The notes under the pieces were generated by a model. That model ran no database searches. It was given only the letters and a program-made list of their open reading frames with translations, and was not told where the DNA came from. A stretch of DNA of 64,000 nt from the NCBI GenBank assembly GCA_049287305.1, contig JBAQFO010000012.1, positions 89,768-153,767 of the forward strand, given 5' to 3'. The position numbers were made by a program, and so were the translations under genes. Position 1 is the first letter of the stretch. Every line of letters starts with the position of its first letter. This document shows positions 1-64,000 of the stretch, one piece after another. The DNA comes from Minisyncoccia bacterium. Lineage in GTDB: Bacteria; Patescibacteriota; Minisyncoccia; Phycocordibacterales; UBA9973.

Positions 1-42
1 TATCCTCTTATTCTTAAAATTGAAAAAATTCAAAAAGGGATT

Positions 43-390
43 TTGCCTAATATCTTAGAGGATATAAAAACAAATTTCGGTTTGGATTATTTTGAAGGCT
101 CCAAGGAAGAGTATATAAGTCAAATCAAACGCAGACTGGAAATTATAAAAGAAGCTCGTTCACTAAAGCAGGTAACTGCACATGATTTAGAGTACCGAAT
201 CAACAACACCTTAAGAATTTTGGACAAAAAAAGTTTAGGCAAAATTAATGATCCTCTTGCTCATTACCTAAAAGACGACAGGGCTAGGTCATATGTTTAT
301 CAGTTGTTTACAAAGATACAGTTGTTAAAACCTTTCAAAATAGACCCTTATCTCGTGTATGATGCAGGTCATAGAAGTAAAGTGAGGTAG
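43..390 (+). CDS. hypothetical protein; frame is open upstream to nt 1, so this may be the 3' part of a longer gene
   Basis: ORF track 43..390 with a TTG start. The same frame has no stop back to the window edge. Codon usage is AT-rich like the rest of the window, and I see no recognisable motif. Confidence 0.3.
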   Translation: MPNILEDIKTNFGLDYFEGSKEEYISQIKRRLEIIKEARSLKQVTAHDLEYRINNTLRILDKKSLGKINDPLAHYLKDDRARSYVYQLFTKIQLLKPFKIDPYLVYDAGHRSKVR

Positions 391-652
391 ACCTAGGCGG
401 GTTAGGGTCTGAGACTAGAATTTTGGTATAATTCGGAGTATGAAAACTAAGATTCGGGGGGTGATGCAATTACAAGCTTTGATGGTAAAGATTTAACTTG
501 GTTTTTTGCTGGGTTATGTTCTCTTGTTTCAATTGGATATTTTATTTTTCAATATATTAAGAACAAAAACAATCCACTTTAGTTAAGTAAAGTGGAGAAG
601 TCGGGGGTGGTGGTTAGAGGTTGCAGGGGGAAGAGAAAACAAGCAAAACAGG

Positions 653-682
653 TACGTAATGTATTACGTAATACATTACGTA
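653..682. repeat. perfect 30-bp palindrome TACGTAATGTATTAC|GTAATACATTACGTA
   Basis: Read directly from the sequence: the second 15-mer is the exact reverse complement of the first. It is followed by an A-run and then AAGTTATGCAC. Confidence 0.85.
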
Positions 683-969
683 AACAAAAAAGTTATGCAC
701 CTTGGGCATGGCGCTTCGGACGTTTAAGCGTATAGTGGTGTTGAATAGGGGGGAAGCGTGGACATTACCTGTGACAACTGCACGAATAGCAAAATCGGCG
801 ACTTGCTGGTTTGGATCAACAATCTGTGGGGATTCTCTTGCTCTCTTTGTGTGGCAAGATACGAGGAGCAGGAGCGGGAGAAGGAAATCTACCGCAGAAA
901 GTTCGAGGTAAGAGTGAGATAACACCCCGACCAGTTCAGAGAAGGAGGAAGATGAATAGTGAACCCCGT

Positions 970-1011
970 GCGGGCGCGCTCGAAGTTGAGTGCGCCCGCT
1001 TTTCTATTTTT
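970..1011 (+). terminator. intrinsic terminator: GCGGGCGCGC stem, 12-nt loop, GCGCCCGC, then a TTTTCTATTTTT tract
   Basis: A perfect 8-bp GC stem (970-979 pairing 992-999) is followed by a T-rich tract. Only the + strand has the U-run. Confidence 0.7.
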
Positions 1012-1099
1012 AAGTTATGCACTTTTAGAAAGGGCGTGGGGAATTTTTGAGCGTATACTATTGGAGAAACACAGTTCTCTTCGGGAAGGAGGAAGACAA

Positions 1100-1342
1100 G
1101 TGTTAGAGTCTGTTATTGAAGTTTCCGGCTCTTCTTGCTCCTCCTGTCATAGGAGCTTGGAGATTGGAAAGATGGAATGGATTCCCAACGTGGGAGTCAT
1201 GTGTGATGGGTGTGTGAAGCATTACTGGGAGTGGCACAAGGAGTGGGCAGAAGTTCAACGACAGAGGATGATGGAAGATGAAGAATGGTCAGCAGAAGAA
1301 GTTGAAGTTGCTTCGCTTGAAGAGATGGCACTCGTCTCTTGA
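1100..1342 (+). CDS. small GC-rich protein with CSSC...CDGC (CxxC-x22-CxxC), putative zinc ribbon; hypothetical
   Basis: GTG at 1100 is in frame with ORF 959..1342 and is preceded by the SD GGAAGGAGG 8 nt upstream. GC content and GC3 are far above the window background. There is no homology call. Confidence 0.3.
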   Translation: MLESVIEVSGSSCSSCHRSLEIGKMEWIPNVGVMCDGCVKHYWEWHKEWAEVQRQRMMEDEEWSAEEVEVASLEEMALVS

Positions 1343-1699
1343 ACCGAAGGTCAGCCTCTCCATCCACGGCAGTCATGTGTCCATGCGGCAGGAGGCCGCT
1401 CTTTACTTGAGGCCGAGTTGGTAGTCACCCTGTGTTCGCCGAAAGCAGTTCTGCGCGGCGCCCTGGCTGACACGGGGAGAATGTGCGGGGGGATAGAAGA
1501 ATGAGATTACGGTTCGACATTTATTACCATTGTAGCCTCGGCAAGCCGTTGGCGACCATGGAGAAGATACGTCGATACTGTTCCGTCATTGAATGCCCGA
1601 ACCTCGGGCAACGCAAACGAAAGAAGGTGAAGGAAAACCATCGCAGTCTCGCCCGAGAGTAAAGTCTCGCGCCCCGCGAAGCGTGTCAAGCGTGTCCGC

Positions 1700-1728
1700 C
1701 TTTATTTCTGATTGGCATGTGGTATACT
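1700..1728 (+). promoter_or_regulatory. extended -10 promoter TGgTATACT for the ileS leader
   Basis: TGGTATACT at 1720-1728; the -35 is weak. Confidence 0.35.
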
Positions 1729-1734
1729 ACTTTT

Positions 1735-1954
1735 ACAGGCGTTCGAGGGGAGATCACCCCTTCGCCCCGCGAAGCGGGGCAGGCTTCGGGAAGAATTAAG
1801 TAGAACCCGACGGGCAAGCCCGTTATAGCCGTAATGAGAAACCCCGCTCGAAGCGGGTAAAAACAAAGGTGGTACCACGAGCAAAGAAACTCGTCCTTGT
1901 TCAGCAATTCAGTCAGTCTTTTGAATTGTTGTCCGAGGACGAGTTTTTTATTTT
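1735..1954 (+). promoter_or_regulatory. T-box riboswitch-like leader with intrinsic terminator, upstream of ileS
   Basis: AAAGGTGGTACCACGAG at 1865-1881 matches the T-box consensus AGGGTGGNACCGCG at 12 of 14 positions, including the UGGU bulge that pairs with tRNA ACCA. A terminator immediately downstream has arms AAACTCGTCC (1887-1896) and GGACGAGTTT (1937-1946), an inner helix CAATTC/GAATTG and a TTTTTTATTTT tract. GATCA in an upstream hairpin would give an AUC specifier followed by A. Confidence 0.5.
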
Positions 1955-2035
1955 GACAAGAGAGGAGCATATATAAAGTTATTTATATAATATCCGAACG
2001 GTGTCAAAATATTATACCCAGTTATATTTACGAAA

Positions 2036-2296
2036 ATGGACAAAAAAGAAAAAACCATAAAGTTTCTTGGAACGCTTGGCACAACCATAGCTATACTTAT
2101 GTTCGTTTCGCTTCTTGAAATCGCCCGAGCAAACATAAGAGGCGAGAGTCATATATTCATACAGCCGATTATGGTTACAATAAATTGTTTTACTTGGTCA
2201 TTGTATGCTTATCTTAAAAAAGAAAAGTTCGTATTTTGGGCAAATTTCCCAGGAGTCCTACTTGGAATTATTACAATAATAACAGCTTTTATATAA
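2036..2296 (+). CDS. small three-helix membrane protein with SemiSWEET-like topology
   Basis: 86 aa with three hydrophobic segments and Trp and Asn at SemiSWEET-like positions (FTWSLYAY, FWANFPG), but no PQ motif. The stop lies 2 nt before the ileS ATG. Confidence 0.35.
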   Translation: MDKKEKTIKFLGTLGTTIAILMFVSLLEIARANIRGESHIFIQPIMVTINCFTWSLYAYLKKEKFVFWANFPGVLLGIITIITAFI

Positions 2297-2298
2297 AT

Positions 2299-5200
2299 AT
2301 GAGTGAAGAAACAAAAAAAATCATAGAAAAATCTGACGCAGCCTTCCGCGAAGAGAAGGTTTTGGAATTTTGGAAAGATAATAAAATTTTCAACAAGACG
2401 CTGGAAGCAAGTGCCGGCAAGAAAGAATTTATTTTTTACGACGGTCCGCCTACTGCTAACGGCATGCCGGGGATTCACCACCTGATTCCGCAATCTTTTA
2501 AGGATGCTATTCCGCGATATAAAACAATGCGCGAGTTCCATGTCCGCAGAAAGGGGGGCTGGGATACTCACGGCCTTCCCGTTGAACTCTTGGTGGAAAA
2601 AGAACTGGGATTGAAATCAAAAAAAGAAATTGAGAGTTACGGTATTGCCGCCTTCAACCAAAAATGCAAAGAAAGTGTCTGGAAGCACGTGGATGTCTGG
2701 TATAAATACCGCGACCGAGTCGGATACTGGGTGGACAAGGATAATCCATACGTTACTTACCACAACGAATTCATTGAGTCGCTGTGGAGTGTGGTGAAAA
2801 AAATAAACGAACGCGGACTACTTTATAAAGATTATAAAGTAGTGCCATGGTGTCCGAGGTGCGGGACGGCGCTGTCTTCACATGAGCTTGCCCAAGGATA
2901 TGAGGACGTAAAAGATTTATCGGTGACGGCAAAATTCAAAGTTGTCGGACAAAACAATACTTATATCCTGGCATGGACGACGACTCCATGGACGCTTCCA
3001 GGGAATGTGGCACTCGCTGTTGGAGAAAATATTGATTATGTAAAGGTGAAAGTAGGAGCCGAGCTTTATATTTTAGCCAAAGCCCGACTTTCTATAATAA
3101 CCGAATCTTACGAGATAGTGGAAGAGATAAAAGGCGGAGGGCTGATTGGCTTGGAATATGAACCGCTGTTCCCATATTTCAAAAATACGATTTCCGAAAA
3201 TGAAAAACCAAAACTGGAAAAAGCCTTCCGGGTGCATAAAGCAAACTTTGTAACCACGGAAGACGGCACGGGGGTAGTGCATACCGCCGTAATGTATGGA
3301 CAGGACGACTTTGTGCTCGGGAACGAAGTCGGCTTGCCGAAACATCATATGGTAGGGCTGGATGGAAAATTCCTTCCCGGGACTGGCATATTTGAAAGGC
3401 GCTTTGTAAAAGACGAGGAAGTTGCCGTAGATATAATCAAAGATTTGGCTGGACGAGGGCTTCTTTTTAAAAAAGAAAAATACGAACACTCGTATCCGCA
3501 TTGCTGGCGATGCAAAACTCCGCTCATATACTACGCGAGAGATTCTTGGTATATCAAAATGTCTGACCCGAAAATAAAAGCCGAACTCATCAGCCAAAAC
3601 AAAGAAATAAATTGGGAGCCGGCGCATACCCGCGACGGACGTTTCGGCGAATGGCTTCGGGAGATAAAAGATTGGGCAATATCACGTGAGCGATATTGGG
3701 GAACACCGCTTCCGGTGTGGTCTTGCGAAACTTGCAAGAAAACCGAAGTGCTCGGGAGCATAGAAGATATAAAATCTAAAGCAAAAAAATCCGGAAATAA
3801 ATATTTGGTAATGCGGCACGGCGGAACTAATGCCAACAAGAAAGGACTTGTAAGCTATAAAAATGAGGCAAGCGACCACCTGACGGAAGAAGGGAAAAGG
3901 CAAGTCACGGCAAGCGCGGAGAAACTAAGTAGCCAAAAAATAGATTTAATTGTGGCGTCTCCCTTTGTTCGCACTAAAGAAACAGCATTAATAGTTAAAG
4001 ACAAATTTGGCCTCGGCGAAGACCAGGTTGTTTTTGACTCGCGCTTGGCGGAATTTGACCCTGGGGATTTTGACGGCAAAGAATGGAAAGATTATCACAG
4101 ATATATTGCTAGCTCAGGGTCTGGATGGTTCAATCAAACAATCCCGGGCGGAGAATCCCTCAAGGATGTGGGGGAGAGGACGGCGTCCCTCTTATATGAG
4201 ATTGAAAATAAGTTCAGTGGAAAAAATATTCTCATTGTTACCCATGGCGGACCGGCATGGCTTTTGTTCGTTAATTCTGGGTTGTTTATACCAGGAGGCG
4301 AGGCTTATAGGATTCCAAACGGAGAATCTTTCGTAAAAGAATTTCAACAGCTAAGGAATGCCGAGGTTAGAGAGTTACCGTTCGCGCCGTTGCCCCATAA
4401 TGAAAAATACGAATTGGATTTGCACAAACCTTATATTGATGAAGTAAAAATGGTTTGTTCCTGCGGAGGAGAACTTATCCGCACCAAAGAAGTCATGGAC
4501 GTGTGGTTTGACTCTGGTGCAATGCCTTTTGCTCAGGACCACTATCCGTTTGAAAATAAAAAATGGGTGGAAGGGCCCGGGTTCCCTGCGGATTTTATCG
4601 CGGAGGCCATAGACCAGACGCGCGGATGGTTCTATACGCTACATGCCGTCGGAATTTTGATGGGGCGAGGCAAGGCATATAAAAACGTGATTTGCTTAGG
4701 TCATTTACTAGACGCCAAAGGAAAGAAAATGTCCAAGTCTCTCGGCAACGTAGTGAATCCGTGGGAAGTAATGGATAAATATGGAGTGGACACATTACGC
4801 CTGTGGATGTATTCCATAAACCAGCCAGGGGAGTCAAAGAATTTTGACGAGAAAACGGTGGCGCTTCTCTCTCAGCAAGTTTTCGGACTGCTTTACAATG
4901 TGCTGGCCTTTTACGAACTTTACCGAGACAAAAGCTACGAAGATAACTCCAGACCAAGCTCTAAAAATATTTTGGACAAATGGATTCTCACCCGTCTTTT
5001 TGAATTAAGGAATGATGTAACAGCCAACATGGATAGTTATAAATTGTTGGAACCTGTGCGAGGAATGAGAGATTTCATCGGAGACCTTTCTACTTGGTAT
5101 TTAAGGCGGTCCCGAGAAAGAATAAAGGAAGGCGACTCGGAAGCGAAGGCCACTTTATATTTTGTGTTGAAGAGTCTAGCCAAGCTGATGGCTCCGTTCG

Positions 5201-5808
5201 CCCCTTTCGCTGCGGAAGACATCTGGTTAAAACTTAGAACAGACAAAGATAAAGAAAGTGTGCATTTGGAAAATTGGCCGACCGAATCCAATATTTTAGG
5301 CATTCTAATGCGACTACCCGGACAAATGCGCACCCTGGTCTACATGGATGAAGTAAGGAAAATAGTAACCCTGGGACTTGAGGCTAGGCAGAAAACCGGG
5401 ATAAAAGTCCGCCAGCCACTTGCCTCCATCAAGGTAAAGTTCGGGAAGCTTGGAGCGGAATACTTGGAATTAATAAAAGAAGAACTGAACGTGAAAGAAA
5501 TAATCTTTGATGATTCAATTTCAGAGGAAGTATTGCTGGATATAAGAATAGACGAAGAACTGAAAGCGGAAGGAAGCTATCGCGAACTTGTGCGGGCTCT
5601 TCAGGATATGAGGAAAAAATCAGGACTTACGCCGAGCGATGTCATAGCGCTTACCATTGCAACAAACGAAGACGGGAAAGCGTTGATTGAGAAATTCCAG
5701 GCGGACATGAAGAAAACAGTTCTTGTCTCAAATATAGAATTTGCTGAAAATGACGGGGAGAAAATAGTAGTTGATGAGTTGGTTTTCAGGGTTAAGATTG
5801 AGAAATAA
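2299..5808 (+). CDS. ileS: isoleucyl-tRNA synthetase (type-2, Thermus/eukaryote-like) carrying an inserted histidine-phosphatase domain
   Basis: The HIGH-class motif PTANGMPGIHH and the KMSKS motif are both present. The CP1 editing region (TTTPWTLPGN), WGTPLP and DVWFDSG are also there. The start is ATG 2299 (MSEETKK); the track ORF from 2236 is an upstream extension. Confidence 0.93.
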   Translation: MSEETKKIIEKSDAAFREEKVLEFWKDNKIFNKTLEASAGKKEFIFYDGPPTANGMPGIHHLIPQSFKDAIPRYKTMREFHVRRKGGWDTHGLPVELLVEKELGLKSKKEIESYGIAAFNQKCKESVWKHVDVWYKYRDRVGYWVDKDNPYVTYHNEFIESLWSVVKKINERGLLYKDYKVVPWCPRCGTALSSHELAQGYEDVKDLSVTAKFKVVGQNNTYILAWTTTPWTLPGNVALAVGENIDYVKVKVGAELYILAKARLSIITESYEIVEEIKGGGLIGLEYEPLFPYFKNTISENEKPKLEKAFRVHKANFVTTEDGTGVVHTAVMYGQDDFVLGNEVGLPKHHMVGLDGKFLPGTGIFERRFVKDEEVAVDIIKDLAGRGLLFKKEKYEHSYPHCWRCKTPLIYYARDSWYIKMSDPKIKAELISQNKEINWEPAHTRDGRFGEWLREIKDWAISRERYWGTPLPVWSCETCKKTEVLGSIEDIKSKAKKSGNKYLVMRHGGTNANKKGLVSYKNEASDHLTEEGKRQVTASAEKLSSQKIDLIVASPFVRTKETALIVKDKFGLGEDQVVFDSRLAEFDPGDFDGKEWKDYHRYIASSGSGWFNQTIPGGESLKDVGERTASLLYEIENKFSGKNILIVTHGGPAWLLFVNSGLFIPGGEAYRIPNGESFVKEFQQLRNAEVRELPFAPLPHNEKYELDLHKPYIDEVKMVCSCGGELIRTKEVMDVWFDSGAMPFAQDHYPFENKKWVEGPGFPADFIAEAIDQTRGWFYTLHAVGILMGRGKAYKNVICLGHLLDAKGKKMSKSLGNVVNPWEVMDKYGVDTLRLWMYSINQPGESKNFDEKTVALLSQQVFGLLYNVLAFYELYRDKSYEDNSRPSSKNILDKWILTRLFELRNDVTANMDSYKLLEPVRGMRDFIGDLSTWYLRRSRERIKEGDSEAKATLYFVLKSLAKLMAPFAPFAAEDIWLKLRTDKDKESVHLENWPTESNILGILMRLPGQMRTLVYMDEVRKIVTLGLEARQKTGIKVRQPLASIKVKFGKLGAEYLELIKEELNVKEIIFDDSISEEVLLDIRIDEELKAEGSYRELVRALQDMRKKSGLTPSDVIALTIATNEDGKALIEKFQADMKKTVLVSNIEFAENDGEKIVVDELVFRVKIEK
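3796..4410 (+). other. in-frame histidine phosphatase (PGAM/SixA-like) domain inserted in IleRS between the WGTPLPVW...KAKKSG and LDLHKPYIDEV segments
   Basis: The catalytic RHG is at 3814-3822 (LVMRHGGTNAN). Further PGAM-type segments are LTEEGKRQ, IVASPFVRTKETA, RLAEFDPGDFDG, PGGESLKDVGER and a second His motif ILIVTHGG (His near 4243). A Thermus-type IleRS has only about 40 aa between these flanking motifs. Confidence 0.7.
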
Positions 5809-5838
5809 AATTCTCGTTCTTGTCTTTAAAAAGAATAG

Positions 5839-5847
5839 TGGTATAAC
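5839..5847 (+). promoter_or_regulatory. extended -10 TGgTATAAC for the small GC-rich gene
   Basis: Read from the sequence. It is followed by GGAGG at 5854-5858 and ATG at 5866. Confidence 0.4.
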
Positions 5848-5865
5848 AAGACTGGAGGCCTAAGC

Positions 5866-6063
5866 ATGGTCAATTGCGAGAGCTGTCAGATGCGGTCGCT
5901 CAAGGAATGTGAACGGTGTGCAACCAATTTCCTCATGGAAAACAAGTGCACACCGGAAGGGGCTCCTGTTCAGGTGGAGCCCTTCGACGCACGCAACCGC
6001 CTTCGGTTCGACCCGAACATGTTCGTGTCGAACCGGAAGCGTCGCCAGCTCAATCCGTCCTAA
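5866..6063 (+). CDS. small GC-rich Cys-motif protein (CESC-x9-CERC), hypothetical
   Basis: The SD GGAGG sits 7 nt before the ATG and a terminator lies downstream. Codons are strongly GC-rich compared with ileS. The region also holds a 12-bp inverted repeat, CTTCGGTTCGAC...GTCGAACCGGAAG. Confidence 0.35.
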   Translation: MVNCESCQMRSLKECERCATNFLMENKCTPEGAPVQVEPFDARNRLRFDPNMFVSNRKRRQLNPS

Positions 6064-6086
6064 GTCCAGCATCCTCTGCTGGCAGA

Positions 6087-6132
6087 ATCCGTCGGGAGCG
6101 CACCTTCGTTGCGCCCGACGGATTTTAATTTT
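6087..6132 (+). terminator. intrinsic terminator: ATCCGTCGGG ... CCCGACGGAT with inner GCGCA/TGCGC, then TTTAATTTT
   Basis: A perfect 10-bp outer stem plus a 5-bp inner stem, followed by a T tract. Confidence 0.7.
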
Positions 6133-6148
6133 ATGGTAAAATATAGTT

Positions 6149-6790
6149 ATGAAGATCAAGAAACTTGGACACTCCTGCCTAGTAATTAATATTAACGGGG
6201 CTAAGATAATGTTGGACCCCGGCAAGTATTCTCTGTCTCAGGTTGAAGAAAGGGATATTGACATAATTCTAATCACGCACGAGCATAGTGATCATTGCCA
6301 CTTAGAATCTATTAAAAAGATATTGGAGAATAACCCACAAGCAGAAATAATTACCAACTTTTCGGTAGGGAAAATTCTGGAGAAAGAAAGTATTAACTAT
6401 GCAATGATTGAAGATGGGCAGAAGGTTGTAAGTCATGGTGTTACTATTATTGGTGTGGGGAAATTACACATAGAAGCACATCGTAGAATTCCTGTGGTTC
6501 CAAATACTGGTTTTATAATAAATGACAAGTTTTTTTACCCCGGGGATGCGTTGCACATACCAAAACATAAGGTAGAAGTTGTTGCCTTTCCTGTTGGCGG
6601 AGGATTTCTTAAAATCAGCGAAGTTGTTGAGTGGCTCGAAACACTTAAACCCAAAGTGGCTATTCCTGTGCATGATGGCCTACTAAACGAAGACGGTAAA
6701 AAAACTTTCTATAAAAATTACCAAAATATCCTTACAGGCACCGGAATTGAATTTAAGGCATTAGAAGTAAATAAAGAAGAAGAATTTTGA
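6149..6790 (+). CDS. MBL-fold metallo-hydrolase
   Basis: ITHEHSDH (the HxHxDH motif) and further His and Asp ligands downstream. Confidence 0.8.
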   Translation: MKIKKLGHSCLVININGAKIMLDPGKYSLSQVEERDIDIILITHEHSDHCHLESIKKILENNPQAEIITNFSVGKILEKESINYAMIEDGQKVVSHGVTIIGVGKLHIEAHRRIPVVPNTGFIINDKFFYPGDALHIPKHKVEVVAFPVGGGFLKISEVVEWLETLKPKVAIPVHDGLLNEDGKKTFYKNYQNILTGTGIEFKALEVNKEEEF

Positions 6791-6791
6791 T

Positions 6792-7238
6792 ATGCCCAAG
6801 GAAGTGATTAATTTTATTAATAGCCAATTTCTATCAGTCCTTTCCGTGGAGATGATGGATGGCTCTCCGCATGCGGCAACGGTGCACTTCGCGCTGTCGG
6901 AAGAGCCATTCATGTTTTTGTTTGAGACATATCGCCCATACAGGAAATGCGAGGCGCTTTTCGGACGCGAAATATCGCGGGCTTCGGTTGTCATAGGGTT
7001 TGACGAAAGCAACAGGAAAACTTTGCAAATGGACGGGGAAGTTAAGCTTTTAACCACGGACACGGAGATGATGCTTTTTAATAAAGTATATTTTAAAAAA
7101 TTCCCAAATAAAAAGGAAAAATCCAAGGACCCGAAATTTGTTTTCTTTGCGTTTGTTCCGAAATGGTGGCGGTATACCGACTGGGACCATTCGTCCGGGA
7201 AAATAATTCTTAGTTCTGAAGACGGACAGAAACAATAA
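6792..7238 (+). CDS. pyridoxamine 5'-phosphate oxidase-like FMN-binding split-barrel protein
   Basis: Size and residue pattern fit small PNPOx-like family proteins. The similarity is weak. Confidence 0.4.
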   Translation: MPKEVINFINSQFLSVLSVEMMDGSPHAATVHFALSEEPFMFLFETYRPYRKCEALFGREISRASVVIGFDESNRKTLQMDGEVKLLTTDTEMMLFNKVYFKKFPNKKEKSKDPKFVFFAFVPKWWRYTDWDHSSGKIILSSEDGQKQ

Positions 7239-7239
7239 A

Positions 7240-7821
7240 ATGCATCACATTTACCACACCGAGGGAATAATACTGGGAAGCAGGGCTCACGGAGAATCCG
7301 GGAAGTATTATTATATTTTCACCCGAGACTTGGGAATGGTATACGCTTCGGCGCAAGGAGTCCGCAAGATTTCTTCCAGACTTCGGTTTATTCTCCAGGA
7401 TTTTGCTTATTTAAAAATTGACCTGGTGCAAGGCAAGGATTTGTGGCGATTAACAAGTGCCCAGAAGACAAACATGCTGGAAAAAGTATCCAAAAACCCC
7501 GAAACATTCAGAGTATTTTTTAACATAGCTCGTCTTTTGAAAAGACTGCTGGCCGGAGTGGAGCCCAATATTCCTTTATTTTCAGACCTAATAAGCGGGC
7601 TTTCGGTTTTGGAAAAAACTACCAAACTCGAAGATTTACGGAATATTGAAGCTGTCATAGTTTTACGGGTGCTTCACAACTTAGGCTACATCGGGGACGA
7701 TAAATTACTGGGGAATCTCGTGCAGTCTCCGTTTGAGGAAGAATTAATTTATAAAGTTTCAAAAAACAGGCCCGAAGTGCTGGAACAGATAAATAAAGCG
7801 CTAAAAGAAACTCATCTGTAA
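7240..7821 (+). CDS. recO: DNA repair protein RecO (short form)
   Basis: The N-terminal OB-fold pattern EGIILGSRAHGESGKYYYIFTRDLGMVYASAQGVRK matches RecO. Confidence 0.65.
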   Translation: MHHIYHTEGIILGSRAHGESGKYYYIFTRDLGMVYASAQGVRKISSRLRFILQDFAYLKIDLVQGKDLWRLTSAQKTNMLEKVSKNPETFRVFFNIARLLKRLLAGVEPNIPLFSDLISGLSVLEKTTKLEDLRNIEAVIVLRVLHNLGYIGDDKLLGNLVQSPFEEELIYKVSKNRPEVLEQINKALKETHL

Positions 7822-7848
7822 AGCGTAAAGTATGGTATAATTCCCTTT

Positions 7849-9780
7849 ATGCCGCTAGATGACAAAAATAAGCTAAATAGGATTGAAGAATTAAAAGGTA
7901 AGCTCTTCCGAAAAAATTATCACACGAAATTGGAACACAGAGATGGTTTCACCGCCCAAGGGAGTCGTGGAGTCGTGGATTCTTGGAACACTAAAGAGAA
8001 AACCGCATCGGACTTTAAGAAAGAGTTTTTCATGAAAACATCAATGTTTAAAAAACTTTTTATTTTTTCTGTCGCGTTTTTTGCTTTAACCCTCCTGTAC
8101 GCGGGATATGTTTTTTTTGCCGGGAGCAACACTGTTTCCAGCGACAACATTGAAATATCGGTTTTAGGCAACAATTTTACCGCCGGGGGAGAGGAGCTGG
8201 ATTTGATAGTGGGAATTACGAACAGAAATAGCGCATCTCTTGATTTGGTGGACTTGGTTGTGGAATATCCGAAGGGCGGAGCGGTGGATTTATCCACTGA
8301 TACCGACCGCATGCGTGTGTCACTTGGGTCTATTCCAGCCGGAGCGGTGCGGAATGAAACTTTGAAGCTTGTGCTGTATGGACAGCAGGGCAGTGTTCGC
8401 CCCATAAGAATTACGCTGGAATACAGAGTAGTTGGCTCAAACTCCATATTCGTTAAAGAAAAACTTTTTGAAGTAAATATTAACTCAACGCCTATTAATC
8501 TTTCCGTGGAAGCGCCGTCGTCCGTAAGCCCGAATCAAAACATTAATTTAGTAGTCAAAACATCATTAAACGCCACCAAGCCGGCTGAAAAAATGCTTAT
8601 AAAACTTGATTACCCCTTGGGGTTTCAGTTTATAAGCGCAACCCCGGCGCCATCCTTTAGTAATAATATTTGGGACCTGGGAGACCTAGCTCCCGGAGCG
8701 GAGCATAGTATTTCCATATCTGGGAAAATGGTGGATGTATTTGACGGCGAAGAAAAAACTTTCAATATTTCCAGTGGTTCGCAGTCGTCATCAAGCAAAT
8801 CCGTAATCGGAGTTGTTTTTAATTCCATCAGGCACACGGTGATGGTAAGCAGGCCTTTTATTGAAGCCAACCTGTTCGTGAACGGTGTCTCCGAGAAAGA
8901 ATACGCGGTAGACGCCCGGACAGCTCTTAACGTGGAAGTGCGTTACGTTAACCACCTGGACACAAGGGTTGATAATTTGAAAATAAACGCGAAAATTTCG
9001 GGGAATGCTTATAACCGCACTACGGTAAGGCCCCAGCTCGGATTTTATAATTCTTCCACCAACACGATAACGTGGGACAGAAATTCTAACAACAAGCTTC
9101 GGGAAGTGGACCCGGGGGAATCCGATTCGGTGGTGTTTTCTGTTTCTCCACTGCCACTTTTTTCAGCAGAAGGGGGAGTTCTTACCGACCCAGTTATAAA
9201 TATTGAAGTCAGCGTAGAGGGACAGCAAGCCATAGAGGGATTTGAAAATAAGGAATTACAAAATTCTTCTTCCGCGCTGGTGAGAATAATTTCCGACGTT
9301 GGGTTTACGCCGAAGGCCTACTACTACTCCGGACCGATTAAAAATTCGGGACCAATCCCTCCTAAGGCCGAACAAGTAACCACCTACACTATTTTATGGA
9401 CACTGACCAATACATCCAACAGCATCTCGGGCGCGCAGGTAAACGCCACTCTTCCTCCATGGATGAATTTTGAAGGCTCAATTTCACCTGCCGGACAAGA
9501 CGTGACATATGATGCCGCCGCTCGGGCAATAAAATGGAATGCGGGCAGAATTCCTAAAGGCGCCGGAATTTCAGCCGCTTCTCCGACTGTTGCATTTAAG
9601 GTTTCTTTCAAGCCTTCGGTTTCGCAAGTCGGTTCTACTCCGAACATTATAAATTCCTCTATTTTGACTGGGCGTGACGATTTTGCTAAGGTGGACGTGA
9701 GGGTAAACAAGGGGCCACTCACCACGAAAATGGAAGGCGACGCGGCGTTCCCCCAAAATGGAGGCATCGTAGCTCCGTAA
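7849..9780 (+). CDS. membrane-anchored hypothetical protein with a large beta-rich ectodomain
   Basis: A single TM helix (LFIFSVAFFALTLLYAGYVFF) follows a roughly 60-aa cytoplasmic N-terminus. I see no catalytic motifs. Confidence 0.5.
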   Translation: MPLDDKNKLNRIEELKGKLFRKNYHTKLEHRDGFTAQGSRGVVDSWNTKEKTASDFKKEFFMKTSMFKKLFIFSVAFFALTLLYAGYVFFAGSNTVSSDNIEISVLGNNFTAGGEELDLIVGITNRNSASLDLVDLVVEYPKGGAVDLSTDTDRMRVSLGSIPAGAVRNETLKLVLYGQQGSVRPIRITLEYRVVGSNSIFVKEKLFEVNINSTPINLSVEAPSSVSPNQNINLVVKTSLNATKPAEKMLIKLDYPLGFQFISATPAPSFSNNIWDLGDLAPGAEHSISISGKMVDVFDGEEKTFNISSGSQSSSSKSVIGVVFNSIRHTVMVSRPFIEANLFVNGVSEKEYAVDARTALNVEVRYVNHLDTRVDNLKINAKISGNAYNRTTVRPQLGFYNSSTNTITWDRNSNNKLREVDPGESDSVVFSVSPLPLFSAEGGVLTDPVINIEVSVEGQQAIEGFENKELQNSSSALVRIISDVGFTPKAYYYSGPIKNSGPIPPKAEQVTTYTILWTLTNTSNSISGAQVNATLPPWMNFEGSISPAGQDVTYDAAARAIKWNAGRIPKGAGISAASPTVAFKVSFKPSVSQVGSTPNIINSSILTGRDDFAKVDVRVNKGPLTTKMEGDAAFPQNGGIVAP

Positions 9781-9786
9781 CACACA

Positions 9787-11187
9787 ATGAAAAACCAAGA
9801 AAAAAATGAAAATGATTTAATGGAAAAAATAGTTTCACTCTGCAAAAGACGCGGATTTATTTTTCAAGGTTCGGAAATATACGGCGGGATGGCTGGAATG
9901 TATGATTTTGGTCCTTATGGTGTTGAGCTTTTAAATAATATTAAATCAGCTTGGTGGAAAGAACATGTCCAGAAACGAGACAATTATTTTGGTCTTGATT
10001 CAGCTATGTTTAAAGATCCGCGAGTTTGGGATGCGTCAGGGCATACCAGCGGTTTTTCGGATCCGTTAGCAGAATGTAAAAAATGTAATACTCGTATCCG
10101 AGTCGATAAAGAATTGGAGAAAGTTGGAGTCACTGCAGATGAAAAAATGTCTGAAATTGAACTCAATACTTTATTTACTGAACACAAAACAAAAATTAAA
10201 TGTCCTAAGTGTGGGGCAAGCGATTTTACGCCAGTGCGCGCGTTTAATTTATTAGTCAAGACCAATATGGGTGATTTTACGGGCAAGAATGAAACCCCAG
10301 TATATTTACCAGGGGAAGCATGTCAGGGGATATATCTCAATTTTAAAAATGTAGTTGATACCACTCGCGCCAAAATACCTTTTGGTATTGCTCAGATAGG
10401 TAAGGCATTTCGTAACGAAATATCTCCACGTAATTTTCTTTTCCGAACTCGTGAACTCGAACAGGCTGATACTCAATATTTTGTGCGTCCACATGAAAAC
10501 AAAGAAGCATACGAAAAAATAAAACAAGATCGTTTCAGTTGGTATATAAAAATGGGAATAAAACCAGAAAATCTTCGTTTCAAACAGCACGAGAATCTAG
10601 TATTTTATGCTGCGGATGCGTGGGACATTGAATACAATTTTCCAGCAAATGGTTTTGATGAGCTTGAAGGTATCCACGACAGAACAGATTACGATCTGAC
10701 TCAGCATATGAAATTTTCTGGGACAGATTTGAATTATACTGATCCGAATACTAACGAAAAATATATTCCTTGGATTTTAGAAACTTCCGTAGGTCTTGGT
10801 CGCATGTTTCTGGCTTTTATTTCTGAAGCTTATACTGAAGAAGATTTTGATGGTGAGCTTCGCACTGTTCTTAAGCTTGCATACCGACTTGCTCCAATCA
10901 AAGCTGCTGTTTTTCCATTGTTAAAAAACAAACCTGAACTTGTGGCAAAGGCGCGTGAAGTCTATGAAATGCTCCGAGAAGATGTGCGGACTGAATGGGA
11001 TGACAATGGCAACGTCGGCAAGCGATATCGTCGTCAGGATGAAATTGGAACGCCATTTTGTATAACTATAGATTTCGAAACGATTGAACAGGATGTGGGA
11101 GTGACTGTGCGAGATCGTGATACAGGGAAACAAGAGAGAGTAAGAATTGAGGACTTGAAAGATTATATAAAAGAAAGAATAAGCTAA
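9787..11187 (+). CDS. glyQS: glycyl-tRNA synthetase (alpha2 type)
   Basis: GSEIYGGMAGMYDFGPYG plus class II motifs. Confidence 0.9.
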   Translation: MKNQEKNENDLMEKIVSLCKRRGFIFQGSEIYGGMAGMYDFGPYGVELLNNIKSAWWKEHVQKRDNYFGLDSAMFKDPRVWDASGHTSGFSDPLAECKKCNTRIRVDKELEKVGVTADEKMSEIELNTLFTEHKTKIKCPKCGASDFTPVRAFNLLVKTNMGDFTGKNETPVYLPGEACQGIYLNFKNVVDTTRAKIPFGIAQIGKAFRNEISPRNFLFRTRELEQADTQYFVRPHENKEAYEKIKQDRFSWYIKMGIKPENLRFKQHENLVFYAADAWDIEYNFPANGFDELEGIHDRTDYDLTQHMKFSGTDLNYTDPNTNEKYIPWILETSVGLGRMFLAFISEAYTEEDFDGELRTVLKLAYRLAPIKAAVFPLLKNKPELVAKAREVYEMLREDVRTEWDDNGNVGKRYRRQDEIGTPFCITIDFETIEQDVGVTVRDRDTGKQERVRIEDLKDYIKERIS

Positions 11188-12455
11188 TGAAATTTTCAAA
11201 GAAAACACTTAAAAACGGATTAAGGGTTATTACTGTCCCGATGAAAGACAATCCTACGGCAACAGTGCTCGTGCTTGTGGAAGCAGGCTCAAAATATGAA
11301 GATAAAAAAGTGAACGGGATATCTCATTTTTTGGAGCATATGTGCTTCAAGGGAACGGAGAAAAGACCGAAAGGCATAGATATCTCCAAGGAGTTGGACG
11401 CGCTCGGAAGCCAATACAACGCTTTTACCGGGCAGGAATACACGGGATATTATGCCAAATCCGACGCCCGACACTTCGGTAAAATTTTTGATATTGTGTC
11501 CGATATTTACCTGAACTCCACTTTCCCCGAAGCGGAAATGCAGAAAGAAAAAGGGGTGATAATAGAAGAAATAAATATGTATGAAGACATGCCGAACAAG
11601 CATGTGCAGGATTTGATGATGAAGCTGCTCTACGGGGATACTCCCGCGGGCTGGAACATAGCGGGGGAGAAAAGCAACATTCTTTCCATGAAACGGGACG
11701 ATTTTGTTAAATACAAAAAGGCGCAATATCTGCCCGAGGCGACTGTCCTTATTGTGGCGGGCCGTGTGACCGAAAAAGAAGTAATGAAGGAAGCCAATAG
11801 GATTTTCGGCGCGATTCCGCGGGGAAATAAAAAAGGAAAAATAAAAGTCAGAGAAAAACAGTCTAAACCCGAAGTTTTGGTGAAGTTTAAAAAAACAGAT
11901 CAGACCCATTTCGTGTTGGGTGTGCGAACCTTCGACTTGTTCAACAAAAAAAATACAGTGCTTTCTGTCTTAAGCGGAGTTTTGGGCGGGGGTATGAGCT
12001 CCCGACTTTTCCAAAAGCTTCGCGAAGAGATGGGGGTGGGGTATTATGTCCGAGCTTACAACGATGTCTATACCGACCACGGATTTTTTCAAATTTCAGC
12101 GGGCGTGGATAATAAAAGAATCCATGAAGTCATAGAGGCTGTTTTGGAAGAATGCCGAAAGCTCAAAAAAGAAAAAGTAATCCCGGAAGAGCTCAACAAA
12201 GTGAAGGAATGCCTGATAGGCAACATGAAACTTTCTCTGGAATCCAGCGACGACATCGCGAATTTTTATGGTTCGCAAGAACTTTTAAAACGGGAAATAA
12301 AAAATGCGGAAGATAAGACTAAGGAGGTAAGGAAGGTTACGGCGGAGCAAATACAAGAAATGGCGAATAAGATTTTCAAGGATAATTCTCTCAATTTGGC
12401 GTTAATCGGTCCGTTTAAAGAGAAGGCTCCTTTTTCCAAAAACCTCAAATTCTAA
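11187..12455 (+). CDS. M16 family zinc peptidase
   Basis: HFLEHMCFKGT, the inverted zincin HxxEH motif. Confidence 0.85.
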   Translation: MKFSKKTLKNGLRVITVPMKDNPTATVLVLVEAGSKYEDKKVNGISHFLEHMCFKGTEKRPKGIDISKELDALGSQYNAFTGQEYTGYYAKSDARHFGKIFDIVSDIYLNSTFPEAEMQKEKGVIIEEINMYEDMPNKHVQDLMMKLLYGDTPAGWNIAGEKSNILSMKRDDFVKYKKAQYLPEATVLIVAGRVTEKEVMKEANRIFGAIPRGNKKGKIKVREKQSKPEVLVKFKKTDQTHFVLGVRTFDLFNKKNTVLSVLSGVLGGGMSSRLFQKLREEMGVGYYVRAYNDVYTDHGFFQISAGVDNKRIHEVIEAVLEECRKLKKEKVIPEELNKVKECLIGNMKLSLESSDDIANFYGSQELLKREIKNAEDKTKEVRKVTAEQIQEMANKIFKDNSLNLALIGPFKEKAPFSKNLKF

Positions 12456-12492
12456 CTTTTTTATTTGCAGTTTTCTGTGCTATCATATTTCT

Positions 12493-13566
12493 ATGACTTC
12501 TCCTGAGCAACCCACAACCTTCGCTATTAATACCGGCACAATGATTCGGGCGGTTATGGTGGGGCTCGCGGTATTCTTGATTTGGTTTTTGCGGGATTTA
12601 GTGCTAGTCGTCCTTACATCCATTGTTATTGCTTCTTTTATAGAATCGGCTATTCCGCACTTTAGGAAAATAGGAATTAACCGAATCTTGGCTATCGTGG
12701 CGATGTATGCGATATCACTACTTACCCTCGCAGGACTCTTTTACTTGTTTGCTCCGCTTCTTATTACGGAAATTTACAATCTTTCAAGTTTCTTCTCTTC
12801 TTTTATCCCGGGAGTTTATTGGCTGGACTTTTTCCAAAGTGAAGCTTTTTCCGGCGCCAAAGACATAGTTGGGTCTTTGTCGGGAGATTTCTCCGTGGGT
12901 GGGTTGTTGTCTATATCCAGAGCGTTTATCTTAAATCTCTCCGGAGGTTTCTTTACTACTATCTCCGTAGCCTTCGACGGTATTTTCAACTTCGTGCTGA
13001 TTATAGTTATTTCTTTTTATCTTTCAATTCAAGAGAAAGGAATAGAAAATTTCCTTAGAGTTGTGGTGCCTATCAAGTACGAGAATTACGCCGTAGACCT
13101 CTGGAGCCGTTCCAGCCGCAAAATTGCGCTTTGGATGAAAGGTCAGGTAGTGCTGGCTGTTGTGATAGCGGTGCTTATTTACTTGGTTCTGTCGCTTCTC
13201 GGTATTGAATATGCTCTGCTTCTGGCTATTATTGCGGGAGTTATGGAACTCGTGCCGTATGGCATGATAGTTGCCTTGATTCCTGCTTTCTCTTTTTCTT
13301 ATATTTCCGGTGGCTGGTCTAGCGCATTCATGGTGCTGGGAGCGTATCTTATCATCCACCAATTTGAGGTCTTCCTTTTTGCTCCGCTAATTATAGAAAA
13401 AGTAGTAGGGCTTTCTCCTGTAGTAATAATTTTATCGGCATTGATAGGGTTTGAACTCGGAGGTGTATGGGGCATATTGCTTGCTATCCCGGTGGCTGTG
13501 GTTGTGATGGAATTCATGAACGACGTTGAAAAGGATAAAATTTTAGCCCGAAGCAGCAATAAATAA
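12493..13566 (+). CDS. AI-2E family transporter / PerM-like permease
   Basis: Multi-TM protein whose C-terminal pattern GFELGGVWGILLAIPVAVVV is typical of AI-2E (UPF0118). Confidence 0.65.
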   Translation: MTSPEQPTTFAINTGTMIRAVMVGLAVFLIWFLRDLVLVVLTSIVIASFIESAIPHFRKIGINRILAIVAMYAISLLTLAGLFYLFAPLLITEIYNLSSFFSSFIPGVYWLDFFQSEAFSGAKDIVGSLSGDFSVGGLLSISRAFILNLSGGFFTTISVAFDGIFNFVLIIVISFYLSIQEKGIENFLRVVVPIKYENYAVDLWSRSSRKIALWMKGQVVLAVVIAVLIYLVLSLLGIEYALLLAIIAGVMELVPYGMIVALIPAFSFSYISGGWSSAFMVLGAYLIIHQFEVFLFAPLIIEKVVGLSPVVIILSALIGFELGGVWGILLAIPVAVVVMEFMNDVEKDKILARSSNK

Positions 13567-13567
13567 T

Positions 13568-15016
13568 ATGAGCGGTAAAAAAAGTTTCTATATAACTACA
13601 ACCCTCCCGTATGTGAATGCCGACCTTCATATGGGGCATGCGCTTGAGTTCGTGCGGGCGGACATTATTGCCCGGGCCAAGAAGCTCCAGGGCTTTGATG
13701 TGTTCTTTAATACGGGCACCGACGAGCATGGAATGAAGATATACGAGAAAGCCGACTCTCTAGGGAAAGCTCCGCAAGAATTTGTAGATGAAAGCTTTTT
13801 GCGATTCAAGGATTCGGTAAAAATTTTCGGAATGGACGAAGAAATTCTTCATTTCGTTCGCACGACCGACCAGCATCACGTGGAGGCAGCCCAGGAATTT
13901 TGGAAAAGAGTAAGTGATAATGGGTATATCTATAAGAAATTTTATGAAGCGAAATATTGCGTGGGCTGTGAAGAAAATAAAAGCGATTCCGAGCTTGTAA
14001 ATGGCGAGTGCCCAATTCATCCCGGGAAAAAGGTAGAAACTATTCAGGAAGAAAATTACTTTTTCAAATACAGTGCATTCGGAGACAAGCTTTCAAAATT
14101 TTACGAAGAAAATCTAAACTTTGTTATTCCCGATTTTCGCTTCAACGAAATAAAAGCTTTTGTGGGGCGCGGGTTGCAGGACTTTTCAATTTCCCGTCTA
14201 AAAAGCAAAATGCCATGGGGGATTCCTGTGCCGAGGGATGATGACCACGTGATGTATGTGTGGTTTGACGCCCTGACGAACTATATTTCTACCTTGGGCT
14301 GGCCCGACCAGACAGAAAACTTTGAAAAATATTGGGTAAATGGAAATCCTACCCAGTATTGCGGGAAGGACAATACTCGTTTTCAGTCTGCTGTGTGGCA
14401 GGCGATGCTTATGGCAGCGGGGGTGAAAAATTCTCATCAGATAGTGGTGGACGGGTTCATAACTGCCGACCAAGGTTTGAAAATGTCTAAAACTCTCGGC
14501 AATGTAGTAAATCCGAAAGATGTCGTCGCAGAATTCGGCACGGACGCCCTCCGATTTTTCTTAGCGAAAGAAATTTCAAACTTTGAGGATAGTCCTTTCA
14601 CCATAGAAAGATTCAAGGAGGCCTACAATTCCGGGCTGGCAAACGGCTTGGGGAACTTATCTTCTCGCATACTCACTCTCTCGGAAAAATATTTGGAAAA
14701 GTGTCCAGAAATCCCGGAAGAATCAATCCCAAAAGAATTTTTTGAAATTCTTGGAACATTTGATATCAAAAAAGCTGCTGATTCCGTTTGGGATAGAATT
14801 CAAGCGTTAGATAAAAAAATTCAAAACACAGAGCCTTTCAAAGTTGTAAAAATTGATGAAACAAAAGGAAAAGAATTAATTACCGAAATGGTTTTAGAGC
14901 TTTATGCCATAGCCAGAATGTTAAATCCGTTACTTCCCGCAACCAACGAAAAATTAAAAAAATTAATTAGAGAAAATAAAAAGCCTGAACAGCCTTTATT
15001 CCCCCGTAAAGATTGA
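13568..15016 (+). CDS. metG: methionyl-tRNA synthetase
   Basis: TTTLPYVNADLHMGHA (HMGH) and KMSKTLGN motifs. Confidence 0.92.
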   Translation: MSGKKSFYITTTLPYVNADLHMGHALEFVRADIIARAKKLQGFDVFFNTGTDEHGMKIYEKADSLGKAPQEFVDESFLRFKDSVKIFGMDEEILHFVRTTDQHHVEAAQEFWKRVSDNGYIYKKFYEAKYCVGCEENKSDSELVNGECPIHPGKKVETIQEENYFFKYSAFGDKLSKFYEENLNFVIPDFRFNEIKAFVGRGLQDFSISRLKSKMPWGIPVPRDDDHVMYVWFDALTNYISTLGWPDQTENFEKYWVNGNPTQYCGKDNTRFQSAVWQAMLMAAGVKNSHQIVVDGFITADQGLKMSKTLGNVVNPKDVVAEFGTDALRFFLAKEISNFEDSPFTIERFKEAYNSGLANGLGNLSSRILTLSEKYLEKCPEIPEESIPKEFFEILGTFDIKKAADSVWDRIQALDKKIQNTEPFKVVKIDETKGKELITEMVLELYAIARMLNPLLPATNEKLKKLIRENKKPEQPLFPRKD

Positions 15017-15441
15017 TTATGAAACTAAAAGACCCATTTTCAATTTATTCCCACATTTTTTTCCTTATCCCTTTGTATTTTGCCATTATTGTCGGAGCAA
15101 AAATTCACGCAATCATTATCACCGCCCTTTTCCTTGTTTCAATTTTATTCCACGGCTCAAAACCTAAAGGCCCGGTATGGTGGCATAAAACCGGAGAATT
15201 AAATATTTACCAAAAAGTTTTTCTCTGGACAGACACTTTCGTCGGCATGTCTTTAATAGTGCTAAACCTCTTTGTGTTTTGGCAAAAAGGTTTTCCGGAT
15301 GCATTTTGGTGGGCGATGATATTTGCTGTTATTGCGCTTTTTATCCTGTTTTTTAAAACCAAAGAACAAGAATATGATTTTTATCACGGCACCTGGCATA
15401 TTCTAGCAAGTCTTATAACATTACTTGCGGTAGTATCCTGA
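15013..15441 (+). CDS. hypothetical membrane protein
   Basis: Four predicted TM helices; overlaps the metG stop by 4 nt. Confidence 0.4.
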   Translation: MIMKLKDPFSIYSHIFFLIPLYFAIIVGAKIHAIIITALFLVSILFHGSKPKGPVWWHKTGELNIYQKVFLWTDTFVGMSLIVLNLFVFWQKGFPDAFWWAMIFAVIALFILFFKTKEQEYDFYHGTWHILASLITLLAVVS

Positions 15442-15527
15442 TATACAAGTGCTATAATAATCTTTCAGAAAGAAAAACCTTATTTGATTATAAATAAATT
15501 GCCCAGCCTAACCTTATGTTGAATTAA

Positions 15528-16367
15528 ATGACTCCGAAATACATAGATATACATAGTCATGTGAATTTTTCCGCCTTTGATGCCGACAGGGACGAGGTGA
15601 TGAAACGTGCTTTGGAGAATGACACCTTGGTAATAAATGTGGGAACCCAGATAGATACTTCACGCAAAGCAGTAGATATGGCTCATCAATACGAAGGCGC
15701 ATTCGCTATTATTGGGCTTCATCCCATCCACACTGGTGCGTCCTATCACGACGTGAAGGAATTGGGGGAGGGTGGAAAAGAATTTACTTCGCGAGGGGAA
15801 ACAATAAACAAAGACGCTTACAGAGAACTTTTGAAAGATTCGAAGGTCCTGGGAATTGGGGAATGCGGGCTGGATTATTATAGGTGCGATGAAGACTCTG
15901 TAGCAAAACAAAAAGAGGCGTTTATAGCGCAGATAGAACTTGCGAACGAAGTTAACAAGCCGCTCATGCTCCACATTCGCAACAATCCGGAAGACAAAAC
16001 TAGAAATGCTTATTTTGATTCTCTGGTTCTCCTTAAAGAACACGCCAAGGTAAGGGGGGATGTCCACTTTTTCGCGGGGAACTGGGAGGAAGCGAAGGCG
16101 TTTTTAGATTTCGGCTTTACGCTTTCTTTCACGGGAGTTGTTACTTTCACCCATGATTATGATGATGTTATAAAAAACACTCCAATGGACATGATAATGA
16201 CGGAAACAGATTCTCCCTACGTGACGCCGGCGCCTCACAGGGGCAAGCGGAACGAGCCTTCTTATGTGAGAGAAGTGGTAAAAAAAATCGCTGAAATCAA
16301 AAATTTGTCAGAAGAAGAAACAGCGGAAGCAATTATCGCTAACGCCAAGCGAGTTTTCGGCATATAA
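15528..16367 (+). CDS. tatD: TatD family metal-dependent hydrolase
   Basis: IDIHSHVNF at the N-terminus and conserved TatD His and Asp positions. Confidence 0.8.
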   Translation: MTPKYIDIHSHVNFSAFDADRDEVMKRALENDTLVINVGTQIDTSRKAVDMAHQYEGAFAIIGLHPIHTGASYHDVKELGEGGKEFTSRGETINKDAYRELLKDSKVLGIGECGLDYYRCDEDSVAKQKEAFIAQIELANEVNKPLMLHIRNNPEDKTRNAYFDSLVLLKEHAKVRGDVHFFAGNWEEAKAFLDFGFTLSFTGVVTFTHDYDDVIKNTPMDMIMTETDSPYVTPAPHRGKRNEPSYVREVVKKIAEIKNLSEEETAEAIIANAKRVFGI

Positions 16368-16416
16368 AATATAATAAAATCGGGAGGGGTTTACTTTTTC
16401 AGGGCTTTTTGCTAGT

Positions 16417-16941
16417 ATGAACTTCATGCAAGATAGCGATACAAACGTGGAAATGAATGATAAAAACGAGGCGGAAGGAAGCGCAACCGAGCGAGTATAC
16501 GAACTCGGCTATTTGTTGGTTCCTACTCTTTCTGAAGAAGAAGTGCCAGGAGCATACGGAAACTTGAAAGACCTTATCTCCACATTGGGCGGAGCACATG
16601 TTGCCGACGAAATGCCAAAGATGATACCCCTTGCTTACCAAATGGTTAAAGTAATTTCAAACATTCGGAACAAGTTTAATACCGGGTATTTCGGATGGAT
16701 TAAATTCACCATGGAGGCGGACAAGGTTTTGGAATTGAAGAAGAAGCTTGACCTTGATACCACTATAATCAGATTTTTGATACTAAAAACAGTTAAAGAA
16801 AACACTATCGCCGCCAAGAGGTTCGTGCGAAGCGATATGCACAGGAAGCCAAAGACCACTAAAGCAGAAGGGGATGCCGAAGCTGCTCCTATCAATAAAG
16901 AAGAAATAGATAAAGAAATAGACGCCATGGTTGCGGTGTAG
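16417..16941 (+). CDS. rpsF: 30S ribosomal protein S6 with N- and C-terminal extensions
   Basis: YELGYLLVPTLSEEEV...LAYQM pattern; gene order rpsF-ssb-rpsR. Confidence 0.8.
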   Translation: MNFMQDSDTNVEMNDKNEAEGSATERVYELGYLLVPTLSEEEVPGAYGNLKDLISTLGGAHVADEMPKMIPLAYQMVKVISNIRNKFNTGYFGWIKFTMEADKVLELKKKLDLDTTIIRFLILKTVKENTIAAKRFVRSDMHRKPKTTKAEGDAEAAPINKEEIDKEIDAMVAV

Positions 16942-16964
16942 ATTATTCATAAAATTGTAAAATC

Positions 16965-17414
16965 ATGTATTTAAACAAAGCAATTGTGATAGGAAATCTT
17001 ACACGCGACCCAGAACTGCGTTCTTTGCCTTCAGGCATAAAGGTCTGCACGTTCTCATTGGCCACCAACAGAGTATGGAAGGACAAGAATGGCGCTAGAC
17101 AGGAATCAACCGACTATCACAATGTTGTGGTCTTCGGAAGACAAGCTGAAACAGTAGCTCAATACATGAAGAAAGGAAGTTCAATATTAGTAGAAGGCAG
17201 GATGCAGACCAGGAGTTGGGACGACAAGAATAGCGGGGAAAAGAAATACCGCACCGAAATCGTCGCCGACCGCACTCAGTTTGGTCCGAAGGGGGCGGGA
17301 AGTAGCAGTGAGGGAACAACCAGCGCAGGCTCCAAAGCTCCAGCTGCCGAAGGAGAAGTTGACGCTATAGAATATCCCGAAGAAGATATTAACCCAGAAG
17401 ACATCCCATTTTAA
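16965..17414 (+). CDS. ssb: single-stranded DNA-binding protein
   Basis: OB fold with a C-terminal acidic tail ending in DIPF. Confidence 0.93.
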   Translation: MYLNKAIVIGNLTRDPELRSLPSGIKVCTFSLATNRVWKDKNGARQESTDYHNVVVFGRQAETVAQYMKKGSSILVEGRMQTRSWDDKNSGEKKYRTEIVADRTQFGPKGAGSSSEGTTSAGSKAPAAEGEVDAIEYPEEDINPEDIPF

Positions 17415-17433
17415 TTAAAAAATAAGCAACATT

Positions 17434-17634
17434 ATGAAACAAGATTACTTTTCAGCAAACAATATAAAATTCATAGATTACAAGGATATAGAAATCCTCA
17501 AGAAATTTTTGAATCCTAACGGAAAGATAGTTAGTCACAAGAGAACAGGGGTAACTTCCAAGAATCAGCGGGCGTTGGCTATGGCCGTGAAGCACGCTAG
17601 ATTTATGGGACTCCTTCCATTCGTAGTTAAATAA
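17434..17634 (+). CDS. rpsR: 30S ribosomal protein S18
   Basis: Matches the S18 family and sits third in the rpsF-ssb-rpsR operon. Confidence 0.9.
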   Translation: MKQDYFSANNIKFIDYKDIEILKKFLNPNGKIVSHKRTGVTSKNQRALAMAVKHARFMGLLPFVVK

Positions 17635-17644
17635 AAACCTAAAC

Positions 17645-17674
17645 AAAAATCCCCCATATGGGGGATTTTTGTTT
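17645..17674 (+). terminator. intrinsic terminator: AAAAATCCCCC ATAT GGGGGATTTTT
   Basis: Perfect hairpin followed by a T-run after rpsR. Confidence 0.85.
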
Positions 17675-17814
17675 ATAGGTAAGGAATTTTTTTCTAAACT
17701 CTTTCTAGGCATACTTTTTATAATGCAATCTGTCTGGCGGTGCTCCGCCAGCGAACTGCTCGGCGCGACCGCCTGCGCAAGGCATTCTAAAAAGTAAGCC
17801 TACGACGAGTTTCG

Positions 17815-18393
17815 CTATACTCTTTCTACGTATTCTCCGGTTTCGGTATTTACGTTTACTCGATCGCCCTCCTTGATGAACATGGGGGCGTTTAGAGTTG
17901 CGCCGTTCTCAAGGGTGATGATTTTGTTTCCTCCTTTGGAGGTATCGCCTCGGACAGCGGGAGGGGCTTCTTTTACCAGGAATTCCATCTTGATAGGCAA
18001 GGTAACTTTTATTATTTTTTCTTCATCATCGTCATCCCAGACGAGGGCGACGGCATTTCCGTTCTGCTTCAAAAATTTTGAAGTATCTCCGATAAGCGCT
18101 CCGTCGAGCTTGAACCTCTTGCTCTTGTCTTCAGGGTCGCAAAACCAGAACTCTCCTTTGCTTTCGTATAAAAAAGTAATGTCCTTCTTGTTGATGTCTG
18201 CCTCATGAGCTGATTCAGAAACGTGGAAAGTGGCAGGGAAGACCTTGCCCGATATCAAGCTTTTGAGTTTGACTTGGTTCTGAGGTTTCCTTTGCTGGGT
18301 GCGGGCTACGTGGCTCTCTACGACTTCACAAGGCTCGTCGTTGTGGATAATTATTTTCTTTTCGCGAATTTCGCTGTAATCTAATTGTGACAT
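17815..18393 (-). CDS. efp: elongation factor P
   Basis: The C-terminus reads NTETGEYVERV and the KOW-like N-terminus matches EF-P. I place the start at MSQLDY, because the track ORF extends further upstream. Confidence 0.85.
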   Translation of the reverse strand: MSQLDYSEIREKKIIIHNDEPCEVVESHVARTQQRKPQNQVKLKSLISGKVFPATFHVSESAHEADINKKDITFLYESKGEFWFCDPEDKSKRFKLDGALIGDTSKFLKQNGNAVALVWDDDDEEKIIKVTLPIKMEFLVKEAPPAVRGDTSKGGNKIITLENGATLNAPMFIKEGDRVNVNTETGEYVERV

Positions 18394-18440
18394 AGGCATT
18401 ATACTATCAGAATAAACTGCATTCCGCAATAAACACCTTT

Positions 18441-18469
18441 TTGACAATTAGCACTTTTTCGTGTTAAAT
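18441..18469 (+). promoter_or_regulatory. sigma70-type promoter TTGACA-17-TTAAAT
   Basis: Read from the sequence. GAAGGAGG follows at 18477-18484 and ATG at 18490. Confidence 0.55.
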
Positions 18470-18489
18470 GCTTTTTGAAGGAGGTAGGT

Positions 18490-18777
18490 ATGACATACCT
18501 ACGGGGCGTTGAGACCTACGGGGTCGAGGATGGGAAGTACTTCAGACAGTGGAGTTTCCTCGACAAGGAGGAGAGGACGCAAGTCTTCCTCCTCGCCGCT
18601 GAGATGGAGGACGTCCACAAGCGTCAGGACGTCGTCGAGATGAACCTGCGAGAAGTCTCGGAGGTCGTTTCCGAGGGGACCCTCCAGGGGATGGTCGACG
18701 GTCTGTTCGAGAGGATGGAGCCCATTCTCAAGGCCACAGACGTCGTGCGCATCGCTGTCGGAGAAGGTCTGAAGTAG
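18490..18777 (+). CDS. small acidic protein with compositionally foreign (high GC3) coding sequence; hypothetical
   Basis: Canonical promoter, SD and ATG. Codons are almost all G/C-ending (gag, gac, gtc, ctc), unlike neighbouring efp and recA. A mirror ORF on the antisense strand is typical of GC-rich coding DNA. Confidence 0.45.
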   Translation: MTYLRGVETYGVEDGKYFRQWSFLDKEERTQVFLLAAEMEDVHKRQDVVEMNLREVSEVVSEGTLQGMVDGLFERMEPILKATDVVRIAVGEGLK

Positions 18778-18858
18778 GGGAGAAGTCACAATCGGTTGAG
18801 CTGGTGTGGACAGGGAGCTGTCGCACTAGCTCTTTGTTCTTTTACTCCAATTTTTATT

Positions 18859-19899
18859 TTAAGCTTCCTCTGCAAACTTTTTCTTTATAACTTTCATTAT
18901 TTCTCCTGAGATTTTTTTATCTCCTTTTAGAAATGTGCGGGTAGCGTCATATCCGACTCCGAGCTTTACCTTTTCACTACCTTCGGGTGCGTAGAAATAC
19001 GAGTTTCCGCTTTTTTCTATAATTTTAAATTTTTCTCCGAGCGCCATGATTTCTCCCTCTCTGGAAATACCTTCGTTGTAGATGATATCAAATTCCGTCT
19101 GCTTGAACGGAGCGGCGACTTTATTCTTCACTATTTTCACGCGGGTGCGGGAACCGACGACATCTTCCCCTTTTTTGATTTGAGCGATTTTTCGGATATC
19201 AAGCCGGACAGAAGTATAGAATTTCAGAGCTTTTCCTCCCGGGGTTGTTTCCGGGTTGCCGAACATTACTCCTATCTGCATTCTGATTTGGTTTATGAAA
19301 ATAACCGATGTTTTAGAGCGGGCGACAATAGCAGTCAGCTTCCTTAACGCTTGAGACATAAGGCGAGCCTGCTTGCCGACGTGGTATGCTCCCATGTCTC
19401 CTTCAATTTCATCCTTCGGCGTGAGGGCGGCAACAGAGTCAATGACGATAACATCAATTTTCCCGGTTCGCACCAAAGACTCCACGATTTCAAGTGCCTG
19501 TTCTCCGTTGTCGGGCTGAGAGATAAGAAGGTCGTTTATATTTACTCCGAGTTTCTTGGTGTAGTCGGGGTCCATGGCGTGTTCGGCGTCTATGTATGCG
19601 CATATACCGCCCAATTTTTGAGCTTCAGCCACAATGTGAAGCGAGAGAGTGGTTTTCCCCGAAGATTCAGGTCCGAATATTTCAATAATTCTTCCGCGGG
19701 GGATTCCGCCTACTCCGAGAGCCATATCAAGTCCGATGGAGCCCGTGGGGATGACGTTTATATCCACCTTTGGCGAATCTCCGAATTTCATTATGGAACC
19801 TTCTCCGAATTTGGTTTGGATGGCTTTCAGCGTGTCATTTAGAACTTCGCTTCCGCCTCCTATAGTCTTATCTTCCCTTTTTTCTTTTTTCTTTGCCAT
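18859..19899 (-). CDS. recA: recombinase RecA
   Basis: Walker [11 protein letters not shown] and RecA loop motifs. Confidence 0.95.
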
Positions 19900-19929
19900 A
19901 TCTATTTTAAATTCAAATAAAAGAAATAT

Positions 19930-20283
19930 TTACTGAATTTTGTAAGTTAATTTATAATTTTCTTCATCCACATAGCCGAACTTATCTTCTGCGCGGATGC
20001 TCACTATATTATACCCCGAAAGGAGAGCGATAGTTTCTTCAAAGTCTCCCGCCTGGTTTATTGATATTTCACGTCCGTTTAGCGTCAGGTGAATGGCGTT
20101 TCGGGCGTTTCCCGTTATTTTTTGGACATTCTCCGTGTAGGTTACGCCGTCCTCCAGACTGATACCTTTTATTTTTACCCCAAAGAGCAAGTCTTTAGAC
20201 ACAAAAACAGCGTAACCTACCATCAAGATGAAAAAAATAAACACCCCTCCCATTTTCGCTATTTTTTTTACATCTCTGGTCAT
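19930..20283 (-). CDS. hypothetical N-terminally anchored small protein
   Basis: A single N-terminal TM segment and no recognisable motifs. Confidence 0.4.
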   Translation of the reverse strand: MTRDVKKIAKMGGVFIFFILMVGYAVFVSKDLLFGVKIKGISLEDGVTYTENVQKITGNARNAIHLTLNGREISINQAGDFEETIALLSGYNIVSIRAEDKFGYVDEENYKLTYKIQ

Positions 20284-20298
20284 TTTTTATTTTTCTAA

Positions 20299-20366
20299 GC
20301 AGGGAGTTACTTTTACGAATGGTCTCTAGATTTGTTCCGAGGACCTGAGTAAAAGAAACTCCCTGC
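20299..20366. repeat. long inverted repeat with 18-bp arms and one mismatch (GCAGGGAGTTACTTTTAC ... GTAAAAGAAACTCCCTGC)
   Basis: Read from the sequence; it lies between the ftsK stop and the next gene's start, with no U-run on either strand. Confidence 0.6.
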
Positions 20367-20374
20367 GGCAGATT

Positions 20375-22591
20375 TTAAATTACGGTGTCTCCTTCGTCTG
20401 TTCGCTCTATTTTCTCAAGCACCTCTCTCGGCTTGGCGCCGTCGCCCGGTCCTATGACTCCTCGTTCTTCCAGCTTATCCATTAGTCGGGCAGCGCGAGC
20501 GTAACCAAGTTTCAATTTTCTTTGCAGGTAGGAGGTGGAAGCTTTTCCCGCTTCCATGACGCATGCCCTGGCTTCTTCATACATTTCGTCATCATCTTCC
20601 ATGCCGTCTTCTTCCAGGGAGGCTTCAAATATACTCTTATCAGCCGATATGGACCCTACCGATAGAGAAATTTCTTCGGAGATTTCGTCTTTATAAGCGT
20701 CGGCAAGATATTTTACAACTTTCTTTACTTCCGCTTCGGAGATGAAGGCGCTCTGCAGTCTTTCGGGCTGAGCTTCCCCAGAAGAGTAAAGCATGTCTCC
20801 CGCTCCGAGGAGCTTCTCGGCTCCGCCCGCATCCAGGATTGTTCGGGAATCTATTTGGGAAGAAACTTTAAGCGCTACACGAGCAGGAATGTTTGCCTTG
20901 ATAAGACCTGTAATAACGTTGACTTCGGGTCTCTGGGTAGAAAGTATTAAATGTATTCCCACTGCGCGGGACATTTGAGCTAAGCGAACAATTGCTGATT
21001 CTAATTCTCGGGGGTAAGTGCTCATTATGTCGGCGAGCTCGTCTATTATAATGACTATGTAAGGCATTCGGTCAGCGTTTATTTCCTCTTCCACTCCTTC
21101 GCTGTTGGTCTTCAGCTTCTTCGGCGACTTATTGAAGACGTTGTTGTGGTAAGACTCAATGTCCCGCACGGATTCCGCTTCCAATATGTCATATCGACGG
21201 TCCATTTCTTTTGCCGCCCATTTGAGGGCAAGGATTGTTTTCTTCGCTTCGGTAATAACAGGGGTGAGAAGGTGGGGGATGTTGTTATATAGAGTAAGCT
21301 CCACCCGTTTTGGGTCTATGAGGATAAGCTTGAGGTCATCGGGGCCGTTCCTATATAGAAGGGAAGTAATCATGGAATGGATAGTCACGGATTTCCCGGA
21401 GCCTGTTGTTCCTGCCACCAAGGCATGAGGCATTTTTGCCAAGTTCCCAAATACTGCCTTGCCGGAAATAGCGCGTCCCAGAGCCGTCGTCAGAGGCTTT
21501 GAAGAATTTACGAATTTATCGTCGGCTAGGAGAGTCGCAAGCCCGACGATGGACTTGGACTTGTTCGGAATTTCAATACCCACGAGAGATTTCCCCGGAA
21601 TAGGTGCTTCTATTCTAATAGGATGCGCTGCTAGAGAAAGGGCGAGGTCATTCTGAAGTCCCACGATGCGTGAGAGTTTCACTCCTTCGGCAGGCTTGAG
21701 GGCGTATCTGGTTACGGTAGGTCCGACGGTGATTTCATCCATTTCTACTTCAATGCCGAAGTTTGCGAGAGTGCGTTTTATTATATTCGCGTTTGCCTTG
21801 ATGTCTCCCGTGTTTGGTTTGCCCTTATCTTCTTCCAAGAGCGACAGTGGGGGAGGGATGTAGGTAGACACGAGTCCGCTTCTCATCTTCCTGATTGGCA
21901 TTTCTTCTTCTTCCGGCTTTTCTTCTTTCTTCTTGCCTACCCCGAGAGCGCTTTTGATTTTCGCTCCGGCGCTTTCTTTCGGTTCTTCATCTTCTTCCAC
22001 CGGTATAGCTTTCAGAACTTCTTTTGCTTCGTCTTCGTTAAGAGACACTTCCTCCAACTTTTCTTTTTTAGAGAACAACGCCATAATTTTGCGACCGATA
22101 GGGGCGAGGCTGAACTTGGCATCAAACATTATTGAAATTGAGATTATCAGAATAGCGAAAAGGAACACCAGGCTGGCGTATTTTTCAAAAAGCGCCAAGA
22201 ACGGCTTTGCCAATATTTCTCCGAAAAATCCTCCAGCGTGAGTGGCGGATGTTATGTCTATGATGCCCAAGCCTGAGAGCAGAAACATTGTTCCGCTTAC
22301 CATACGAGTCCAGCCGATATCAGGAGCTTCGGACTTCATAAAAGAGCTTGCGAGCAAGAAAAAAAGTATCGGCACCAAATAGTAACCGATGCCGAGAAGG
22401 TAGAAGAGTTTTTCATATACGAATGCTCCCGCCACTCCCGCCGCGCCGAACGCTGACATTAAAAAGAAGAAGGCGAAGACAAGGCATATCACCGCGATGA
22501 TTCCATGTTTGGTCTGAGTTTTTAATCCGTTTCCCGACTTGCTCTCATTCTTGTTATTTTTCCTATCAGTCCTTTTTTTATTTTGTTTCAT
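20375..22591 (-). CDS. ftsK: DNA translocase FtsK/SpoIIIE
   Basis: N-terminal TM region, Walker A GTTGSGKSV and a C-terminal winged-helix gamma domain. Confidence 0.9.
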   Translation of the reverse strand: MKQNKKRTDRKNNKNESKSGNGLKTQTKHGIIAVICLVFAFFFLMSAFGAAGVAGAFVYEKLFYLLGIGYYLVPILFFLLASSFMKSEAPDIGWTRMVSGTMFLLSGLGIIDITSATHAGGFFGEILAKPFLALFEKYASLVFLFAILIISISIMFDAKFSLAPIGRKIMALFSKKEKLEEVSLNEDEAKEVLKAIPVEEDEEPKESAGAKIKSALGVGKKKEEKPEEEEMPIRKMRSGLVSTYIPPPLSLLEEDKGKPNTGDIKANANIIKRTLANFGIEVEMDEITVGPTVTRYALKPAEGVKLSRIVGLQNDLALSLAAHPIRIEAPIPGKSLVGIEIPNKSKSIVGLATLLADDKFVNSSKPLTTALGRAISGKAVFGNLAKMPHALVAGTTGSGKSVTIHSMITSLLYRNGPDDLKLILIDPKRVELTLYNNIPHLLTPVITEAKKTILALKWAAKEMDRRYDILEAESVRDIESYHNNVFNKSPKKLKTNSEGVEEEINADRMPYIVIIIDELADIMSTYPRELESAIVRLAQMSRAVGIHLILSTQRPEVNVITGLIKANIPARVALKVSSQIDSRTILDAGGAEKLLGAGDMLYSSGEAQPERLQSAFISEAEVKKVVKYLADAYKDEISEEISLSVGSISADKSIFEASLEEDGMEDDDEMYEEARACVMEAGKASTSYLQRKLKLGYARAARLMDKLEERGVIGPGDGAKPREVLEKIERTDEGDTVI

Positions 22592-22605
22592 AATTTTTCA
22601 TTTTT

Positions 22606-22637
22606 CCCGCCCGTACCGAACGGTACGTTCGGGCGGG
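22606..22637. repeat. GC-rich hairpin CCCGCCCGTACCG AA CGGTACG(TT)CGGGCGGG just upstream of ftsK
   Basis: Read from the sequence. No T-tract follows on the ftsK strand, so it is not a terminator. Confidence 0.5.
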
Positions 22638-22747
22638 TGCCATATGGGTGTATTTTATCACATTTTATTTTTTCCCGCAGACCACTCAAAACACAGAATT
22701 GGTGCAAAACTTGGCTGAATATTTTTCTTGAAGTAAAGTTTTTCATT

Positions 22748-22850
22748 GGCGGGGTTGGTGTTAAATATAGTCCGAATATTTTTCTGCTAAAAAATTTCTC
22801 AAGACTCGCGCCGCCGCGCTCCGTAGCCTATATTTAACACCAACCCCGCC
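22748..22850 (+). repeat. hairpin element copy A: 23-bp perfect inverted arms GGCGGGGTTGGTGTTAAATATAG flanking a conserved loop (..TGCTAAAAAATTTCTCAAGACTCGCGCCGCCGCGCTCCGTAGC)
   Basis: Left arm 22748-22770, right arm 22828-22850. The loop is homologous to copies C and B. Confidence 0.6.
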
Positions 22851-22858
22851 ACCTCTTA

Positions 22859-22963
22859 AAAACAAGATATAGTTTTAAAATGACTACGGAGGCCGACGGG
22901 CCGAGTCCTGAGCAAAAATTCAGAAGAATTTTATGCGTGCATTTTAAAACTATATCTTGTTTT
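22859..22963 (-). repeat. hairpin element copy C: 24-bp perfect inverted arms AAAACAAGATATAGTTTTAAAATG with the conserved loop in opposite orientation
   Basis: Arms 22859-22882 and 22940-22963. The reverse complement of the loop (..TGCTCAGGACTCGGCCCGTCGGCCTCCGTAGT) aligns with the loop of copy A. Confidence 0.6.
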
Positions 22964-23007
22964 CTCTCCCTTAAAGGACTTGCAATCAAGGCGGAGGAGT
23001 ATATAAT

Positions 23008-23869
23008 GGACAGCATGTTTAGAGACAAGAAAGACATTCAGGAAAATCTCAAAGACTCCTCCGGGGACATGGGTCTCGCCATAAAGGACAGCCCAAATTC
23101 TATTTCATACACAAAGACCGATAAGCTAGTAACTGCTTTGTATATGGTCACGGACATCATAGACAAAGACGAACCTCTAAGGAACAAATTAAGGACATTG
23201 GGCACAAACATAATATCGGACATAAACGACGTTCCCGCGGGAGCTTGCGCCAGGATATCCGAAGTCATGTCCTTTTTAGACATCGCATTTGCCATGAATA
23301 TCATCTCTCAGATGAACTGCAATATTTTAAGAAAAGAATTCTCGGAACTTGACCAAGCTATCAGGGAGTCCGGAGACAATGGGGCAATACTGGCAAGGGG
23401 AGAAAGAAAGATAAACCTTTCAGAATTTTTCACGGAAGACGAATCGGAAGATTCCCACCCTTCTCTCCTGAAAGAAAATTTTTCTTCGCATCATGGACGC
23501 GCCCCCCGCAGCCTCGGAGTTCAAAAAGGAGGAACCCTCCTCAAGGCCTTGAAGGGGATAGAAGGAGGTGTCCATGTGTCCGATAAAACTTCACATATGT
23601 CCGATAGAGTTCACGAACATCACACTGCCGAGCACTTTGATGTCCTAAAGAAACAACGCCGTGAAGATATATTAAATGTAATAAAGATTATGGGTGGAAG
23701 CGCTACCATAACGGACATAAAGGACAAGGCCAAGACCTTGCCAGCCGGAATAGGTTCGCTATCCTCTTGCGGAGAAAAAACGCTCCAGAGAGAGCTTCTG
23801 TCTATGCTCAAAGACGGTGTCCTTAAGAAAACCGGAGAAAAAAGATGGAGCCGATATTTCGTGAAATAA
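23008..23869 (+). CDS. hypothetical protein with a C-terminal winged-helix-like segment
   Basis: The SD GGAGGAG precedes ATG 23008 (MDSMFRD). The track start at 22880 lies inside hairpin element C. The C-terminus has the pattern ILNVIKIMGG..TITDI...LQRELLSMLKDGVLKKTGEKRWSRY. Confidence 0.45.
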
Positions 23870-24338
23870 CTCTACACGCTTAAGTGTTGCATTTGATAAA
23901 AAAGTATGATAATATAAGGCTGAGATGACTTGTCTTTGCGACAGGTTATCCACATAATATATTGCCTTATTTTTTGGCTATATATTATAATGTAATTGTA
24001 TTCGCATGTTGCACGTCATGTGTAATGTGCGGACGCAAATTGTATTTATTTTCCCCTAACCATCTCTTTGGATTTCGTCGAAAAAATCCAAAAAAAGATG
24101 AAGAGGAAAGTAAGGAAAGGTCATTGAAAATTAAATACTCACCCGAGTGCCGAATTAAAACTTTGGCAGGAGGGGGAAGATTTGTTTTCAGTGTGTTAGT
24201 TCGTCTTTATTCGTTGTTTCGTATCCGCTGCATTATTAAAATTTATAAATTATAAGCGGAGAGGGGATGACGATAAGAAAAAAATACGCTTTTAGTTTTG
24301 TCGAAACTTATTAATGGCGTAGAAAATTAGAAAATTAT

Positions 24339-26321
24339 ATGAGTAAATTATTTAAATCAAAATTCCTTCTTGGAGTTATGGTTGTAGCCGTATTGGTTGT
24401 AGGCGGAGTTGCATTTGGTGCAAGCGACGCTTCAGCTGATTGTACAATCGTGAATACCTTGAGGGTTGGTTCTGTAGGCGATGAAGTAAAGTGTTTACAG
24501 GGCAAAGTTGGAGCAACCGCTGACGGCAAGTTCGGTCCTATGACTGCAACTTCTGTTAAGGCTTTCCAAGCTTCCAAAGGATTGTCCCCTGACGGTGTCG
24601 TAGGTCCTATGACCCGCGCAGCTTTGATGGGAGCTCCTACAGGAAACTTCCCAGCAGGTTGTACTTCAGCTTCTGGATTTAGTTCTACAACTGGTCTTCC
24701 ATGTAACAGTGGTCCATCAGCAGGACTTCCAGCAGGTTGTTCTTCAACTGCAGGGTTCTCTCCTCTAACTGGCACAAAGTGTGATAGTTCAGCAGCCCCA
24801 ACACCTGATGGTGATCTAGCAGGAACAGCAGGAACTGTTACATATACCCAGTTGTCACAATACACTAATGAAAAGGTGGGAGCTGGCGTAACTGATACAA
24901 AAATTGCTGGATTTGAACTTGAGGCATCAGACGGAGATGTATCACTTAGGTCATTCAAACTAACCTTTAGTTCCACTGGAAATGCAGCAGCAGATTCAGA
25001 TCGTCTTATTGATTACCTTGATTCAGTATCAATCTGGCAAGGTGAAGAAGAAATCGGTTCTGCTGACACAGTAGACTTCACGAGAGACAGCGCTGGTGTT
25101 TATTCAAAGGTTGTGACTGTTTCTGACGCTATCGTTAGAGATGGTGATACGGAGAAATTCTACATCGCCGTTAACGCAGCAAACAACATAGACTCAGCAG
25201 ATATTGACTCAGATTCTTGGGGTGTTGATCCTATTAACGTAAGATATGAGGATGGAGGTGGTGTAGTGTCAACAGATACTATCACACAGGCTGAAATCCC
25301 ACTTAACTTCGTTACTTCCGCATCAGCAACTGATACTGAACTTAAGCTAACAGTTGATTCAACATTGAAGGCTGGTGTTCAGACTGCGAATGTAACTTCT
25401 GACACAAATGATGTTCTTATCTTAAAGGGTACTTTGGAAATAGAAGGTTCATCTGATGTTTGGTTGGATGAAGTTCCATTCTTGTTTACTACAAACGCTA
25501 CAAACGCGGATGCTGTATCAAACACTGTATACTTTACTATTGACGGAACAGAATTCTCAGAATCTATGGGTTCTGCAGTAGGAACTACAGAAGTTATTAC
25601 CTTTAACGAGCTTGATAAGACTCTTGCTCCTGGTAAATACACATTTACTGTTACAGCAGATGTGAATGATATTGAGGACAGCACATTTGACGAAGGAGAC
25701 TACTTGTTAGCAGAATTGGATGCTACTCGTCGTGCTTCTATCGTTGCTCTTAACACAGAGGGTGGCGATCAGTTGACTGACGCTACAGAAATGACTGGTG
25801 TTGCCGCAGGTACCATCCAGTACTTCTATTCAAAGTCACCAACGGTTACAGTAGAATCAAAGTCTATCGTAGCTAACGATAACGGTTCAAGCGCTCCATC
25901 TTCTGCAACTGCTAAGATGAGACTAAAGATTGTAGCTAACGGCGGAACCATCTACCTTAACGGTGATGATGAAACCACACAAGCTGAAGAGTTCTTTGGT
26001 ATAGCTGTTGATGGAGGGGATGCAAGTTCTTCAATCAGCGCTACGGGATATACATTTACACCATCAGGCACTTATACTGTTACAAACAGTGGTGCTGATA
26101 ATGAATACTTCACTATGAATGAAGGTGACATAATGTATATTGACATTGAAGCTACAGTCGTAGAAGCTACCGGTTCAGCTGCTATACTAGTAGGTATGAA
26201 GGGAGACGAAATTTCCTTCGGTACTGATAGTACATCTGGAGCTACTCGTTCAGCTAACGACTTGAGCTTCACAGCGTTAACTGATCTCTTGAAGACAGGA
26301 AAGGTAACATTGGATAGCTAA
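24339..26321 (+). CDS. secreted or cell-wall-associated protein with a PG_binding_1-like domain, two Cys-bracketed repeats and a large beta-rich region
   Basis: N-terminal signal or anchor. CLQGKVGATADGKFGPMTATSVKAFQ resembles a peptidoglycan-binding domain. The repeats are GCTSASGFSSTTGLPC and GCSSTAGFSPLTGTKC. Confidence 0.6.
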   Translation: MSKLFKSKFLLGVMVVAVLVVGGVAFGASDASADCTIVNTLRVGSVGDEVKCLQGKVGATADGKFGPMTATSVKAFQASKGLSPDGVVGPMTRAALMGAPTGNFPAGCTSASGFSSTTGLPCNSGPSAGLPAGCSSTAGFSPLTGTKCDSSAAPTPDGDLAGTAGTVTYTQLSQYTNEKVGAGVTDTKIAGFELEASDGDVSLRSFKLTFSSTGNAAADSDRLIDYLDSVSIWQGEEEIGSADTVDFTRDSAGVYSKVVTVSDAIVRDGDTEKFYIAVNAANNIDSADIDSDSWGVDPINVRYEDGGGVVSTDTITQAEIPLNFVTSASATDTELKLTVDSTLKAGVQTANVTSDTNDVLILKGTLEIEGSSDVWLDEVPFLFTTNATNADAVSNTVYFTIDGTEFSESMGSAVGTTEVITFNELDKTLAPGKYTFTVTADVNDIEDSTFDEGDYLLAELDATRRASIVALNTEGGDQLTDATEMTGVAAGTIQYFYSKSPTVTVESKSIVANDNGSSAPSSATAKMRLKIVANGGTIYLNGDDETTQAEEFFGIAVDGGDASSSISATGYTFTPSGTYTVTNSGADNEYFTMNEGDIMYIDIEATVVEATGSAAILVGMKGDEISFGTDSTSGATRSANDLSFTALTDLLKTGKVTLDS

Positions 26322-26380
26322 TCCGATTAACCTGACTTCTTTAAACTCTGGTTAATACGCCTTAAAAAGTATTACAAAAC

Positions 26381-26420
26381 AACCCCCGCCTCTTACGAGA
26401 GGCCGGGGTTTTTTGTTGTT
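26381..26420 (+). terminator. intrinsic terminator: CCCCCGCCTCT TACG AGAGGCCGGGG then TTTTTTGTTGTT
   Basis: Near-perfect hairpin followed by a T tract. Confidence 0.7.
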
Positions 26421-26609
26421 CTTTTTTGTTGTATAATTAGACTATATGAATCCCGTTAGAAGCCCCCGCCCGCTTTCGCCAGAGCAAAGCGATGGCGGGT
26501 GGGGCGATCGCAATGTAAAAACAAATAAAAATATGAAGTTAAATATTGTAAGAATTAATAACTTAACATATCAGATACGCGAGATGATCGCGATCTGCTT
26601 CTAAACGGG

Positions 26610-28544
26610 ATGAATTCAATCATCAGAAAAATAATCTTGGTTTTCATTTTTATATTGCCTTTTATAATTTTCCCATATACACCATATTCAATGGTGTTTT
26701 CAAAATCTCTTTTTTTAGAGGGTGTTACTCTCGTTATTGGTGTTCTTTGGATAATGGGCAAATTATTTAAAACAGAAACAGAAACAGAAAAAATTTCTAG
26801 AAATATCACCCTCTTTGTATTTGGAGTTTATGTTTTTTCTCTTTTAATTTCTGCTCTTAGTAGTTTTGTTCCCGGACTTTCATTTTGGGGAACCTTGGAC
26901 CATGGGACCGGAGCTGTTTTTATGCTGTGTTTATTCCTTTTTTCTGTCATTACCAGTTCGGTGTTTAAAAAGATAGAAGATTGGTACACACTTTTTACAA
27001 CTTTTGTGATTTCAGGAATTATTTTCACCTCGGGAACTTTTTTATCAGAAATGGGGATGAATTTTTTTCCCACTATAACGATCAATGCTTCAGGAGGTTT
27101 TCTTGTTGGCAACTCATCTTGGGCGGGAATTTATCTTGCTTTTGTTTTTTTTATAAGCCTAGGACTTACATTTTCACCACAAAACAAAAGTCATAGAGTT
27201 ATTGGTTTTTTGGGTTTAATCTTTACATTTTTTAACCCAATTATTACTGGCTTTATAATTCCGGCCCCTGATCAGTCTTTTCGGCTCATTGGTTTAGCTC
27301 GAGCATCATTATACTCTATTTTTGCTGGTACTAGTTTTTTTGTTCTTTATTTGTTTTTTAGAAAAATAACATCTATAAAGTGGAGAAAGATATGTATAGG
27401 AAGTTTTATTACGATTTTGGTTGCAGTATCTTTGTTTGTAGTAATCAGCCCAGGTGTGTTTCGTCAGGGCATATCTGAAACAGCCGGTCCAAATAGATTG
27501 ATCTTTTGGGATATTGCAGTTTCTAGTTTCAAAGAACATCCAGTTCTGGGGTGGGGTGGTGATACTTATCAGTTTGCATATGCGAAATATTTTAACCCAA
27601 TTATTACTTCTCCAGGTTATTCTCCAGAATATTGGGCAGATCGTGCACATAGTATATATTTTGACGAACTTCACGCTGGAGGTTTTATTGGTTTTATTTT
27701 ACTTATGTTTTTGTATGGAATAATTTTATTTGGTCTTTTACGTAATGGAATAAAACAAAATGATGAAAATAATATTTTGTTTATGGCTTTGGCGGCTGGG
27801 TTAATCTCTTTTTTGATACAAGGGCTGTTGTTGTTTCAGACTATTGTTGGTTGGGTGGTTGTGTCTATAGTTATTGCTTTTGTTGCTAATTTTTGTTTTA
27901 TGGATAGAAATGTAATTGATACTAAGATTGAGAAGAATAAAAAAAGAAATAAAGACAGTGATAATACTTTTCGTAATTTGTTTTCAGTAGTTGTTATAGT
28001 GATTTTTGGATTTTTATTTTACTATGTAATAATTGTGCCTTATCGTGTTGCTAATATGTTGGCTAGATTTCCGACTGAGTCTTATAGTAAAAGGTTAGAG
28101 CTTTATAAAGAAATAGATAATGCTTATATAGGAAATACCACAGATTTAGGAAATATTTTTTTACCATATCATATTAGACTTAGGCAAATATTGAAAAAAG
28201 GACTCAAGGATGAAGAAAAAAAATTAATGATAAACGAAGCCAAAGAAATTATTAGAATTTTGGATAATGGTTTAAAAAAGCAAGATTACAAAGAGCTGAA
28301 AATTTTGATGGGACAAGCAGGATTTTACTCAGTAGTTATAGCGTTAACTGACGGACAGGAAAGACAAGCTTATTATGATCAAAGTCTGTTTTATGTGGAA
28401 AAAATGAAGCTAGCTTCTCCTCAAAGCCCGACACCAGAAATAGCCAAAGCCCTGCTAGACATTTCCCTCAAATATGGCGAAGAAGGTCTGGATCTTTTAA
28501 ATTTGGATAAAGAAAAAGCTATAAAAGAAAGTAATAATAATTAA
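26610..28544 (+). CDS. O-antigen ligase/polymerase family (Wzy_C-like) membrane protein with a soluble C-terminal extension
   Basis: More than ten TM helices and a central periplasmic loop pattern (WGGDTYQF...YWADRAHSIYFDELHAGGFIG). Confidence 0.5.
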   Translation: MNSIIRKIILVFIFILPFIIFPYTPYSMVFSKSLFLEGVTLVIGVLWIMGKLFKTETETEKISRNITLFVFGVYVFSLLISALSSFVPGLSFWGTLDHGTGAVFMLCLFLFSVITSSVFKKIEDWYTLFTTFVISGIIFTSGTFLSEMGMNFFPTITINASGGFLVGNSSWAGIYLAFVFFISLGLTFSPQNKSHRVIGFLGLIFTFFNPIITGFIIPAPDQSFRLIGLARASLYSIFAGTSFFVLYLFFRKITSIKWRKICIGSFITILVAVSLFVVISPGVFRQGISETAGPNRLIFWDIAVSSFKEHPVLGWGGDTYQFAYAKYFNPIITSPGYSPEYWADRAHSIYFDELHAGGFIGFILLMFLYGIILFGLLRNGIKQNDENNILFMALAAGLISFLIQGLLLFQTIVGWVVVSIVIAFVANFCFMDRNVIDTKIEKNKKRNKDSDNTFRNLFSVVVIVIFGFLFYYVIIVPYRVANMLARFPTESYSKRLELYKEIDNAYIGNTTDLGNIFLPYHIRLRQILKKGLKDEEKKLMINEAKEIIRILDNGLKKQDYKELKILMGQAGFYSVVIALTDGQERQAYYDQSLFYVEKMKLASPQSPTPEIAKALLDISLKYGEEGLDLLNLDKEKAIKESNNN

Positions 28545-28547
28545 TTT

Positions 28548-29450
28548 ATGGAAAAAATAATTGTAACAGGTGGAGCGGGGTTTATAGGTTCACATATTGT
28601 AGATGCTCTTATTGAGGAAGGATACGAAGTGCATGTCGTAGACAATATGTCAGCTGGGAGAAAAGAAAATATAAACCCAAAAGCAGTTTTACATATAGTA
28701 GATATAAGAGAAAAAGAAAAGCTGATCCCGATATTTACAAATGCAAAATATGTATTTCATGAAGCAGCATTTCCGCAAGTTCAGTATTCCATAGAGAATC
28801 CCGTTGAAACTAACGCGATTAACGTAGAAGGTACTTTAAATATTTTAGAGGTTTCTAGGATAAATAAGGTTAAGAGGGTAATTTTTGCTTCTTCTTCTGC
28901 TGTATATGGTGACCAAGATATATTACCCATAACCGAAAGCATGGAAGCGAGTCCACTTTCTCCATATGGCGCACAGAAATACATAGGTGAAGTTTATATG
29001 AAACTTTATGCGCAGATTTATGGAGTAGAGACTATCTCTCTTCGGTATTTTAATGTGTATGGACCTAGGCAGAGCGCAAGTGGTGCCTACGCGTCGGCGA
29101 TTCCTAAATTTATAGAATTTCGGCAGAAGAACGAACCACTTTCTATCACCGGAGACGGCGAACAGACTAGAGATTTTGTAAATGTTAAAGATATAGTTTC
29201 TGCCAACATTTTGGCCATGAAAGGGGATAAGGTAGGAAAAGGGGAAGTGTTAAATATCGGAGGAAATAATCAATACTCTATCAATTACATTGCAAAACTG
29301 GTGGGAGGAGAAGTTTCTTATATTCCTCCTCGAATAGAACCTAGAAATACCCAAGCAGGAATATCAAAGGCTAAGGAGTTCTTAAATTGGGAACCACGTG
29401 TTGTCCTGGAGGAAGGCATAGAAGAATTAAAGAAGTATAACAATATTTAA
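28548..29450 (+). CDS. NAD-dependent sugar epimerase/dehydratase (UDP-hexose 4-epimerase-like)
   Basis: VTGGAGFIGSH Rossmann motif and extended SDR features. Confidence 0.8.
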   Translation: MEKIIVTGGAGFIGSHIVDALIEEGYEVHVVDNMSAGRKENINPKAVLHIVDIREKEKLIPIFTNAKYVFHEAAFPQVQYSIENPVETNAINVEGTLNILEVSRINKVKRVIFASSSAVYGDQDILPITESMEASPLSPYGAQKYIGEVYMKLYAQIYGVETISLRYFNVYGPRQSASGAYASAIPKFIEFRQKNEPLSITGDGEQTRDFVNVKDIVSANILAMKGDKVGKGEVLNIGGNNQYSINYIAKLVGGEVSYIPPRIEPRNTQAGISKAKEFLNWEPRVVLEEGIEELKKYNNI

Positions 29451-29456
29451 CATGTC

Positions 29457-29734
29457 TCCCGTTAGAGATCACTTATGTTTTATTACACATATACTTTAAA
29501 AAGTAAGAAAGATGGCAAAATTTATACAGGATATACGCAAGACCTACGGAAGCGCCCGAGTGAGCATAATAAAGGTTTATCTACATATACTAAAGGACGA
29601 GGCCCATTTATTTTGATATACTACGAAGGGTGCTTATTAAAAGATAAAGCTAGGTCGAGAGAATTATATTTAAAATCAGGAATGGGCAAGCGTTATCTAA
29701 AAAATAGATTAGGCGCTTCCTACCTCTAACGGGA
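29457..29734. repeat. perfect 11-bp inverted repeats TCCCGTTAGAG (29457-29467) and CTCTAACGGGA (29724-29734) bracketing GIY-YIG copy 1
   Basis: Read from the sequence. The right repeat overlaps the GIY-YIG stop and the gmd ATG. Confidence 0.7.
29475..29729 (+). CDS. small stand-alone GIY-YIG nuclease-superfamily protein (YhbQ/UPF0213-like), copy 1
   Basis: [28 protein letters not shown]...ELYLK, with GIY-YIG-like YTGYT and a conserved Arg and Glu. About 85 aa. Paralogous to copies 2 and 3. Confidence 0.75.
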
Positions 29735-30795
29735 TGAAAGATAAAAAAAGGGCTTTAATTATAGGTATTACAGGGCAGGATGGGTCATATTTGGCTGAAT
29801 TTTTGCTAGAAAAAGGCTACGAGGTTCATGGAATGATAAGGCGTTCTTCCAGCTTCAACACCGAAAGATTGGACAAAATATATGAAGATCCGCACGTGGA
29901 CAATCGTCATCTAGTTCTTCATTATGGAGATCTGTCTGATTCCAACAGTATAAATAATATGGTTAATAAAAGTAAACCGGACGAGATTTATAACTTGGGT
30001 GCGCAGAGTCACGTAAGAGTAAGTTTTGATATTCCCGAATATACTGCTGACATAGATGCGCTTGGAACATTACGATTGCTAGATGTTATAAAGGAACAAA
30101 GTTATCCAATAAAATTTTATCAAGCGGGGTCAAGTGAAATGTTTGGGAAAGTTTTAGAGACTCCGCAAAAAGAAACAACGCCATTCAACCCCCAGAGTCC
30201 CTATGGTTGTGCCAAAGTATTTTCGCATATGATTTGCGTGAATTATCGCGAGGCTTATAATATGTTTATTTGCAATGGTATACTTTTTAACCATGAATCT
30301 CCGAGGAGGGGGCGGACTTTTGTTACTAAAAAGGTGGTGGAAGGTCTCGCAGATATAAAACTAGGGAAAAAAGAAAAAATATTTTTGGGAAACCTAGATG
30401 CCAAACGGGATTGGGGTTATGCCAAGGACTATGTGCGGGCTATGTGGCTGATGCTCCAGCAAGATACTCCTGATGATTACGTGATAGCAACAGGAGAGAC
30501 ACATTCCGTCCGTGAGTTCGTGGAATATGCGGCATCTTTGGTTGGTTATAAAATTGTTTGGCAAGGGTCAGGATTGGAAGAAGTTGGTATAGATGAAAAA
30601 TCAGGAAAAGTCCTCATCAGTATAGATGAAAATTATTACAGGCCGTCGGAAGTAGATGTATTGTTGGGAGACAATACAAAAGCAAAAGAGAAATTAAACT
30701 GGGATACCAATGTAAAATTTAAAGACCTTATAGATTTAATGGTAAAAGAAGAATTTGAAGAGCGGGGACTTCCCAGTAAAGATTATATAAAATAA
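29734..30795 (+). CDS. gmd: GDP-mannose 4,6-dehydratase
   Basis: [27 protein letters not shown] and Gmd-specific motifs. Confidence 0.92.
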
Positions 30796-30797
30796 TT

Positions 30798-31730
30798 ATG
30801 AACAAAGATGCAAAAATATATATTGCGGGGCATAATGGGCTAGTTGGTTCTGCTATTGTGCGGGAATTGCAAAAGAACGGCTACTCAAATCTTTTAACAA
30901 GAACTCGCGTGGAACTGGACCTGACTAGGCAAGATCTAGTAGAAGGGTTTTTTAACAAAGAGAAACCGGATTATGTTTTTCTGGCTGCGGCAAAAGTCGG
31001 GGGAATCCTAGCCAACGATACACATCCAGCAGATTTTATCAGAGATAACTTGATGATAGAAACGAATATTATAGACTCTGCTTATAAAAACAAAGTTAAG
31101 AAACTTTTATTTCTGGGGAGTTCTTGTATATATCCTAGAAATGCTCCTCAGCCGATGAAAGAAGAATACCTACTAACAGGCGAGCTTGAACCTACCAACA
31201 AGGCTTATGCTACAGGGAAAATAGCTGGTATAGTCATGTGTCAGGCTTACAACAAGCAGTATGGGGCAAATTTTATAAGTGTAATGCCGACCAATCTGTA
31301 TGGCGAGGGTGACAATTTTGACTTGGATAATTCGCATGTACTTCCGGCAATGATAAGAAAGTTCAATGATGCTAAGAAAAATAATGCACCGGAAGTAACT
31401 TTATGGGGGAGTGGTAGCCCGAAAAGAGAATTTCTATATGTAGATGATTTAGCCAATGCTTGCGTATATCTCATGAATAATTATAATAATTCTGAAATAT
31501 TAAACATCGGCACCGGAGAAGATTTATCCATTCTAGAATTAGCTAATTTAGTAAAAGAAGTTGTAGGATATGAAGGGAGTATTGTGTGGGATTCATCAAA
31601 GCCGGACGGCACCCCTCGCAAGTTGCTTGATGTGTCTAAAATACGCTCTTTAGGCTGGAAACACAGCACTAGCCTGAAAGAGGGTATAAAACACACTTAC
31701 GAGTGGTATAAAGCTAACCAAAGCCTATAA
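30798..31730 (+). CDS. fcl: GDP-L-fucose synthase (GDP-4-keto-6-deoxymannose 3,5-epimerase/4-reductase)
   Basis: [14 protein letters not shown] pattern; adjacent to gmd. Confidence 0.9.
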
Positions 31731-31731
31731 A

Positions 31732-32577
31732 ATGATAACTGTAAGATTAAAAGGGGGTTTGGGTAATCAGATGTTTCAATATGCCTTAGGGCGTGCTTTG
31801 TCTATTAAAAATAACACAACTCTCGGACTAGATATCGGTTTTTATGATATGAATCTAAACCCTAAGAGGCAATACGACCTGGAGGTGTTTAATATTGCCG
31901 GAAAAGTTCTGGAGCAGAAAGAAATTCCTTTTTTATACAGATTTTGTCATAAAAGCAAAATTTTGGATAAAATTACAAGATATGGATTTAAAGAAAAATC
32001 TTTTGATTTTGATCCGCAGATTTTTTGTCGTGGATCAAGCTTATACATAGATGGATACTGGCAAAGTCCGAAATACTTTGAAGATTTTGAGGATGAAATT
32101 AGAAAAGATTTTACTTTAAAAAACCCACCAGTTCAAAACATAGAAGACCTTGCGAAAGAAATAGAGCATATAAATTCGGTGTGCGTTCATGTGCGCAGAG
32201 GGGATTATGTAGGAAATAAAAATCATGAAATTGTAGATAATGAATATTATATAAAAGGCATTGAGTATATAAAAAATCATGCGTCAGTAGATAAAATATA
32301 TGTTTTTTCTGATGACATAGAATGGTGTAAAAATAGTTTAAAATTTGAATTTTCTACGGTATTTGTGGATAGCGTATACGCAGGAGAAAAAGGAGAAGGG
32401 CATATGTTTTTAATGAGTAAGTGTAAAAATTTTATAATTGCGAACAGCTCCTTTTCTTGGTGGGCTGCTTGGCTTTCTAACAATAAAGAGAAAATTGTAA
32501 TTTGTCCCAAACAATGGTTTCCTGATAAATCTATATACACAAACGATTTAATACCAAAAGAGTGGGTAAGAATATGA
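31732..32577 (+). CDS. alpha-1,2-fucosyltransferase (GT11 family)
   Basis: GT11 motifs GGLGNQMFQYA, HVRRGDY and ANSSFSWWAAW. Confidence 0.8.
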   Translation: MITVRLKGGLGNQMFQYALGRALSIKNNTTLGLDIGFYDMNLNPKRQYDLEVFNIAGKVLEQKEIPFLYRFCHKSKILDKITRYGFKEKSFDFDPQIFCRGSSLYIDGYWQSPKYFEDFEDEIRKDFTLKNPPVQNIEDLAKEIEHINSVCVHVRRGDYVGNKNHEIVDNEYYIKGIEYIKNHASVDKIYVFSDDIEWCKNSLKFEFSTVFVDSVYAGEKGEGHMFLMSKCKNFIIANSSFSWWAAWLSNNKEKIVICPKQWFPDKSIYTNDLIPKEWVRI

Positions 32578-32604
32578 ATCCCGTAGTAGATTTTTAATTA
32601 GATT

Positions 32605-32877
32605 ATGTTCTACACATATATATTACAAAGTCAGAAAAATAAAGAACTATATATTGGTTATACTTCAGATTTAAAAAGAAGAGTCGAAGAACATAATCAA
32701 GGGTTAAATTTTTCTACAAAAAGATATATTCCATGGAATATCATATACTACGAAGCGTGTATAGAAGAAAGTGATGCTAAGCGCAGAGAGAAATATCTGA
32801 AAACAACACAAGGGAATAGATTAATAAAGAGAAGGATAAAAGATTATATTTATAAGTTGAAAAATTTAACAAATTAA
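32605..32877 (+). CDS. small stand-alone GIY-YIG nuclease-superfamily protein, copy 2
   Basis: MFYTYILQSQKNKELYIGYTSDLKRRVEEHN. It is bracketed by the imperfect inverted repeat TCCCGTAGTAG (32579-32589) and CACTACAGG (32883-32891). Confidence 0.75.
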   Translation: MFYTYILQSQKNKELYIGYTSDLKRRVEEHNQGLNFSTKRYIPWNIIYYEACIEESDAKRREKYLKTTQGNRLIKRRIKDYIYKLKNLTN

Positions 32878-32891
32878 AAATTCACTACAGG

Positions 32892-34232
32892 ATGATAAAT
32901 ATAATCAATAAAATTAAAAGTTTAACACTCGAGCAGATAAACAAAAACCTAGTTTTTTTGGCTATTATCGCCTTAATTTACCGAAAAGGTAATTTTTACA
33001 ATACTTTTGTTCCAAAGCCATTTGAAATAATTCTCGTACTGATTATCATTCTTACATTTGTGCATTTACTAATCAATAAGAAATTTAAAGCTTTTTTCTC
33101 TTCAATTGATAAAAAAATTTGGATAGCATTGTCGTGCCTCCTGGTATCTGTTTTTGTGGGCTGGGCTGTAGCTGTATTTTTTAAGAATGTGCCGATAAAT
33201 TTCAATGTTATTTTAGAGTTTGGGAATTTTGTAATTTCTTTGGTGATATTTGTATTGGTTTTATTTTACACAAAAAATGATAAAATATTTGCCCAAAAAT
33301 ATTTATACGCATTACTTTTGCCGGCTGTATATACGATTTTTGTGTTATTCACCGAAGGGGCTAATTACTTTAACTTGGAAAACAACGGCACATTTCTTGG
33401 GCTTACAATCAATCCGAATATAATTTCTAAAATATTGCTTATTCCTGCGTTATTCTTTATAACGCATTCTTTGTTTAAACTTCAAAACAGGTGGCTGAGA
33501 ATTGGATATATTGCTATTTCTTGCGCTATGGTTGCTTTATTGTTTTGGGTTGCATCCAGGGGAGGATTGGTTTCTTTGGCGATTTCAATGATGTTCGTGT
33601 GGCTTGTTTTTTCTTTACATCATTTTAATTGGAAAAAACTATTTTATAGTGGTGGACTTCTCTTCATTATATTTTTAATTGGATTTCTTATAACTCCGCA
33701 AACTGGGAAGCAGAGGGTTATCCTTCGAGCTTTATACCCAAGTGGATCTGATTATTCTAGTTATGTCGAAGTTATAAATAAACCGGTTGACGATATTGTA
33801 TCTAAATTTATTACTGATAAGTCAGATAAGCATGTTTTTATTTATGCTAATGGAGAAAATCGTTTTAAAATTTGGCCATTTTATTTAAAGTACATATTGA
33901 TGAACCCACTTGGTATAGGGCCAAATACTCACTTGAGCTTTAGCTTAAAGGATAATGTTGGAGAATATATAAATTCAGGTCCACATAATACTTTCCTACA
34001 AATTTGGCTATGGGGAGGACTGCTAGGGATACTGAGTTTCTTATATATCTTTATCAATGCATTTAAAAACCTAAGATTACAATTAAAATCAGAATTTAAT
34101 CCTACTGCCTTGGCATTGCTTGGAGTTCTATTTGCTGTTAGTATTTCTGTCATGTTTGATGACAGCTTATCATTTTTTTGGTTTTTTATAATTTTAGCTT
34201 TGACATTGAGATATGAAAATACCAGTAGTTAG
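32892..34232 (+). CDS. O-antigen polymerase/ligase-like (Wzy family) membrane protein
   Basis: About 11 TM helices; the WVASRGGLVSLAISMMF pattern is typical of the Wzy_C region. Confidence 0.45.
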   Translation: MINIINKIKSLTLEQINKNLVFLAIIALIYRKGNFYNTFVPKPFEIILVLIIILTFVHLLINKKFKAFFSSIDKKIWIALSCLLVSVFVGWAVAVFFKNVPINFNVILEFGNFVISLVIFVLVLFYTKNDKIFAQKYLYALLLPAVYTIFVLFTEGANYFNLENNGTFLGLTINPNIISKILLIPALFFITHSLFKLQNRWLRIGYIAISCAMVALLFWVASRGGLVSLAISMMFVWLVFSLHHFNWKKLFYSGGLLFIIFLIGFLITPQTGKQRVILRALYPSGSDYSSYVEVINKPVDDIVSKFITDKSDKHVFIYANGENRFKIWPFYLKYILMNPLGIGPNTHLSFSLKDNVGEYINSGPHNTFLQIWLWGGLLGILSFLYIFINAFKNLRLQLKSEFNPTALALLGVLFAVSISVMFDDSLSFFWFFIILALTLRYENTSS

Positions 34233-35046
34233 CATAATTTTGCCTGTTTATAATGGTGCAGATCGCCTGAAAGAGACTGTAGCTAGTGTTATAAGCCAAT
34301 CTTACGCAGGCTGGGAGATGCTTGTCATAGATGACGGCTCTGCTGACAATACAAATGAGGCTGTTGGCGATTTTGTAAAAAAAGATTCCAGAGTAAAGTA
34401 CATAAGAAATGAAGTAAATTTGGGTATACAAAAAACCTTGAATAAAGGATTAAGAGAAGCAAAAGGTGAATATATTGCGCGCATAGACGATGACGATATC
34501 TGGATAGATAAAGATAAATTGAAAAGACAAGTAGAGTTTTTGGAAGATAACAAAGACTATGTTTTGTTGGGTACGGGTGCGGTAATTTTAGATGAAGAGG
34601 GGAAAGAGCTGACAAGATTTTTAATGCCCAAGAAGGATAGTGAAATAAGAAGTAAAATTTTGGGGCAAAATTGTTTTTTGCATTCTAGCGTAATGTTTAG
34701 AAAAAGTTTTGCCTTTAGGGTCGGAGGATATAATGAAACTGTTAATACGCTCCACATAGAAGATTATGATTTATGGCTGAAATTGGGGACAGTGGGTCAA
34801 TTTGCTAATCTTGATATTTATTCAGTCTCTTTAGCTCAGCGGAGAAGTACGATTTCGAATCGCCATAGAATAGCCCAAGCACGAAAATCTATTTTTGAAG
34901 TTTTAAGATTTAAAAACAAATACCCTAATTTTTTTAGGGGTTTTCTTGTAAGTATAATCAGGGGGTGCTTTTTCGTGGTTCAAAAAATCATTTCGCTAGA
35001 CGGAGTATTTGTATATAAAATTAAAAGAATATATAAAAATTTTTAG
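34213..35046 (+). CDS. family 2 glycosyltransferase
   Basis: VSIILPVYNGADRL...LVIDDGSADNT and a DDD motif. Confidence 0.88.
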   Translation: MKIPVVSIILPVYNGADRLKETVASVISQSYAGWEMLVIDDGSADNTNEAVGDFVKKDSRVKYIRNEVNLGIQKTLNKGLREAKGEYIARIDDDDIWIDKDKLKRQVEFLEDNKDYVLLGTGAVILDEEGKELTRFLMPKKDSEIRSKILGQNCFLHSSVMFRKSFAFRVGGYNETVNTLHIEDYDLWLKLGTVGQFANLDIYSVSLAQRRSTISNRHRIAQARKSIFEVLRFKNKYPNFFRGFLVSIIRGCFFVVQKIISLDGVFVYKIKRIYKNF

Positions 35047-35056
35047 ATAATCTTAT

Positions 35057-35878
35057 CTATTTACCTTCCAAGATTGATTTTTCTTCTTGGGAAAGTGGTT
35101 GATCATATAGAGATTTTTCTTGATGTGAAACCTGGATACTGTTCAATAATTTTCGTGGCCAATAAAATAATCGTGTTTGTTCATACCACCCGAAGTAAGG
35201 TCCGACGGATCCACCAAAATATACAGTAAACGTATTGATGCATACATCAGAAGGCATAAGGTTGTTGTAGCGTTTTTTTATACTAGAAGAAAATTGCTTA
35301 AGTGGTTCCTCAATATTATTAAAATGTTCTAAGATAAATTTTTTTCTCATAATAAAACCATCACCAAACGCGCGCATGTCATCGTATTTTGAATATACAA
35401 TTTTATTTTTTCTAAAAAAGTTTTTCAACCTTCGCTTGAGTCGTCCTCTCCAGTATCCTTCACCACCATTTAAATCGTATTTAAGATTTGTGATTGGTTT
35501 AAATACATGCACGTCATCCGCCAAGAGGATAATATAATCTTCTTTTATTTTTTGCGCAGCCTCATATATTCTTTTGACATATAGCTTTACTCCTGCTTCG
35601 TCAGAAAAATACACGCTGTGATTACTATTTGATTGAAAGCTGTGAGTGTAATTGCAATTAAAAAATCGGGCTACGTTCTCCATATTATCTCCATTATTAG
35701 AAACCAGCACCACTGTACTATTCGGGTATATTTTACGAAAATGTTGCAAAGCGTGAATAAGAGCCTTCGGTTGTTTGTAGCACTGATAAAAAGCACCAAT
35801 TGTAGGATTTTCTTTCTTTCTGATGGTTAGCATGTTCTGAATAAAATTCATTTTATTTGATTTTATCACACCTTGCAT
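35057..35878 (-). CDS. hypothetical protein (possible glycan-modifying enzyme); divergently oriented paralog of 35932..36801
   Basis: Shares AFYQC(Y/F)xQPK..., FNC(N/K)Y, (V/L)YFGG(S/T)(V/I)GPY and a C-terminal LSxEExxI(L/F)(E/L)GK with the neighbouring gene. Confidence 0.45.
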   Translation of the reverse strand: MQGVIKSNKMNFIQNMLTIRKKENPTIGAFYQCYKQPKALIHALQHFRKIYPNSTVVLVSNNGDNMENVARFFNCNYTHSFQSNSNHSVYFSDEAGVKLYVKRIYEAAQKIKEDYIILLADDVHVFKPITNLKYDLNGGEGYWRGRLKRRLKNFFRKNKIVYSKYDDMRAFGDGFIMRKKFILEHFNNIEEPLKQFSSSIKKRYNNLMPSDVCINTFTVYFGGSVGPYFGWYEQTRLFYWPRKLLNSIQVSHQEKSLYDQPLSQEEKSILEGK

Positions 35879-35931
35879 GGTATTGTAAATGTATGATTTT
35901 CTTAAGAAGAGCCTTTGGTAGGTTAAAGTTC

Positions 35932-36801
35932 ATGGGCAGATGTTATTTTTTAAGTTTTTTTGCTATTGTGGATTATTTTAAATCAAATCGGGTTTATAAC
36001 GAACCTTCTGTCTGCGCTTTCTATCAATGCTTTAATCAGCCCAAATGTGTTATTGCTACCATTAAATCATTTCGAGAATTTTATCCCAATAGTTCAGTTT
36101 ATTTGTTTAGCAACAAGGGACTTGATATGAGTCATATCGCCTCTCATTTCAATTGTAAGTATGAATATCTTTATAGTGGCAATGATTCCGGTTTCTGGTT
36201 CTTATCTAAAGAAGAAGTATTATCGTGGGTGAAAAGATTGTTGTTTGTCGCACAGAACTCCACAGAGGATTTCGTGATGATATTAGAAGACGACGCTAGG
36301 ATGTATGGAAAAATTAAAAAATTAAAATTTGATTTTAATGGTATCAAACCATGCGAACAACTCAGAGAAAAAATCACCGCCTTCTTAAAGCTTCAGAATA
36401 AATCTATTCCAAATTATATCAATAATATATATTATGGTGGTTGTGGAGGGACTCTAATTAATCGCAATTTTATAGTTAACAATTTTTCAAATCAAGAAAA
36501 ATTAAGCTCGGCTTTAGACGCAGTTCTTCCGTATGCACAAGAACATTTCGGAACACTACCGGCTGATGCCTTGATAACTATGCTTGTTCTGTATTTTGGC
36601 GGTACTATTGGGCCATATGCAGGTTTTGCAGAAGTTGGCAGTTCTGGTTTTATGGGCTTTATTGATAATTTCGTTGAAATGTCACATTGGAAGTACTACT
36701 TTAGTCCCTTTTTAGGTAGAATTGAGGTTGTTCATAACGACAAAAGTTTCTACAATGTTCTGTTATCCGAGGAAGAGAATAAAATATTTTTGGGAAAATA
36801 A
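35932..36801 (+). CDS. hypothetical protein; paralog of 35057..35878 (start placed at MGRCYFL to avoid head-to-head overlap)
   Basis: Same conserved blocks as its divergent neighbour. The track ORF from 35857 would overlap the divergent gene start. Confidence 0.45.
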   Translation: MGRCYFLSFFAIVDYFKSNRVYNEPSVCAFYQCFNQPKCVIATIKSFREFYPNSSVYLFSNKGLDMSHIASHFNCKYEYLYSGNDSGFWFLSKEEVLSWVKRLLFVAQNSTEDFVMILEDDARMYGKIKKLKFDFNGIKPCEQLREKITAFLKLQNKSIPNYINNIYYGGCGGTLINRNFIVNNFSNQEKLSSALDAVLPYAQEHFGTLPADALITMLVLYFGGTIGPYAGFAEVGSSGFMGFIDNFVEMSHWKYYFSPFLGRIEVVHNDKSFYNVLLSEEENKIFLGK

Positions 36802-36805
36802 AGTT

Positions 36806-37861
36806 TTATTGCATAAACAATGTGCTATATTTTTCTCTGTTGTCTAGAATATATTTCGGTAGTTCTGATTCATCTTTCCAAAATTTAATATGTCTTCCGC
36901 GAATATCCTTATTTCCCAAGATTGTTGCTTCTATTTTTAGTTTTATGTCTTTGGTATTAATTTCTTGATGACTGTATGATTCAAGTTTTTGTTTAACCAT
37001 ATTAGATCCACCCTGAAATGAAAAATGCCATCCACCATCTCTAAGCATCGTGAATCTGTTTTTATTTGGAGTTCTGATGTGATTGATTGAATTATTTTTA
37101 ATATTTTTATATTTTGTAGCTATGGTCCCCACCCATCCTCTCCAATTTTCATTTGAGCGATTATTGAGATGATATATGTATGCAGTTTGTTTTAATTTAA
37201 AAATATCATTTCTGGAATAATCTATTGTTATCTCTGGATTCCAGATTTCATCCAAATCTGATATAAAACAAATATCATCATCTTTTAATCCTGTCAGCAC
37301 TCTTTGCATAGTTTCTTTTTGATAAAACTCCCTTAACCACTGTAATTGTTTTTTGTCCGGGACATTATCGGTCGATAAAGTAAAGTTTAGTATTTCTTTA
37401 TCTGTAGTGCTTAAATTTTTATTTAAAAGTCGATTTCGGATATCGGCCTCATTTTTAGGTGTATCCCTTACTGCATAGTGAATTATTTTATGTTCCCATT
37501 TTTTAAAAAGGTGCTTGTTTTCTTCAAAATATAATTGTTTAGGTAAGCCAGTAAATGTTTCTGTGGCTTCAACAATCACAAAATAATCTACGTATTGATC
37601 TAGAATATTCAATCGTATTTCTAAAAGCTCCAATTCGTTAAAAAAAAGAAAAACATCATAAATTTTTATATTTTTTCTATAAATCTTTATATCTTCTTTG
37701 GATAACCACAGTTTCTCTCTTCTAGACTCTTCTAGAATAAGGAATGGCTCTTTTAGATAATCAATAAAATTTCTTAGATCATTGAGAAAAAATTTGGCTA
37801 TATTTTTTAGTGATAAGGGAATACGTTTTTTTATTTTTGTTACAATTCTTTCAAAAATCAT
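36806..37861 (-). CDS. putative glycosyltransferase (GT17-like, MGAT3-type fold); low confidence
   Basis: DVFLFFNELELLEIRLNILDQYVDYFVIVEATETFTG resembles the N-terminal signature of the Glyco_transf_17 family. Confidence 0.4.
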   Translation of the reverse strand: MIFERIVTKIKKRIPLSLKNIAKFFLNDLRNFIDYLKEPFLILEESRREKLWLSKEDIKIYRKNIKIYDVFLFFNELELLEIRLNILDQYVDYFVIVEATETFTGLPKQLYFEENKHLFKKWEHKIIHYAVRDTPKNEADIRNRLLNKNLSTTDKEILNFTLSTDNVPDKKQLQWLREFYQKETMQRVLTGLKDDDICFISDLDEIWNPEITIDYSRNDIFKLKQTAYIYHLNNRSNENWRGWVGTIATKYKNIKNNSINHIRTPNKNRFTMLRDGGWHFSFQGGSNMVKQKLESYSHQEINTKDIKLKIEATILGNKDIRGRHIKFWKDESELPKYILDNREKYSTLFMQ

Positions 37862-37864
37862 AAG

Positions 37865-38890
37865 CTAGTTTTGAGACAAAAAATTTTTAATTCTATTGGG
37901 TATCAGTCTAGATATTTTTTTATATAGCAATCTCGGAATATTTCTGTTAGTTTTGTATGATTTCAATAAATATATATTTTCCTTATCATGGGAAGATAAA
38001 AAATAATTTTTATGACTTGTCTTGTATTCATTAAATTCTTTTAGGCACATTGGATAATCACTTAGTTTTCCATTTCTATCCTGATACATCCAATTCGCTG
38101 TGATATTGTATCCACAGCTCCAATAACCATCTGATACATTGTGACGAGCCCAGTATTTCGGGGCTATGCAGTATTTAAGGTTTTCTGAAAGCCAAGCCGG
38201 GAACCAGGCGAAACTAGAGTTAGATAGAATTAAATAATGTGCATTTTTTATAACCACGTAGTCCTTAGCAATACTAAAATGAAAAACGTCATAATTGGGG
38301 AAGAATTTCTTTGCTTCAAACGTGTCGTCAGTAATAACGACAAATTTAAAGTTTTGGTTTACTTGGAGCATATTGTTCACAGCATCTTCCCAGTATTTCT
38401 TGCTTAAGTATATATCTTTATGTCGTGCATATTCTCCACCCCTAAAATTAATGACACAAGTATTATCATTAGCATAATCATTACATTCATATTCTGTTTT
38501 AACCTTTAGCCATTCTTTTATTTCGTTTTTCCTATGTTCAAAATATTTTTCATCCTGCATCATACCGTCAATCTTGGTGTTCGGATAAACACTTACTAGA
38601 TCTTTATCATAAAGTCTTATATCGGAACCATTAACCGGGTGATTAATTTCTTTTTCTTGATAGTAGTATTCAATACCCTCTGGTAATTTTGTAGGAGGGC
38701 CACCTTCAGGACCAGAGCCACCTATAACCCTTTTTCCATAATCTAAATTTAAAAAATCAGCACCCTTAAATTTTTCTGGATGCATTATTCCAAAATCATA
38801 TCCTAAGTCTTTCGCTATGACCCTAGTGGCGACATAGCAGGCGAGTTGATTGCCCAATCCCTGTCCTTTATAAAATTCTGTTATAATCAT
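37865..38890 (-). CDS. second GT11-type fucosyltransferase
   Basis: GQGLGNQLACY, FRGGEYARH and ILSNSSFAWFPAW parallel the three GT11 motifs of 31732..32577. Confidence 0.65.
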   Translation of the reverse strand: MIITEFYKGQGLGNQLACYVATRVIAKDLGYDFGIMHPEKFKGADFLNLDYGKRVIGGSGPEGGPPTKLPEGIEYYYQEKEINHPVNGSDIRLYDKDLVSVYPNTKIDGMMQDEKYFEHRKNEIKEWLKVKTEYECNDYANDNTCVINFRGGEYARHKDIYLSKKYWEDAVNNMLQVNQNFKFVVITDDTFEAKKFFPNYDVFHFSIAKDYVVIKNAHYLILSNSSFAWFPAWLSENLKYCIAPKYWARHNVSDGYWSCGYNITANWMYQDRNGKLSDYPMCLKEFNEYKTSHKNYFLSSHDKENIYLLKSYKTNRNIPRLLYKKISRLIPNRIKNFLSQN

Positions 38891-38899
38891 ATTTTCTTT

Positions 38900-39652
38900 T
38901 TACCACCATTTAAATAGTTTCGATATAATATTTTTGTGGTCCTGATTTGTTGCGTATTTATTTTTAACGTATTTATATTCTGTTCTTTTAATGAAGCGAT
39001 TTAAATGATTGGTTGTTTGGTATTTTCCTATACCTATGACAACATTTATTTTGTTTAAAATTGTTGGTTCACCATATTTTTCATAAAGTCTTCTATAATA
39101 GTCGCAATCTAGTAACCAAGTAAGATTTTCATCAAAGAAGATAAGGTCTTCGTTTTTAATTGTAAGTACTGACGGTGATCCTATTGTATTTTTACCCATA
39201 TAGATTTTATCATTATAAGTAGGGAAATGGAGGTTTATTATCTTTCCGTCACCCTCATCATGCCCGCACCCAGTAACCAGCCAGTTCCCTTTGAAGTTGT
39301 CTACGATATCCTGCAGAGAGTTTTCACTAGCTAAATAATCATCCAAGTATAATATCTTTATTAATTCACCACTTGCTTTCTTGACGGCCTCGTTTGTATT
39401 TTGCGATATTCCCTTTTTTACGGTTTTGTTGTTCTTGGTATATTTAATATCCAAAGATCTATATTTTTCATTTTCACAAATATTTTTTATTACATCATCC
39501 TCGGAATTATCCGTTATGACAACTTCAAAGTCTTTAAATGTTTGTCCAAGAAGTACATTGAGATTATTGGGTAGAAAACTACTAGCCATACCATGCATTT
39601 CGTAGGTGGGGATACAGATACTAACTTTTTTTGTTTTATTGTTTGTATTCAC
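38900..39652 (-). CDS. family 2 glycosyltransferase
   Basis: VSICIPTYEM...VVITDNSED and a DD motif. Confidence 0.8.
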   Translation of the reverse strand: MNTNNKTKKVSICIPTYEMHGMASSFLPNNLNVLLGQTFKDFEVVITDNSEDDVIKNICENEKYRSLDIKYTKNNKTVKKGISQNTNEAVKKASGELIKILYLDDYLASENSLQDIVDNFKGNWLVTGCGHDEGDGKIINLHFPTYNDKIYMGKNTIGSPSVLTIKNEDLIFFDENLTWLLDCDYYRRLYEKYGEPTILNKINVVIGIGKYQTTNHLNRFIKRTEYKYVKNKYATNQDHKNIISKLFKWW

Positions 39653-39653
39653 G

Positions 39654-40538
39654 CTACTTATAGGTTTTTTTAATTCCTTCTTCTAAAGTAATACTTGGTT
39701 TCCATCCTGGGATTACCTTTCCATTGTTCCAAGGATTCATGTTTTCACGTTCTCTGTATGTTTTTTTGCCCCAGCGGATGTTTAATGTTCTACCTGTTAT
39801 TTTTTCAAAAAGGTGAGCAAGCTTTTTTAACGACATTCTTTTGGGTGATTTTACAACATAAGATTTTCCCGAAAACTTTCTTTGCTTATCTGTTGATAAC
39901 AACATAATCATTTGTAAAAAAGCGCTAACCACGTTTTCTACATGAGTTATATCAAGGATCTGTTTACCAGGAGACATGTCCAGGACTTCACCAGATCTAC
40001 TTATTTTATCCCAAACATTCAAGAGCTTTGGTCTTGAATCGTTTGGGCCAAAAGTATCATTCAATTTTATGGTTACAAAATTTATATTTGAACTTTCTGC
40101 GTAATATTTTGCTATATCTTCAAAGGCTTGTTTGGTGGCACTATATAGGTTGATCGGGGAGTAATCTTTGCCTCGGTAATGTTGCCAGAAAGTACCAGTA
40201 TTTATGAACCATTTTACGTTACCTCTGACCGAAGCTTCTAAGACCAAAGAACCAAGATAGACGTTTGAGTCAATTAAATTTTTTACGTCTTCTGGGTTGT
40301 GTTGTGTCAAAAACAAAGAAGCCAAATGGATAACCCCATCGATTTTTTCGTTTTGCATAAACGAAATAAAATTTTCAATATTTTTGTCTAAAACGTGATA
40401 TTTTATATTTTCCTTGATTAAAAAGTCTTTGTTGGTAGATGGTCTTACTAAGGCGTATAAAATATAACCTCTTTTTTTAGCTTTCTTGATCAAATTTTTT
40501 CCTACAAATCCTGTTGCTCCTGTTATGAGTATTTTCAT
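39654..40538 (-). CDS. NAD(P)-dependent sugar-nucleotide reductase/epimerase (RfbJ/RmlD-like 4-reductase)
   Basis: MKILITGATGFVGKNL. About 290 aa, adjacent to the CDP-sugar genes. Confidence 0.6.
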   Translation of the reverse strand: MKILITGATGFVGKNLIKKAKKRGYILYALVRPSTNKDFLIKENIKYHVLDKNIENFISFMQNEKIDGVIHLASLFLTQHNPEDVKNLIDSNVYLGSLVLEASVRGNVKWFINTGTFWQHYRGKDYSPINLYSATKQAFEDIAKYYAESSNINFVTIKLNDTFGPNDSRPKLLNVWDKISRSGEVLDMSPGKQILDITHVENVVSAFLQMIMLLSTDKQRKFSGKSYVVKSPKRMSLKKLAHLFEKITGRTLNIRWGKKTYRERENMNPWNNGKVIPGWKPSITLEEGIKKTYK

Positions 40539-40544
40539 AGTATA

Positions 40545-41111
40545 TTATTTACTTTCATTAAGCATAAAAGGGGAGTCAAACTCACTTAAATTTTGTAGCT
40601 CTTGATCTCGTTTTGAAACTATTGGATTTGCAACTCGCCAGTCCATACCGAAAGAATTAAAGTGGATGCCGTCTTCATTTTTTTCTGATCTTGCTTTTTC
40701 TTGTAGATATATGACACAAGAATTGTCTTCTAGGGACAGAAATCCATGCGCGCACCCCTTGGGCATGTAAATTATTTTGTGATTTTTTTTGGACAATTCT
40801 AAGGAAGAACATTGACCATATGTCGGAGAATTTTTTCGCAGATCTATTACTACGTCTAAGATAGATCCATGAGTGACATATACAAGCTTGGCATGATCTG
40901 ATTCATTTTTCTGGAAGTGCATGCCCCTAATTACGTTCTTGTTTGATATAGAATAATAATTCTCTTCAAAGCTTGAAATCAGTCCATTTTTTATAAAAAA
41001 ATCTTTATTGAAAGATTTTACAAGAGAACCTCGATCATCTTCAAAGGTGTCGGGTTCTATGATATATACTCCGGATAATTTTGTGTCTACGATTTTCATA
41101 TTTTTGTCCAA
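40545..41111 (-). CDS. NDP-4-keto-6-deoxyhexose 3,5-epimerase (RmlC-like cupin)
   Basis: RmlC fold motifs (IIEPDTFEDDRGSLVKSF, HGFL). Confidence 0.75.
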   Translation of the reverse strand: MDKNMKIVDTKLSGVYIIEPDTFEDDRGSLVKSFNKDFFIKNGLISSFEENYYSISNKNVIRGMHFQKNESDHAKLVYVTHGSILDVVIDLRKNSPTYGQCSSLELSKKNHKIIYMPKGCAHGFLSLEDNSCVIYLQEKARSEKNEDGIHFNSFGMDWRVANPIVSKRDQELQNLSEFDSPFMLNESK

Positions 41112-42196
41112 TCAATATTTAACCTCTTTGCATTTTCTATGTAATCTTTCAAATCTTTTTCGCTTAAAACAATATTATTTTCATAATAACTTTTATACCA
41201 ATTAATTGTTTTTGATATTGTGTCTTCGTATTCCCATACACTCTGCCATTTTAATAACGAACGTGCTTTTGAGGAATCTAATTTTAAAATATTTGCTTCA
41301 TGTAAATTATCAGCATTTGTTTTTAAATCAATTTTTATTGCACCCCAGTATTTTTGAGCATGTTCAATGATTTTTTTTACTGATAGTATAGATTCTTCCT
41401 TGGGTCCAAAGTTCCAATTGTCAGCATATTCTTTTTCCCCATTCAATAGTTTTGCTCCGAGAGATAAATACCCACTAATCGGTTCTAGAACGTGTTGCCA
41501 TGGGCGTACTGAGTCAGGATTTCGAATCACGGACCCATTACCTGCTACTGTTGATTTTATTATATCTGGGATGAGTCTATCTTGCGCCCAGTCTCCGCCA
41601 CCTATAACATTACCTGCTCGCACATTAGCTAGAAGGGTAGTGTGAGTCTTGCCATATTCGTCTAGAGAAAAGAATGATTTTCTGTATGAATTTGAAACTA
41701 TTTCAGCTGCACCCTTGGAAGCACTATAAGGATCATTTCCCCCCATCGGGTCGCCTTCAGTGTATGGCTTCCCGTCTTCTTTATTCTCATAACACTTATC
41801 GCTAGTAATATTTACTATAACTTTTACAGTTTTTAATTTCCTACAACTTTCTAAGATATTTATCGTTCCAAGTATGTTTGTCTCAAATGTTTCTGCAGGA
41901 ATGGTATAAGATCTTCTGACTAGTGCTTGAGCGGCCATATGAAAAATTATTTCGGGATTGTGCTCTTTGATTATTTCAAAAAGTTTATTTTTGTCTAATA
42001 CATCCCCTTTTACGGAAGTCATTTTCAAGTTTAATAATTCAAAATGATTAGGCTCTGAGGGGATATCTATCGAATAACCTATAACCTCTGCTCCAAGCTT
42101 AGTAAGCCAGAGAGCGAGCCAAGAACCTTTAAACCCAGTATGCCCGGTTATTAAAACTTTCTTTCCTTTGTAAATATTATTAAAGAGATTATCCAT
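41096..42196 (-). CDS. rfbG: CDP-glucose 4,6-dehydratase
   Basis: KKVLITGHTGFKGSWLALWL and YSASK active-site residues. Confidence 0.85.
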   Translation of the reverse strand: MDNLFNNIYKGKKVLITGHTGFKGSWLALWLTKLGAEVIGYSIDIPSEPNHFELLNLKMTSVKGDVLDKNKLFEIIKEHNPEIIFHMAAQALVRRSYTIPAETFETNILGTINILESCRKLKTVKVIVNITSDKCYENKEDGKPYTEGDPMGGNDPYSASKGAAEIVSNSYRKSFFSLDEYGKTHTTLLANVRAGNVIGGGDWAQDRLIPDIIKSTVAGNGSVIRNPDSVRPWQHVLEPISGYLSLGAKLLNGEKEYADNWNFGPKEESILSVKKIIEHAQKYWGAIKIDLKTNADNLHEANILKLDSSKARSLLKWQSVWEYEDTISKTINWYKSYYENNIVLSEKDLKDYIENAKRLNIDWTKI

Positions 42197-42914
42197 TTTT
42201 TTTATCCCCCAAATTTTTCCAGAAAGCCTTACCTTCTGCCCATATTTTATTTAAATGTTTTAGATCTCTTTCTGTGTCCACACATTCCCAATCACCTAAA
42301 TGTTTGTAAACCATAATTTGTCCTTGTTCCGCCAATTTATCAAAAGCCCCGTACTCTAAATCGCAATTTTCGTCTTCCGTTAGGTGTTCTAACAGTTTCT
42401 TATTAAATACAATAAAACCTCCCGAGATAAGTCCGGAAGAAGCTTGTGGTTTTTCTTTAAATGAAAGCAGTTTACCATCTTTTTCAATTAATTCTCCAAA
42501 TCGAGATGGTGGGCGAACTCCAGTTATTGTTAACATATTTCCGTGAGCTTTATGGAATTTCACAAGTTCATGTATGTTAATATTCGCTACTCCGTCTCCG
42601 TAGGTCAACATGTGAGTATCATCATCCTGCAAATATTTTTCTAGTCTTTTTAATCTACCCCCCTTTAGGGTGTTTAGCCCTGTATCAACTAAGGTAACAT
42701 TCCAGCCATGACTAGTATCTTTGAAATGTTCTTCAATGACCCCTTTTTTATATCCAAGTGCTAGGATAAAATCTTTGTATCCATGATCTGCATATATTTT
42801 CATGATATGTTTTATGATTGGTTCATCGCCAATACGTACCATGGGTTTTGGCATATCACTAGTAATACTTCCCAAACGCGTACCATATCCTCCAGCTAAA
42901 ATAATGACTTTCAT
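42189..42914 (-). CDS. rfbF: glucose-1-phosphate cytidylyltransferase
   Basis: MKVIILAGGYGTRLGSITSDMPKPMV. Confidence 0.85.
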   Translation of the reverse strand: MKVIILAGGYGTRLGSITSDMPKPMVRIGDEPIIKHIMKIYADHGYKDFILALGYKKGVIEEHFKDTSHGWNVTLVDTGLNTLKGGRLKRLEKYLQDDDTHMLTYGDGVANINIHELVKFHKAHGNMLTITGVRPPSRFGELIEKDGKLLSFKEKPQASSGLISGGFIVFNKKLLEHLTEDENCDLEYGAFDKLAEQGQIMVYKHLGDWECVDTERDLKHLNKIWAEGKAFWKNLGDKKNG

Positions 42915-42924
42915 GCGAATATAT

Positions 42925-44142
42925 TTATTTATATTTTGATAAAAATTCTACAAATTTTTCTTTTAAGTATTTTAACTGTTCTTTTTTTAGGCCATGATGT
43001 GAGGCAACCACGAAAGCATTTGCCATTATATTTTCTGTATTTGGATATGTTTTTTGAGCTAAACGGTGTGGGATTTTTTCATATCCTGGTTGTTTTAAAA
43101 TATTGCCAGTGAATACTGGACGAGTTTGTATGTTGTTGTTTTCTAGAAAAGTTATTAATTCTAGGCGAGTAAATGGTGCATCTTTATTGATTATGAAAGG
43201 GAAGGCCAGCCAGATGGTTTCTGTATTTGGAGTTTGATTAGATAGAGTGAAATATTTGGTGTGTTGGCTGAAAAATTTATATAAATCAGCGAAATTTTCT
43301 TTGCGAGCCTTGGCAAATTTTGGAAGTTTTTTTAGTTGCTCTAAAGCGAAAGCAGAGGAGAGCTCGAGTGGCAAGAAATTGTATCCAATTTCACTAAATA
43401 TAAATTTGTTATCATAAGGTATTCCGGAAAGTTTACTTTTAAATCTATTTGTTAAAAGTTCTGAATTTGCTTTTTCTCCAAATAGAGATGACTGTCTTCC
43501 CCAGCCACGCAAAACTACTAATTGATCAACCCATTTTTTGTCATTTACACAGACCATTCCGCCACCTCCGGCGCCATTGATAATATGCGAGCCGTAAAAG
43601 CTGGTAGTGGTGATGTGGGAATATTTTCCTGTTGGATTGTTTTTATATTTACCTCCAAGAGTATCACAAGAATCTTCGATGAAATATAAATTATGTTTCT
43701 TGGCAATTTTGGCTAATCTTTCTAGGTCTGGAATATTGCCCATCAGTGAGGGAATCATCAAGGCTTTTGTTTTCTTTGTTATTGATTTTTCTAATTGATA
43801 AATATTAATCAAAAATGTGTTTGGATCTACATCTATAAAAACAGGAACTAAACCTTTTTGAACTATTGGAGCTACTGTCGTTGCAAATGTAAGTATCGGG
43901 GTGATGACCTCGCTCCCTTTGGGTAAATTTAAAATTTCAAAAGCAAGGAGATTTGCAGAAGATCCAGAATTTACCATAACTCCATATTTTTTACCAAAAA
44001 GTTTTGCTATTTTTGATTCGAATTCCTTTGTTTTATCACCTAAGGCGGTGTTACCCTCTAGAATTTTTACAACCGCATTGATCTCTTCTTTTCCATGAAC
44101 AGAAAATCCATAGGGAACTCGGATATTATTTTTTTTCATCAA
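42925..44142 (-). CDS. rfbH: DegT/DnrJ/EryC1-family enzyme, CDP-4-keto-6-deoxyglucose 3-dehydrase (E1)-like
   Basis: The SFYGSHII segment has His where aminotransferases carry the PLP-binding Lys, as in E1 dehydrases. Confidence 0.65.
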   Translation of the reverse strand: MMKKNNIRVPYGFSVHGKEEINAVVKILEGNTALGDKTKEFESKIAKLFGKKYGVMVNSGSSANLLAFEILNLPKGSEVITPILTFATTVAPIVQKGLVPVFIDVDPNTFLINIYQLEKSITKKTKALMIPSLMGNIPDLERLAKIAKKHNLYFIEDSCDTLGGKYKNNPTGKYSHITTTSFYGSHIINGAGGGGMVCVNDKKWVDQLVVLRGWGRQSSLFGEKANSELLTNRFKSKLSGIPYDNKFIFSEIGYNFLPLELSSAFALEQLKKLPKFAKARKENFADLYKFFSQHTKYFTLSNQTPNTETIWLAFPFIINKDAPFTRLELITFLENNNIQTRPVFTGNILKQPGYEKIPHRLAQKTYPNTENIMANAFVVASHHGLKKEQLKYLKEKFVEFLSKYK

Positions 44143-44355
44143 AATTTATAGGCTTTAATATTATTAAAAAATTACTTTACTTGAGATAAATTTAACATAA
44201 ATTAAGTCAATAATCAATGACATAAAAAGTGTCTTATAAGTAAGTGTAAATGGACCGATCAGCTTAGAAGCTGGCTCGGTCCATTTTAGGCGTCCTCACT
44301 AGCGTAGTGGACATCACGGCTGGATTATCCTCTCGTCTTGATTTTCTAGCTAATG

Positions 44356-45360
44356 TTACTTTTCGTGTTTATTGCAATCTAAGTATTTTTTTGAAATGAT
44401 TTTCTGCCACCAAGGCTTGTTTTCTTCATACCATTTAATGGTCTTTTGTATTCCTTCTTCAAAAGATACAGAAGGGCTCCATCCTAATTCTCGGGTAATT
44501 TTTGAATGATCCATGGCATAACGCATATCGTGCCCCCTACGATCTTCTACGAAAGTTTGTAAACTTTTCGGTTTATTTAGCAGGTTCAATATGGTATCAG
44601 TAATTTCAAGTCCATTTTTCTCTGAATCTCCCCCGATGCAATACGTCTCTCCTATTTTGCCTTTGTGGATTATTAAATCAAGAGCTTCACAATGATCTAT
44701 GACATACAAATAGTCTCGCACAGCTTTACCTTTACCATAAACAGGCAAAGGTTTGTTTTCAAAAGCATTAGTTATAAAAAGTGGGATTATTTTTTCCGGA
44801 AACTGGAACGGGCCATAGTTATTTGTACAGTTTGAAATTGTGGCAGGGAAATTGTATGTTTCAATGAAAGCCCTGACTAGGTGATCTGAGCCAGCCTTTG
44901 ATGCGGAGTAAGGGGACCTAGGAGAATACGGAGTATTCTCCTTAAATTTTTCTCCCGGTTTGTCGAGCGACAAGGTGCCGAAAACTTCGTCGGTGGATAC
45001 GTGGTGAAATCTTTTTAAATTAAACTTTCTTGCAGTTTCTAACAACACCAGTGTGCCTTTGACATTGGTTTCGACAAAATCTTCTGGGTTCTCAATTGAC
45101 CTATCCACGTGGGACTCGGCGGCAAAATGAACCACCAAATCACATCCCGTCATTGCTTGCATAACTATTTTTCTATCGCAAATGTCGCCGTGAATAAATG
45201 TATAATTTGGGTTATTCTCTATGCTTTTTAAATTGTCTAAATTTCCAGCATAGGTTAGTTTGTCTAGGTTTACTACCTCGTAGGTAGGGTATTTATTCAT
45301 CATATAGATGATAAAGTTTGAACCTATGAATCCAGCTCCACCCGTGACTAGAATTTTCAT
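44356..45360 (-). CDS. rfbB: dTDP-glucose 4,6-dehydratase
   Basis: MKILVTGGAGFIGSNF and YSASK. The start ATG at 45358-45360 overlaps the stop of GIY-YIG copy 3. The longer track ORF to 45465 is that upstream gene read in another frame. Confidence 0.9.
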   Translation of the reverse strand: MKILVTGGAGFIGSNFIIYMMNKYPTYEVVNLDKLTYAGNLDNLKSIENNPNYTFIHGDICDRKIVMQAMTGCDLVVHFAAESHVDRSIENPEDFVETNVKGTLVLLETARKFNLKRFHHVSTDEVFGTLSLDKPGEKFKENTPYSPRSPYSASKAGSDHLVRAFIETYNFPATISNCTNNYGPFQFPEKIIPLFITNAFENKPLPVYGKGKAVRDYLYVIDHCEALDLIIHKGKIGETYCIGGDSEKNGLEITDTILNLLNKPKSLQTFVEDRRGHDMRYAMDHSKITRELGWSPSVSFEEGIQKTIKWYEENKPWWQKIISKKYLDCNKHEK

Positions 45361-45629
45361 CACGTATGAAATAGGAATCGTTTTAAACGAGAATTTAAAT
45401 ATCTTCTCCCCATTCCTGTTTTTAAATATAATTCTCTCGACCGAGCATCGTCTGCGTTTAGACATGCCTCATAGTACATAATCTTATATGGTCCACGTCC
45501 TTTTGTATATGTTGACTTACCTTCATTGTGCTGTTTAAAACGCTTCCGTAATTCACTCGTATATCCAATATACCACTTATTATTCTTTTGACTTTGTAAA
45601 ACGTAAGTATAGAACATATTAGATTTCAT
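45360..45629 (-). CDS. small stand-alone GIY-YIG nuclease-superfamily protein, copy 3 (probable start at MFYTY, 45617)
   Basis: MFYTYVLQSQKNNKWYIGYTSELRKRFKQHN; STYTKGRGP and ARSRELYLK are shared with copy 1. The direct repeat CGTGACTA occurs at 45343-45350 and 45631-45638. Confidence 0.75.
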   Translation of the reverse strand: MKSNMFYTYVLQSQKNNKWYIGYTSELRKRFKQHNEGKSTYTKGRGPYKIMYYEACLNADDARSRELYLKTGMGRRYLNSRLKRFLFHT

Positions 45630-45635
45630 ACGTGA

Positions 45636-46181
45636 CTAAAAGTTAATATCGCAATCTTTTAGAAAGGGAGCGTCTTTGTCTCTATCTATTAATAGGGGAT
45701 TCATGTCTCCCCAATCTATGCCAATATCTGGATCGTCAAAACGGATACTTCTTTCGGATTGCTTATCGTAATCATTGTCAACCTTGTATATGAATTCGGT
45801 ATTGTCTACCAAAGTTAAAAAACCATGAGCAAAACCACGAGGTATATAAAGCTGTTTTTTATTTTCTTCGGTTAATTCTATAGAATACCACTCTTTATAT
45901 GTGGGGGAATTTTTTCTTAAATCCACGGCTACATCTAGGACGGCTCCTCGCGTACAGCTGACTAGTTTGGCTTGAGAGAAAGGAGCATTCTGTAAATGAA
46001 GCCCCCTGAGGGTTCCCTTCATTTTACTAAAAGAACGATTGTCTTGGATAAAGGCAGAACTTATTCCAGCTTCCGCTAGCCTCTTCTGATTGTAAGATTC
46101 AAAAAACCACCCACGGGTGTCTTCAAATATATCCGGTTCAATCACTAAAACATCTTTTATTTTTGTTGGAGCAATTTTCAT
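45636..46181 (-). CDS. rfbC: dTDP-4-dehydrorhamnose 3,5-epimerase
   Basis: RmlC motifs (VLVIEPDIFEDTRGWFFE, HGFL). Confidence 0.9.
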   Translation of the reverse strand: MKIAPTKIKDVLVIEPDIFEDTRGWFFESYNQKRLAEAGISSAFIQDNRSFSKMKGTLRGLHLQNAPFSQAKLVSCTRGAVLDVAVDLRKNSPTYKEWYSIELTEENKKQLYIPRGFAHGFLTLVDNTEFIYKVDNDYDKQSERSIRFDDPDIGIDWGDMNPLLIDRDKDAPFLKDCDINF

Positions 46182-46191
46182 GAAATTTAAT

Positions 46192-47091
46192 TTAAAATAT
46201 CTTTTTAGGATTATTTTCTTGAGCTACTCTCATAAGGTGTTGTCCGTATTGTGATTTTTTATATTGCTTGGCTACTTTAAGTAAATCATTTCTGGTAATC
46301 CAACCGTTTCTGAAAGCTATTTCTTCTAGGGCAGCGATTTTAGTATTTTGCCTTTCCTCTATTATTTTGACAAAATCATTGGCATCCATCAGGGAACTAA
46401 TCGTGCCAGTATCCAGCCAAGCAAATCCACGACCCAGCAATTCAACATCTAAATCTCCAGCATTTAAGTATAGCTGGTTAATATCTGTTATCTCCAATTC
46501 TCCGCGGCCGCTTGGTTTGATTTTTTTAGCAAAATTTATAACTCTATTATCATAAAAATAAAGCCCAGTCACGGCGTAGTTGGACTTGGGATTTTTCGGC
46601 TTCTCTTCTATGGAAGAAACTTTACCATTTTTATCAAATCCGACGACACCGAATCTCTCTGGATCATTTACATAATATCCGAAAACAGTTGCTCGATTTT
46701 TATTCTCTACGGCTTCTTTTAAGGTTTTCACTAAGCCATTTCCATAAAAAATATTATCACCTAGTATCATGGCGACGTTACTCTTGCCAATAAATTTTTC
46801 TCCGATGATAAAGGCTTGCGCTAGGCCGTCGGGGGAAGGCTGTTCGGCGTAGGATAGTTTTAATCCAAAACTTTCACCGGTGCCTAGAAGTTTCTTGAAA
46901 TTTGGCAAGTCGCTCGGAGTTGAAATAATTAAAATTTCTCTAATACCAGCGAGCATCAGAATAGAAAGTGGGTAGAAAATCATCGGCTTATCGTATACAG
47001 GCAAAAGCTGTTTACTCATGGCTATCGTCAATGGATATAGCCTGGCGCCACTCCCGCCTGCTAATATTATGCCTTTTGTGTTGTTTTTCAT
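46192..47091 (-). CDS. rfbA: glucose-1-phosphate thymidylyltransferase
   Basis: [17 protein letters not shown]. Confidence 0.9.
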
Positions 47092-47150
47092 TGAGATATA
47101 TACTTTAATTTTCCTATTATAATACAGATTTATAAAAATTTCTACTCATA

Positions 47151-48602
47151 TTAACTCTTGACCATTTCTCTTAAATCTTTAAAAATTGACTCTTTCAGTA
47201 ATAAAAGAGTAGCGAAATATATTACTGCTGATACTAAAATATTGAACATAACACCAACTTCCAAATACTTAAGAATAAAAATAAAACATACCATAACCAA
47301 AGTTGCCAAAATGGATTTTTTCAAATTTCGTAGGACCGTAAAGTCGTTTATTTTCTTTAATTTTACCCAAATAAAAATAGTAATGGTTCCAGTGGAGACG
47401 AGGGTGGCTACGGCGGAGCCGACCGCTCCAAATTTTGGGATGAGGAGTAGGTTGAACAAAGCATTCGCCAGGATTCCGAGCGTGTATGCTGGAGCAAGAT
47501 TGCGCTGTTTGTTGTGAGCAAAAATTGCATTAGATAATAGCACGAGAGGGAAAGAGATTAATAACATCAACATAAGTACACGGAATATCGGTATGGCGCC
47601 TACATAACCCTGACCAAAAACTTTTAAAATTATCTGGTCGGCGAGAAATATTCCACCGAGGGCTATAGGAATTCCTATTAGGAAAATCATAGAAAGGGTT
47701 TTTTCTAAAAGTACTCTAAATTGTTGTTTGTCTACATTCACTAAGCGGGACATCAAAGGGAATACGGCAACGGCAATAGTGGAAGGTATAATTATAATAA
47801 ATTGTTGAATTCTCTGGACCGAAGCGTAGAGACCGATTTCTTCTGCATTTTTCCAAATACCAAGCATATATATGTCTATGTTTCCCATTATTACTCCTAT
47901 CAAAGTAATGAATACAAATGGCCAAGTCGTTTTTATGATTACTTTAAATATTCTTAAGTCTACTTTTGCAAGTAAAACCTTGAGTTCTTTTCTGATAAGG
48001 ATTGCTATAGCAATGAACCCAATGGCGCTTCCGATAGCGTAAGCTAAAGCGATTGATTCTGGAGCCAATTTTATTTTTAACAACATTACACCTAAGAAAA
48101 AAATGGCAGCATTGGTAGTTACTTTTACCACCATATCTCGTTCCATTTTTTCTGAAGCTCTGTTTATAGAAAGGCCGAGCTCTCGCATGGAGTCAAAGAA
48201 TAAAATAAGTGCTACTAAGAAGAAAAGAGAATTTGCTTGTGGAATATGCGATATAAACGGACTTGCGAAAATTACTAAAAAAGTACTGATCACGAGGACT
48301 ATTATCTTCAGCAATAATGCCGTGGAGATGAAAGTCTGATGTCCTTCTTTTTTTTGCGTTATTTCTCTAATCATAAGCTCACTTATTCCTATGTCTCCAA
48401 ACATAGTTAACAAAGAAGCTACAGATATAGCATAAGAGAACAGACCCCAGCCGCTCGCGCCCAAGACTCTAGCGGCGTAGACTATCAATCCCATTTTTAA
48501 TAAACGGCCGGAGGTTTCACTCAAAAAAAGCCAAAAAGTATTTTTTACTATAGTTTGCTTAGTGTTTGTATTTTGAAAGAAGAAAGCTTTTAACTTTTCC
48601 AT
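47151..48602 (-). CDS. wzx: polysaccharide flippase (Wzx/PST family)
   Basis: About 14 TM helices and PST-family architecture. Confidence 0.7.
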   Translation of the reverse strand: MEKLKAFFFQNTNTKQTIVKNTFWLFLSETSGRLLKMGLIVYAARVLGASGWGLFSYAISVASLLTMFGDIGISELMIREITQKKEGHQTFISTALLLKIIVLVISTFLVIFASPFISHIPQANSLFFLVALILFFDSMRELGLSINRASEKMERDMVVKVTTNAAIFFLGVMLLKIKLAPESIALAYAIGSAIGFIAIAILIRKELKVLLAKVDLRIFKVIIKTTWPFVFITLIGVIMGNIDIYMLGIWKNAEEIGLYASVQRIQQFIIIIPSTIAVAVFPLMSRLVNVDKQQFRVLLEKTLSMIFLIGIPIALGGIFLADQIILKVFGQGYVGAIPIFRVLMLMLLISFPLVLLSNAIFAHNKQRNLAPAYTLGILANALFNLLLIPKFGAVGSAVATLVSTGTITIFIWVKLKKINDFTVLRNLKKSILATLVMVCFIFILKYLEVGVMFNILVSAVIYFATLLLLKESIFKDLREMVKS

Positions 48603-48604
48603 AT

Positions 48605-49909
48605 TTAATAGGTGAACACCTTCGCAATTGTTTTAAGAACAATCAAGATATCAAAAAAGATGGTTCTGTTTTTTATATAATAAAAATCATATCTTAATTT
48701 TTCCCTAGCATCTTCTACGGAAGACCCGTATTTGTAATTTACCTGAGCCCAGCCCGTCAATCCTGCTTTCACGGAATGTCTTAAATCATAATATAAGATA
48801 TCTTTTTTTAATACATTTATAAATTCTGGTCTTTCGGGACGAGGGCCAACAAAAGAAATATCACCCCTTAGAATATTTACTAATTGCGGAATTTCATCTA
48901 TGTGTGTTTCTCTCATAAATCGTCCAATCGGTGTTATCCTAGGATCCCTTCTGTTGTTTTCTGTCCAAACAGCGCCATTCTTTTCTGCATCAACATACAT
49001 AGATCTAAATTTATAAATAGTAAACTCTGTGTCATTCAGACTAATTCTCTTGTGTTTAAATAATACTGGCCCCCTTGATGTTATTTTAATTAGAATAGGA
49101 ATAATTATAAAAAGAGGTAAGAAAACAATCATTAATACGAAAGATAGACTCGCATCCAAAGCTCTTTTTGTAAAGTTGAAAATAGCTCTATTTTTGCTTA
49201 AATAATCCACAATTTCTTCCTTTTCTATTTTTTCAGTTGGAACTTTTTGAAATATTTCTGCATAAAAATTATTTATTGTGTATGCGAAAATTCCTCTCTT
49301 GATAAGAGTATAAATCTTATCAAATTCTTTTTCTGAAATTGAATTTATGACGACTAGGTCTGGATTTAGATTTATTATTTCATTTAAATCAAAATTGTTT
49401 GTTTCTTTTATAATTTCATAACCAATATTTTGATTTTGTTTTAACTCTGAGACCAAACTATTTTCTCCCTCGCTTATAATAATTATTTTCCTGTTAACCC
49501 CTTTTTTTACGAAATATCTCTTAATCAGGATTCTTAAATAAAAATCACTGATTCCAAAGATTGCTGTGAATAAAACCAAATTTGTTTTCGGAGTTAATTT
49601 AAAAAAATCTCCAAACATATAAAAGATCAAAGCAGAGAGAGCGAATGACACAGCCAAGCTTTTTATAAAAGAGTTGGTGAATTCAGCTGTGTTTTTGTTA
49701 AATCTAAAAGAGTATAAATTGAATATATAAAAAATAAGTAAAAACAAAAGGATGATAATAGAAAAGGGAAGAGCGTGGGCAGTTATTTGAGAATAAAGAT
49801 CACTCCCTCCATACCTTATAAAAAGCATCAAAAAAAGAGCACCAAAAGCGACAATTAAATCAACAATAAAAATAAGAAACATCTTAAATTGTATAAGTAA
49901 ACCCTTCAT
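48605..49909 (-). CDS. undecaprenyl-phosphate sugar phosphotransferase (WbaP/bacterial sugar transferase family)
   Basis: N-terminal TM helices and the conserved C-terminal sugar transferase domain (PRPERPEF-like region, ending DILIVLKTI). Confidence 0.8.
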   Translation of the reverse strand: MKGLLIQFKMFLIFIVDLIVAFGALFLMLFIRYGGSDLYSQITAHALPFSIIILLFLLIFYIFNLYSFRFNKNTAEFTNSFIKSLAVSFALSALIFYMFGDFFKLTPKTNLVLFTAIFGISDFYLRILIKRYFVKKGVNRKIIIISEGENSLVSELKQNQNIGYEIIKETNNFDLNEIINLNPDLVVINSISEKEFDKIYTLIKRGIFAYTINNFYAEIFQKVPTEKIEKEEIVDYLSKNRAIFNFTKRALDASLSFVLMIVFLPLFIIIPILIKITSRGPVLFKHKRISLNDTEFTIYKFRSMYVDAEKNGAVWTENNRRDPRITPIGRFMRETHIDEIPQLVNILRGDISFVGPRPERPEFINVLKKDILYYDLRHSVKAGLTGWAQVNYKYGSSVEDAREKLRYDFYYIKNRTIFFDILIVLKTIAKVFTY

Positions 49910-50021
49910 TTTTTTATTGCCTCAAAAGCATGCCCTGTTGATATATACTATATCAGGTAATGTAGCATAAAAGTGGATTTTTTACAGCTTTATTGTGGAA
50001 TTTAATAGATTGCTAAGTAAT

Positions 50022-50049
50022 TTGTGTTCTTGAAAGAAAGAGGTATAAT
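50022..50049 (+). promoter_or_regulatory. promoter TTGTGT-16-TATAAT placed 6 nt before ATG (leaderless-type)
   Basis: TATAAT at 50044-50049 and ATG at 50056. Confidence 0.4.
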
Positions 50050-50055
50050 TTTCTC

Positions 50056-50475
50056 ATGATAAGAGGATTTACTTGTGGAGCTATGGACTTGTTGCATGCG
50101 GGACATATTTTGATGTTAAAAGAATGTAAAACTCAATGTGATTTTCTTGTAGTGGGGCTACAAACTGATCCAACCATAGATAGACCAGAAAAAAATAAAC
50201 CCATAGAAACGTTAGAGGAGAGATTGATACGTCTAGAAGGATGTAAATACGTGGATGGGGTGGTAACGTATGACACAGAAGAAGATCTTTATCAGCTTCT
50301 TCTAAAACTAAAACCCGACCTTCGTTTTATGGGAGCGGACTGGAAGAGTAAGAAGAATTATTCCAGAGACAAACTTCCTTCTATGCAAGTTATTTACAAC
50401 AGTCGAGACCATGGATACTCTAGTAGTGACTTAAGGAAAAGGATTATGAACAGCCAGAAACCCCACGGGATTTAA
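50056..50475 (+). CDS. cytidylyltransferase-like nucleotidyltransferase (TagD/RfaE-II type)
   Basis: CGAMDLLHAGH (HxGH motif), 139 aa. Confidence 0.75.
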   Translation: MIRGFTCGAMDLLHAGHILMLKECKTQCDFLVVGLQTDPTIDRPEKNKPIETLEERLIRLEGCKYVDGVVTYDTEEDLYQLLLKLKPDLRFMGADWKSKKNYSRDKLPSMQVIYNSRDHGYSSSDLRKRIMNSQKPHGI

Positions 50476-50573
50476 ATCAAAAAGTCTTTTTTGCTCATTA
50501 TAGTTTTTATAAGTGTTTTAGCTAAGTGGTAGTTTGGTTTGCCTAAAATAGTAATTTTCTATACAATAAGAAG

Positions 50574-50882
50574 ATGGAAAATGATTCAATCAACGAAAAT
50601 ATCCCTGAAGAAGACAAAGCTCCGACTCGACTTGAGATAATTCAAAGCAAAAAGAATCTAATAATGCTGATAGTTGGAGTCTTGGTTTTGGCGACCTTGG
50701 CTATTTTCGGAGCTTCAAAATATTTGAAACCCGTGAGACTTGAAACCATAGAAGATGGTTGCCGTTCGGGCGACAGATTTAGTCAGACGACAGGCAAGCC
50801 GTGTCAGGGAGGAGAATTGCCTCCGACTTGCCTAGAAGGAGACCTCTTCAATCATGAAACGGGTGAACCGTGTCTGGAATAA
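50574..50882 (+). CDS. small membrane-anchored protein with two Cys-bracketed repeats
   Basis: A TM helix followed by CRSGDRFSQTTGKPC and CLEGDLFNHETGEPC. Confidence 0.5.
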   Translation: MENDSINENIPEEDKAPTRLEIIQSKKNLIMLIVGVLVLATLAIFGASKYLKPVRLETIEDGCRSGDRFSQTTGKPCQGGELPPTCLEGDLFNHETGEPCLE

Positions 50883-50903
50883 AACATTTTTAATTTTGGA
50901 GCA

Positions 50904-50932
50904 AGCCGCCCGAAGGGCGGCTTTGTGTTTTT
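50904..50932 (+). terminator. intrinsic terminator: AGCCGCCC GAA GGGCGGCT then TTGTGTTTTT
   Basis: Perfect 8-bp stem followed by a T tract. Confidence 0.8.
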
Positions 50933-50958
50933 CCTCAATATTGATACAATTGGCGCAT

Positions 50959-51153
50959 ATGATGGATATTGTTTTAAAACTTCTCTTCTTCCTGTTCATC
51001 CTTCCTTATTTGATAATTGAGGAGGGGATTGAAATGCTAAATGGCTACAGGGTAAAGCACGGCAAGCCAAAAATAAAAATGGACTGGATGACCTTCACTC
51101 TTGTCGCTCTCGTAATTGTTGTCATAATTTTATGGCTCAATGGTTTCCGTTAA
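50959..51153 (+). CDS. small two-helix membrane protein, hypothetical
   Basis: The start is placed at MMDIVLK, after the terminator hairpin that the track ORF would otherwise include. Confidence 0.3.
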   Translation: MMDIVLKLLFFLFILPYLIIEEGIEMLNGYRVKHGKPKIKMDWMTFTLVALVIVVIILWLNGFR

Positions 51154-51217
51154 TCCTAGAACTATAAGCTGTGGGTGCAATTTGCTTCCTTTGTTTTAGT
51201 TGATATAATCAGCTCAT

Positions 51218-51376
51218 ATGATTACGAAACACTTTTTCAAACGCTTGGCTGTATTTTTATTCATGATAGCCCTCGGAATGGCGGGTGTTCTTCTCCTTGG
51301 CAACATAAAATTTAACGATAAAGAAGCCGAAACAGTCCAAACTGCATCCGAGCCTTGCGTTGGCGACGAGTGCTAG
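51218..51376 (+). CDS. 52-aa signal-anchored peptide ending CVGDEC, hypothetical
   Basis: TTGATA/TATAAT lies 8 nt before the ATG. It is not in the ORF track because it is under 60 aa. A hydrophobic core follows a basic N-terminus. Confidence 0.25.
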   Translation: MITKHFFKRLAVFLFMIALGMAGVLLLGNIKFNDKEAETVQTASEPCVGDEC

Positions 51377-51471
51377 CCGAGTAACTTTTGCCCCGATGCC
51401 CCACAGGCCAAAGTCACGCGGGGTTTTTATTTTGACTAATATATGTATACTTAAGGCGAAAGGAGACGCCC

Positions 51472-51714
51472 ATGCTCTTGTGTGAACTTATCGTTCGGTG
51501 TGAGAAGTGCCCTCGCGGTGAAGATGGGGATCTTCAAATATGCCACCTTATACAGGTGTGGACGGGCGGCGTTGGTGTGTCCGTGGCAATCGCAACCTGT
51601 GAAAGGTGTGGCTACCAAGAGGAGTGTGATATCTCCTATCCCGCACTCGTCGCAGAGCACGAGGAACGAAGCAGTCGGGTTGTCCCGAATCCCGAATCTT
51701 CGTTCGTCATGTAG
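51472..51714 (+). CDS. small GC-rich Cys-rich protein (CEKC...C..CERCGYQEEC), hypothetical
   Basis: AGGAG 6 nt before the ATG; a downstream hairpin AGGGGC...GCCCCT is followed by a T tract. GC content is well above the window background. Confidence 0.4.
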   Translation: MLLCELIVRCEKCPRGEDGDLQICHLIQVWTGGVGVSVAIATCERCGYQEECDISYPALVAEHEERSSRVVPNPESSFVM

Positions 51715-51926
51715 TGAGGGGACAATGAAGAATCATCAGAGCCTGAGTTGTTCAGGAAAGGGGCAAAACGCAAGTTAGCCCCTTTATCATTTCCAGGCTT
51801 GCGGTTTGGACGAATTGTGATATATTACATATACCGCAGAGAAAGTAGGCACAGATAGTTTATCTGGTTAAGTCCTATTTAGTGGGTCGATATTCCTTTT
51901 GCCTATATGGTGGAATGGAAGAAAAA

Positions 51927-51950
51927 CTTGCGGCGGAAGCCGTTTTTTTG
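51927..51950 (+). promoter_or_regulatory. attenuator-like hairpin (CGGC GGAA GCCG then TTTTTTT) in the rplJ leader
   Basis: A GNRA-capped stem plus a U-run about 30 nt upstream of the rplJ ATG. Many bacteria have a regulated rplJ leader. Confidence 0.45.
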
Positions 51951-51975
51951 TTGAAAAAAATTAAATCAAAAAATT

Positions 51976-52455
51976 ATGTTACAAAAATCAAAAAAGGAGG
52001 AAATGATAAAAGACCTGGAAGGAGCCATTAAAGGTTCCGAATCTTTGGTTTTTGTTAATTTCCATGGCTTGAAAGTAGCCGACGAAACCAAGTTAAGGAG
52101 AGCTTTGCGAGACAACGGAGTAAACTACAAAGTGTCTCGAAAGACTCTTTTGAAACGCGCTCTTGAAGGCAAGGCGGAAGGAGAATTGCCTGAACTTGCC
52201 GGAGAAGTAGCGATAGCGTATTCCAAGGACGGCACCGCGTCTCCTCGCGAAGTTTACAACTTCCAGAAAGCGAATAAAGGTCTTCTAAACATTATCGGAG
52301 GCATATTCAATGGAAAATTTGTGGATGGAGCATATATGATGGAGATTGCGACAATCCCTTCCAAGGAAGTTTTGCTTTCAAAGTTCGCATTCTTGCTGAA
52401 GAGCCCAATGCAGAGATTTGCCTTGGCCTTGAGCGAAGTGTCAAAGAAAAAATAA
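51976..52455 (+). CDS. rplJ: 50S ribosomal protein L10
   Basis: Matches the L10 family; followed by rplL. Confidence 0.9.
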   Translation: MLQKSKKEEMIKDLEGAIKGSESLVFVNFHGLKVADETKLRRALRDNGVNYKVSRKTLLKRALEGKAEGELPELAGEVAIAYSKDGTASPREVYNFQKANKGLLNIIGGIFNGKFVDGAYMMEIATIPSKEVLLSKFAFLLKSPMQRFALALSEVSKKK

Positions 52456-52480
52456 ATTTATTATTTAATTATTAAAAAAT

Positions 52481-52852
52481 ATGAACAAAGATACATTATT
52501 GGAATGGTTAGACAAAGCAACAACCCTTGAACTAAATGAAGTTGTGAAAGCTATTGAAGAAAAATTCGGAGTATCCGCTCAAGCTGTCGCTGTAGCAGGA
52601 GGCGGAGGAGCCGCAGCCGGCGCCGAAGCAGCCGAAGAGAAAGACGCCTTTACTGTTGTTCTAGCATCAGCCGGAGAACAGAAAATCGCCGTGATGAAAG
52701 TTGTGAAAGAAGCTCTAGGACTAGGACTTAAAGACGCAAAGGATTTGGTTGACGCCGCTCCTTCTACCTTGAAAGAAGGAATGAAGAAAGCCGAAGCTGA
52801 AGACTTGAAGAAGAAAGTTGAGGAAGCTGGAGGAAAGGTTGAACTTAAATAG
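52481..52852 (+). CDS. rplL: 50S ribosomal protein L7/L12
   Basis: Ala/Gly-rich hinge and the conserved C-terminal domain [16 protein letters not shown]...[12 protein letters not shown]. Confidence 0.95.
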
Positions 52853-52874
52853 TTCAACCTTCGGCAACTTATTA

Positions 52875-52950
52875 TTTTAGACTGCACGGATATTTTTTTG
52901 CTAAAAAATTCCTCGTGCTCGAGCCGTCGCTCTCGCAAGTCAGCCTAAAA
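52875..52950 (+). repeat. hairpin element copy B (imperfect arms TTTTAGACTGCAC / GTCAGCCTAAAA; conserved loop ..TGCTAAAAAATTCCTCGTGCTCGAGCCGTCGCTCTCGCAAG)
   Basis: The loop aligns with copies A and C. It sits in the rplL 3' region upstream of the purH terminator. Confidence 0.5.
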
Positions 52951-53021
52951 CAACAAGTTACCTCCGTTGTAGCCCTTACAAAATACAAATTGCTTTCCTT
53001 GCCTAGAAATACTAAAATTAA

Positions 53022-53049
53022 AACACCCGTAAAGGGTGTTTTAATTTTT
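53022..53049 (+). terminator. intrinsic terminator: CACCC GTAAA GGGTG then TTTTAATTTTT
   Basis: Perfect 5-bp stem and T tract immediately before the purH ATG. Confidence 0.7.
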
Positions 53050-54657
53050 ATGAAACAAAAAACTGCCCTAATATCTGTATATAACAAAGAAGGCATAGTG
53101 GAATTTGCCAAAGAACTCGTAAACCTAGACTGGAAGATAGTTTCTTCGGGAGGCACAGCCAAGCACTTGGTGGAAGCTGGGGTGGCTGTCACGGACGTAG
53201 AAGAGATAACGGGCATGCCCGCTATTTTATCCCACAGAGTAGTGACACTTCATCCGAAAATCCACGGAGGGCTTCTAGCTCTGAATACTCCTGAACATTT
53301 AGCAGAATTGGAAAAATATGGAATTCCTTGGATAGATATGGTCTGCGTGGACCTTTATCCGTTGGAAGAAGAAACCAAAAGTCCAAACGCAACCCTAGAG
53401 TCGGTCATAGAAAAAACAGATATAGGCGGACCCACAATGATTCGCTCGGGAGCGAAAGGTGGACGTATCGTTGTTTGTGACCCCGCCGACCGGGCAAAAG
53501 TAATTGATTGGCTAAAAAACGGCGAAGCGGAGAGAGAAGAATTTTTAAATAATTTGTCCGCAAAAGCGGAAGCGGTAATAGCCAGGTATTGTTCTATGTC
53601 CGGAGAATATAGAAGTGGGGGAGAGTCAAAAGGAATCTTCGGAAACAAACAATTGGAATGCGCTTATGGTGAAAACGCCTACCAAAAACCCGCCAGCCTG
53701 TATGGAAATTTAAATACAAAAGAAGACGCGCTTGCGATTCATAATTGGCAGCTTGTGGCGGGTAGCCCCTTGAGCTACAACAATATTTGCGACTTGGATA
53801 GAATGATGCAAACGATGACCCACATCGGTGCGGGATTTGAGAAAAATTTTGCAAAAGAAAATAAAGGAGTTCCATTCGTGGCTATCGGAGCCAAGCACGG
53901 CAATGCCTGCGGAGCGGGTATCGGTGAAAATGAAATTGAGGCAATCGGGAAGATGCTTCAGGGGGATTTGCGCGCTATTTTCGGCGGTTCGGTTATGCTT
54001 AATTTCCCGGTGGATGAAAATATTGCGGAAGAACTTATTCACAAATACGCGGGAGAAGGAAGACGGCTTTTGGATATCGTCGCTGCTCCATCTTTCAGCC
54101 TCGAAGCGGTAGAAATTCTTTCCCGCAAAAAGGGAAAATGCAGACTGCTTGCCAACCTCGCTATTTCCAAGGCGGGACTTGCGACGCTTGATGTTGCAAT
54201 GAGGTTTCGCTATGTTCGGGGAGGTTTTATGGAACAGCCCAATTATACTTTTGTGCCCGATATAAATAACAAAGATATTATCCTGGCATGGGCAGTGGGA
54301 AGCACTTCTAATAGTAACACCATAACCCTAGTTAAAGACGGAAGGCTTTACGGGAACGGCGTGGGTCAGCAAGACCGGGTAGGGGCGGCCAAGCTTGCGA
54401 TTTTCCGAGCGGATGACGCGGCCAAATTTTCTGATGCTACGCTGGAGATGGCGGACCTGGAGAACGCGACAGCTTACAGCGACAGCTTCTTTCCTTTTCC
54501 TGATGCTCCGGAAACCCTAATAAATCGGGGGATCAAAACTATTTTCTCAACAAGCGGTTCGGTCAATGACGAGAAAATAATAGAGTTGTGTAAGGCTAAA
54601 AATGTAAATCTTGTATTAATTCCCGACACGGAAGCAAGGGGATTTTATCAACACTAG
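53050..54657 (+). CDS. purH: bifunctional AICAR transformylase / IMP cyclohydrolase
   Basis: MKQKTALISVYNKEGIVEFAKEL...TGGTAKHL. The true start is ATG 53050; the track ORF from 52915 is an upstream extension. Confidence 0.85.
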   Translation: MKQKTALISVYNKEGIVEFAKELVNLDWKIVSSGGTAKHLVEAGVAVTDVEEITGMPAILSHRVVTLHPKIHGGLLALNTPEHLAELEKYGIPWIDMVCVDLYPLEEETKSPNATLESVIEKTDIGGPTMIRSGAKGGRIVVCDPADRAKVIDWLKNGEAEREEFLNNLSAKAEAVIARYCSMSGEYRSGGESKGIFGNKQLECAYGENAYQKPASLYGNLNTKEDALAIHNWQLVAGSPLSYNNICDLDRMMQTMTHIGAGFEKNFAKENKGVPFVAIGAKHGNACGAGIGENEIEAIGKMLQGDLRAIFGGSVMLNFPVDENIAEELIHKYAGEGRRLLDIVAAPSFSLEAVEILSRKKGKCRLLANLAISKAGLATLDVAMRFRYVRGGFMEQPNYTFVPDINNKDIILAWAVGSTSNSNTITLVKDGRLYGNGVGQQDRVGAAKLAIFRADDAAKFSDATLEMADLENATAYSDSFFPFPDAPETLINRGIKTIFSTSGSVNDEKIIELCKAKNVNLVLIPDTEARGFYQH

Positions 54658-54664
54658 CACTGTG

Positions 54665-54693
54665 TTGGTTTAAATTTAAGGTAAGTGTATAAT
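54665..54693 (+). promoter_or_regulatory. promoter TTGGTT-17-TATAAT placed 6 nt before ATG 54700 (leaderless-type)
   Basis: Read from the sequence. Confidence 0.45.
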
Positions 54694-54699
54694 TAACGT

Positions 54700-57048
54700 A
54701 TGAAAAAATACATCTCAGCATTTTTTATAGTTGCTATTGTTTTTGGTCTTTTTAGTTTTAATATTAAACCAACTCTTGCTAAAACAAGAAGCGTTTCTTC
54801 GGGTGCTGAGTGTCCTAGTGTACTGGATGATTTTTCCGACAACGCTCCGCCGAGGCTTGCTTATGTGAACAAACATGCTTTGAATTTATATGTTGGAGAA
54901 GACTATAGTAATCACGGCGGTAGAGACTATGGAGCTATTGGAACAAGAATGACGAATTTGTTGTCAGGCAATTTAAAGCCTATAGTGGTAACAGCGCTTG
55001 ATCCTCTTCCATCCGGATTGACCAGCATAAAACAAGACGAGATAACTTACGGGAGAGAAATCACGACCTATGTAAATGGTGTTCTTGTGTCCAGCAAGGG
55101 CCCTTGGCTCAGACTTTTTATTCCAGGTAGTCCGAAACAAGTCGGAGATACTTTAGTAAGGATTAAAGCCGAATTTATGTCCGAAGGAGTTCCTTGTGTT
55201 GAAACAGGTTTTATTAATTTTCACATTACAAAGAAAAAAGACAAATCTACTCCTCCGCCTCCGCCGCCCATAGATACAACTCCAAGCGCTGGAGGTAAAA
55301 TAAGGTTTATTAAAGAAGCCGTAAAACCTATTCAAAGAGATCCCAACGGGAGCGTAACCCTTGAAGAAATACTAGCAATAAAGGACAAGTTTGTGATTTC
55401 CGGCGAATGTGGCAGCAGGTTCACCAATCTATGGGTAATTAAAGAAGACGGCTCTGTCGTTTCAGAAAGAAATGCCTGCGTGGATGCGATGCACGGCACC
55501 GGTTGGGCCGATTTATACGGACATGGGCATATTTCTTCGCAGTTATTATTAAATTGGGGCAACGACGAGGGTGCTTTTGTGCACGGGATAGTAGCTACCG
55601 GCAATATGTGGATATGTTTACTCCGAGGTCCGAGCGGTGAGCCGGGAGATTGTGAACCGGAAAATGTTTATCCCGGCGGATTCAATCGCGCCGTTTATTA
55701 TGGGATGGATGAAACAGGCAGGATAGAACCAGTTTCCGTTTCTCCGGACCCAGGCGGACCAATAACATACAACTATGGTTTGACTGTATTAAAGGATCGG
55801 CTTCTTACAAGAGAGGGAAAATTACTTGGCCTGCCAGACTGGAACAGTCAGGGGGCTAGTGGTGCTATAGATGAAAACAGCAGTATCGGATTTGGCGATT
55901 TCCTTATCCAGCGGTATGGCAATAACAGCAATGGAGGCTGGAAAGTATATAAAGTTTCCGCAAATGGCGCAAAAACATACCTAGAGACCTTGCCCGTAAA
56001 ATACAATGCCTTATATAATTTTGATAACTCTACCTGGCCGCCCAAACTGACATTTTTGGAGTATGTTAATGGCTCGGGATACCCTACACCAAGTCCAGTA
56101 AGAATTTATGCTTATAAAGCTACAGCCAGTGGCATTACATTAGATAAAACGATTAATTTGCCTGCAACCTTTTCTCATTTGCCGGTGGCTGCTTATGGAA
56201 CAAAGTTTGCAGTATGGGGGGACTACGTGGCTGTTATCTCCAGCGGTAAAACTGGTGCTCAATACAAAAGTGCGGGGGGAGCTATGGTAGATCTTTATAA
56301 CACCAGAATAGAACTCTGGAAAAATGGCACCAAAATAGACGAGTTGGTAGCGATTCCCGATCCATATGGCGGGAGTCTAAGCATGGCTACGATTTCCAAA
56401 AATGGATATTTAGCAGTAAGGGAAAGTAAAAACAACGCGATTCGTATTTATAAACTTGAGATGGGTCCGTCTACGGACCTTCCCATTACCCCCATAGCTA
56501 CCGGCTGCGCCTCTGGCGAAAAATTTAGCAGCAGCACCGGTGTTCCTTGCACCTGCGTTCTTAATCCGCCATTCCCACTTGGGACAAGAGGAGAGGCCGT
56601 CAGAGTGTTACAGCAAAAACTAAAAGACGCTGGATTCTTTGGTAGTAATAAAGTTGACGGAGTATACGGACCCGCGACTGCGGCAGCTGCCATGGCTCAC
56701 TGTGCGAGCGTAGAGAATCCTAGATACAAAGTAACTCCACCAACCTCTTCTACCGCTCCTGTAATAAAAGCAATAAGCGGACCGACGTCCCTAAAAGTAA
56801 ATGAACAAGGAACCTGGACAGCCACAGCCACTGATGCCAATAATGATGACCTCTCTTGGAGTGTAAACTGGGGAGAAGGAAAGTCCACCGAAACATGTAA
56901 AGTAAATCCACCAGTGGGAACTTCTCAAAACTGGAGCTATACCGTTTCAAACGGCTGGACAAAGGCCGGAAGCTACACGGTTAAAATCTACGTAAACGAT
57001 TGCAAAGGAGGAACAACAAGCAAGTCTTTCACTGTGAAAGTAAACTAA
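54700..57048 (+). CDS. secreted surface protein: signal peptide, large beta-rich region, Cys-bracketed repeat, PG_binding_1-like domain and a C-terminal PKD-like domain
   Basis: MKKYISAFFIVAIVFGLF signal peptide, CASGEKFSSSTGVPC, RGEAVRVLQQKLKDAGFFGSNKVDGVYGPATAAAAM, and WSVNWGEG...GSYTVKIYVND (PKD-like). Confidence 0.65.
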   Translation: MKKYISAFFIVAIVFGLFSFNIKPTLAKTRSVSSGAECPSVLDDFSDNAPPRLAYVNKHALNLYVGEDYSNHGGRDYGAIGTRMTNLLSGNLKPIVVTALDPLPSGLTSIKQDEITYGREITTYVNGVLVSSKGPWLRLFIPGSPKQVGDTLVRIKAEFMSEGVPCVETGFINFHITKKKDKSTPPPPPPIDTTPSAGGKIRFIKEAVKPIQRDPNGSVTLEEILAIKDKFVISGECGSRFTNLWVIKEDGSVVSERNACVDAMHGTGWADLYGHGHISSQLLLNWGNDEGAFVHGIVATGNMWICLLRGPSGEPGDCEPENVYPGGFNRAVYYGMDETGRIEPVSVSPDPGGPITYNYGLTVLKDRLLTREGKLLGLPDWNSQGASGAIDENSSIGFGDFLIQRYGNNSNGGWKVYKVSANGAKTYLETLPVKYNALYNFDNSTWPPKLTFLEYVNGSGYPTPSPVRIYAYKATASGITLDKTINLPATFSHLPVAAYGTKFAVWGDYVAVISSGKTGAQYKSAGGAMVDLYNTRIELWKNGTKIDELVAIPDPYGGSLSMATISKNGYLAVRESKNNAIRIYKLEMGPSTDLPITPIATGCASGEKFSSSTGVPCTCVLNPPFPLGTRGEAVRVLQQKLKDAGFFGSNKVDGVYGPATAAAAMAHCASVENPRYKVTPPTSSTAPVIKAISGPTSLKVNEQGTWTATATDANNDDLSWSVNWGEGKSTETCKVNPPVGTSQNWSYTVSNGWTKAGSYTVKIYVNDCKGGTTSKSFTVKVN

Positions 57049-57095
57049 CTCTGTTCGCAAATTGCGAAACATACAAGGGGGTGTATAATTGGGGT

Positions 57096-59729
57096 ATGAA
57101 AAAACTTTTCTTGAGCGTTTCATTTTTAGCATTAGCTTTTTACTTTACTAGCGGTATTGAAGTTTCCGCTCAAGTTGCTCCCCAAGCTTATCCCTTCGGC
57201 AAGACAGTACAGGGCAATCTACGTGTTAATAATCCTATAACCGTAGCTGACGGAGAGGATTACTGGTTTCAGATCACCAATGCTCCTTTGAATGCTCAAG
57301 TAAAGCTCTGGGTGGACAATGGTGACAGTAAGGGCTTCCAAGATTTTGGGGTTATAGGAAAAACTGCGCAAAGCAATACCGCGTATGTACAAGTGGGAGA
57401 TTTTAATTTGCAGAAGGTTTTGGATTGTTCTAAATACGAATATTTAGAGCCTGGCAAGAGTTTGTCAGTGGGCAACCGGGACTTGTTTCAGAGATTCTAT
57501 GTGGAATTTGTAGGTTTAAATAAAGTCTCTAATATTGACTCGGCCGTGCGGGACTGTTCTCAGACAGGAGACCCGGTATCTACCGGCAATATAATTTTCC
57601 CTTATACATTAGAAAGTATTTACGGCAGAAATAATATCGTCAAGCCTTTTCCCGACAGCTACCCCTCCGGAATACCTGCGTCGCTGAAATTTGCCGGAAG
57701 ATACTTTGACGGACGCGACAGAGGCGGCACAAACACAGGCCTAGGCTTTGAATGGTATGAACCGTATGGAGTTTCAACTAATGTTGAGGGGGGCAATAAT
57801 CCGAGAATTGTGGGAAACAAGATTTATCTTGCTATCGGAGGCACCATAGCTACATATAACAAAGATACATTTCTCAGTCGAATTGCCAATAAAGCAAATG
57901 ATTCCCTAGCTGTTTTCGCTGGAACTCAGGAACATAATACCCATGATTTAAAATTTCAATATGATCACTCTGCTGTGCCCTGGGATGCCTACATATATCC
58001 AGAACATCCAGACAACGCATGGATGCGTGAATTTTGTGACTGCCATACGGGTGTCACGTGGTTCGAAGCAGATGACCGCGGATATGTGTATTTCAGTGAT
58101 TCCTTCGGTTTCGGTATTGCCCGAGATAGTGGTTCGAGTTTACGGATAATTACACAAGTACGAGACACAGAAAGTATATATAATACAGACGGGTCAATAC
58201 ATGCTTCGCCCTGGCTTCGAACCGGTAAAAACGGGACAGTGAGGTTAACCGATATGGATGGCTATGGAAAGCCAAATGGAGACAGTAGTCATATAACGGT
58301 AGTCAAAACCGGAGGTAAATATTATGCAGTATTTACCGGACTATCTGCAAGTGGGGCAGGAGGCACGAAAATAATAGATGTTACTGATCCAAACAATCCT
58401 GCCTATGTGCGATCTGATCCAAAAGAGGCTATCCGCAAATTAGTTCAGGCCGGTGAAACTGTCGCAGTAACTACCGGAATTTCTCATGGCGGATTTGCGC
58501 AAACAAATTCTGAGATTAAGATTTACAATGCAGCAGATTTTATCAACGGTGGTGCACCGCTGAAAACTTTTGTTGCCGGACCTGTAATGCAGGATAAACA
58601 TGCAACAGCAGCTTATACTGGCTTAGCAATAGATAAAGTTAGTAAGAAAATTTACTCCGTGGTGTACTCTTCCAATCCAAGGCCAAAGTCCAGCATACCG
58701 GCATACATATTGCCGACTGCCTCTGTCGCTGTATTTACTCCGAGCGGGAGTATTTATACCGAACAAAGATATGTAATCAGTCCGGAAACAATGGGAGGAA
58801 GGGCTGGAAATCCTGGTTGGAACGGGTATCAGTATATTTACACAATAAAAGATCTGGATTATCAAAGTGGTTACCTGGTTGCAAGAGGTCAAGCTCCGGA
58901 TTTATACAGCGACGTTAAGATATGGAAACTTGCGACTGGCGCACCACAAGAACTAGATACCAAAGATTTTTTGCACGAATATTATAAAGGGTTAGGTGAA
59001 ATATATCAGGTGAGCGTCCAGGTAATAGGAGAAAAAGCTTTTCTATTTGTCGGCACTTTTTATACAGCCGATGTCTATGAACTTACAGGTGCAGTTTCAG
59101 TTACTCCCACGGACCCAGTTGTGGATAACGGCTGTGCTGCAGGAAATGTTTACAGCACGACCACTGGCAACCCCTGCGTCTGCGTCCTTAATCCACCGTT
59201 TCCGCTCGGAACAAGAGGAGAAGAAGTCAAAGTGCTTCAACGAAAACTGAAAGCTGCGGGGTTCTTTGGTAGCAATAAAATAGATGGAATTTTCGGACCA
59301 ATGACAGCAGCAGCCGCCTTGGCTTATTGTTCCAGCGTGGAGCATCCGAGATATACTCCAACCCCTACACCAACGTCAACAGCGCCAACAATAAACACGA
59401 TAGATGGTCCTACCTCCATAAGTGTAAATACGCTAGGGACTTGGACCGCCAGAGCGACAGATGCGAACGGCGACGACCTTACTTGGTCAGTAAACTGGGG
59501 AGGAGGACGCTCAACACATACTTGCCCTATAAATGCACCAAAAGGAACTTCGCAAGGCTGGAATTACACAACATCTAACTCATGGTCCCAGACGGGGACA
59601 TACACGGTTACAATGTATGCTTCAGATTGCAGGGGGGGCACGGTCAGTAAAACAACTTCAGTTACCGTAACGGGCGGCGGAGGGGGAGGGGGCGGACAGC
59701 CAATAGACCCGGCTCAGAACGTATTTTAG
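57096..59729 (+). CDS. secreted surface protein paralog with the same C-terminal module (Cys repeat, PG_binding_1-like, PKD-like) plus a poly-Gly tail
   Basis: Start at ATG 57096 (MKKLFLSVSFLALAFYF), preceded by TATAAT 6 nt upstream. The C-terminal roughly 180 aa align closely with the previous gene. Confidence 0.65.
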   Translation: MKKLFLSVSFLALAFYFTSGIEVSAQVAPQAYPFGKTVQGNLRVNNPITVADGEDYWFQITNAPLNAQVKLWVDNGDSKGFQDFGVIGKTAQSNTAYVQVGDFNLQKVLDCSKYEYLEPGKSLSVGNRDLFQRFYVEFVGLNKVSNIDSAVRDCSQTGDPVSTGNIIFPYTLESIYGRNNIVKPFPDSYPSGIPASLKFAGRYFDGRDRGGTNTGLGFEWYEPYGVSTNVEGGNNPRIVGNKIYLAIGGTIATYNKDTFLSRIANKANDSLAVFAGTQEHNTHDLKFQYDHSAVPWDAYIYPEHPDNAWMREFCDCHTGVTWFEADDRGYVYFSDSFGFGIARDSGSSLRIITQVRDTESIYNTDGSIHASPWLRTGKNGTVRLTDMDGYGKPNGDSSHITVVKTGGKYYAVFTGLSASGAGGTKIIDVTDPNNPAYVRSDPKEAIRKLVQAGETVAVTTGISHGGFAQTNSEIKIYNAADFINGGAPLKTFVAGPVMQDKHATAAYTGLAIDKVSKKIYSVVYSSNPRPKSSIPAYILPTASVAVFTPSGSIYTEQRYVISPETMGGRAGNPGWNGYQYIYTIKDLDYQSGYLVARGQAPDLYSDVKIWKLATGAPQELDTKDFLHEYYKGLGEIYQVSVQVIGEKAFLFVGTFYTADVYELTGAVSVTPTDPVVDNGCAAGNVYSTTTGNPCVCVLNPPFPLGTRGEEVKVLQRKLKAAGFFGSNKIDGIFGPMTAAAALAYCSSVEHPRYTPTPTPTSTAPTINTIDGPTSISVNTLGTWTARATDANGDDLTWSVNWGGGRSTHTCPINAPKGTSQGWNYTTSNSWSQTGTYTVTMYASDCRGGTVSKTTSVTVTGGGGGGGGQPIDPAQNVF

Positions 59730-59757
59730 TTGATAAATTATCTATTGGTAGTATACT
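59730..59757 (+). promoter_or_regulatory. promoter TTGATA-16-TATACT placed 6 nt before ATG 59764 (leaderless-type)
   Basis: Read from the sequence. Confidence 0.45.
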
Positions 59758-59763
59758 TTGGGT

Positions 59764-62358
59764 ATGAAAAAATACATGCGAGTGTTTCTCGTTCTAGTCT
59801 TTGTTTTCAGCCTATTTAGCATTAATGTCTACAACGCAAGCGCAACTACCCCTGCTTCCGAGGAGGGGTGTAGTGGAGGCGCGATATATAATTATTTAAC
59901 CGGGGAAAGATGTGTGGCTTCCCACCCCCAGGATGGATGCCAGCCCGGATTTAAATACAGCCCTCTTACCGGAGCCAGGTGTTCCGATGATGAAGATGAA
60001 GTTCCTATTTTTCCTCCGGGGTGCACTAGTAGTGCAGGGTATAGCTACTTAACAGGACAGCGCTGCTTCCCATACCCTGTCCCTGTTCCATTTCCTACAC
60101 CTCCTTCTGCGGTAAATTTCTCATATCTTCAAATCTCCGGAGTCCCATCCAAATATCAATTTTCCGTCAGCTCTCCAAAACTTTTTGATAAAGTAGTCAT
60201 AACTCCGGATTGCAGTGAAAGCGGAAAAATAGAAATAGTTGGACCTGTTGGTAAAGAAAGATGCAGAGCCTTCAGTGCGTCTCTCCGTCCGACAAACGGC
60301 ATTTCATATTCTGTTTACCTTACTTCAAAAGATGCGAATGTTCACTACGCAGATGTTCGTGCGGATATTTATTACAAAGGTTCTTTCGTGGGAACCAATA
60401 CGATTGAAGTCGCGGTTTATCCTTCCGTCAGCAATTCAGGTGGTCCTGTTATCAACGGAGTAAGCGGACCACAGACTTTAAATGTGAACCAACTAGGAAC
60501 TTGGAAAGTTTCAGCTTATAACAAAAATGGCGGGAATCTTTCTTATTCCGTTGTTTGGGGAGATGAGTATTCATACGGATACGGCGCAAATTCAAATGCA
60601 GTTAAAGCGGCGAATATTTCTCAACAGTCCGCAACCTTTACTCATATTTATTCTCAAGCGGGGACATATTCACCCACTTTCACGGTTACAAGTCCAAATA
60701 CAATCAGATGTGTTCAAGCTCCATGCCCTTCGAACGGAGGGAGTGCGCAAACTAGTTTGAGTGTAAACGTAGGGAATTCAAAAAACTCAGGATATTTATA
60801 TATTTCCCCTTCAAGTATTTCACTTGGCGTCGGTGAAAATAAAAGCGTAAAAGCATACTATCAGCCACCTATGCCCCCATGTCCTACTCTCACAGTGTGC
60901 GCGCAAGTAATGCCTGCGCCTAGTGATGTTACTGCTTATACAGATTGGTCATCAAGCAACTCCAATGTAGCCAAAGTGGAATACATAGCTCCTACTTGTA
61001 TAGGCTGCAAGTCTTATCCAATGGTGCGAGGAGTGTCTCCAGGAACTGCTAAAATTACTGCAATCTATGGTGAAGTTGTTGCAACAAATGTTGTATTTGT
61101 GGTGGGAAAAGAGGTATCTTCTATTACAGTTCTTTCTCCGAATGGCGGAGAAACATTTATACAAGGTCAGGAAAATAAAATTTCTTGGTCAGGCGGAAAT
61201 AATAGCGTAGATCTCGGGCTAGTTCTTGAGGGCGCCACTCAGAACACAAACATCGCTGGAAATCCTTATCAGATAGTGGGATGGATAAGAACTAATCTAA
61301 AGGCAAATTCTCCGGGGTATATTATGTGGGATGCCAAAAAAGTATGCGGGGGCGGAAATGTTTGTTGGAATGTGTCACCTGGCAGCTATAAAATAATAGC
61401 CATCACTGAAGATAAAGTTGGTAATAAACTCATATGGGATTCTATCGCTAATAAGCAAGGAGCGTGGGATTTAAGTGATAGTTATTTCAAAATTACAAGC
61501 GATACCCCAACTTCAACTAACTTAATAAAAATTCGTCCAGCAAATAAGCAAAAAAACTATGAACCGGGACAGATAGATGTCACCCTCGCTGAGTTCAATT
61601 TTACAGCGCTTGATTCTGGCACGAAGGCAACGTTTAGCGACCTTGGTTTTTGGGGGTTTATGGCTGATTCTCAAGGAAATTACTATACATCCAGTCCTAC
61701 ATACCCAACACATTTTAAAAATTTCACATTGTGGGTAAATGGAATAAAACACTCTTACGCTGAAGCATCTAGTATGGGCGATATAAGTTTTTCTGGAAAA
61801 AGTGAATTCTTGGTTTCTTACGGATCTCCTGTAAAAGTGTCGCTGAAAGCCAATGTAGCTGCTGGGATGTCTGCGGCGACCTACAGATTTGCTTTAACTG
61901 GCTATGGCACTGACGGCATTTACGATATTGATTATCTTGATTCTTCAGGTATGGTTTTTACGGGTGCGGATTCTGAGATTAAAATAAAGGGATCTACTTC
62001 CAATTGTTCGTCTTCAGGATATGATACTCAAACTGGCTTTCGTTGTGGGTGCACCTCAACTTCAGGATATAGCGCCACAAATGGCATGTCTTGCAAAATC
62101 AGCGACGATGGGAACGGGCGAAATCAGGTTTTTGGAGCCGAAACCTTTGCTTTCACGGAACGATTACAGCGAGGCTCGGAAGGAAATGAAGTTATAGAAT
62201 TGCAAAAATTTCTTGTTGAGGCGGGATATGACGTGGGTAGTGTTGACGGAAAATTTGGACTAAAAACACAAGCCGCTGTTTCTCAATTGCAGACAAAAAA
62301 TAATTTAAAAGTTGACGGAATTGTAGGAACCGAAGTCAGATTATTGCTTAATAGATAA
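59764..62358 (+). CDS. secreted surface protein with five Cys-bracketed repeats, a Big_2-like Ig domain and a C-terminal PG_binding_1-like domain
   Basis: Signal peptide MKKYMRVFLVLVFVFSLF. Repeats GCSGGAIYNYLTGERC, GCQPGFKYSPLTGARC, GCTSSAGYSYLTGQRC, CSSSGYDTQTGFRC and CTSTSGYSATNGMSC. Big_2-like segment (VSPGTAKITAIYGEVVATNV). C-terminal RGSEGNEVIELQKFLVEAGYDVGSVDGKFGLKTQAAVSQLQ. Confidence 0.65.
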   Translation: MKKYMRVFLVLVFVFSLFSINVYNASATTPASEEGCSGGAIYNYLTGERCVASHPQDGCQPGFKYSPLTGARCSDDEDEVPIFPPGCTSSAGYSYLTGQRCFPYPVPVPFPTPPSAVNFSYLQISGVPSKYQFSVSSPKLFDKVVITPDCSESGKIEIVGPVGKERCRAFSASLRPTNGISYSVYLTSKDANVHYADVRADIYYKGSFVGTNTIEVAVYPSVSNSGGPVINGVSGPQTLNVNQLGTWKVSAYNKNGGNLSYSVVWGDEYSYGYGANSNAVKAANISQQSATFTHIYSQAGTYSPTFTVTSPNTIRCVQAPCPSNGGSAQTSLSVNVGNSKNSGYLYISPSSISLGVGENKSVKAYYQPPMPPCPTLTVCAQVMPAPSDVTAYTDWSSSNSNVAKVEYIAPTCIGCKSYPMVRGVSPGTAKITAIYGEVVATNVVFVVGKEVSSITVLSPNGGETFIQGQENKISWSGGNNSVDLGLVLEGATQNTNIAGNPYQIVGWIRTNLKANSPGYIMWDAKKVCGGGNVCWNVSPGSYKIIAITEDKVGNKLIWDSIANKQGAWDLSDSYFKITSDTPTSTNLIKIRPANKQKNYEPGQIDVTLAEFNFTALDSGTKATFSDLGFWGFMADSQGNYYTSSPTYPTHFKNFTLWVNGIKHSYAEASSMGDISFSGKSEFLVSYGSPVKVSLKANVAAGMSAATYRFALTGYGTDGIYDIDYLDSSGMVFTGADSEIKIKGSTSNCSSSGYDTQTGFRCGCTSTSGYSATNGMSCKISDDGNGRNQVFGAETFAFTERLQRGSEGNEVIELQKFLVEAGYDVGSVDGKFGLKTQAAVSQLQTKNNLKVDGIVGTEVRLLLNR

Positions 62359-62452
62359 GCCTTTGGCGCAAATTGTTTCTTGCGGGGAAAGTCGTATACC
62401 CGGTAGTGAGTTTTGGTAAAGCACAAAGTGCGCTCCGACCTTGTTCGGAGCA

Positions 62453-62480
62453 TTGCCAAAATCTACTAACCGGGTATAAT
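62453..62480 (+). promoter_or_regulatory. promoter TTGCCA-16-TATAAT placed 6 nt before ATG 62487 (leaderless-type)
   Basis: Read from the sequence. Confidence 0.45.
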
Positions 62481-62486
62481 ACACAA

Positions 62487-63068
62487 ATGGAAATTCTAGG
62501 TAAAATATTGGGCAACTCTGCGCGGGTAAAAATAATGCGCCTCTTCCTCATTAATAGAGGTAAAACTTTTGCGGCCAAAGACGTGGCGAAAAGAAGCAGA
62601 GTAGCAGCTCCCATGGTGCGTCGGGAACTTCGCCTTTTGGCATCAGTTGGATTCATAAAGAAACGAGGGGCGAATTGGTCTTTTGATGCTCAGTTCCAAT
62701 ACGGTTCGGAGTTTGAAGACCTCCTTTTAGGAGGAGACACTTTAAGCAAAGAATCAATCCTGGGGAACTTCAAGAAAGTCGGACGCATTAAGCTGTTTGT
62801 CGTTTCCGGCATTTTCATTAAAAGCCACGAAAGCAGAGTGGACTTGCTTATTGTTGGAGACAAAATGAAACGGGGGAGGATAGAGGAAGGGGTAAAAAAA
62901 ATGGAAGCCGAAATGGGCGGAGAATTGTCCTACGCCGTCTTTGAAACTAAAGAATTCCTTTACAGACTAAATATGTATGACAAGCTGGTTCGGGACATCT
63001 TAGACTATCCTCACGAGGTAATTCTTCAGGCGAAGGAGTTATCCACACAAACCCTTAAAAAGGCTTAA
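62487..63068 (+). CDS. putative transcriptional regulator: N-terminal winged-helix (ArsR/MarR-like) plus an uncharacterised C-terminal domain
   Basis: The start is placed at MEILGK. The wHTH pattern is ARVKIMRLFLINRGKTFAAKDVAKRSRVAAPMVRRELRLLASVGFI. Confidence 0.4.
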   Translation: MEILGKILGNSARVKIMRLFLINRGKTFAAKDVAKRSRVAAPMVRRELRLLASVGFIKKRGANWSFDAQFQYGSEFEDLLLGGDTLSKESILGNFKKVGRIKLFVVSGIFIKSHESRVDLLIVGDKMKRGRIEEGVKKMEAEMGGELSYAVFETKEFLYRLNMYDKLVRDILDYPHEVILQAKELSTQTLKKA

Positions 63069-63146
63069 AATTTGGTATAATAATTCTAGAACTTTAATAA
63101 GGTCGAAACTTAAAAAAGTGCTTTTATTATTAATTAATTATTTATT

Positions 63147-63839
63147 ATGGATAATAATCTTTGGCTTGCGTGGAGCGACGTGTTTACTCAGTCGCTTCAA
63201 ACTCTTTGGTGGAATTTCGTTCAATTTACACCGAGATTGGTTATAGCTATCGTTTTCTTTGTTGTGGGTTGGTTGCTGGGTTCCCTTATTGCGCGAGCAA
63301 TAGAGCAAGTATTTAACAGCTTGAAAATAGATGGGCTGTTTTCATCTATTGGTGCTGATAATTTCTTGAGAAAGGCCGGAATGAATCTCAATACGGGATA
63401 TTTTGTCGGACAAGTTGTTCGATGGTTTATCATAATCGTATTCCTTCTTCCTTCTCTTAATATCGTAGGGCTTTACGATGTCGCCTCTTTCTTGAAAGAC
63501 GATGTGCTTGGATATTTGCCGCAAGTTATCATCGCCGCGTTTGTGCTTATCATCGCCGCGCTTGTTTCTGAAGCTCTGTCCAAGACAGTCTTGGCTACCA
63601 GCAAAGCTATGAACCTACGAGCAGCTAACATGCTTGCGACAGTAGCTAAATACGCTGTCTGGGTGTTTGCTTTCATAATCGCTCTGGGCAAACTCGGACT
63701 TAACGACTACATGAGCATTCTATTCTCAGGAATCATCGCCATGCTTGCCCTCGGAGGCGCTCTCGCTTTCGGCTTGGGTGGCAAGGAGCACGCTTCTCGC
63801 CTCATTTCCCGTCTCGGGGAAGAGGTTTCCGAAAGATAA
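63147..63839 (+). CDS. conserved membrane protein with duplicated TM-helix repeat (MscS-N-terminal/PF05552-like), hypothetical
   Basis: Two similar halves, each a TM helix followed by a short amphipathic segment. Confidence 0.4.
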   Translation: MDNNLWLAWSDVFTQSLQTLWWNFVQFTPRLVIAIVFFVVGWLLGSLIARAIEQVFNSLKIDGLFSSIGADNFLRKAGMNLNTGYFVGQVVRWFIIIVFLLPSLNIVGLYDVASFLKDDVLGYLPQVIIAAFVLIIAALVSEALSKTVLATSKAMNLRAANMLATVAKYAVWVFAFIIALGKLGLNDYMSILFSGIIAMLALGGALAFGLGGKEHASRLISRLGEEVSER

Positions 63840-63871
63840 AAAACCGAAGTAAAAACACGACTTTAACCCAA

Positions 63872-63910
63872 AAAAGATGTCCCCAGTTTCTACTGGTTGA
63901 CATCTTTTTT
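63872..63910 (+). terminator. intrinsic terminator: AAGATGTC ... GACATCTT then TTTT
   Basis: Perfect 8-bp outer stem with an inner CCAG/CTGG pair, followed by a T-run. Confidence 0.7.
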
Positions 63911-64000
63911 GATTCTAATACAATAAGTAGTATAGATATGAAAGTAAAATATAGTAAATCTTTTATAACAACAACTTCATCTACCAGCCTTCCCCATAGA

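Follow-up and report, generated by a model that had tools for sequence, protein, structure and literature searches.

A 278-bp insertion-like element with a single GIY-YIG nuclease gene in the gmd start codon of a Minisyncoccia genome

The junction between an epimerase gene and gmd in a 64-kb stretch of DNA from a Minisyncoccia bacterium (64,000 nucleotides, hereafter the window) holds a small gene bracketed by 11-bp inverted repeats. We consider it probable that these repeats, once extended to 13 bp, are the terminal inverted repeats (TIRs) of a 278-bp element that resembles an insertion sequence (IS), and that its only gene, which encodes an 84-residue GIY-YIG nuclease, mobilises it. The element, here called copy 1, is one member of a large Patescibacteria family marked by conserved TIRs, target-site duplications (TSDs) of 3–5 nt, empty sites in relatives, near-identical copies in different genes and gene-less derivatives. 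A full-text search of the openly accessible literature found no published description of such an element.

Results

Copy 1 lies on the forward strand at 29457–29734, with boundaries set by its TIRs and by the empty site of a related contig, L081. The perfect 11-bp inverted repeats of the original prediction occur exactly where it placed them, the left arm, TCCCGTTAGAG, at 29457–29467 and the right arm, CTCTAACGGGA, its exact reverse complement, at 29724–29734. When extended, the inverted repeat reaches 13 bp with one A·C mismatch (TCCCGTTAGAGAT at 29457–29469 and ACCTCTAACGGGA at 29722–29734, both given on the forward strand), and the left 13-mer is found unchanged in more than 35 homologous elements. 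The sole gene is a forward-strand GIY-YIG ORF at 29475–29729, bracketed by the repeats as predicted; its product has 84 residues, and the length of 85 given earlier holds only as a count of codons that includes the stop. The ORF's final sense codon and its TAA stop (29727–29729) fall within the right TIR, the stop inside the 11-bp arm, and the arm ends with A29734, the first base of the gmd ATG, which bears out the claim that the right repeat carries the ORF's stop codon and runs into the gmd start. The ends of copy 1, set end to end, make a 26-bp palindrome (ATCTCTAACGGGA followed by TCCCGTTAGAGAT); the empty target reads TAATATGAAAGAT.

The cassette had been described as sitting exactly between the epimerase gene and gmd. 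It is at that junction, but the insertion is really inside the gmd start codon, at the target A^TGAA. The epimerase stop codon is at 29448–29450, the old gmd ATG (29452–29454) remains upstream of the element, and the working gmd ATG is made of the element's terminal A and the duplicated TG. The right TSD copy, TGAA, constitutes bases 2–5 of gmd (29735–29738, forward strand), while the left copy has decayed to TGTC and, with the old ATG, occupies 29452–29456 on the same strand.

Related contigs preserve the junction without the cassette. L081 is the closest syntenic contig (epimerase 86% identical in amino acids, gmd 93% identical), and there the epimerase stop is followed directly by the gmd ATG: its empty site is ...AATATCTAAT ATGAAAGATAAAAAAAGGGC, TAAT-ATGAAAGAT, against ...AATATTTAAC ATGTC[278 bp]TGAAAGATAAAAAAAGGGC in the window. 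Four more related gmd contexts, in L082–L087, also lack the cassette. In the comparison of relatives that the original prediction proposed as a test, the cassette is missing from all five contexts. The 11-mer TCCCGTTAGAG was likewise found to be uncommon within the 64-kb window, where it has two exact sites only, the two arms, and one more copy with a single mismatch, at 26451 (0.70 expected). The copy at 26451 is the end of a related gene-less element. The initial interpretation as a small selfish or mobile insertion is supported by the empty sites and by this scarcity.

The 11-bp inverted repeat alone is not significant: at a spacing of 150–400 bp the window has 20 perfect 11-mer inverted repeats, where Markov shuffles give 8.2 ± 3.4. 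An ordinary small gene that happened to fall inside an inverted repeat would draw on this abundance. The repeat is nevertheless real, because, when the inverted repeats that bracket each of 66 ORFs are ranked by length, the top three (13, 11 and 10 bp, the next being 9 bp) belong to exactly the three GIY-YIG mini-genes, a ranking with a chance of 1 in 45,760, and because the bracket recurs in 63 loci. Chance is rejected by these family-level tests only, together with the empty sites, and is almost certainly not the explanation.

The window holds two other GIY-YIG copies and one gene-less copy, all at non-homologous sites. Copy 2 (32579–32892, forward strand, 314 bp) is in the start codon of a Wzy-like gene (32892–34232). 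Its 90-residue ORF spans 32605–32877 on the forward strand, its imperfect 22-nt TIRs are at 32578–32599 and 32872–32893, and the TIR of its subfamily is kept in metagenome loci L088–L116; the corresponding empty site, at the GT11/Wzy junction of L082/L083, reads GGGTAAGAATATGAAAAATATAATAAAT. Copy 3 (45360–45635, minus strand, 276 bp) is in the start codon of an rfbB-like gene (44356–45360, minus strand), with an 85-residue ORF at 45360–45617 on the minus strand and a perfect 13-bp TIR, TCACGTATGAAAT, of a subfamily common to L047, L051, L058 and L165. The gene-less relative (26451–26610, forward strand, 160 bp) interrupts the start codon of an O-antigen-ligase-like gene (26610–28544). Its ends are TCCCGTTAGAAGC and GCTTCTAAACGGGA, the left one sharing 11 of 13 nt with that of copy 1, and its flanks are ATGAA on the left and TGAA on the right. 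Its sole ORF has 52 codons; it starts at the old ATG (26446), reads through the element and ends in a TAA that precedes the rebuilt ATG by 5 nt. Short, devoid of a transposase gene, with partner-like TIRs and a target duplication, it has the characters of a MITE.

The homologous set comprises at least 63 elements whose TIRs have at most one mismatch over 13 nt, with copy 2 of the window admitted at three mismatches. Loci were selected for intact, high-scoring ORFs, so decayed copies elsewhere would be under-sampled. Element lengths range from 274 to 314 bp, most being 276–282 bp, and the TIRs, of 13–15 bp, take the form TC[C/A]CG...C[G/T]GGA. The two arms covary between subfamilies, being 98.4% paired with compensatory changes at 10 of the 13 pairs, which 0 of 500 shuffles equalled. 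Exact direct repeats of 3–5 nt, in most cases TGNN, lie on both sides of 40 of the 63 elements (4 nt long in 28), and permuted partners gave about 10; 21 elements have no exact direct repeat, and in the window the flanks of copy 1 share TG only (TGTC and TGAA) and those of copy 3 share nothing.

Start codons dominate the insertion sites of the family. TG directly follows the right end in 59 of 63 elements, an ATG stands 4–6 nt before the left end in 46 (35 at –5), and the rebuilt ATG, composed of the element's last A and the flanking TG, opens a long host ORF in 58. Occupied host genes are diverse, with more than 40 that are unrelated, among them RpiB, TrmD, RuvC, RecR, TopA, MurG, SMC, AlaS, PheT, Frr, gmd, fcl, rfbB and Wzy. 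In the nuclease gene the stop codon is at most 4 nt from the host ATG or overlaps it, and the right arm is read in three different frames. From the 381 ATGRA sites of the window, 20 at gene starts and 14 intergenic, about 60% of surviving insertions would be predicted at starts, against 92% observed; this excess over target motif and selection amounts to about 5 standard deviations (normal approximation) in a sample biased to intact ORFs.

Several comparisons speak for movement of these elements. Two of them, L067 and L068, are 99.6% identical and reside in different host genes of one MAG. Elements 80–92% identical in nucleotides are found in hosts only 58–75% identical in amino acids, and elements at orthologous sites are not mutual nearest relatives. 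Besides the 160-bp one in the window, 18 gene-less elements of 97–128 bp were found in 13 fetched loci, with the same ends and the same type of flank, in start codons. The family displays several defining traits of an insertion sequence, namely conserved TIRs, target-site duplication, precise presence or absence, and multiple copies, recent ones included. Across the window and some 700 kb of fetched loci, such ends enclosed no larger element and no other gene; a larger parent element sharing the ends was considered and rejected, the long-range pairs being combinations of separate elements. As a counter-point, the same start codon is in some cases occupied repeatedly (that of the MQFKVPQ gene in five loci, that of SMC in two), which could reflect old insertions and concerted evolution, not repeated transposition.

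The protein of copy 1 matches PF01541 with E = 2e-15 (57.3 bits, cut-off 22.6) and that of copy 2 scores 66.0 bits. Profile matches to the PDB are UPF0213 1zg2 (E = 3.4e-11), 1ywl (5e-6) and SLX1 (about 1e-3). The AF2 model (pLDDT 89.5) has the secondary structure E-E-H-E-H-H, as in the GIY-YIG fold of a three-stranded sheet and helices, and its Foldseek matches are 1zg2 (UPF0213), then Slx1, with further matches to the catalytic domain of I-TevI and the N-terminal domain of UvrC. TIGR01453, which describes I-TevI-type homing endonucleases, gives 19.7–22.9 bits against a cut-off of 56.05. On these profile and model matches, the protein is best classed as a minimal single-domain GIY-YIG of the UPF0213/Slx1 branch, not as an I-TevI-type homing endonuclease. 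Residues Y4, Y6, Y17, G19, R27, H31, N32 and E63 are invariant in alignment A1; we take Y6, Y17, R27, H31 and E63 to correspond to the catalytic residues of I-TevI. Purifying selection is strong in every subfamily, with dN/dS of 0.106 at a dS of 0.80, at which distance the TIRs are identical. In the element's protein, Pfam detected no transposase domain of the DDE, HUH, serine or tyrosine type, and with GIY-YIG as its sole ORF the element falls outside the recognised transposase classes (DDE, DEDD, HUH, Ser, Tyr, Cas1). No relatives were found in the viral contigs of IMG/VR, and a phage origin was rejected on that ground.

The arms might act mainly as an RNA stem, with pairing in the polycistronic mRNA that loops out the nuclease ORF and reunites the host gene's start codon with its native leader (as a split initiation region), or that stabilises or processes the mRNA, mobility then being rare or of other cause. 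Both the MFE and the centroid fold contain the terminal stem, the arms covary, and the right arm is retained in its three different reading frames. No SD-like motif stands before the rebuilt ATG in any of the 63 elements, so that the host gene needs another initiation route; at ordinary gene starts in the window an SD-like 4-mer occurs in only 3 of 24, against 18% of random 15-mers, and such motifs therefore say little about how each ATG is used. Yet the fold z-score is only –1.9, the 13-nt sequence of the main subfamily, and not its pairing alone, is invariant at dS 0.8, and target duplications, empty sites and gene-less copies would be left unexplained. Mismatches in the arms (four A·C, two G·U and four others) show no preference for G·U over A·C, and an RNA signature in them was rejected accordingly. 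A stem is also compatible with a mobile element, not exclusive of it; we judge it unlikely to be the main role of the arms. The repeats are not a piece of any known RNA, nor of a tRNA: across the whole window, Rfam found no match at gathering thresholds and ARAGORN no tRNA or tmRNA.

A free-standing homing endonuclease gene would cut cassette-free alleles of one specific site and have its cassette copied in by double-strand-break repair, with the repeats incidental or part of the recognition site. GIY-YIG is a classic homing-endonuclease fold, a weak similarity to TIGR01453 exists, empty and occupied alleles coexist among relatives, and particular host start codons recur as insertion sites in several genomes, including, besides the five MQFKVPQ and two SMC cases, three of a site-2 protease. 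We nevertheless find homing quite unlikely. The occupied genes number more than 40 that are unrelated; the flanking host-base duplications and the gene-less derivatives with the same ends are not predicted by homing; the TIGR01453 score is 19.7 against 56; a protein of only 84 residues lacks a DNA-binding domain for a long target; and no relatives were found in viral contigs. Very unlikely, in our estimate, is a non-autonomous element moved in trans by a transposase encoded elsewhere, with the GIY-YIG gene as a passenger active, for example, in repair or defence. Something must indeed move the gene-less copies in trans, GIY-YIG stands apart from the recognised bacterial transposase classes, and UPF0213 proteins are ordinary single-copy genes in other bacteria. 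But GIY-YIG is the sole gene between such ends, with no larger element in the loci and window searched, TIR subfamilies change along with protein subfamilies, strong purifying selection acts on the ORF in each subfamily, and the ORF occupies nearly the whole element and overlaps the right end.

Discussion

We favour a mobile element moved by its own GIY-YIG nuclease. The protein, probably acting as a multimer bound to the two identical ends, would recognise or cut both these TIRs and the target, and host repair or replication would finish the move. To our knowledge, GIY-YIG enzymes are hydrolytic nucleases, none of them being known for strand transfer, and we know of no transposase class in prokaryotes that they form. 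It also speaks against this reading that the 84-residue domain is not accompanied by a DNA-binding module that could read a 13-bp end. The element seems to have no expression signals of its own and may use the transcription and the initiation region of the host gene. The host gene would be translated by termination–reinitiation after the nuclease stop; in every subfamily that stop overlaps the rebuilt ATG or lies 4 nt upstream of it. The geometry also suggests that the TIR stem in the mRNA may loop the element out and bring the rebuilt ATG beside the native leader. Location in start codons could result from a target preference for (A)TGRA, from purifying selection against the disruption of genes in genomes that are 93% coding, and from the need for host expression signals. 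We speculate, more tentatively, that the 84-residue protein is the transposase of the 276–282-bp element and represents a new mechanistic class in prokaryotes; the element might then be the smallest autonomous transposon by far, actively targeting and rebuilding start codons to live in the essential genes of minimal genomes and borrowing their expression signals.

Bacterial ISs and MITEs, such as IS630/Tc1-like elements and the Correia elements of Neisseria, share with the family TIRs, a short TSD, dispersed copies, empty sites and gene-less derivatives, and co-transcription with neighbouring genes is likely in both. Known autonomous ISs are of about 600–700 bp or more, whereas the elements described here are far smaller (276–282 bp). 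Unlike in bacterial ISs, the only protein is an 84-residue GIY-YIG with no recognised transposase domain in Pfam, and insertions fall almost exclusively within start codons, which they rebuild, and run in the sense direction. The GIY-YIG homing endonucleases of T4-like phages (I-TevI, Seg, Mob) have the same catalytic fold, and both they and the element are selfish genes between or before conserved genes, in tight overlap with neighbouring frames. In contrast to them, the element encodes a protein without a DNA-binding domain, below the TIGR01453 cut-off and not found in viral contigs, and it has many unrelated sites, TIRs, target duplications and gene-less derivatives.

UPF0213/YhbQ and the structure-specific endonuclease Slx1 are nearest to the protein in sequence and structure, and the format in common is a stand-alone GIY-YIG domain of about 90–100 residues. 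They count as ordinary nucleases of cellular repair or recombination, and in the literature searched there is no report of UPF0213/YhbQ or Slx1 genes bounded by TIRs and embedded in start codons. Rickettsia palindromic elements and IStrons resemble the family as selfish DNA that enters expressed genes while the gene product is preserved, in reduced genomes. The Rickettsia elements encode nothing and are translated in frame within proteins, and IStrons are spliced from RNA, whereas here the gene would be kept through the rebuilt start codon and a putative translational coupling. Eukaryotic Penelope-like retroelements use a GIY-YIG nuclease to cut the target for a transposable element, as we propose for this one, but they depend on reverse transcriptase, which the bacterial element does without.

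If the GIY-YIG protein moves the element, it would be a new enzyme class among transposases, and the lower size limit of an autonomous mobile element would fall to about 280 bp and one 84-residue protein. The family also suggests how selfish DNA may persist in Patescibacteria genomes that are 93% coding, by taking the one position in a gene where the duplicated ATG and translational coupling make insertion nearly harmless. In Patescibacteria MAGs, hundreds of entries named "GIY-YIG nuclease family proteins" would then be transposon genes, not repair genes. Many start codons are probably mis-called, as are nuclease versions with an N-terminal extension, and expression of operons in Patescibacteria may depend on read-through of such elements. 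A minimal nuclease, a defined 13-bp end and a 4–5-nt target could also make the element attractive for engineering.

Inverted repeats bracket the GIY-YIG mini-genes

Copy 1 of the GIY-YIG mini-gene lies between the epimerase gene, which ends at 29450, and gmd. The original prediction placed perfect 11-bp inverted repeats around its ORF, and we confirmed TCCCGTTAGAG at 29457–29467 with its exact reverse complement at 29724–29734. The ORF between these arms, at 29475–29729, encodes 84 residues that form a GIY-YIG catalytic domain (Pfam PF01541, E = 2e-15). The right repeat was also correctly described as holding the ORF's stop and reaching the gmd start: a TAA lies within the arm, whose final base, A29734, opens the gmd ATG. 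Within the 64-kb window, the 11-mer is confined to the two arms and a copy with one mismatch at 26451. By itself, the repeat is statistically unremarkable, with 20 perfect 11-mer inverted-repeat matches at 150–400 bp spacing in the window against 8.2 ± 3.4 expected from Markov shuffles.

By tblastn, the window contains three GIY-YIG mini-genes, at 29475–29729 (+), 32605–32877 (+) and 45360–45617 (−). Each of the 66 ORFs was scored by the longest perfect inverted repeat with one arm just before the start and the other around the stop. The GIY-YIG genes took the top three places, with repeats of 13, 11 and 10 bp (next best, 9), an outcome with a chance probability of 1 in 45,760. The repeat sequence differs among copies, being TCCCGTTAGAG in copy 1, ATCCCGTAGTAGATTTTTAATT (imperfect) in copy 2 and TCACGTATGAAAT in copy 3; in each, the right arm terminates precisely at the A of the following gene's ATG. 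Other perfect 12–13 bp inverted repeats with 150–250 bp spacing occur at 6527–6707, 39289–39530 and 51783–52010; two are intragenic, one spans an intergenic region, and all are unlike the element ends.

The ends are conserved across a large family

Over 1000 close homologues of the copy 1 protein occur in Patescibacteria MAGs, 80–94% identical and nearly all of 84 residues; the annotated source of the window's own protein is Minisyncoccia bacterium. An exhaustive HMMER search returned 5148 clusters (50% identity) at E ≤ 1e-3 and 546 at E ≤ 1e-10. We fetched 80 genomic loci (L numbers) and collected 63 elements in which 13-nt arms with at most one mismatch bracket the ORF, counting window copy 2, with three. 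They measure 274–314 bp, mostly 276–282 bp, with the end consensus TC[C/A]CG...C[G/T]GGA and a left arm that starts 15–27 nt upstream of the nuclease ATG.

Main-subfamily elements share one pair of 13-mer arms, TCCCGTTAGAGAT and ATCTCTAACGGGA. Arms found in other subfamilies include TCCCGTACGAAAT, TCACGTATGAAAT (that of window copy 3), TCCCGTACAAAAT, TCACGTACAAAAT and TCCCGAAC, and the right arm matches the left in all of them. Across 34 distinct arm pairs, 98.4% of aligned cells are paired, with compensatory changes at 10 of 13 positions; none of 500 shuffles reached this pairing. The nuclease stop occurs at three positions and frames in the right arm (TAAcgggATG, cgggATGA and acgTGATG), which argues that the arm is constrained at the nucleotide level, not via the protein. 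A second metagenome scan, with copy 2 as query, showed that its subfamily conserves a separate terminal inverted repeat of about 22 nt. At 50–60% amino acid identity, more distant subfamilies are bounded by sequences such as CCCTGTAGTAG.../...CTACAGGG, likewise at start codons.

Elements occupy start codons and duplicate their target

TG directly follows the right end in 59 of the 63 elements, completing an ATG with the terminal A, and this rebuilt ATG starts a long ORF in 58. The host genes are mutually unrelated: RpiB, TrmD, RuvC, YqgF, RecR, TopA, MurG, SMC, AlaS, PheT, Frr, Xth, a site-2 protease, a small membrane protein, gmd, fcl, rfbB and Wzy. The usual left flank is ATG, the old host start, plus 1–3 bases repeating the host gene's first bases, as in ATGCA[element]TGCAATT, ATGGA[element]TGGA and ATGAAA[element]TGAAA. 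An exact direct repeat of 3–5 nt flanks 40 of 63 elements (4 nt in 28), whereas random re-pairing of left and right flanks would give only about 10. Two insertions outside an ATG, L009 (flanks CTAA/CTAA) and a short element in L048 (TCA/TCA), show that the terminal A is the element's own. Variant ends CCCCG...CGGGG occur in L026, L039, L079, L080, L092/L093 and L142/L143; these elements end in G, and the rebuilt start would be GTG, not ATG.

In the window, copy 1 (278 bp) keeps the old ATG at 29452–29454 and its duplicate has decayed (TGTC versus TGAA), copy 2 (32579–32892) is flanked by ATGAA[element]TGAT, and copy 3 (45360–45635) has no duplicate. The left flank ATGTC (29452–29456) is common to copy 1 and L007 despite different hosts, which start ATGAA (gmd) and ATGGA (L007); the match may stem from carry-over of the flank or from chance.

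Empty sites were sought by locating the closest gmd orthologues on their contigs. At the epimerase/gmd junction, L081 (epimerase 86% and gmd 93% identical in amino acids) reads ...AATATCTAAT ATGAAAGATAAAAAAAGGGC, and the window reads ...AATATTTAAC ATGTC[278 bp]TGAAAGATAAAAAAAGGGC. At the GT11/Wzy junction, L082 and L083 read ...GGGTAAGAATATGAAAAATATAATAAAT, with an ATGA stop/start overlap, and the window reads ...GGGTAAGAATATGAA[314 bp]TGATAAATATAATCAAT. The cassette is absent from all five related gmd contexts. This presence/absence comparison, called for in the original prediction, supports insertion.

The window holds 381 ATGRA sites, 20 at start codons, 14 intergenic and 347 intragenic. 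If ATGRA were used at random and disruptive insertions were lost, about 60% of those remaining would lie at start codons. The actual share is 92%, all in sense orientation, in a sample that favours intact ORFs, and the excess may reflect either active targeting or intact survival only of copies that borrow a host start. At one small membrane-protein gene start (MQFKVPQF...), five diverged genomes hold an element and a sixth a gene-less one (L001, L002, L008, L027, L040 and L066); this codon is either a hot spot or the site of an old insertion followed by turnover.

Signs of mobility and gene-less derivatives

Within one MAG, elements upstream of MurG and of a glycosyltransferase (L067 and L068) are 99.6% identical. 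Elements 80–92% identical in DNA sit at hosts only 58–75% identical in protein, and the nearest relative of an element is not the one at the orthologous start codon; two SMC genes 84% identical hold different subfamilies, 67.7% identical. Tandem arrays occur in L026, L050, L056, L060, L066, L075 and L079, as if the rebuilt target had been hit again. The arrays mix full-length and gene-less elements 3–4 nt apart (CGGGG/TGAA/CCCCG in L026, slashes marking element borders), and L079, labelled Nitrospirota, has one nuclease gene amid four short elements. We found no larger elements or other genes between such ends in the fetched loci and window, and no relatives in the viral contigs of IMG/VR.

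Gene-less elements with perfect 13-nt ends are present at 18 places in 13 loci; they span 71–128 bp (mostly 97–128 bp) and usually have the flanks of full-length ones, ATGNN[element]TGNN. The window has one of 160 bp at 26451–26610, in the start codon of an O-antigen-ligase-like gene, flanked by ATGAA[element]TGAA. A 52-codon ORF from the old ATG (26446–26604) crosses it, its TAA 5 nt upstream of the rebuilt ATG. The interior has GC-rich hairpins and a subterminal second inverted repeat of the CGCGATCGC type, also found in short elements of L002, L018 and L053. Upstream, 26372–26440 contains a GC hairpin and subsequent T run that resemble a terminator (~26372–26410), with a TATAAT box some 8 nt upstream of the old ATG (26446); the transcript of the Wzy-like gene may be leaderless or near-leaderless.

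The view of copy 1 as a small selfish or mobile insertion is supported and sharpened: it is a terminal-inverted-repeat-bounded element with target duplication, inserted in sense orientation within start codons and accompanied by gene-less derivatives.

The nuclease and comparison with known systems

The alignment of homologues shows no variation at the GIY, YIG, Arg, His and Glu positions. By sequence, the closest solved structures are the UPF0213 proteins BH0048 (E = 3e-11) and EF2693, then SLX1. An AlphaFold model (pLDDT 89.5) matches, in order, UPF0213, Slx1 (TM ~0.7), the I-TevI catalytic domain and the UvrC N-terminal domain. Among 31 main-subfamily ORFs, median dN/dS is 0.106 at dS 0.80 and the arms stay identical; selection maintains protein and ends alike. 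GIY-YIG enzymes are hydrolytic nucleases; the proposed substrates of this one would be both identical element ends together with an (A)TGRA target.

The element behaves like insertion sequences with their MITEs. However, known IS families encode a recognised transposase class and this element encodes none, so one of their defining features is missing. With GIY-YIG homing endonucleases it has the fold in common, but the nuclease scores far below the cut-off of the group-I-intron endonuclease model TIGR01453, has no DNA-binding domain and occurs at many unrelated sites. Closest to its protein are UPF0213/YhbQ and Slx1, regarded as cellular structure-specific nucleases. No GIY-YIG element with inverted-repeat ends was found described in the searchable literature, beyond which papers may exist, and no start-codon-embedded element in Patescibacteria in searchable full texts. 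The single paper found to mention GIY-YIG genes in Patescibacteria names them solely as part of a set of horizontally transferred repair genes (PMC12455944). Within the literature searched, this is an IS-like element with unprecedented protein, size and target; that its protein constitutes a new transposase class is a serious possibility, to which we lean slightly less than to its negation.

Proposed expression from a borrowed start

No promoter or ribosome-binding site is evident within the element. An SD-like motif precedes 1 of 61 nuclease ATGs and 0 of 63 rebuilt ATGs; SD-like 4-mers precede 3 of 24 sampled ordinary gene starts in the window, fewer than in random 15-mers (18%). Given this rarity at ordinary genes too, the organism seems largely SD-independent. 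Many window genes abut or overlap (ATGA, TAAnATG).

Arms form a terminal stem in the minimum-free-energy and centroid RNA structures (z = −1.9), which could loop out the element and bring the rebuilt ATG back to its native leader. Mismatches between the arms are not biased towards G·U, so they do not establish selection at the RNA level.

The host initiation region and old ATG remain directly upstream of the left end. Translation from the old ATG has three outcomes: an in-frame nuclease fusion, a stop in the left arm, or a stop shortly past the nuclease ATG. The nuclease ORF ends no more than 4 nt from the rebuilt ATG or overlaps it, a geometry that would couple the host gene by termination-reinitiation. 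The in-frame outcome is seen in 279-bp variants (L003 and proteins P0009, P0071, P0085 and P0101), which encode 92-residue proteins with an MDPVRDHL-type extension from the left arm.

Follow-up and report, generated by a model that had tools for sequence, protein, structure and literature searches.

The window, a 64,000-nucleotide stretch of DNA from a Minisyncoccia bacterium, holds a tight array of glycan genes in which three small open reading frames (ORFs) for GIY-YIG proteins are found. The second of them, copy 2 at 32.6 kb, stands between a fucosyltransferase gene and a Wzy gene, and raises the question of what kind of unit it is and how it came to lie there. An earlier note on this DNA had described such ORFs as discrete insertions bounded by inverted repeats within the array, and the data below bear this out. 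We consider it likely that copy 2 is an eroded, very small transposon-like element that inserted at a start codon and has the GIY-YIG protein as its own nuclease.

All three ORFs match Pfam PF01541 with 56-66 bits at a cutoff of 22.6, and their products share 45-63% pairwise identity. The catalytic Y, Y, R, H and E residues do not vary among the three copies, and in 54 relatives each is either invariant or conserved to at least 90%. The AlphaFold model of the copy 2 protein has a pLDDT of 95, and its best Foldseek matches were 1zg2 and Slx1 (7cq3), with modest scores (TM 0.64, rmsd 1.3 Å) compared to a TM of 0.45 for I-TevI; phmmer returned 1zg2 and 1ywl, also at a modest level (E ~2e-3). The sequence and the predicted fold thus place the ORF product, as a candidate member, in the Slx1/UPF0213 stand-alone branch, which has no accessory domain, and nearer to it than to UvrC or I-TevI. 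At 84-90 aa, the GIY-YIG proteins consist of the catalytic domain only and have no obvious DNA-binding domain to read a 13-bp terminal inverted repeat (TIR).

Anatomy of copy 2 and the other elements in the window

The repeats reported around copy 2, TCCCGTAGTAG at 32579-32589 and CACTACAGG at 32883-32891 next to the ATG at 32892-32894, are all present. They are real, but the 9-mer pair taken alone, complementary at 7 of 9 positions, is at chance level (66% of random windows), and these repeats form only part of 13-bp TIRs that belong to a conserved family with the consensus TCCCGTTAGAGAT (Table 1). The two 13-bp arms of copy 2 are complementary at 10 positions, with 3 mismatches, and the extended arms, ATCCCGTAGTAGATTTTTAATT and AATTAAAAATTCACTACAGGAT, score 13, compared to a 99.9th percentile of 11 (P ~0.0005) in a null of randomly placed windows of equal geometry from the 26-49 kb region. 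A long-range stem, in which the arms pair in the mRNA, is predicted to cover the GIY-YIG AUG. Copy 2 appears to be a worn member of a mobile-element family with TIRs and target-site duplications (TSDs).

Table 1. Coordinates of the elements and their parts in the window.
Feature	Position	Strand	Remarks
Copy 2, whole element, 314 bp	32579..32892	+	From left-TIR T to right-TIR A; segment absent from L093 and L088-L090
Copy 2, original host ATG	32574-76	+	Kept 5' of left TIR
Copy 2, left TSD copy, TGAA	32575..32578	+	Contains fucosyltransferase stop TGA (32575-77)
Copy 2, left TIR, TCCCGTAGTAGAT	32579..32591	+	Variant of family consensus TCCCGTTAGAGAT
Copy 2, leader ORF, MNPVVDF-stop	32574..32597	+	From retained host ATG through left TIR; stop 7 nt 5' of GIY-YIG ATG
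Copy 2, GIY-YIG ORF, 90 aa, putative Slx1/UPF0213 type	32605..32877	+	PF01541, 66 bits
Copy 2, right TIR, ATTCACTACAGGA	32880..32892	+	Final A is A of Wzy ATG
Copy 2, right TSD copy, TGAT	32893..32896	+	One change from TGAA; with terminal A of TIR makes Wzy start 32892-94
Copy 1, 278-bp element	29457..29734	+	TIRs TCCCGTTAGAGAT (29457-69) and ACCTCTAACGGGA (29722-34)
Copy 1, GIY-YIG ORF	29475-29729	+	Stop TAA within right TIR, 4 nt 5' of gmd ATG at 29734
Copy 3, 276-bp element	45360..45635	-	Perfect 13-bp TIR, TCACGTATGAAAT and ATTTCATACGTGA
Copy 3, GIY-YIG ORF	45360-45629 (alternative start 45617)	-	Stop TGA overlaps rmlB ATG (45360-58)
MITE-like element without ORF, 160 bp	26451..26610	+	TIRs TCCCGTTAGAAGC and GCTTCTAAACGGGA

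The left TSD copy of copy 1 is decayed (TGTC compared to TGAA), and no recognisable TSD was seen at the ends of copy 3. The fourth element came to light at a site that the earlier note had taken to be empty. The 11-mer ATGAATCCCGT at 32574-32584 does have a second copy, but it lies at 26446-26456, one base off the 26447 given for it, and the site is occupied by the 160-bp element without an ORF; the true empty allele is found in L093, a related contig. This element is flanked by a perfect TGAA TSD (26447-50 and 26611-14), and the first 10 nt of its TIR are common to that of copy 1. Its terminal A makes the ATG of a Wzy-like gene at 26610, and the retained host ATG at 26446 starts a 52-codon ORF that ends at the right-TIR TAA, 5 nt 5' of the rebuilt ATG. 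Like a MITE, the element is short, has TIRs and a TSD, lacks any ORF with transposase homology and has its ends in common with an ORF-carrying element.

A search of the window for extra copies or a larger TIR-bounded unit found only these known elements; a TIR-like pair at 50464-50735 looks like chance. Across the whole window no Rfam family reached its gathering score, and a group I or II intron or known structured RNA is not supported; the tRNA scan found none, and promoter and terminator counts were at shuffle level.

Empty alleles and the wider family

Cassette-free alleles, for which the earlier note had proposed a search, exist in related contigs (L093, L088-L090 and L092), all from relatives ~15% diverged and not from the same population. 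L093, a syntenic relative with ~84% DNA identity, lacks all four elements, and blastn blocks against it break exactly at the TIR ends for three of the four (window positions 26451-26609, 32579-32891 and 45361-45634). At the copy 2 site the blocks stop at 32578 and resume at 32892, and the empty allele in L093 is GGGTAAGAATATGAAAAATATAAT, with a single TGAA. The copy 2 site is likewise empty in L088-L090, and in the cassette-free contigs, in which the fucosyltransferase is 76-86% identical to that of the window, the fucosyltransferase stop and the Wzy start overlap as ATGAA. L093 also has one TGAA, between flanks that are ~84% identical by blastn, at the site of the 160-bp element, and a 16-nt rmlC-rmlB gap with no cassette at the copy 3 site. 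At the position of copy 1 it has a hydrolase gene instead; the empty copy 1 site is seen in L092, where the epimerase gene directly adjoins gmd. Exact-protein look-ups with GIY-YIG copy 2, gmd, rmlB and the fucosyltransferase returned filled alleles only, from the source samples, and two short contigs that broke inside copy 1.

These alleles also speak to the possibility, raised in the earlier note, that the flanks resemble each other as shared translation-initiation context: the common ATGAA is the host start codon plus the 4-bp TSD and is not borne by the cassette.

The family survey covered ~130 elements in other genomes and metagenomes. An intact element measures ~275-281 bp, its 13-bp TIRs (T-CCCGTTAGAGAT ... 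ATCTCTAACGGG-A) enclose one ORF, and its target is A|TGAA. Flanking inverted repeats with a score of at least 10 were found at 58% of GIY-YIG homologues elsewhere, compared to 1% of position-shifted controls. In a set of 58 elements preselected for arm complementarity, there were 22 TIR variants, and complementarity over the 13 bp was perfect in 43. Exact 4-bp repeats flank 17 of the 38 elements in the genome set (permutation mean 5, maximum 11), and of 20 cases with TG at the start of both flanks, 15 also agree in the two bases that follow, with 5.6 expected. The independent metagenome set comprises 71 unique elements, of which 44 have exact TSDs, where permutation gave at most 33. TSD sequences vary (TGAA, TGAG, TGGA, TGGG, TGCA, TGAC, CTAA, TTAA), the duplicated tetranucleotide changing with the second codon of the host gene, and TSD length is not strictly fixed, being usually 4 bp and sometimes 3 or 5. 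L138 has a tandem insertion, in which the target of one element is a rebuilt ATGAA. About 40 ORF-less elements, derivatives of 64-170 bp with the same TIR and TSD, occur in both orientations.

Conserved TIRs, site-dependent TSDs and empty and filled alleles that break at the TIR ends are the hallmarks of a TIR insertion sequence or DNA transposon. A search of the open-access literature found no description of this GIY-YIG TIR/TSD architecture, and the family is apparently an undescribed mobile element of ~280 bp that is widespread in the ultra-small CPR bacteria.

Junctions with host genes and translation

Read at the level of sequence, the junctions show that the surviving insertions sit at start codons, in the same orientation as the downstream gene, that the left target copy preserves both the overlapping stop of the upstream gene and the original ATG, and that the terminal A of the element together with the right TG restores the downstream ATG. 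In the metagenome set the right end makes an ATG in 67 of 71 elements, and 63 of those 67 open a long ORF. The downstream genes, as read from their N-terminal motifs, are diverse and include ruvC, ruvX, recR, topA, L9, frr, murG and rmlC. The GIY-YIG ORF ends in one of two ways, with a TAA within the right TIR or with the TGA of the duplicated target, and in 26 of 27 elements its stop codon either lies 4 nt 5' of the host ATG or overlaps with it. One subclass takes the start codon as well as the stop codon of its GIY-YIG ORF from the duplicated target, and 23 of 71 elements are spanned by an ORF that begins at the host ATG and ends at the duplicated TGA.

The missing Shine-Dalgarno (SD) sequence, to which the earlier note had drawn attention at the GIY-YIG ORFs, does not set them apart because 33 of the 36 genes in the window have none; SD absence is a property of the genome as a whole. 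The GIY-YIG ORF would bring neither a promoter nor a ribosome-binding site with it and would be expressed from host transcription and the captured start codon, and the host gene downstream would be translated by termination-reinitiation, which would explain how an SD-less genome can tolerate insertions in its tight operons. There is no need to invoke ribosome bypassing across the stem, which we also considered.

Mode of movement and related systems

Elements of the family enter A|TGAA-like sites and usually duplicate 4 bp, as sequence comparison shows. In the reading that we favour for copy 2, the GIY-YIG protein would act as the nuclease of the element on the TIRs and the target, its substrate possibly being the stem formed by the two arms, and it may mobilise ORF-less copies in trans; it is a candidate for the transposase of the family. 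We advance only tentatively, and at slightly below even confidence, the broader proposal that these elements form a new class of DNA transposon in prokaryotes, the smallest autonomous one known (~280 bp), with an Slx1-like GIY-YIG protein as its only enzyme and with ends and target fitted to start codons, and that such elements might explain the GIY-YIG insertions in CPR rRNA genes. Evolution would have shaped the ends and the A|TGAA target in such a way that the target, once duplicated, gives the element its own start and stop codons and restores the host start codon, a design that would let it colonise the operon junctions of SD-less, intergenic-poor CPR genomes. It counts against a GIY-YIG mobiliser that the known double-strand cutters of this type leave 1-2-nt overhangs and not 4-nt staggers; the GIY-YIG enzymes known to us are hydrolytic nucleases, and we know of none that performs strand transfer.

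An 85-aa hydrolytic nuclease is improbable as a complete transposase, and an unlinked conventional transposase or recombinase could move the TIR units, in which case the GIY-YIG protein would be a passenger or an addiction/maintenance nuclease (cf. TnpB in IS605) and neither form, with or without the ORF, would be autonomous. Consistent with this, the two forms have TIRs in common but not internal sequence, and none of 75 metagenomic elements has a near-identical copy at a different site; their median identity is 72%, and there is therefore no sign of recent bursts. We nevertheless regard an unlinked enzyme as unlikely, since one and the same TIR accompanies this small ORF in many MAGs, among them some that are labelled as other phyla, the right TIR itself includes the GIY-YIG stop codon, no larger TIR-bounded unit lies within 4 kb in the window and no other gene lies inside any element.

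Small GIY-YIG ORFs wedged into tight gene arrays also recall free-standing homing endonuclease genes such as T4 seg, which cut the cognate empty allele and are copied by repair; the repeats would then be incidental. Weak matches to PHROGs phage homing-endonuclease families (E ~1e-4) and to TIGR01453 (20-22 bits) point the same way, but the latter fall below the cutoff of 56, the DNA-binding domain is absent and the fold is nearer to Slx1/UPF0213 than to I-TevI. Moreover, the insertions precede many unrelated genes and not one cognate site, they have conserved TIRs, sequence-variable duplications and ORF-less copies with common ends, and no perfect-TIR element was found in 2.9 million viral contigs; homing is largely refuted already and very improbable. 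Least credible of all is that nothing here is mobile and that the repeats are the translation-initiation or RNA-structure context of a vertically inherited small gene, as the predicted pairing of the arms in mRNA and the overlap of the right arm with the C-terminus and stop codon of the ORF might suggest; this is refuted because empty alleles exist, with precise presence or absence at three sites relative to the syntenic contig, and it does not accommodate a duplicated tetranucleotide that changes with the second codon of the host gene, the ORF-less units with the same ends, or the diversity of genomic contexts. An integron gene cassette with attC was considered because flanks in MAGs labelled as other phyla resemble GTTRRRY, and was rejected on the grounds that the two flanking repeats of an element agree with each other and differ from those of other elements; the ORF lies between the arms, and a sequence-variable duplication is present.

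The transposon-like family shares TIRs, a short TSD, many sites, empty and filled alleles and ORF-less derivatives with insertion sequences and their MITE derivatives (Correia elements of Neisseria, ERIC), and like them it is co-transcribed with host genes and has a long hairpin predicted in the mRNA. It differs from them in that its only ORF encodes an 84-90-aa GIY-YIG nuclease and not a DDE, DEDD, HUH, serine or tyrosine transposase, its ends and target rebuild the host start codon and chain translation of the ORF to the host gene, and its ORF-carrying unit is ~280 bp; the smallest insertion sequence known to us is IS200, at ~700 bp. IS200/IS605 elements resemble it in being very small, in having ends formed by intrastrand pairing and in their sequence-specific target; they have no TIRs, make no duplication, use an HUH Y1 transposase and insert 3' of a fixed tetra- or pentanucleotide. 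The seg genes and I-TevI of T-even phages have in common with the family the GIY-YIG domain, small selfish ORFs in tight arrays and dependence on host transcripts for expression, whereas the family has no DNA-binding domain, an Slx1-like fold, TIRs and TSDs, and many unrelated sites. Slx1-like/UPF0213 proteins (COG2827, YhbQ-type) agree with it in size and minimal GIY-YIG domain and are its best sequence and structure matches (1zg2, 1ywl, Slx1). Dunin-Horkawicz et al. (2006, PMC1564403) regarded the UPF0213-type stand-alone family as putative repair enzymes that are inherited vertically, whereas a large GIY-YIG subgroup here sits inside TIR/TSD units. In the same host group, CPR rRNA genes contain non-intron insertions that encode GIY-YIG ORFs (Tsurumaki et al. 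2024, PMC11270868); unlike in our family, TIRs or duplications are not described for them in that paper.

Should these units be mobilised by the GIY-YIG protein, prokaryotic transposition would gain a new enzyme class, and autonomous elements a new lower bound in size. Whatever the mechanism, the family shows how a parasite enters genomes with almost no intergenic DNA, by hitting and rebuilding a start codon, its own translation being chained between the upstream and downstream genes. Thousands of CPR genes that are annotated as "GIY-YIG nuclease family protein" or "excinuclease ABC C subunit domain protein" probably belong to mobile elements and are not repair genes. Recent indels in the glycan loci are marked by the elements, and their repeats break assemblies, contigs L084 and L085 both terminating inside copy 1.

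Elements of the glycan cluster and their cassette-free alleles

The three small window ORFs, which come from a Patescibacteria (Minisyncoccia) MAG, encode GIY-YIG domain proteins (PF01541) that are pairwise 45-63% identical. The imperfect inverted repeats that an earlier note had described around copy 2 were confirmed (table), with the next gene's ATG at 32892, as was the presence of the 11-mer ATGAATCCCGT at both 32574-84 and 26446-56. The 9-mer pair is real but not significant alone, a pair at least as good being found in 66% of same-geometry random placements. The full copy 2 arms extend to 22 nt, and their score is rare in the region (P about 0.0005, random-placement null); the other copies carry cleaner arms. 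Copy 2 is very probably an eroded member of a mobile-element family bounded by 13-bp terminal inverted repeats (TIRs, the arms) and 4-bp target-site duplications (TSDs), its TIRs being complementary at 10/13 and its TSD matching at 3/4 positions. The inverted-repeat observation stands, and it is of greater interest than the earlier note suggested.

TIR elements of the window
Element	Position (strand)	Arms	Surroundings
Copy 1	29457-29734 (+)	perfect 11-mer TCCCGTTAGAG	epimerase upstream, gmd downstream
Copy 2	32579-32892 (+)	TCCCGTAGTAG (32579-89), CACTACAGG (32883-91)	GT11 fucosyltransferase upstream, Wzy-like gene downstream
Copy 3	45360-45635 (-)	perfect 13-mer TCACGTATGAAAT	rmlC upstream, rmlB downstream
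26447 unit, without GIY-YIG ORF	26451-26610 (+)	ATCCCGTTAGAAGC ... GCTTCTAAACGGGAT, 146 nt between them	leaderless-looking start of second Wzy-like gene

Cassette-free alleles, proposed in the earlier note as a check, were found in syntenic contigs from other samples, reached through fucosyltransferase homologues. In one of these, L093 (fucosyltransferase protein 84% identical, flanking DNA about 84%), no GIY-YIG or TIR sequence was found, and its blastn blocks with the window break at 26451-26609, 32579-32891 and 45361-45634. The copy 2 site reads GGGTAAGAATA-TGAA-AAATATAAT in L093 and GGGTAAGAATA-TGAA-element-TGAT-AAATATAAT in the window; without the element, the stop codon of GT11 and the start codon of Wzy share the bases ATGA. 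Contigs L088-L090 (86% identical) are likewise empty here. The supposed "empty site" at 26447 is in fact filled, with TGAA-160 bp-TGAA in the window against a single TGAA in L093 (TATAATTAAGCTATA-TGAA-CTCAAT). Copy 1, whose left repeat has decayed to TGTC, is absent from contig L092 (76% identical), where epimerase and gmd are adjacent. At the copy 3 site L093 has a 16-nt spacer without a cassette; the window has lost this spacer along with any left repeat.

All four window elements lie within the glycan cluster (26000-50000) and none in the remaining 45 kb; the cluster has a GC content of 30-36% versus 41-47% outside. Exactly at copy 1's position, L093 (5865-6527) carries a 220-aa HAD/trehalose-phosphatase-like gene between epimerase and gmd, indicating that this junction was remodelled twice. 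Short-read contigs of the source samples terminate within copy 1 (L084 1-135, L085 1-41); assemblies are thus broken by the repeated element. Inside the 26447 unit (26464-26596) lie GCGATCGC/GATCGCGATC motifs and a hairpin rich in GC, and its extended right end TGATCGCGATCTGCTTCTAA is shared with a Daviesbacteria element (L024 3304-3394), which sets it apart as a distinct MITE subfamily.

Family-wide anatomy of ends and target

When one genome was scanned per species, 80 loci with relatives of the GIY-YIG protein were obtained; nearly all are in CPR MAGs, and some are in MAGs that bear the label of another phylum. Using ORF position only, 58% of loci had flanking inverted repeats with a score of 10 or more, versus 1% of shifted controls. 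The arm consensus is T-CCCGTTAGAGAT ... ATCTCTAACGGG-A, with C...G as outer bases in the MAGs labelled non-CPR. There are 22 TIR variants, and perfect 13-bp complementarity holds in 43/58, a fraction that is not unbiased as this set was chosen for arm complementarity.

Just outside the arms are short, element-specific direct repeats (TGAA, TGAG, TGGA, TGGG, TGCA, TGAC, CTAA, TTAA), exact over 4 bp in 17/38 of the genome set (permutation mean 5, maximum 11). Where both flanks start with TG, the following two bases are identical in 15/20 versus 5.6 expected. An independent metagenome scan, with a perfect TIR pair as its only pattern, returned at least 120 stretches; among the matches listed, 44 of 71 unique elements are flanked by an exact 4-bp repeat (permutation maximum 33), A|TGAA is the consensus target, and 67 right ends form an ATG, 63 of which open a long ORF. 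That the flanking similarity is shared context is countered by these repeats, whose sequence differs between elements; judged from sequence, the short direct repeat is a TSD. The downstream genes are mutually unrelated (ruvC, ruvX, recR, topA, L9, frr, murG and rmlC, as read from N-terminal motifs alone). The ends and duplication of the ORF-carrying elements are shared by about 40 ORF-less units, which measure 64-170 bp and occur in either orientation.

Tandem or nested elements occur at L138 (about 413-689), L179 (5099-5369), L036 (2729-3507), L011 (about 3259), L047 and L076. In L138, the first element rebuilt an ATGAA in which a second one now sits, indicating that insertion regenerates its own target. 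A 78-aa GIY-YIG subfamily without CCCGTTAGAG arms (L054, L056, L058, L059, L064, L065, L066, L072, L075, L078 and L081, each near position 3000) directly adjoins tRNA-like sequence (GCTCAGTTGGTAGAGC, GGGTTCGATCCCC) and perhaps represents another type of insertion.

The GIY-YIG protein and the mobilising enzyme

The AlphaFold model of the protein is confident (pLDDT 95). Its best solved-structure matches are UPF0213 BH0048, a family also matched at the sequence level, and the Slx1 nuclease domain (TM 0.58-0.64), ahead of I-TevI; against the group I intron endonuclease family model it scores below cutoff. The family comprises 7,870 clusters (50% identity) at E<=1e-3.

We slightly favour the GIY-YIG protein as the mobilising nuclease, because its ORF is linked exclusively to these ends, its stop codon is embedded in the right arm, and ORF-less copies would require a trans-acting factor. 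Against this role, the protein lacks a DNA-binding domain, no recent identical copies were found among the metagenomic elements compared, and no GIY-YIG enzyme is known to perform strand transfer. The main rival, that an unlinked transposase moves the elements and the GIY-YIG protein is a passenger or maintenance nuclease, appears rather unlikely. Classical homing and an absence of mobility are both contradicted by the data. Were the GIY-YIG protein the mobilising enzyme, it might recognise a stem formed by both arms, as suggested by the structure specificity of Slx1-type enzymes together with the strictly complementary arms and their compensatory variants. The chance that the family represents a new transposase class is considerable.

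As transposable elements with TIRs and TSDs, these elements are of a known kind; their architecture appears new. No description of a GIY-YIG plus TIR/TSD architecture was found in the full-text literature searched, and one may exist outside it. Prokaryotic Slx1-like proteins have been regarded as vertically inherited repair enzymes (Dunin-Horkawicz et al. 2006, PMC1564403), and repeats were not described for GIY-YIG insertions in CPR rRNA genes (Tsurumaki et al. 2024, PMC11270868).

Expression geometry at the insertion site

Of 27 ORF-carrying elements, 26 end their GIY-YIG ORF either at a TAA within the right arm, 4 nt upstream of the rebuilt ATG, or at the duplicated target's TGA, which overlaps that ATG. 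Among the metagenome matches listed, 23/71 elements have a retained host ATG that opens a single element-spanning ORF (MNPVRD...GIY-YIG) ending at the duplicated-target TGA. The retained ATG gives MNPVVDF* in copy 2, ending 7 nt before the GIY-YIG ATG, and a 52-codon ORF in the 26447 unit, whose stop lies within the right arm, 5 nt upstream of the Wzy ATG.

An SD-like motif is absent from 33/36 window gene starts (e.g. 7849, 54700, 26446), several genes look leaderless, and TATAAT lies 7-10 nt upstream of the ATG at several starts, which suggests leaderless or coupled translation. Since this genome hardly uses SD motifs and several genes look leaderless, it is plausible from the geometry that translational chaining keeps the host gene expressed. 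Minimum-free-energy RNA folds predict pairing of the two arms in 4/4 window elements. In one element, on contig L029 (3004-4497), the GIY-YIG frame lacks a stop at the right end and continues through the gene downstream; the resulting ORF of 497 codons may represent a fusion or a broken relay.

What the first reader, a model, noticed from the sequence alone, without database searches (positions are those of the whole stretch)
35057..36801. Head-to-head pair of paralogous unknown-function genes inside the glycan locus
Two genes of about 270-290 aa are transcribed divergently, with starts about 50 bp apart. They share several conserved blocks (AFYQCxxQPK, YPNSxVxLxSN, FNCxY, ILxDDxxxxxKI, YFGGxxGPY and a C-terminal SxEExxI..GK). 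This is an inverted duplication of a probable glycan-modifying enzyme, for example a GT-A-like transferase or an acyl or methyl transferase, with no obvious family assignment.
Basis: seen in the sequence. Interest (0 to 1): 0.5.

Follow-up and report, generated by a model that had tools for sequence, protein, structure and literature searches.

The report
Divergent pair of uncatalogued GT-A glycosyltransferases
Two back-to-back genes in the surface-sugar gene cluster of an uncultured ultra-small (CPR) bacterium encode distantly related members of a glycosyltransferase family that no protein-family database lists yet; this is an ordinary kind of enzyme in a new, rare family.

Summary
Gene A (35057-35851, minus strand, 264 aa) and gene B (35893-36801, plus strand, 302 aa) are divergent paralogues: 32% identity, BLASTP E=6e-45. 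Their start codons are 41 bp apart.

A profile search finds 657 representative clusters, mostly from metagenomes. Seventeen of 57 multidomain members carry an N-terminal GT11 fucosyltransferase domain.

The source is a Minisyncoccia MAG. The surrounding locus is a Wzx/Wzy-type glycan cluster with GDP-fucose, dTDP-rhamnose and CDP-dideoxyhexose pathways.

The head-to-head A/B arrangement and its about 40-48 bp spacer recur in at least five related assemblies. The spacer carries two overlapping promoter-like blocks.

An "inverted duplication" origin is not shown. No DNA similarity remains, and the sister relationship has 18% bootstrap support.

Best reading: two metal-dependent sugar transferases catalysing different steps of repeat-unit assembly. 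This is a new family of a known kind, of modest interest.

The parts
35057..35851 (-). Gene A: a 264-aa GT-A-fold protein with no N-terminal helix. Motifs in 264-aa numbering: AFYQC 20-24; SN52-N-G54; LLA111-D112-D113; G-loop G-DG ~163-165; D202; H243-x-x-K246-x-x-Y249. The ORF extends to an upstream ATG at 35878.
   Evidence: ORF list. A 100%-identical NCBI protein of 264 aa, WAV15_03005. N-terminus conserved as MNFIQN / MQFIHK / MESIQK in orthologues. AF2 model pLDDT 84.5, pTM 0.83. GT-A fold hits. Motifs.
35893..36801 (+). Gene B: a 302-aa GT-A-fold paralogue with a predicted N-terminal basic/aromatic helix (residues 2-30). Motifs: AFYQC; SN-K-G; ILE132-D133-D134; GGCGG; D225; H281-x-x-K284. 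The mechanical ORF starts at TTG 35857. An alternative ATG lies at 35932.
   Evidence: ORF list. A 100%-identical NCBI protein of 302 aa, WAV15_03010. The family HMM aligns from profile position 2, one codon after ATG 35893. The MIFLRR / MNFLR start is conserved. AF2 model pLDDT 92.5, pTM 0.91. GT-A hits.
35852..35892 (.). 41-bp divergent spacer with two conserved blocks. Read towards A it gives TTTACA-N18-(TGa)TAAAAT. Read towards B it gives TTGATT-N18-(TGg)TATTGT. Each block would act as the -35 of one promoter and the -10 of the other. Both ATGs lie 6-8 nt after a -10-like hexamer, so the mRNAs would be leaderless or nearly so (inference).
   Evidence: The consensus scan finds the A-directed site at 35889-35860 with 10/12 matches and an upstream TG. 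The count of such sites in the region is not above shuffles. The blocks are conserved in window, L004, L016 and L018. Spacer identity is 0.68-0.75, against 0.49-0.58 at third codon positions of gene A. The B-directed hexamers were read directly from the sequence.
36806..41111 (-). Conserved gene block that travels with B: GT17-like (36806-37861), weak GT11-like (37865-38890), GT2 (38900-39652), an SDR reductase/epimerase (39654-40538) and an RmlC-like 3,5-epimerase (40545-41111).
   Evidence: Pfam and NCBIfam. The same order is seen in L016 and L018. Homologues of the three GTs are also present in loci with an unpaired B.
26610..49909 (.). Surrounding Wzx/Wzy-type glycan locus (context only). 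It contains two Wzy_C proteins, gmd, fcl, GT11, GT2, A, B, CDP-glucose 4,6-dehydratase, a cytidylyltransferase, an RfbH-like protein, RmlA/B/C, a Wzx-type flippase and a Bac_transf initiating transferase. GC is 0.30-0.36, against 0.42-0.46 in the flanks.

Best explanation
A and B are two anciently diverged paralogues of an uncatalogued family of GT-A-fold, divalent-metal-dependent, nucleotide-sugar-dependent glycosyltransferases.

Proposed mechanism (inferred):
- The [E/A]-D-D motif after beta4 and the C-terminal His hold Mn2+/Mg2+ and the donor diphosphate.
- Lys246 helps bind the diphosphate.
- The Gly-rich loop covers the donor sugar.
- The invariant Asp at the start of the following helix (A D202, B D225) deprotonates the acceptor hydroxyl. 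The reaction would then most likely invert the anomeric configuration (about 55-60% inverting against retaining).

Each protein adds one, different, sugar to the lipid-linked repeat unit. That unit is started by the Bac_transf enzyme, flipped by Wzx and polymerised or ligated by the Wzy_C proteins of the same locus.

The family works next to alpha-1,2-fucosyltransferase-type (GT11) enzymes, to which it is often fused elsewhere.

The two genes are expressed from a conserved 41-bp divergent control region.

Shown: paralogy, fold, motif conservation, locus context, conservation of the pair and spacer, and GT11 fusions. Inferred: catalytic roles of the residues, stereochemistry, substrates and promoter function.
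For: - Paralogy: E=6e-45.
- Fold, model B: the same list of structures.
- Motifs across 187 family sequences: D113 100%, D112 94%, E111 94%, G165 99%, D202 99%, H243 94%, K246 92%.
- These positions match the GT-A core elements DxD, G-loop, xED-Asp at the start of helix alphaF, and C-His, as defined in PMC7185993.
- DSSP places D202 and D225 at helix starts, and H243 and H281 in a C-terminal strand.
- hhalign puts the family's D52-x-G54 on the DDGS motif of the neighbouring GT2. The register is sensible but the probability is low.
- Sub-threshold Pfam hits of members are to GT2 (9/89) and HPAT (6/89).
- Fusion partners are almost all glycan enzymes: GT11 in 17/57, always N-terminal; also GT4, GT2, GT6, GT25, GT47, Wzy_C and methyltransferases.
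- Every related locus is a glycan cluster except L001.
- The pair and spacer are conserved in window, L001, L004/L006, L016, L017 and L018.
Against: - No member has been characterised.
- No profile hit reaches any curated threshold.
- The PDB matches share 8-15% identity and mix inverting (GT31, GT2) and retaining (GT8, GT6) enzymes. Stereochemistry and substrates therefore remain open.
- The motif-to-function mapping rests on sequence position and predicted secondary structure.
- A-type proteins replace the first acidic residue of the DxD (E111A) and alter the G-loop.
- Both A and its paired B carry Asn instead of the family's usual Asp52.
- The promoter reading rests on consensus matches, whose count in the region is not above shuffles, in a phylum whose promoters are not characterised.
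Confidence: 0.75

Rival explanations
1. A is a catalytically weakened partner of B. The two would form an obligate heterocomplex in which B, with its N-terminal helix, provides membrane attachment and the main activity, while A acts as scaffold or specificity subunit. Known GT-A precedents are CHSY/CHPF, EXT1/EXT2 and C1GalT1/Cosmc.
For: - A lacks the N-terminal helix that B has.
- All A-clade members have Ala for the 94%-conserved Glu111 and a shortened G-DG loop in place of GGxGG.
- In every A-type locus with flanks except L009, A is head-to-head with B.
- In L001 the pair persists away from other recognisable glycan genes.
- PMC7185993 describes Cosmc as a GT31 pseudoenzyme chaperone.
Against: - A keeps D112, D113, G165, D202, H243, K246 and Y249. 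Cosmc has lost both DxD and xED.
- A occurs without B in L009.
- No A-B fusion protein was seen among the 150 best representatives.
- No complex prediction could be run.
Confidence: 0.12
2. The family is not a Leloir glycosyltransferase. It would instead be a GT-A-like sugar-phosphate (Stealth/CpsY-type hexose-1-phosphate) transferase or a nucleotidyltransferase.
For: - The top Foldseek hit is CpsY 8j2n (E 2.4e-6).
- One fused relative shows a sub-threshold Stealth_CR2 hit in its partner domain.
- The weak profile hit of the wide alignment in PDB is to a putative cytidylyltransferase (E 0.16).
Against: - No Stealth CR1-CR4 or NTP_transferase Pfam hit falls on any of 89 members.
- The DxD plus G-loop plus xED-Asp plus C-His combination is the GT-A glycosyltransferase signature.
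- The locus already has dedicated nucleotidyltransferases.
Confidence: 0.08
3. The enzymes are retaining, GT8/GT6-like glycosyltransferases rather than inverting ones.
For: - GT6 and GT8 dominate the Foldseek list.
- The conserved His-x-x-Lys resembles the GT8 C-His plus phosphate-binding Lys (KPW) feature described in PMC7185993.
- GT6 enzymes act on Fuc-alpha-1,2-Gal made by GT11, and this family is frequently fused to GT11.
Against: - The helix-start Asp (D202) is 99% conserved. That is typical of inverting GT-A families and variable in most retaining ones.
- The GT8 motif HxxGxxKPW is not reproduced. The family has HxxKxxY.
- No Pfam GT8 or GT6 hit falls on the domain.
Confidence: 0.35

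Closest known systems
GT31 family (Fringe, C1GalT1, B3GalT5/6, N-terminal domain of chondroitin synthases)
   Different: Only 8-15% identity. No Pfam Fringe or Galactosyl_T hit even at E<=1 among 89 members. The family has its own N-terminal YQCxKxPK and FRxxYP motifs and a HxxKxxY C-terminus.
GT8 family (LgtC, glycogenin)
   Different: The GT8 HxxGxxKPW motif is absent. No PF01501 hit falls on the domain. The strictly conserved helix-start Asp points rather to an inverting mechanism.
GT2 family (SpsA-like, including the neighbouring window gene 34213-35046)
   Same: GT-A fold. Sub-threshold PF00535 hits occur in 9 of 89 members. The D-x-G motif aligns with the DDGS motif.
   Different: Never reaches the Pfam gathering score (best E 6.8e-4). 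hhalign probability is 0.4%.
GT6 family (ABO transferases, alpha3GalT, BoGT6a)
   Same: Top Foldseek matches (E about 4e-6, TM 0.44-0.51). Both are functionally linked to GT11 fucosyltransferases.
Pfam DUF6492 (PF20102) and HPAT (PF23452)
   Same: These are the only other Pfam families with repeated weak hits on members (2/89 and 6/89). DUF6492 also occurs as a fusion partner (P0141, P0155).
   Different: All hits on the domain itself are sub-threshold. The family HMM does not significantly match the DUF6492 domain of P0141 (i-Evalue 5).

Membership tests
GT-A fold glycosyltransferase superfamily | Single Rossmann-like alpha/beta/alpha domain with a central mixed sheet, superposable on solved GT-A enzymes | tested here: met
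GT-A fold glycosyltransferase superfamily | DxD-type acidic motif directly after beta4 | tested here: met
   L-[E/A]-D-D follows strand 106-110 in A and 127-131 in B. D113 is invariant and D112 is 94% conserved in 187 sequences.
GT-A fold glycosyltransferase superfamily | G-loop, xED-Asp at the start of helix alphaF, and C-terminal His (PMC7185993) | tested here: inconclusive
   Candidate residues are conserved: G165 99%, D202 99%, H243 94%. They lie in the expected order and secondary-structure positions. Residue-level superposition on a solved GT-A could not be done.
GT2 (PF00535) | Profile score at or above the Pfam gathering score | tested here: not met
   There is no hit for A or B at E<=10, apart from a Glyco_tranf_2_3 hit at E 0.3 for A. 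The best among 89 members is E 6.8e-4, below the cut-off.
GT31 (Fringe / Galactosyl_T) | Profile match to the Pfam GT31 models | tested here: not met
   No such family appears among hits at E<=1 for 89 members. There is only structural similarity.
GT8 (PF01501) | Profile match and the HxxGxxKPW motif | tested here: not met
   No PF01501 hit falls on the domain. The weak GT8 hits in P0057 and P0061 lie in the partner regions. The motif here is HxxKxxY.
Stealth (CpsY-type) sugar-phosphate transferases | Conserved regions CR1-CR4 (Pfam Stealth_CR1-4) | tested here: not met
CAZy GT families created after the Pfam copy, or lacking Pfam models | Sequence membership by the CAZy/dbCAN family models | not testable with these tools
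   No CAZy or dbCAN library is available. AlphaFold DB fold libraries were not installed.
Wzx/Wzy-dependent glycan assembly locus (context) | Initiating phosphoglycosyl transferase, Wzx-type flippase and Wzy-type polymerase/ligase in one cluster with GTs and NDP-sugar genes | tested here: met
   Bac_transf at 48605-49909, Polysacc_synt/MurJ-like at 47151-48602, and Wzy_C at 26610-28544 and 32892-34232. The cluster also has GT2, GT11 and GT17-like genes plus gmd/fcl, rmlABC and the CDP-glucose dehydratase.

The most novel reading that the evidence does not exclude
The A/B pair is a co-evolved two-enzyme module of a new glycosyltransferase family that uses an unusual donor. Both partners have replaced the base-contacting Asp of the D-x-G motif by Asn. 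This change is seen in the A clade and in the B subclade to which the paired B genes belong, although one such B (L007/L008) is unpaired and one paired B (P0042) keeps Asp. A-type genes sit next to a CDP-3,6-dideoxyhexose pathway (RfbF/G/H) in the two loci where the view is complete. A, and perhaps B, would then be CDP-dideoxyhexosyl transferases. Their expression would be set by two fully overlapping, mutually exclusive divergent promoters that give leaderless mRNAs.
Probability: 0.12. Interest if true: 0.5.

Novelty: new member of a known kind. Interest (0 to 1): 0.3.

Why it matters
Surface glycans of CPR/Patescibacteria are essentially uncharacterised, yet these ultra-small episymbionts depend on cell-surface contact with hosts. 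This locus devotes about 23 kb to a glycan containing fucose, rhamnose and a dideoxyhexose, a large stretch for an organism of a group known for small genomes.

Two of its roughly eight transferases belong to a family of 657 representative clusters (50% identity level) that is invisible to Pfam, NCBIfam and PDB sequence searches. Defining the family would:
- improve annotation of metagenomic glycan loci;
- add a candidate new CAZy family;
- through the recurrent GT11 fusion, point to enzymes that act immediately before or after alpha-1,2-fucosylation, which could be useful for glycan synthesis.

It does not change any concept. It is one more GT-A family.

Tried and rejected
- **Sequence family searches.** Pfam, NCBIfam and PDB searches with single proteins and with profiles A1 and A2 gave no meaningful hit.
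- **Fold libraries.** The AlphaFold-DB Foldseek library was not available.
- **hhalign.** Comparison of the family with the neighbouring GT2 gave probability 0.4%, with only a plausible local register.
- **DNA-level inverted repeat across the pair.** Only short chance matches were found, so a recent inverted duplication is rejected.
- **NJ phylogeny with bootstrap.** A/B sisterhood is unresolved at 18%.
- **Names and organisms for distant members.** The sources give no function: only 'hypothetical protein' labels, plus one generic 'glycosyltransferase involved in cell wall biosynthesis' (P0067, a fusion protein).
- **GTDB genome scan.** With A1 the scan found only 7 CPR loci.
- **Plasmid and phage collections.** No plasmid hit was found, and one weak partial cyanophage hit.
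- **L002 neighbour.** The 293-aa head-to-head neighbour of the distant A-like gene in L002 is not a family member.
- **DUF6492.** Tested as a possible parent family. The family HMM does not significantly match it.
- **Literature.** Searches for CPR glycan loci, DUF6492 and GT11 fusions found nothing describing this family.
- **Acyl- or methyl-transferase reading.** Rejected, because there is no such fold or profile signal.

Full report
**1. Observation**

The ORF list shows two divergent ORFs at the stated coordinates: 35057-35878 on the minus strand and 35857-36801 on the plus strand. BLASTP of the two products gives 32% identity, 53% positives and E=6e-45 over essentially the whole length.

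Start codons were refined by homology.
- The identical NCBI proteins are 264 aa (WAV15_03005) and 302 aa (WAV15_03010), from a MAG labelled Minisyncoccia bacterium.
- The N-termini MNFIQN (A) and MIFLRR (B) are conserved in orthologues.
- The family HMM aligns to B one codon after ATG 35893.

A is therefore 35057-35851 and B is 35893-36801, with a 41-bp spacer between the start codons.

**2. Family assignment by sequence**

Neither protein matches Pfam, NCBIfam or any PDB chain at a meaningful level. Profiles of 34 and 89 family members do no better against PDB.

Word-indexed searches of 5.8 billion proteins find only 12 relatives of A and 31 of B. All lack Pfam domains, and those that carry a name are called hypothetical proteins; the organism labels are CPR, for example Candidatus Nomurabacteria.

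An exhaustive HMMER profile search of 1.84 billion cluster representatives finds 657 proteins at E<=1e-3, 435 at E<=1e-10 and 103 at E<=1e-30. The family is real and moderately large, but it is essentially metagenomic.

In one genome per GTDB species, the core family was found in only 7 loci, all CPR MAGs.

**3. Fold**

AlphaFold2 models built with family alignments are confident: A has pLDDT 84.5 and pTM 0.83, and B has pLDDT 92.5 and pTM 0.91.
- Foldseek against the PDB gives 172 hits at E<=1e-3. The list is led by CpsY, GT6 (ABO transferases, alpha3GalT), GT8 (glycogenin) and SpsA.

Both proteins therefore have a GT-A glycosyltransferase fold. No single CAZy family stands out, and identities are 8-15%.

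**4. Active-site motifs**

Conservation was measured across 187 family sequences, using A numbering for the 264-aa protein.
- Y-Q-C at 22-24
- F-R-x-x-Y-P at 38-43
- D52-x-G54
- L-E111-D112-D113, with D113 invariant
- G163-G164-G165
- D202 (99%)
- H243-x-x-K246-x-x-Y249 (92-94%)

Taujale et al. (PMC7185993) define the GT-A common core as four elements: DxD, the G-loop, the xED-Asp at the beginning of helix alphaF (the catalytic base of inverting enzymes), and the metal-binding C-His.

The family has candidates for all four, in the right order. DSSP of the models puts the EDD directly after a strand, D202 (A) and D225 (B) at the first turn of a helix, and H243 and H281 in a C-terminal strand.

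The Lys three residues after the His recalls the phosphate-binding Lys of the GT8 clade.

I could not superpose residues on a solved structure, so the mapping is an inference. The near-invariant helix-start Asp makes inversion somewhat more likely than retention.

**5. Context and guilt by association**

The pair lies in a 23-kb low-GC cluster at 26.6-49.9 kb, with GC 0.30-0.36 against 0.42-0.46 in the flanks. The cluster contains:
- a Bac_transf initiating transferase;
- a Wzx-type flippase;
- two Wzy_C proteins;
- gmd and fcl (GDP-fucose);
- RmlA/B/C;
- a CDP-glucose 4,6-dehydratase that scores above the NCBIfam cut-off, together with a Glc-1-P cytidylyltransferase-like and an RfbH-like protein (a CDP-3,6-dideoxyhexose route);
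- two GT2, one GT11, one weak GT11-like and one GT17-like transferase.

Among 57 multidomain family members, 17 carry a GT11 domain, always N-terminal to the family domain. Other partners are GT4, GT2, GT6, GT25, GT47, PLOD-GT, Wzy_C, methyltransferases, a sulfotransferase, DUF6492 and HtrL_YibB. These are the architectures of multi-step glycan-building enzymes. They tie the family to steps adjacent to alpha-1,2-fucosylation.

**6. The pair as a unit**

HMM scans of fetched loci show the same head-to-head A/B arrangement in L001, L004/L006, L016, L017 and L018.
- A occurs alone in L009.
- B occurs alone in L007/L008, L010-L012 and L015.
- L004/L006 carry a third member.
- B travels with a conserved GT2 / GT11-like / GT17-like module even when unpaired.
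- A is accompanied by RfbF/G/H in the window and in L009.

The spacer is 40-48 bp in four loci. It is more conserved (0.68-0.75 identity) than third codon positions of gene A (0.49-0.58).

Its two conserved blocks read TTTACA-N18-TGaTAAAAT towards A, a site also found by the consensus scan. On the other strand they read TTGATT-N18-TGgTATTGT towards B. B's start codon lies exactly 6 nt after the -10-like hexamer in all four loci, and A's lies 7-15 nt after.

This suggests two fully overlapping divergent promoters producing leaderless or near-leaderless mRNAs. That is inference only.

**7. Origin of the pair**

No DNA-level inverted repeat links the genes. In a neighbour-joining analysis the A clade has 85% bootstrap support, A plus P0054 has 100% and the B clade has 99%. 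Their sister relationship has only 18%. 'Inverted duplication' is therefore neither supported nor excluded. If it happened, it is ancient.

**8. Differences between A and B**
- B has a confidently predicted N-terminal basic/aromatic helix (residues 2-30). It is probably a membrane-interface anchor. A lacks it.
- The A clade has Ala at Glu111 and a shortened G-DG loop.
- The A clade, its outgroup P0054 and the B subclade that contains the paired B genes (together with the unpaired L007/L008 gene P0020) have Asn at the otherwise 90% conserved Asp52.
- This position aligns with the DDGS motif of GT2.

These differences argue for distinct substrates. They leave room for a heterocomplex (rival 1) or an unusual donor nucleotide (the novel case).

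**9. Verdict**

This is a correctly observed, conserved divergent pair of paralogous GT-A-fold glycosyltransferases. The family is absent from Pfam, NCBIfam and PDB sequence space. The pair sits in the surface-glycan locus of a CPR bacterium.

It is a new family of a very well known kind of enzyme. Substrates and stereochemistry are unknown. Interest is modest.

Noticed in passing
window 2236-5808 (+): A 1190-aa class I aminoacyl-tRNA synthetase (tRNA-synt_1 + Anticodon_1 + DUF5915, IleRS-like) carries a histidine-phosphatase domain (His_Phos_1, E 1.2e-30). The domain is inserted at residues 524-678, between the two halves of the catalytic domain. This is an unusual architecture.
   Followed up: no
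window 26000-50000: The whole glycan cluster has GC 0.30-0.36, against 0.42-0.46 in the flanks. Its right-hand neighbours (ribosomal protein L10, a mechanosensitive channel) are the same as next to the different glycan cluster of L007. This looks like a conserved genomic site holding a variable glycan cassette.
   Followed up: partly
window 36806-37861 and 37865-38890 (-): The GT17-like and weak GT11-like genes are separated by 3 nt here, and are also separate in L016 and L018. In L004/L006 they form one 666-aa protein carrying both a weak GT11 and a GT17 Pfam hit. L007 has a 655-aa protein with only the GT17 hit on record. This is a gene fusion/fission polymorphism.
   Followed up: partly
window 41096-44142 (-), with 39654-41111: A CDP-3,6-dideoxyhexose-type pathway. 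It comprises a CDP-glucose 4,6-dehydratase (475 bits, above cut-off), a Glc-1-P cytidylyltransferase-like protein and an RfbH-like protein, plus an RmlC-like epimerase and an SDR reductase. No E3/RfbI-type reductase was recognised. This pathway sits alongside the GDP-fucose and dTDP-rhamnose genes in one locus.
   Followed up: partly
window 35698 (A Asn52) and 36112 (B Asn74); loci L001, L004, L016-L018: The family's 90%-conserved Asp of the D-x-G motif is Asn in every A-clade protein and in a B subclade that contains the paired B genes seen in the fetched loci. Most unpaired B-types keep Asp. This is either a parallel change or co-evolution, and it is unexplained.
   Followed up: partly
window 26610-28544 and 32892-34232 (+): There are two Wzy_C-domain membrane proteins (644 and 446 aa) in one locus. 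One may be a polymerase and the other a ligase or O-oligosaccharyltransferase. A distant family member (P0044, 715 aa) is itself fused to a Wzy_C domain.
   Followed up: no
window 24339-26321 and 54700-62358 (+): Four large proteins (660-909 aa) have no Pfam match at E<=1e-5 other than a PG_binding_1 peptidoglycan-binding domain. Three of them are in tandem.
   Followed up: no
L004 3432-4337 / L006 11620-12525: A third family member (B-type, with Asp52) lies in the same locus as an A/B pair. P0018 and P0022, two B-types, both have a 9255-bp longest contig and so probably lie on the same contig. Multiple paralogues per locus therefore seem to recur.
   Followed up: partly
phage record MT408532.1 166532-166771: A weak partial tblastn match (32.5% identity over 28% of the query, E 8e-6) links family member P0200 to a hypothetical protein of Synechococcus phage SynMITS9220M01.
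   Followed up: no
L002 5105-5986 (-): The distant A-like gene P0010 is also head-to-head with a 293-aa protein without a Pfam domain. That protein contains IILEDD but is not a family member by BLASTP. It may be another uncatalogued GT-A.
   Followed up: partly
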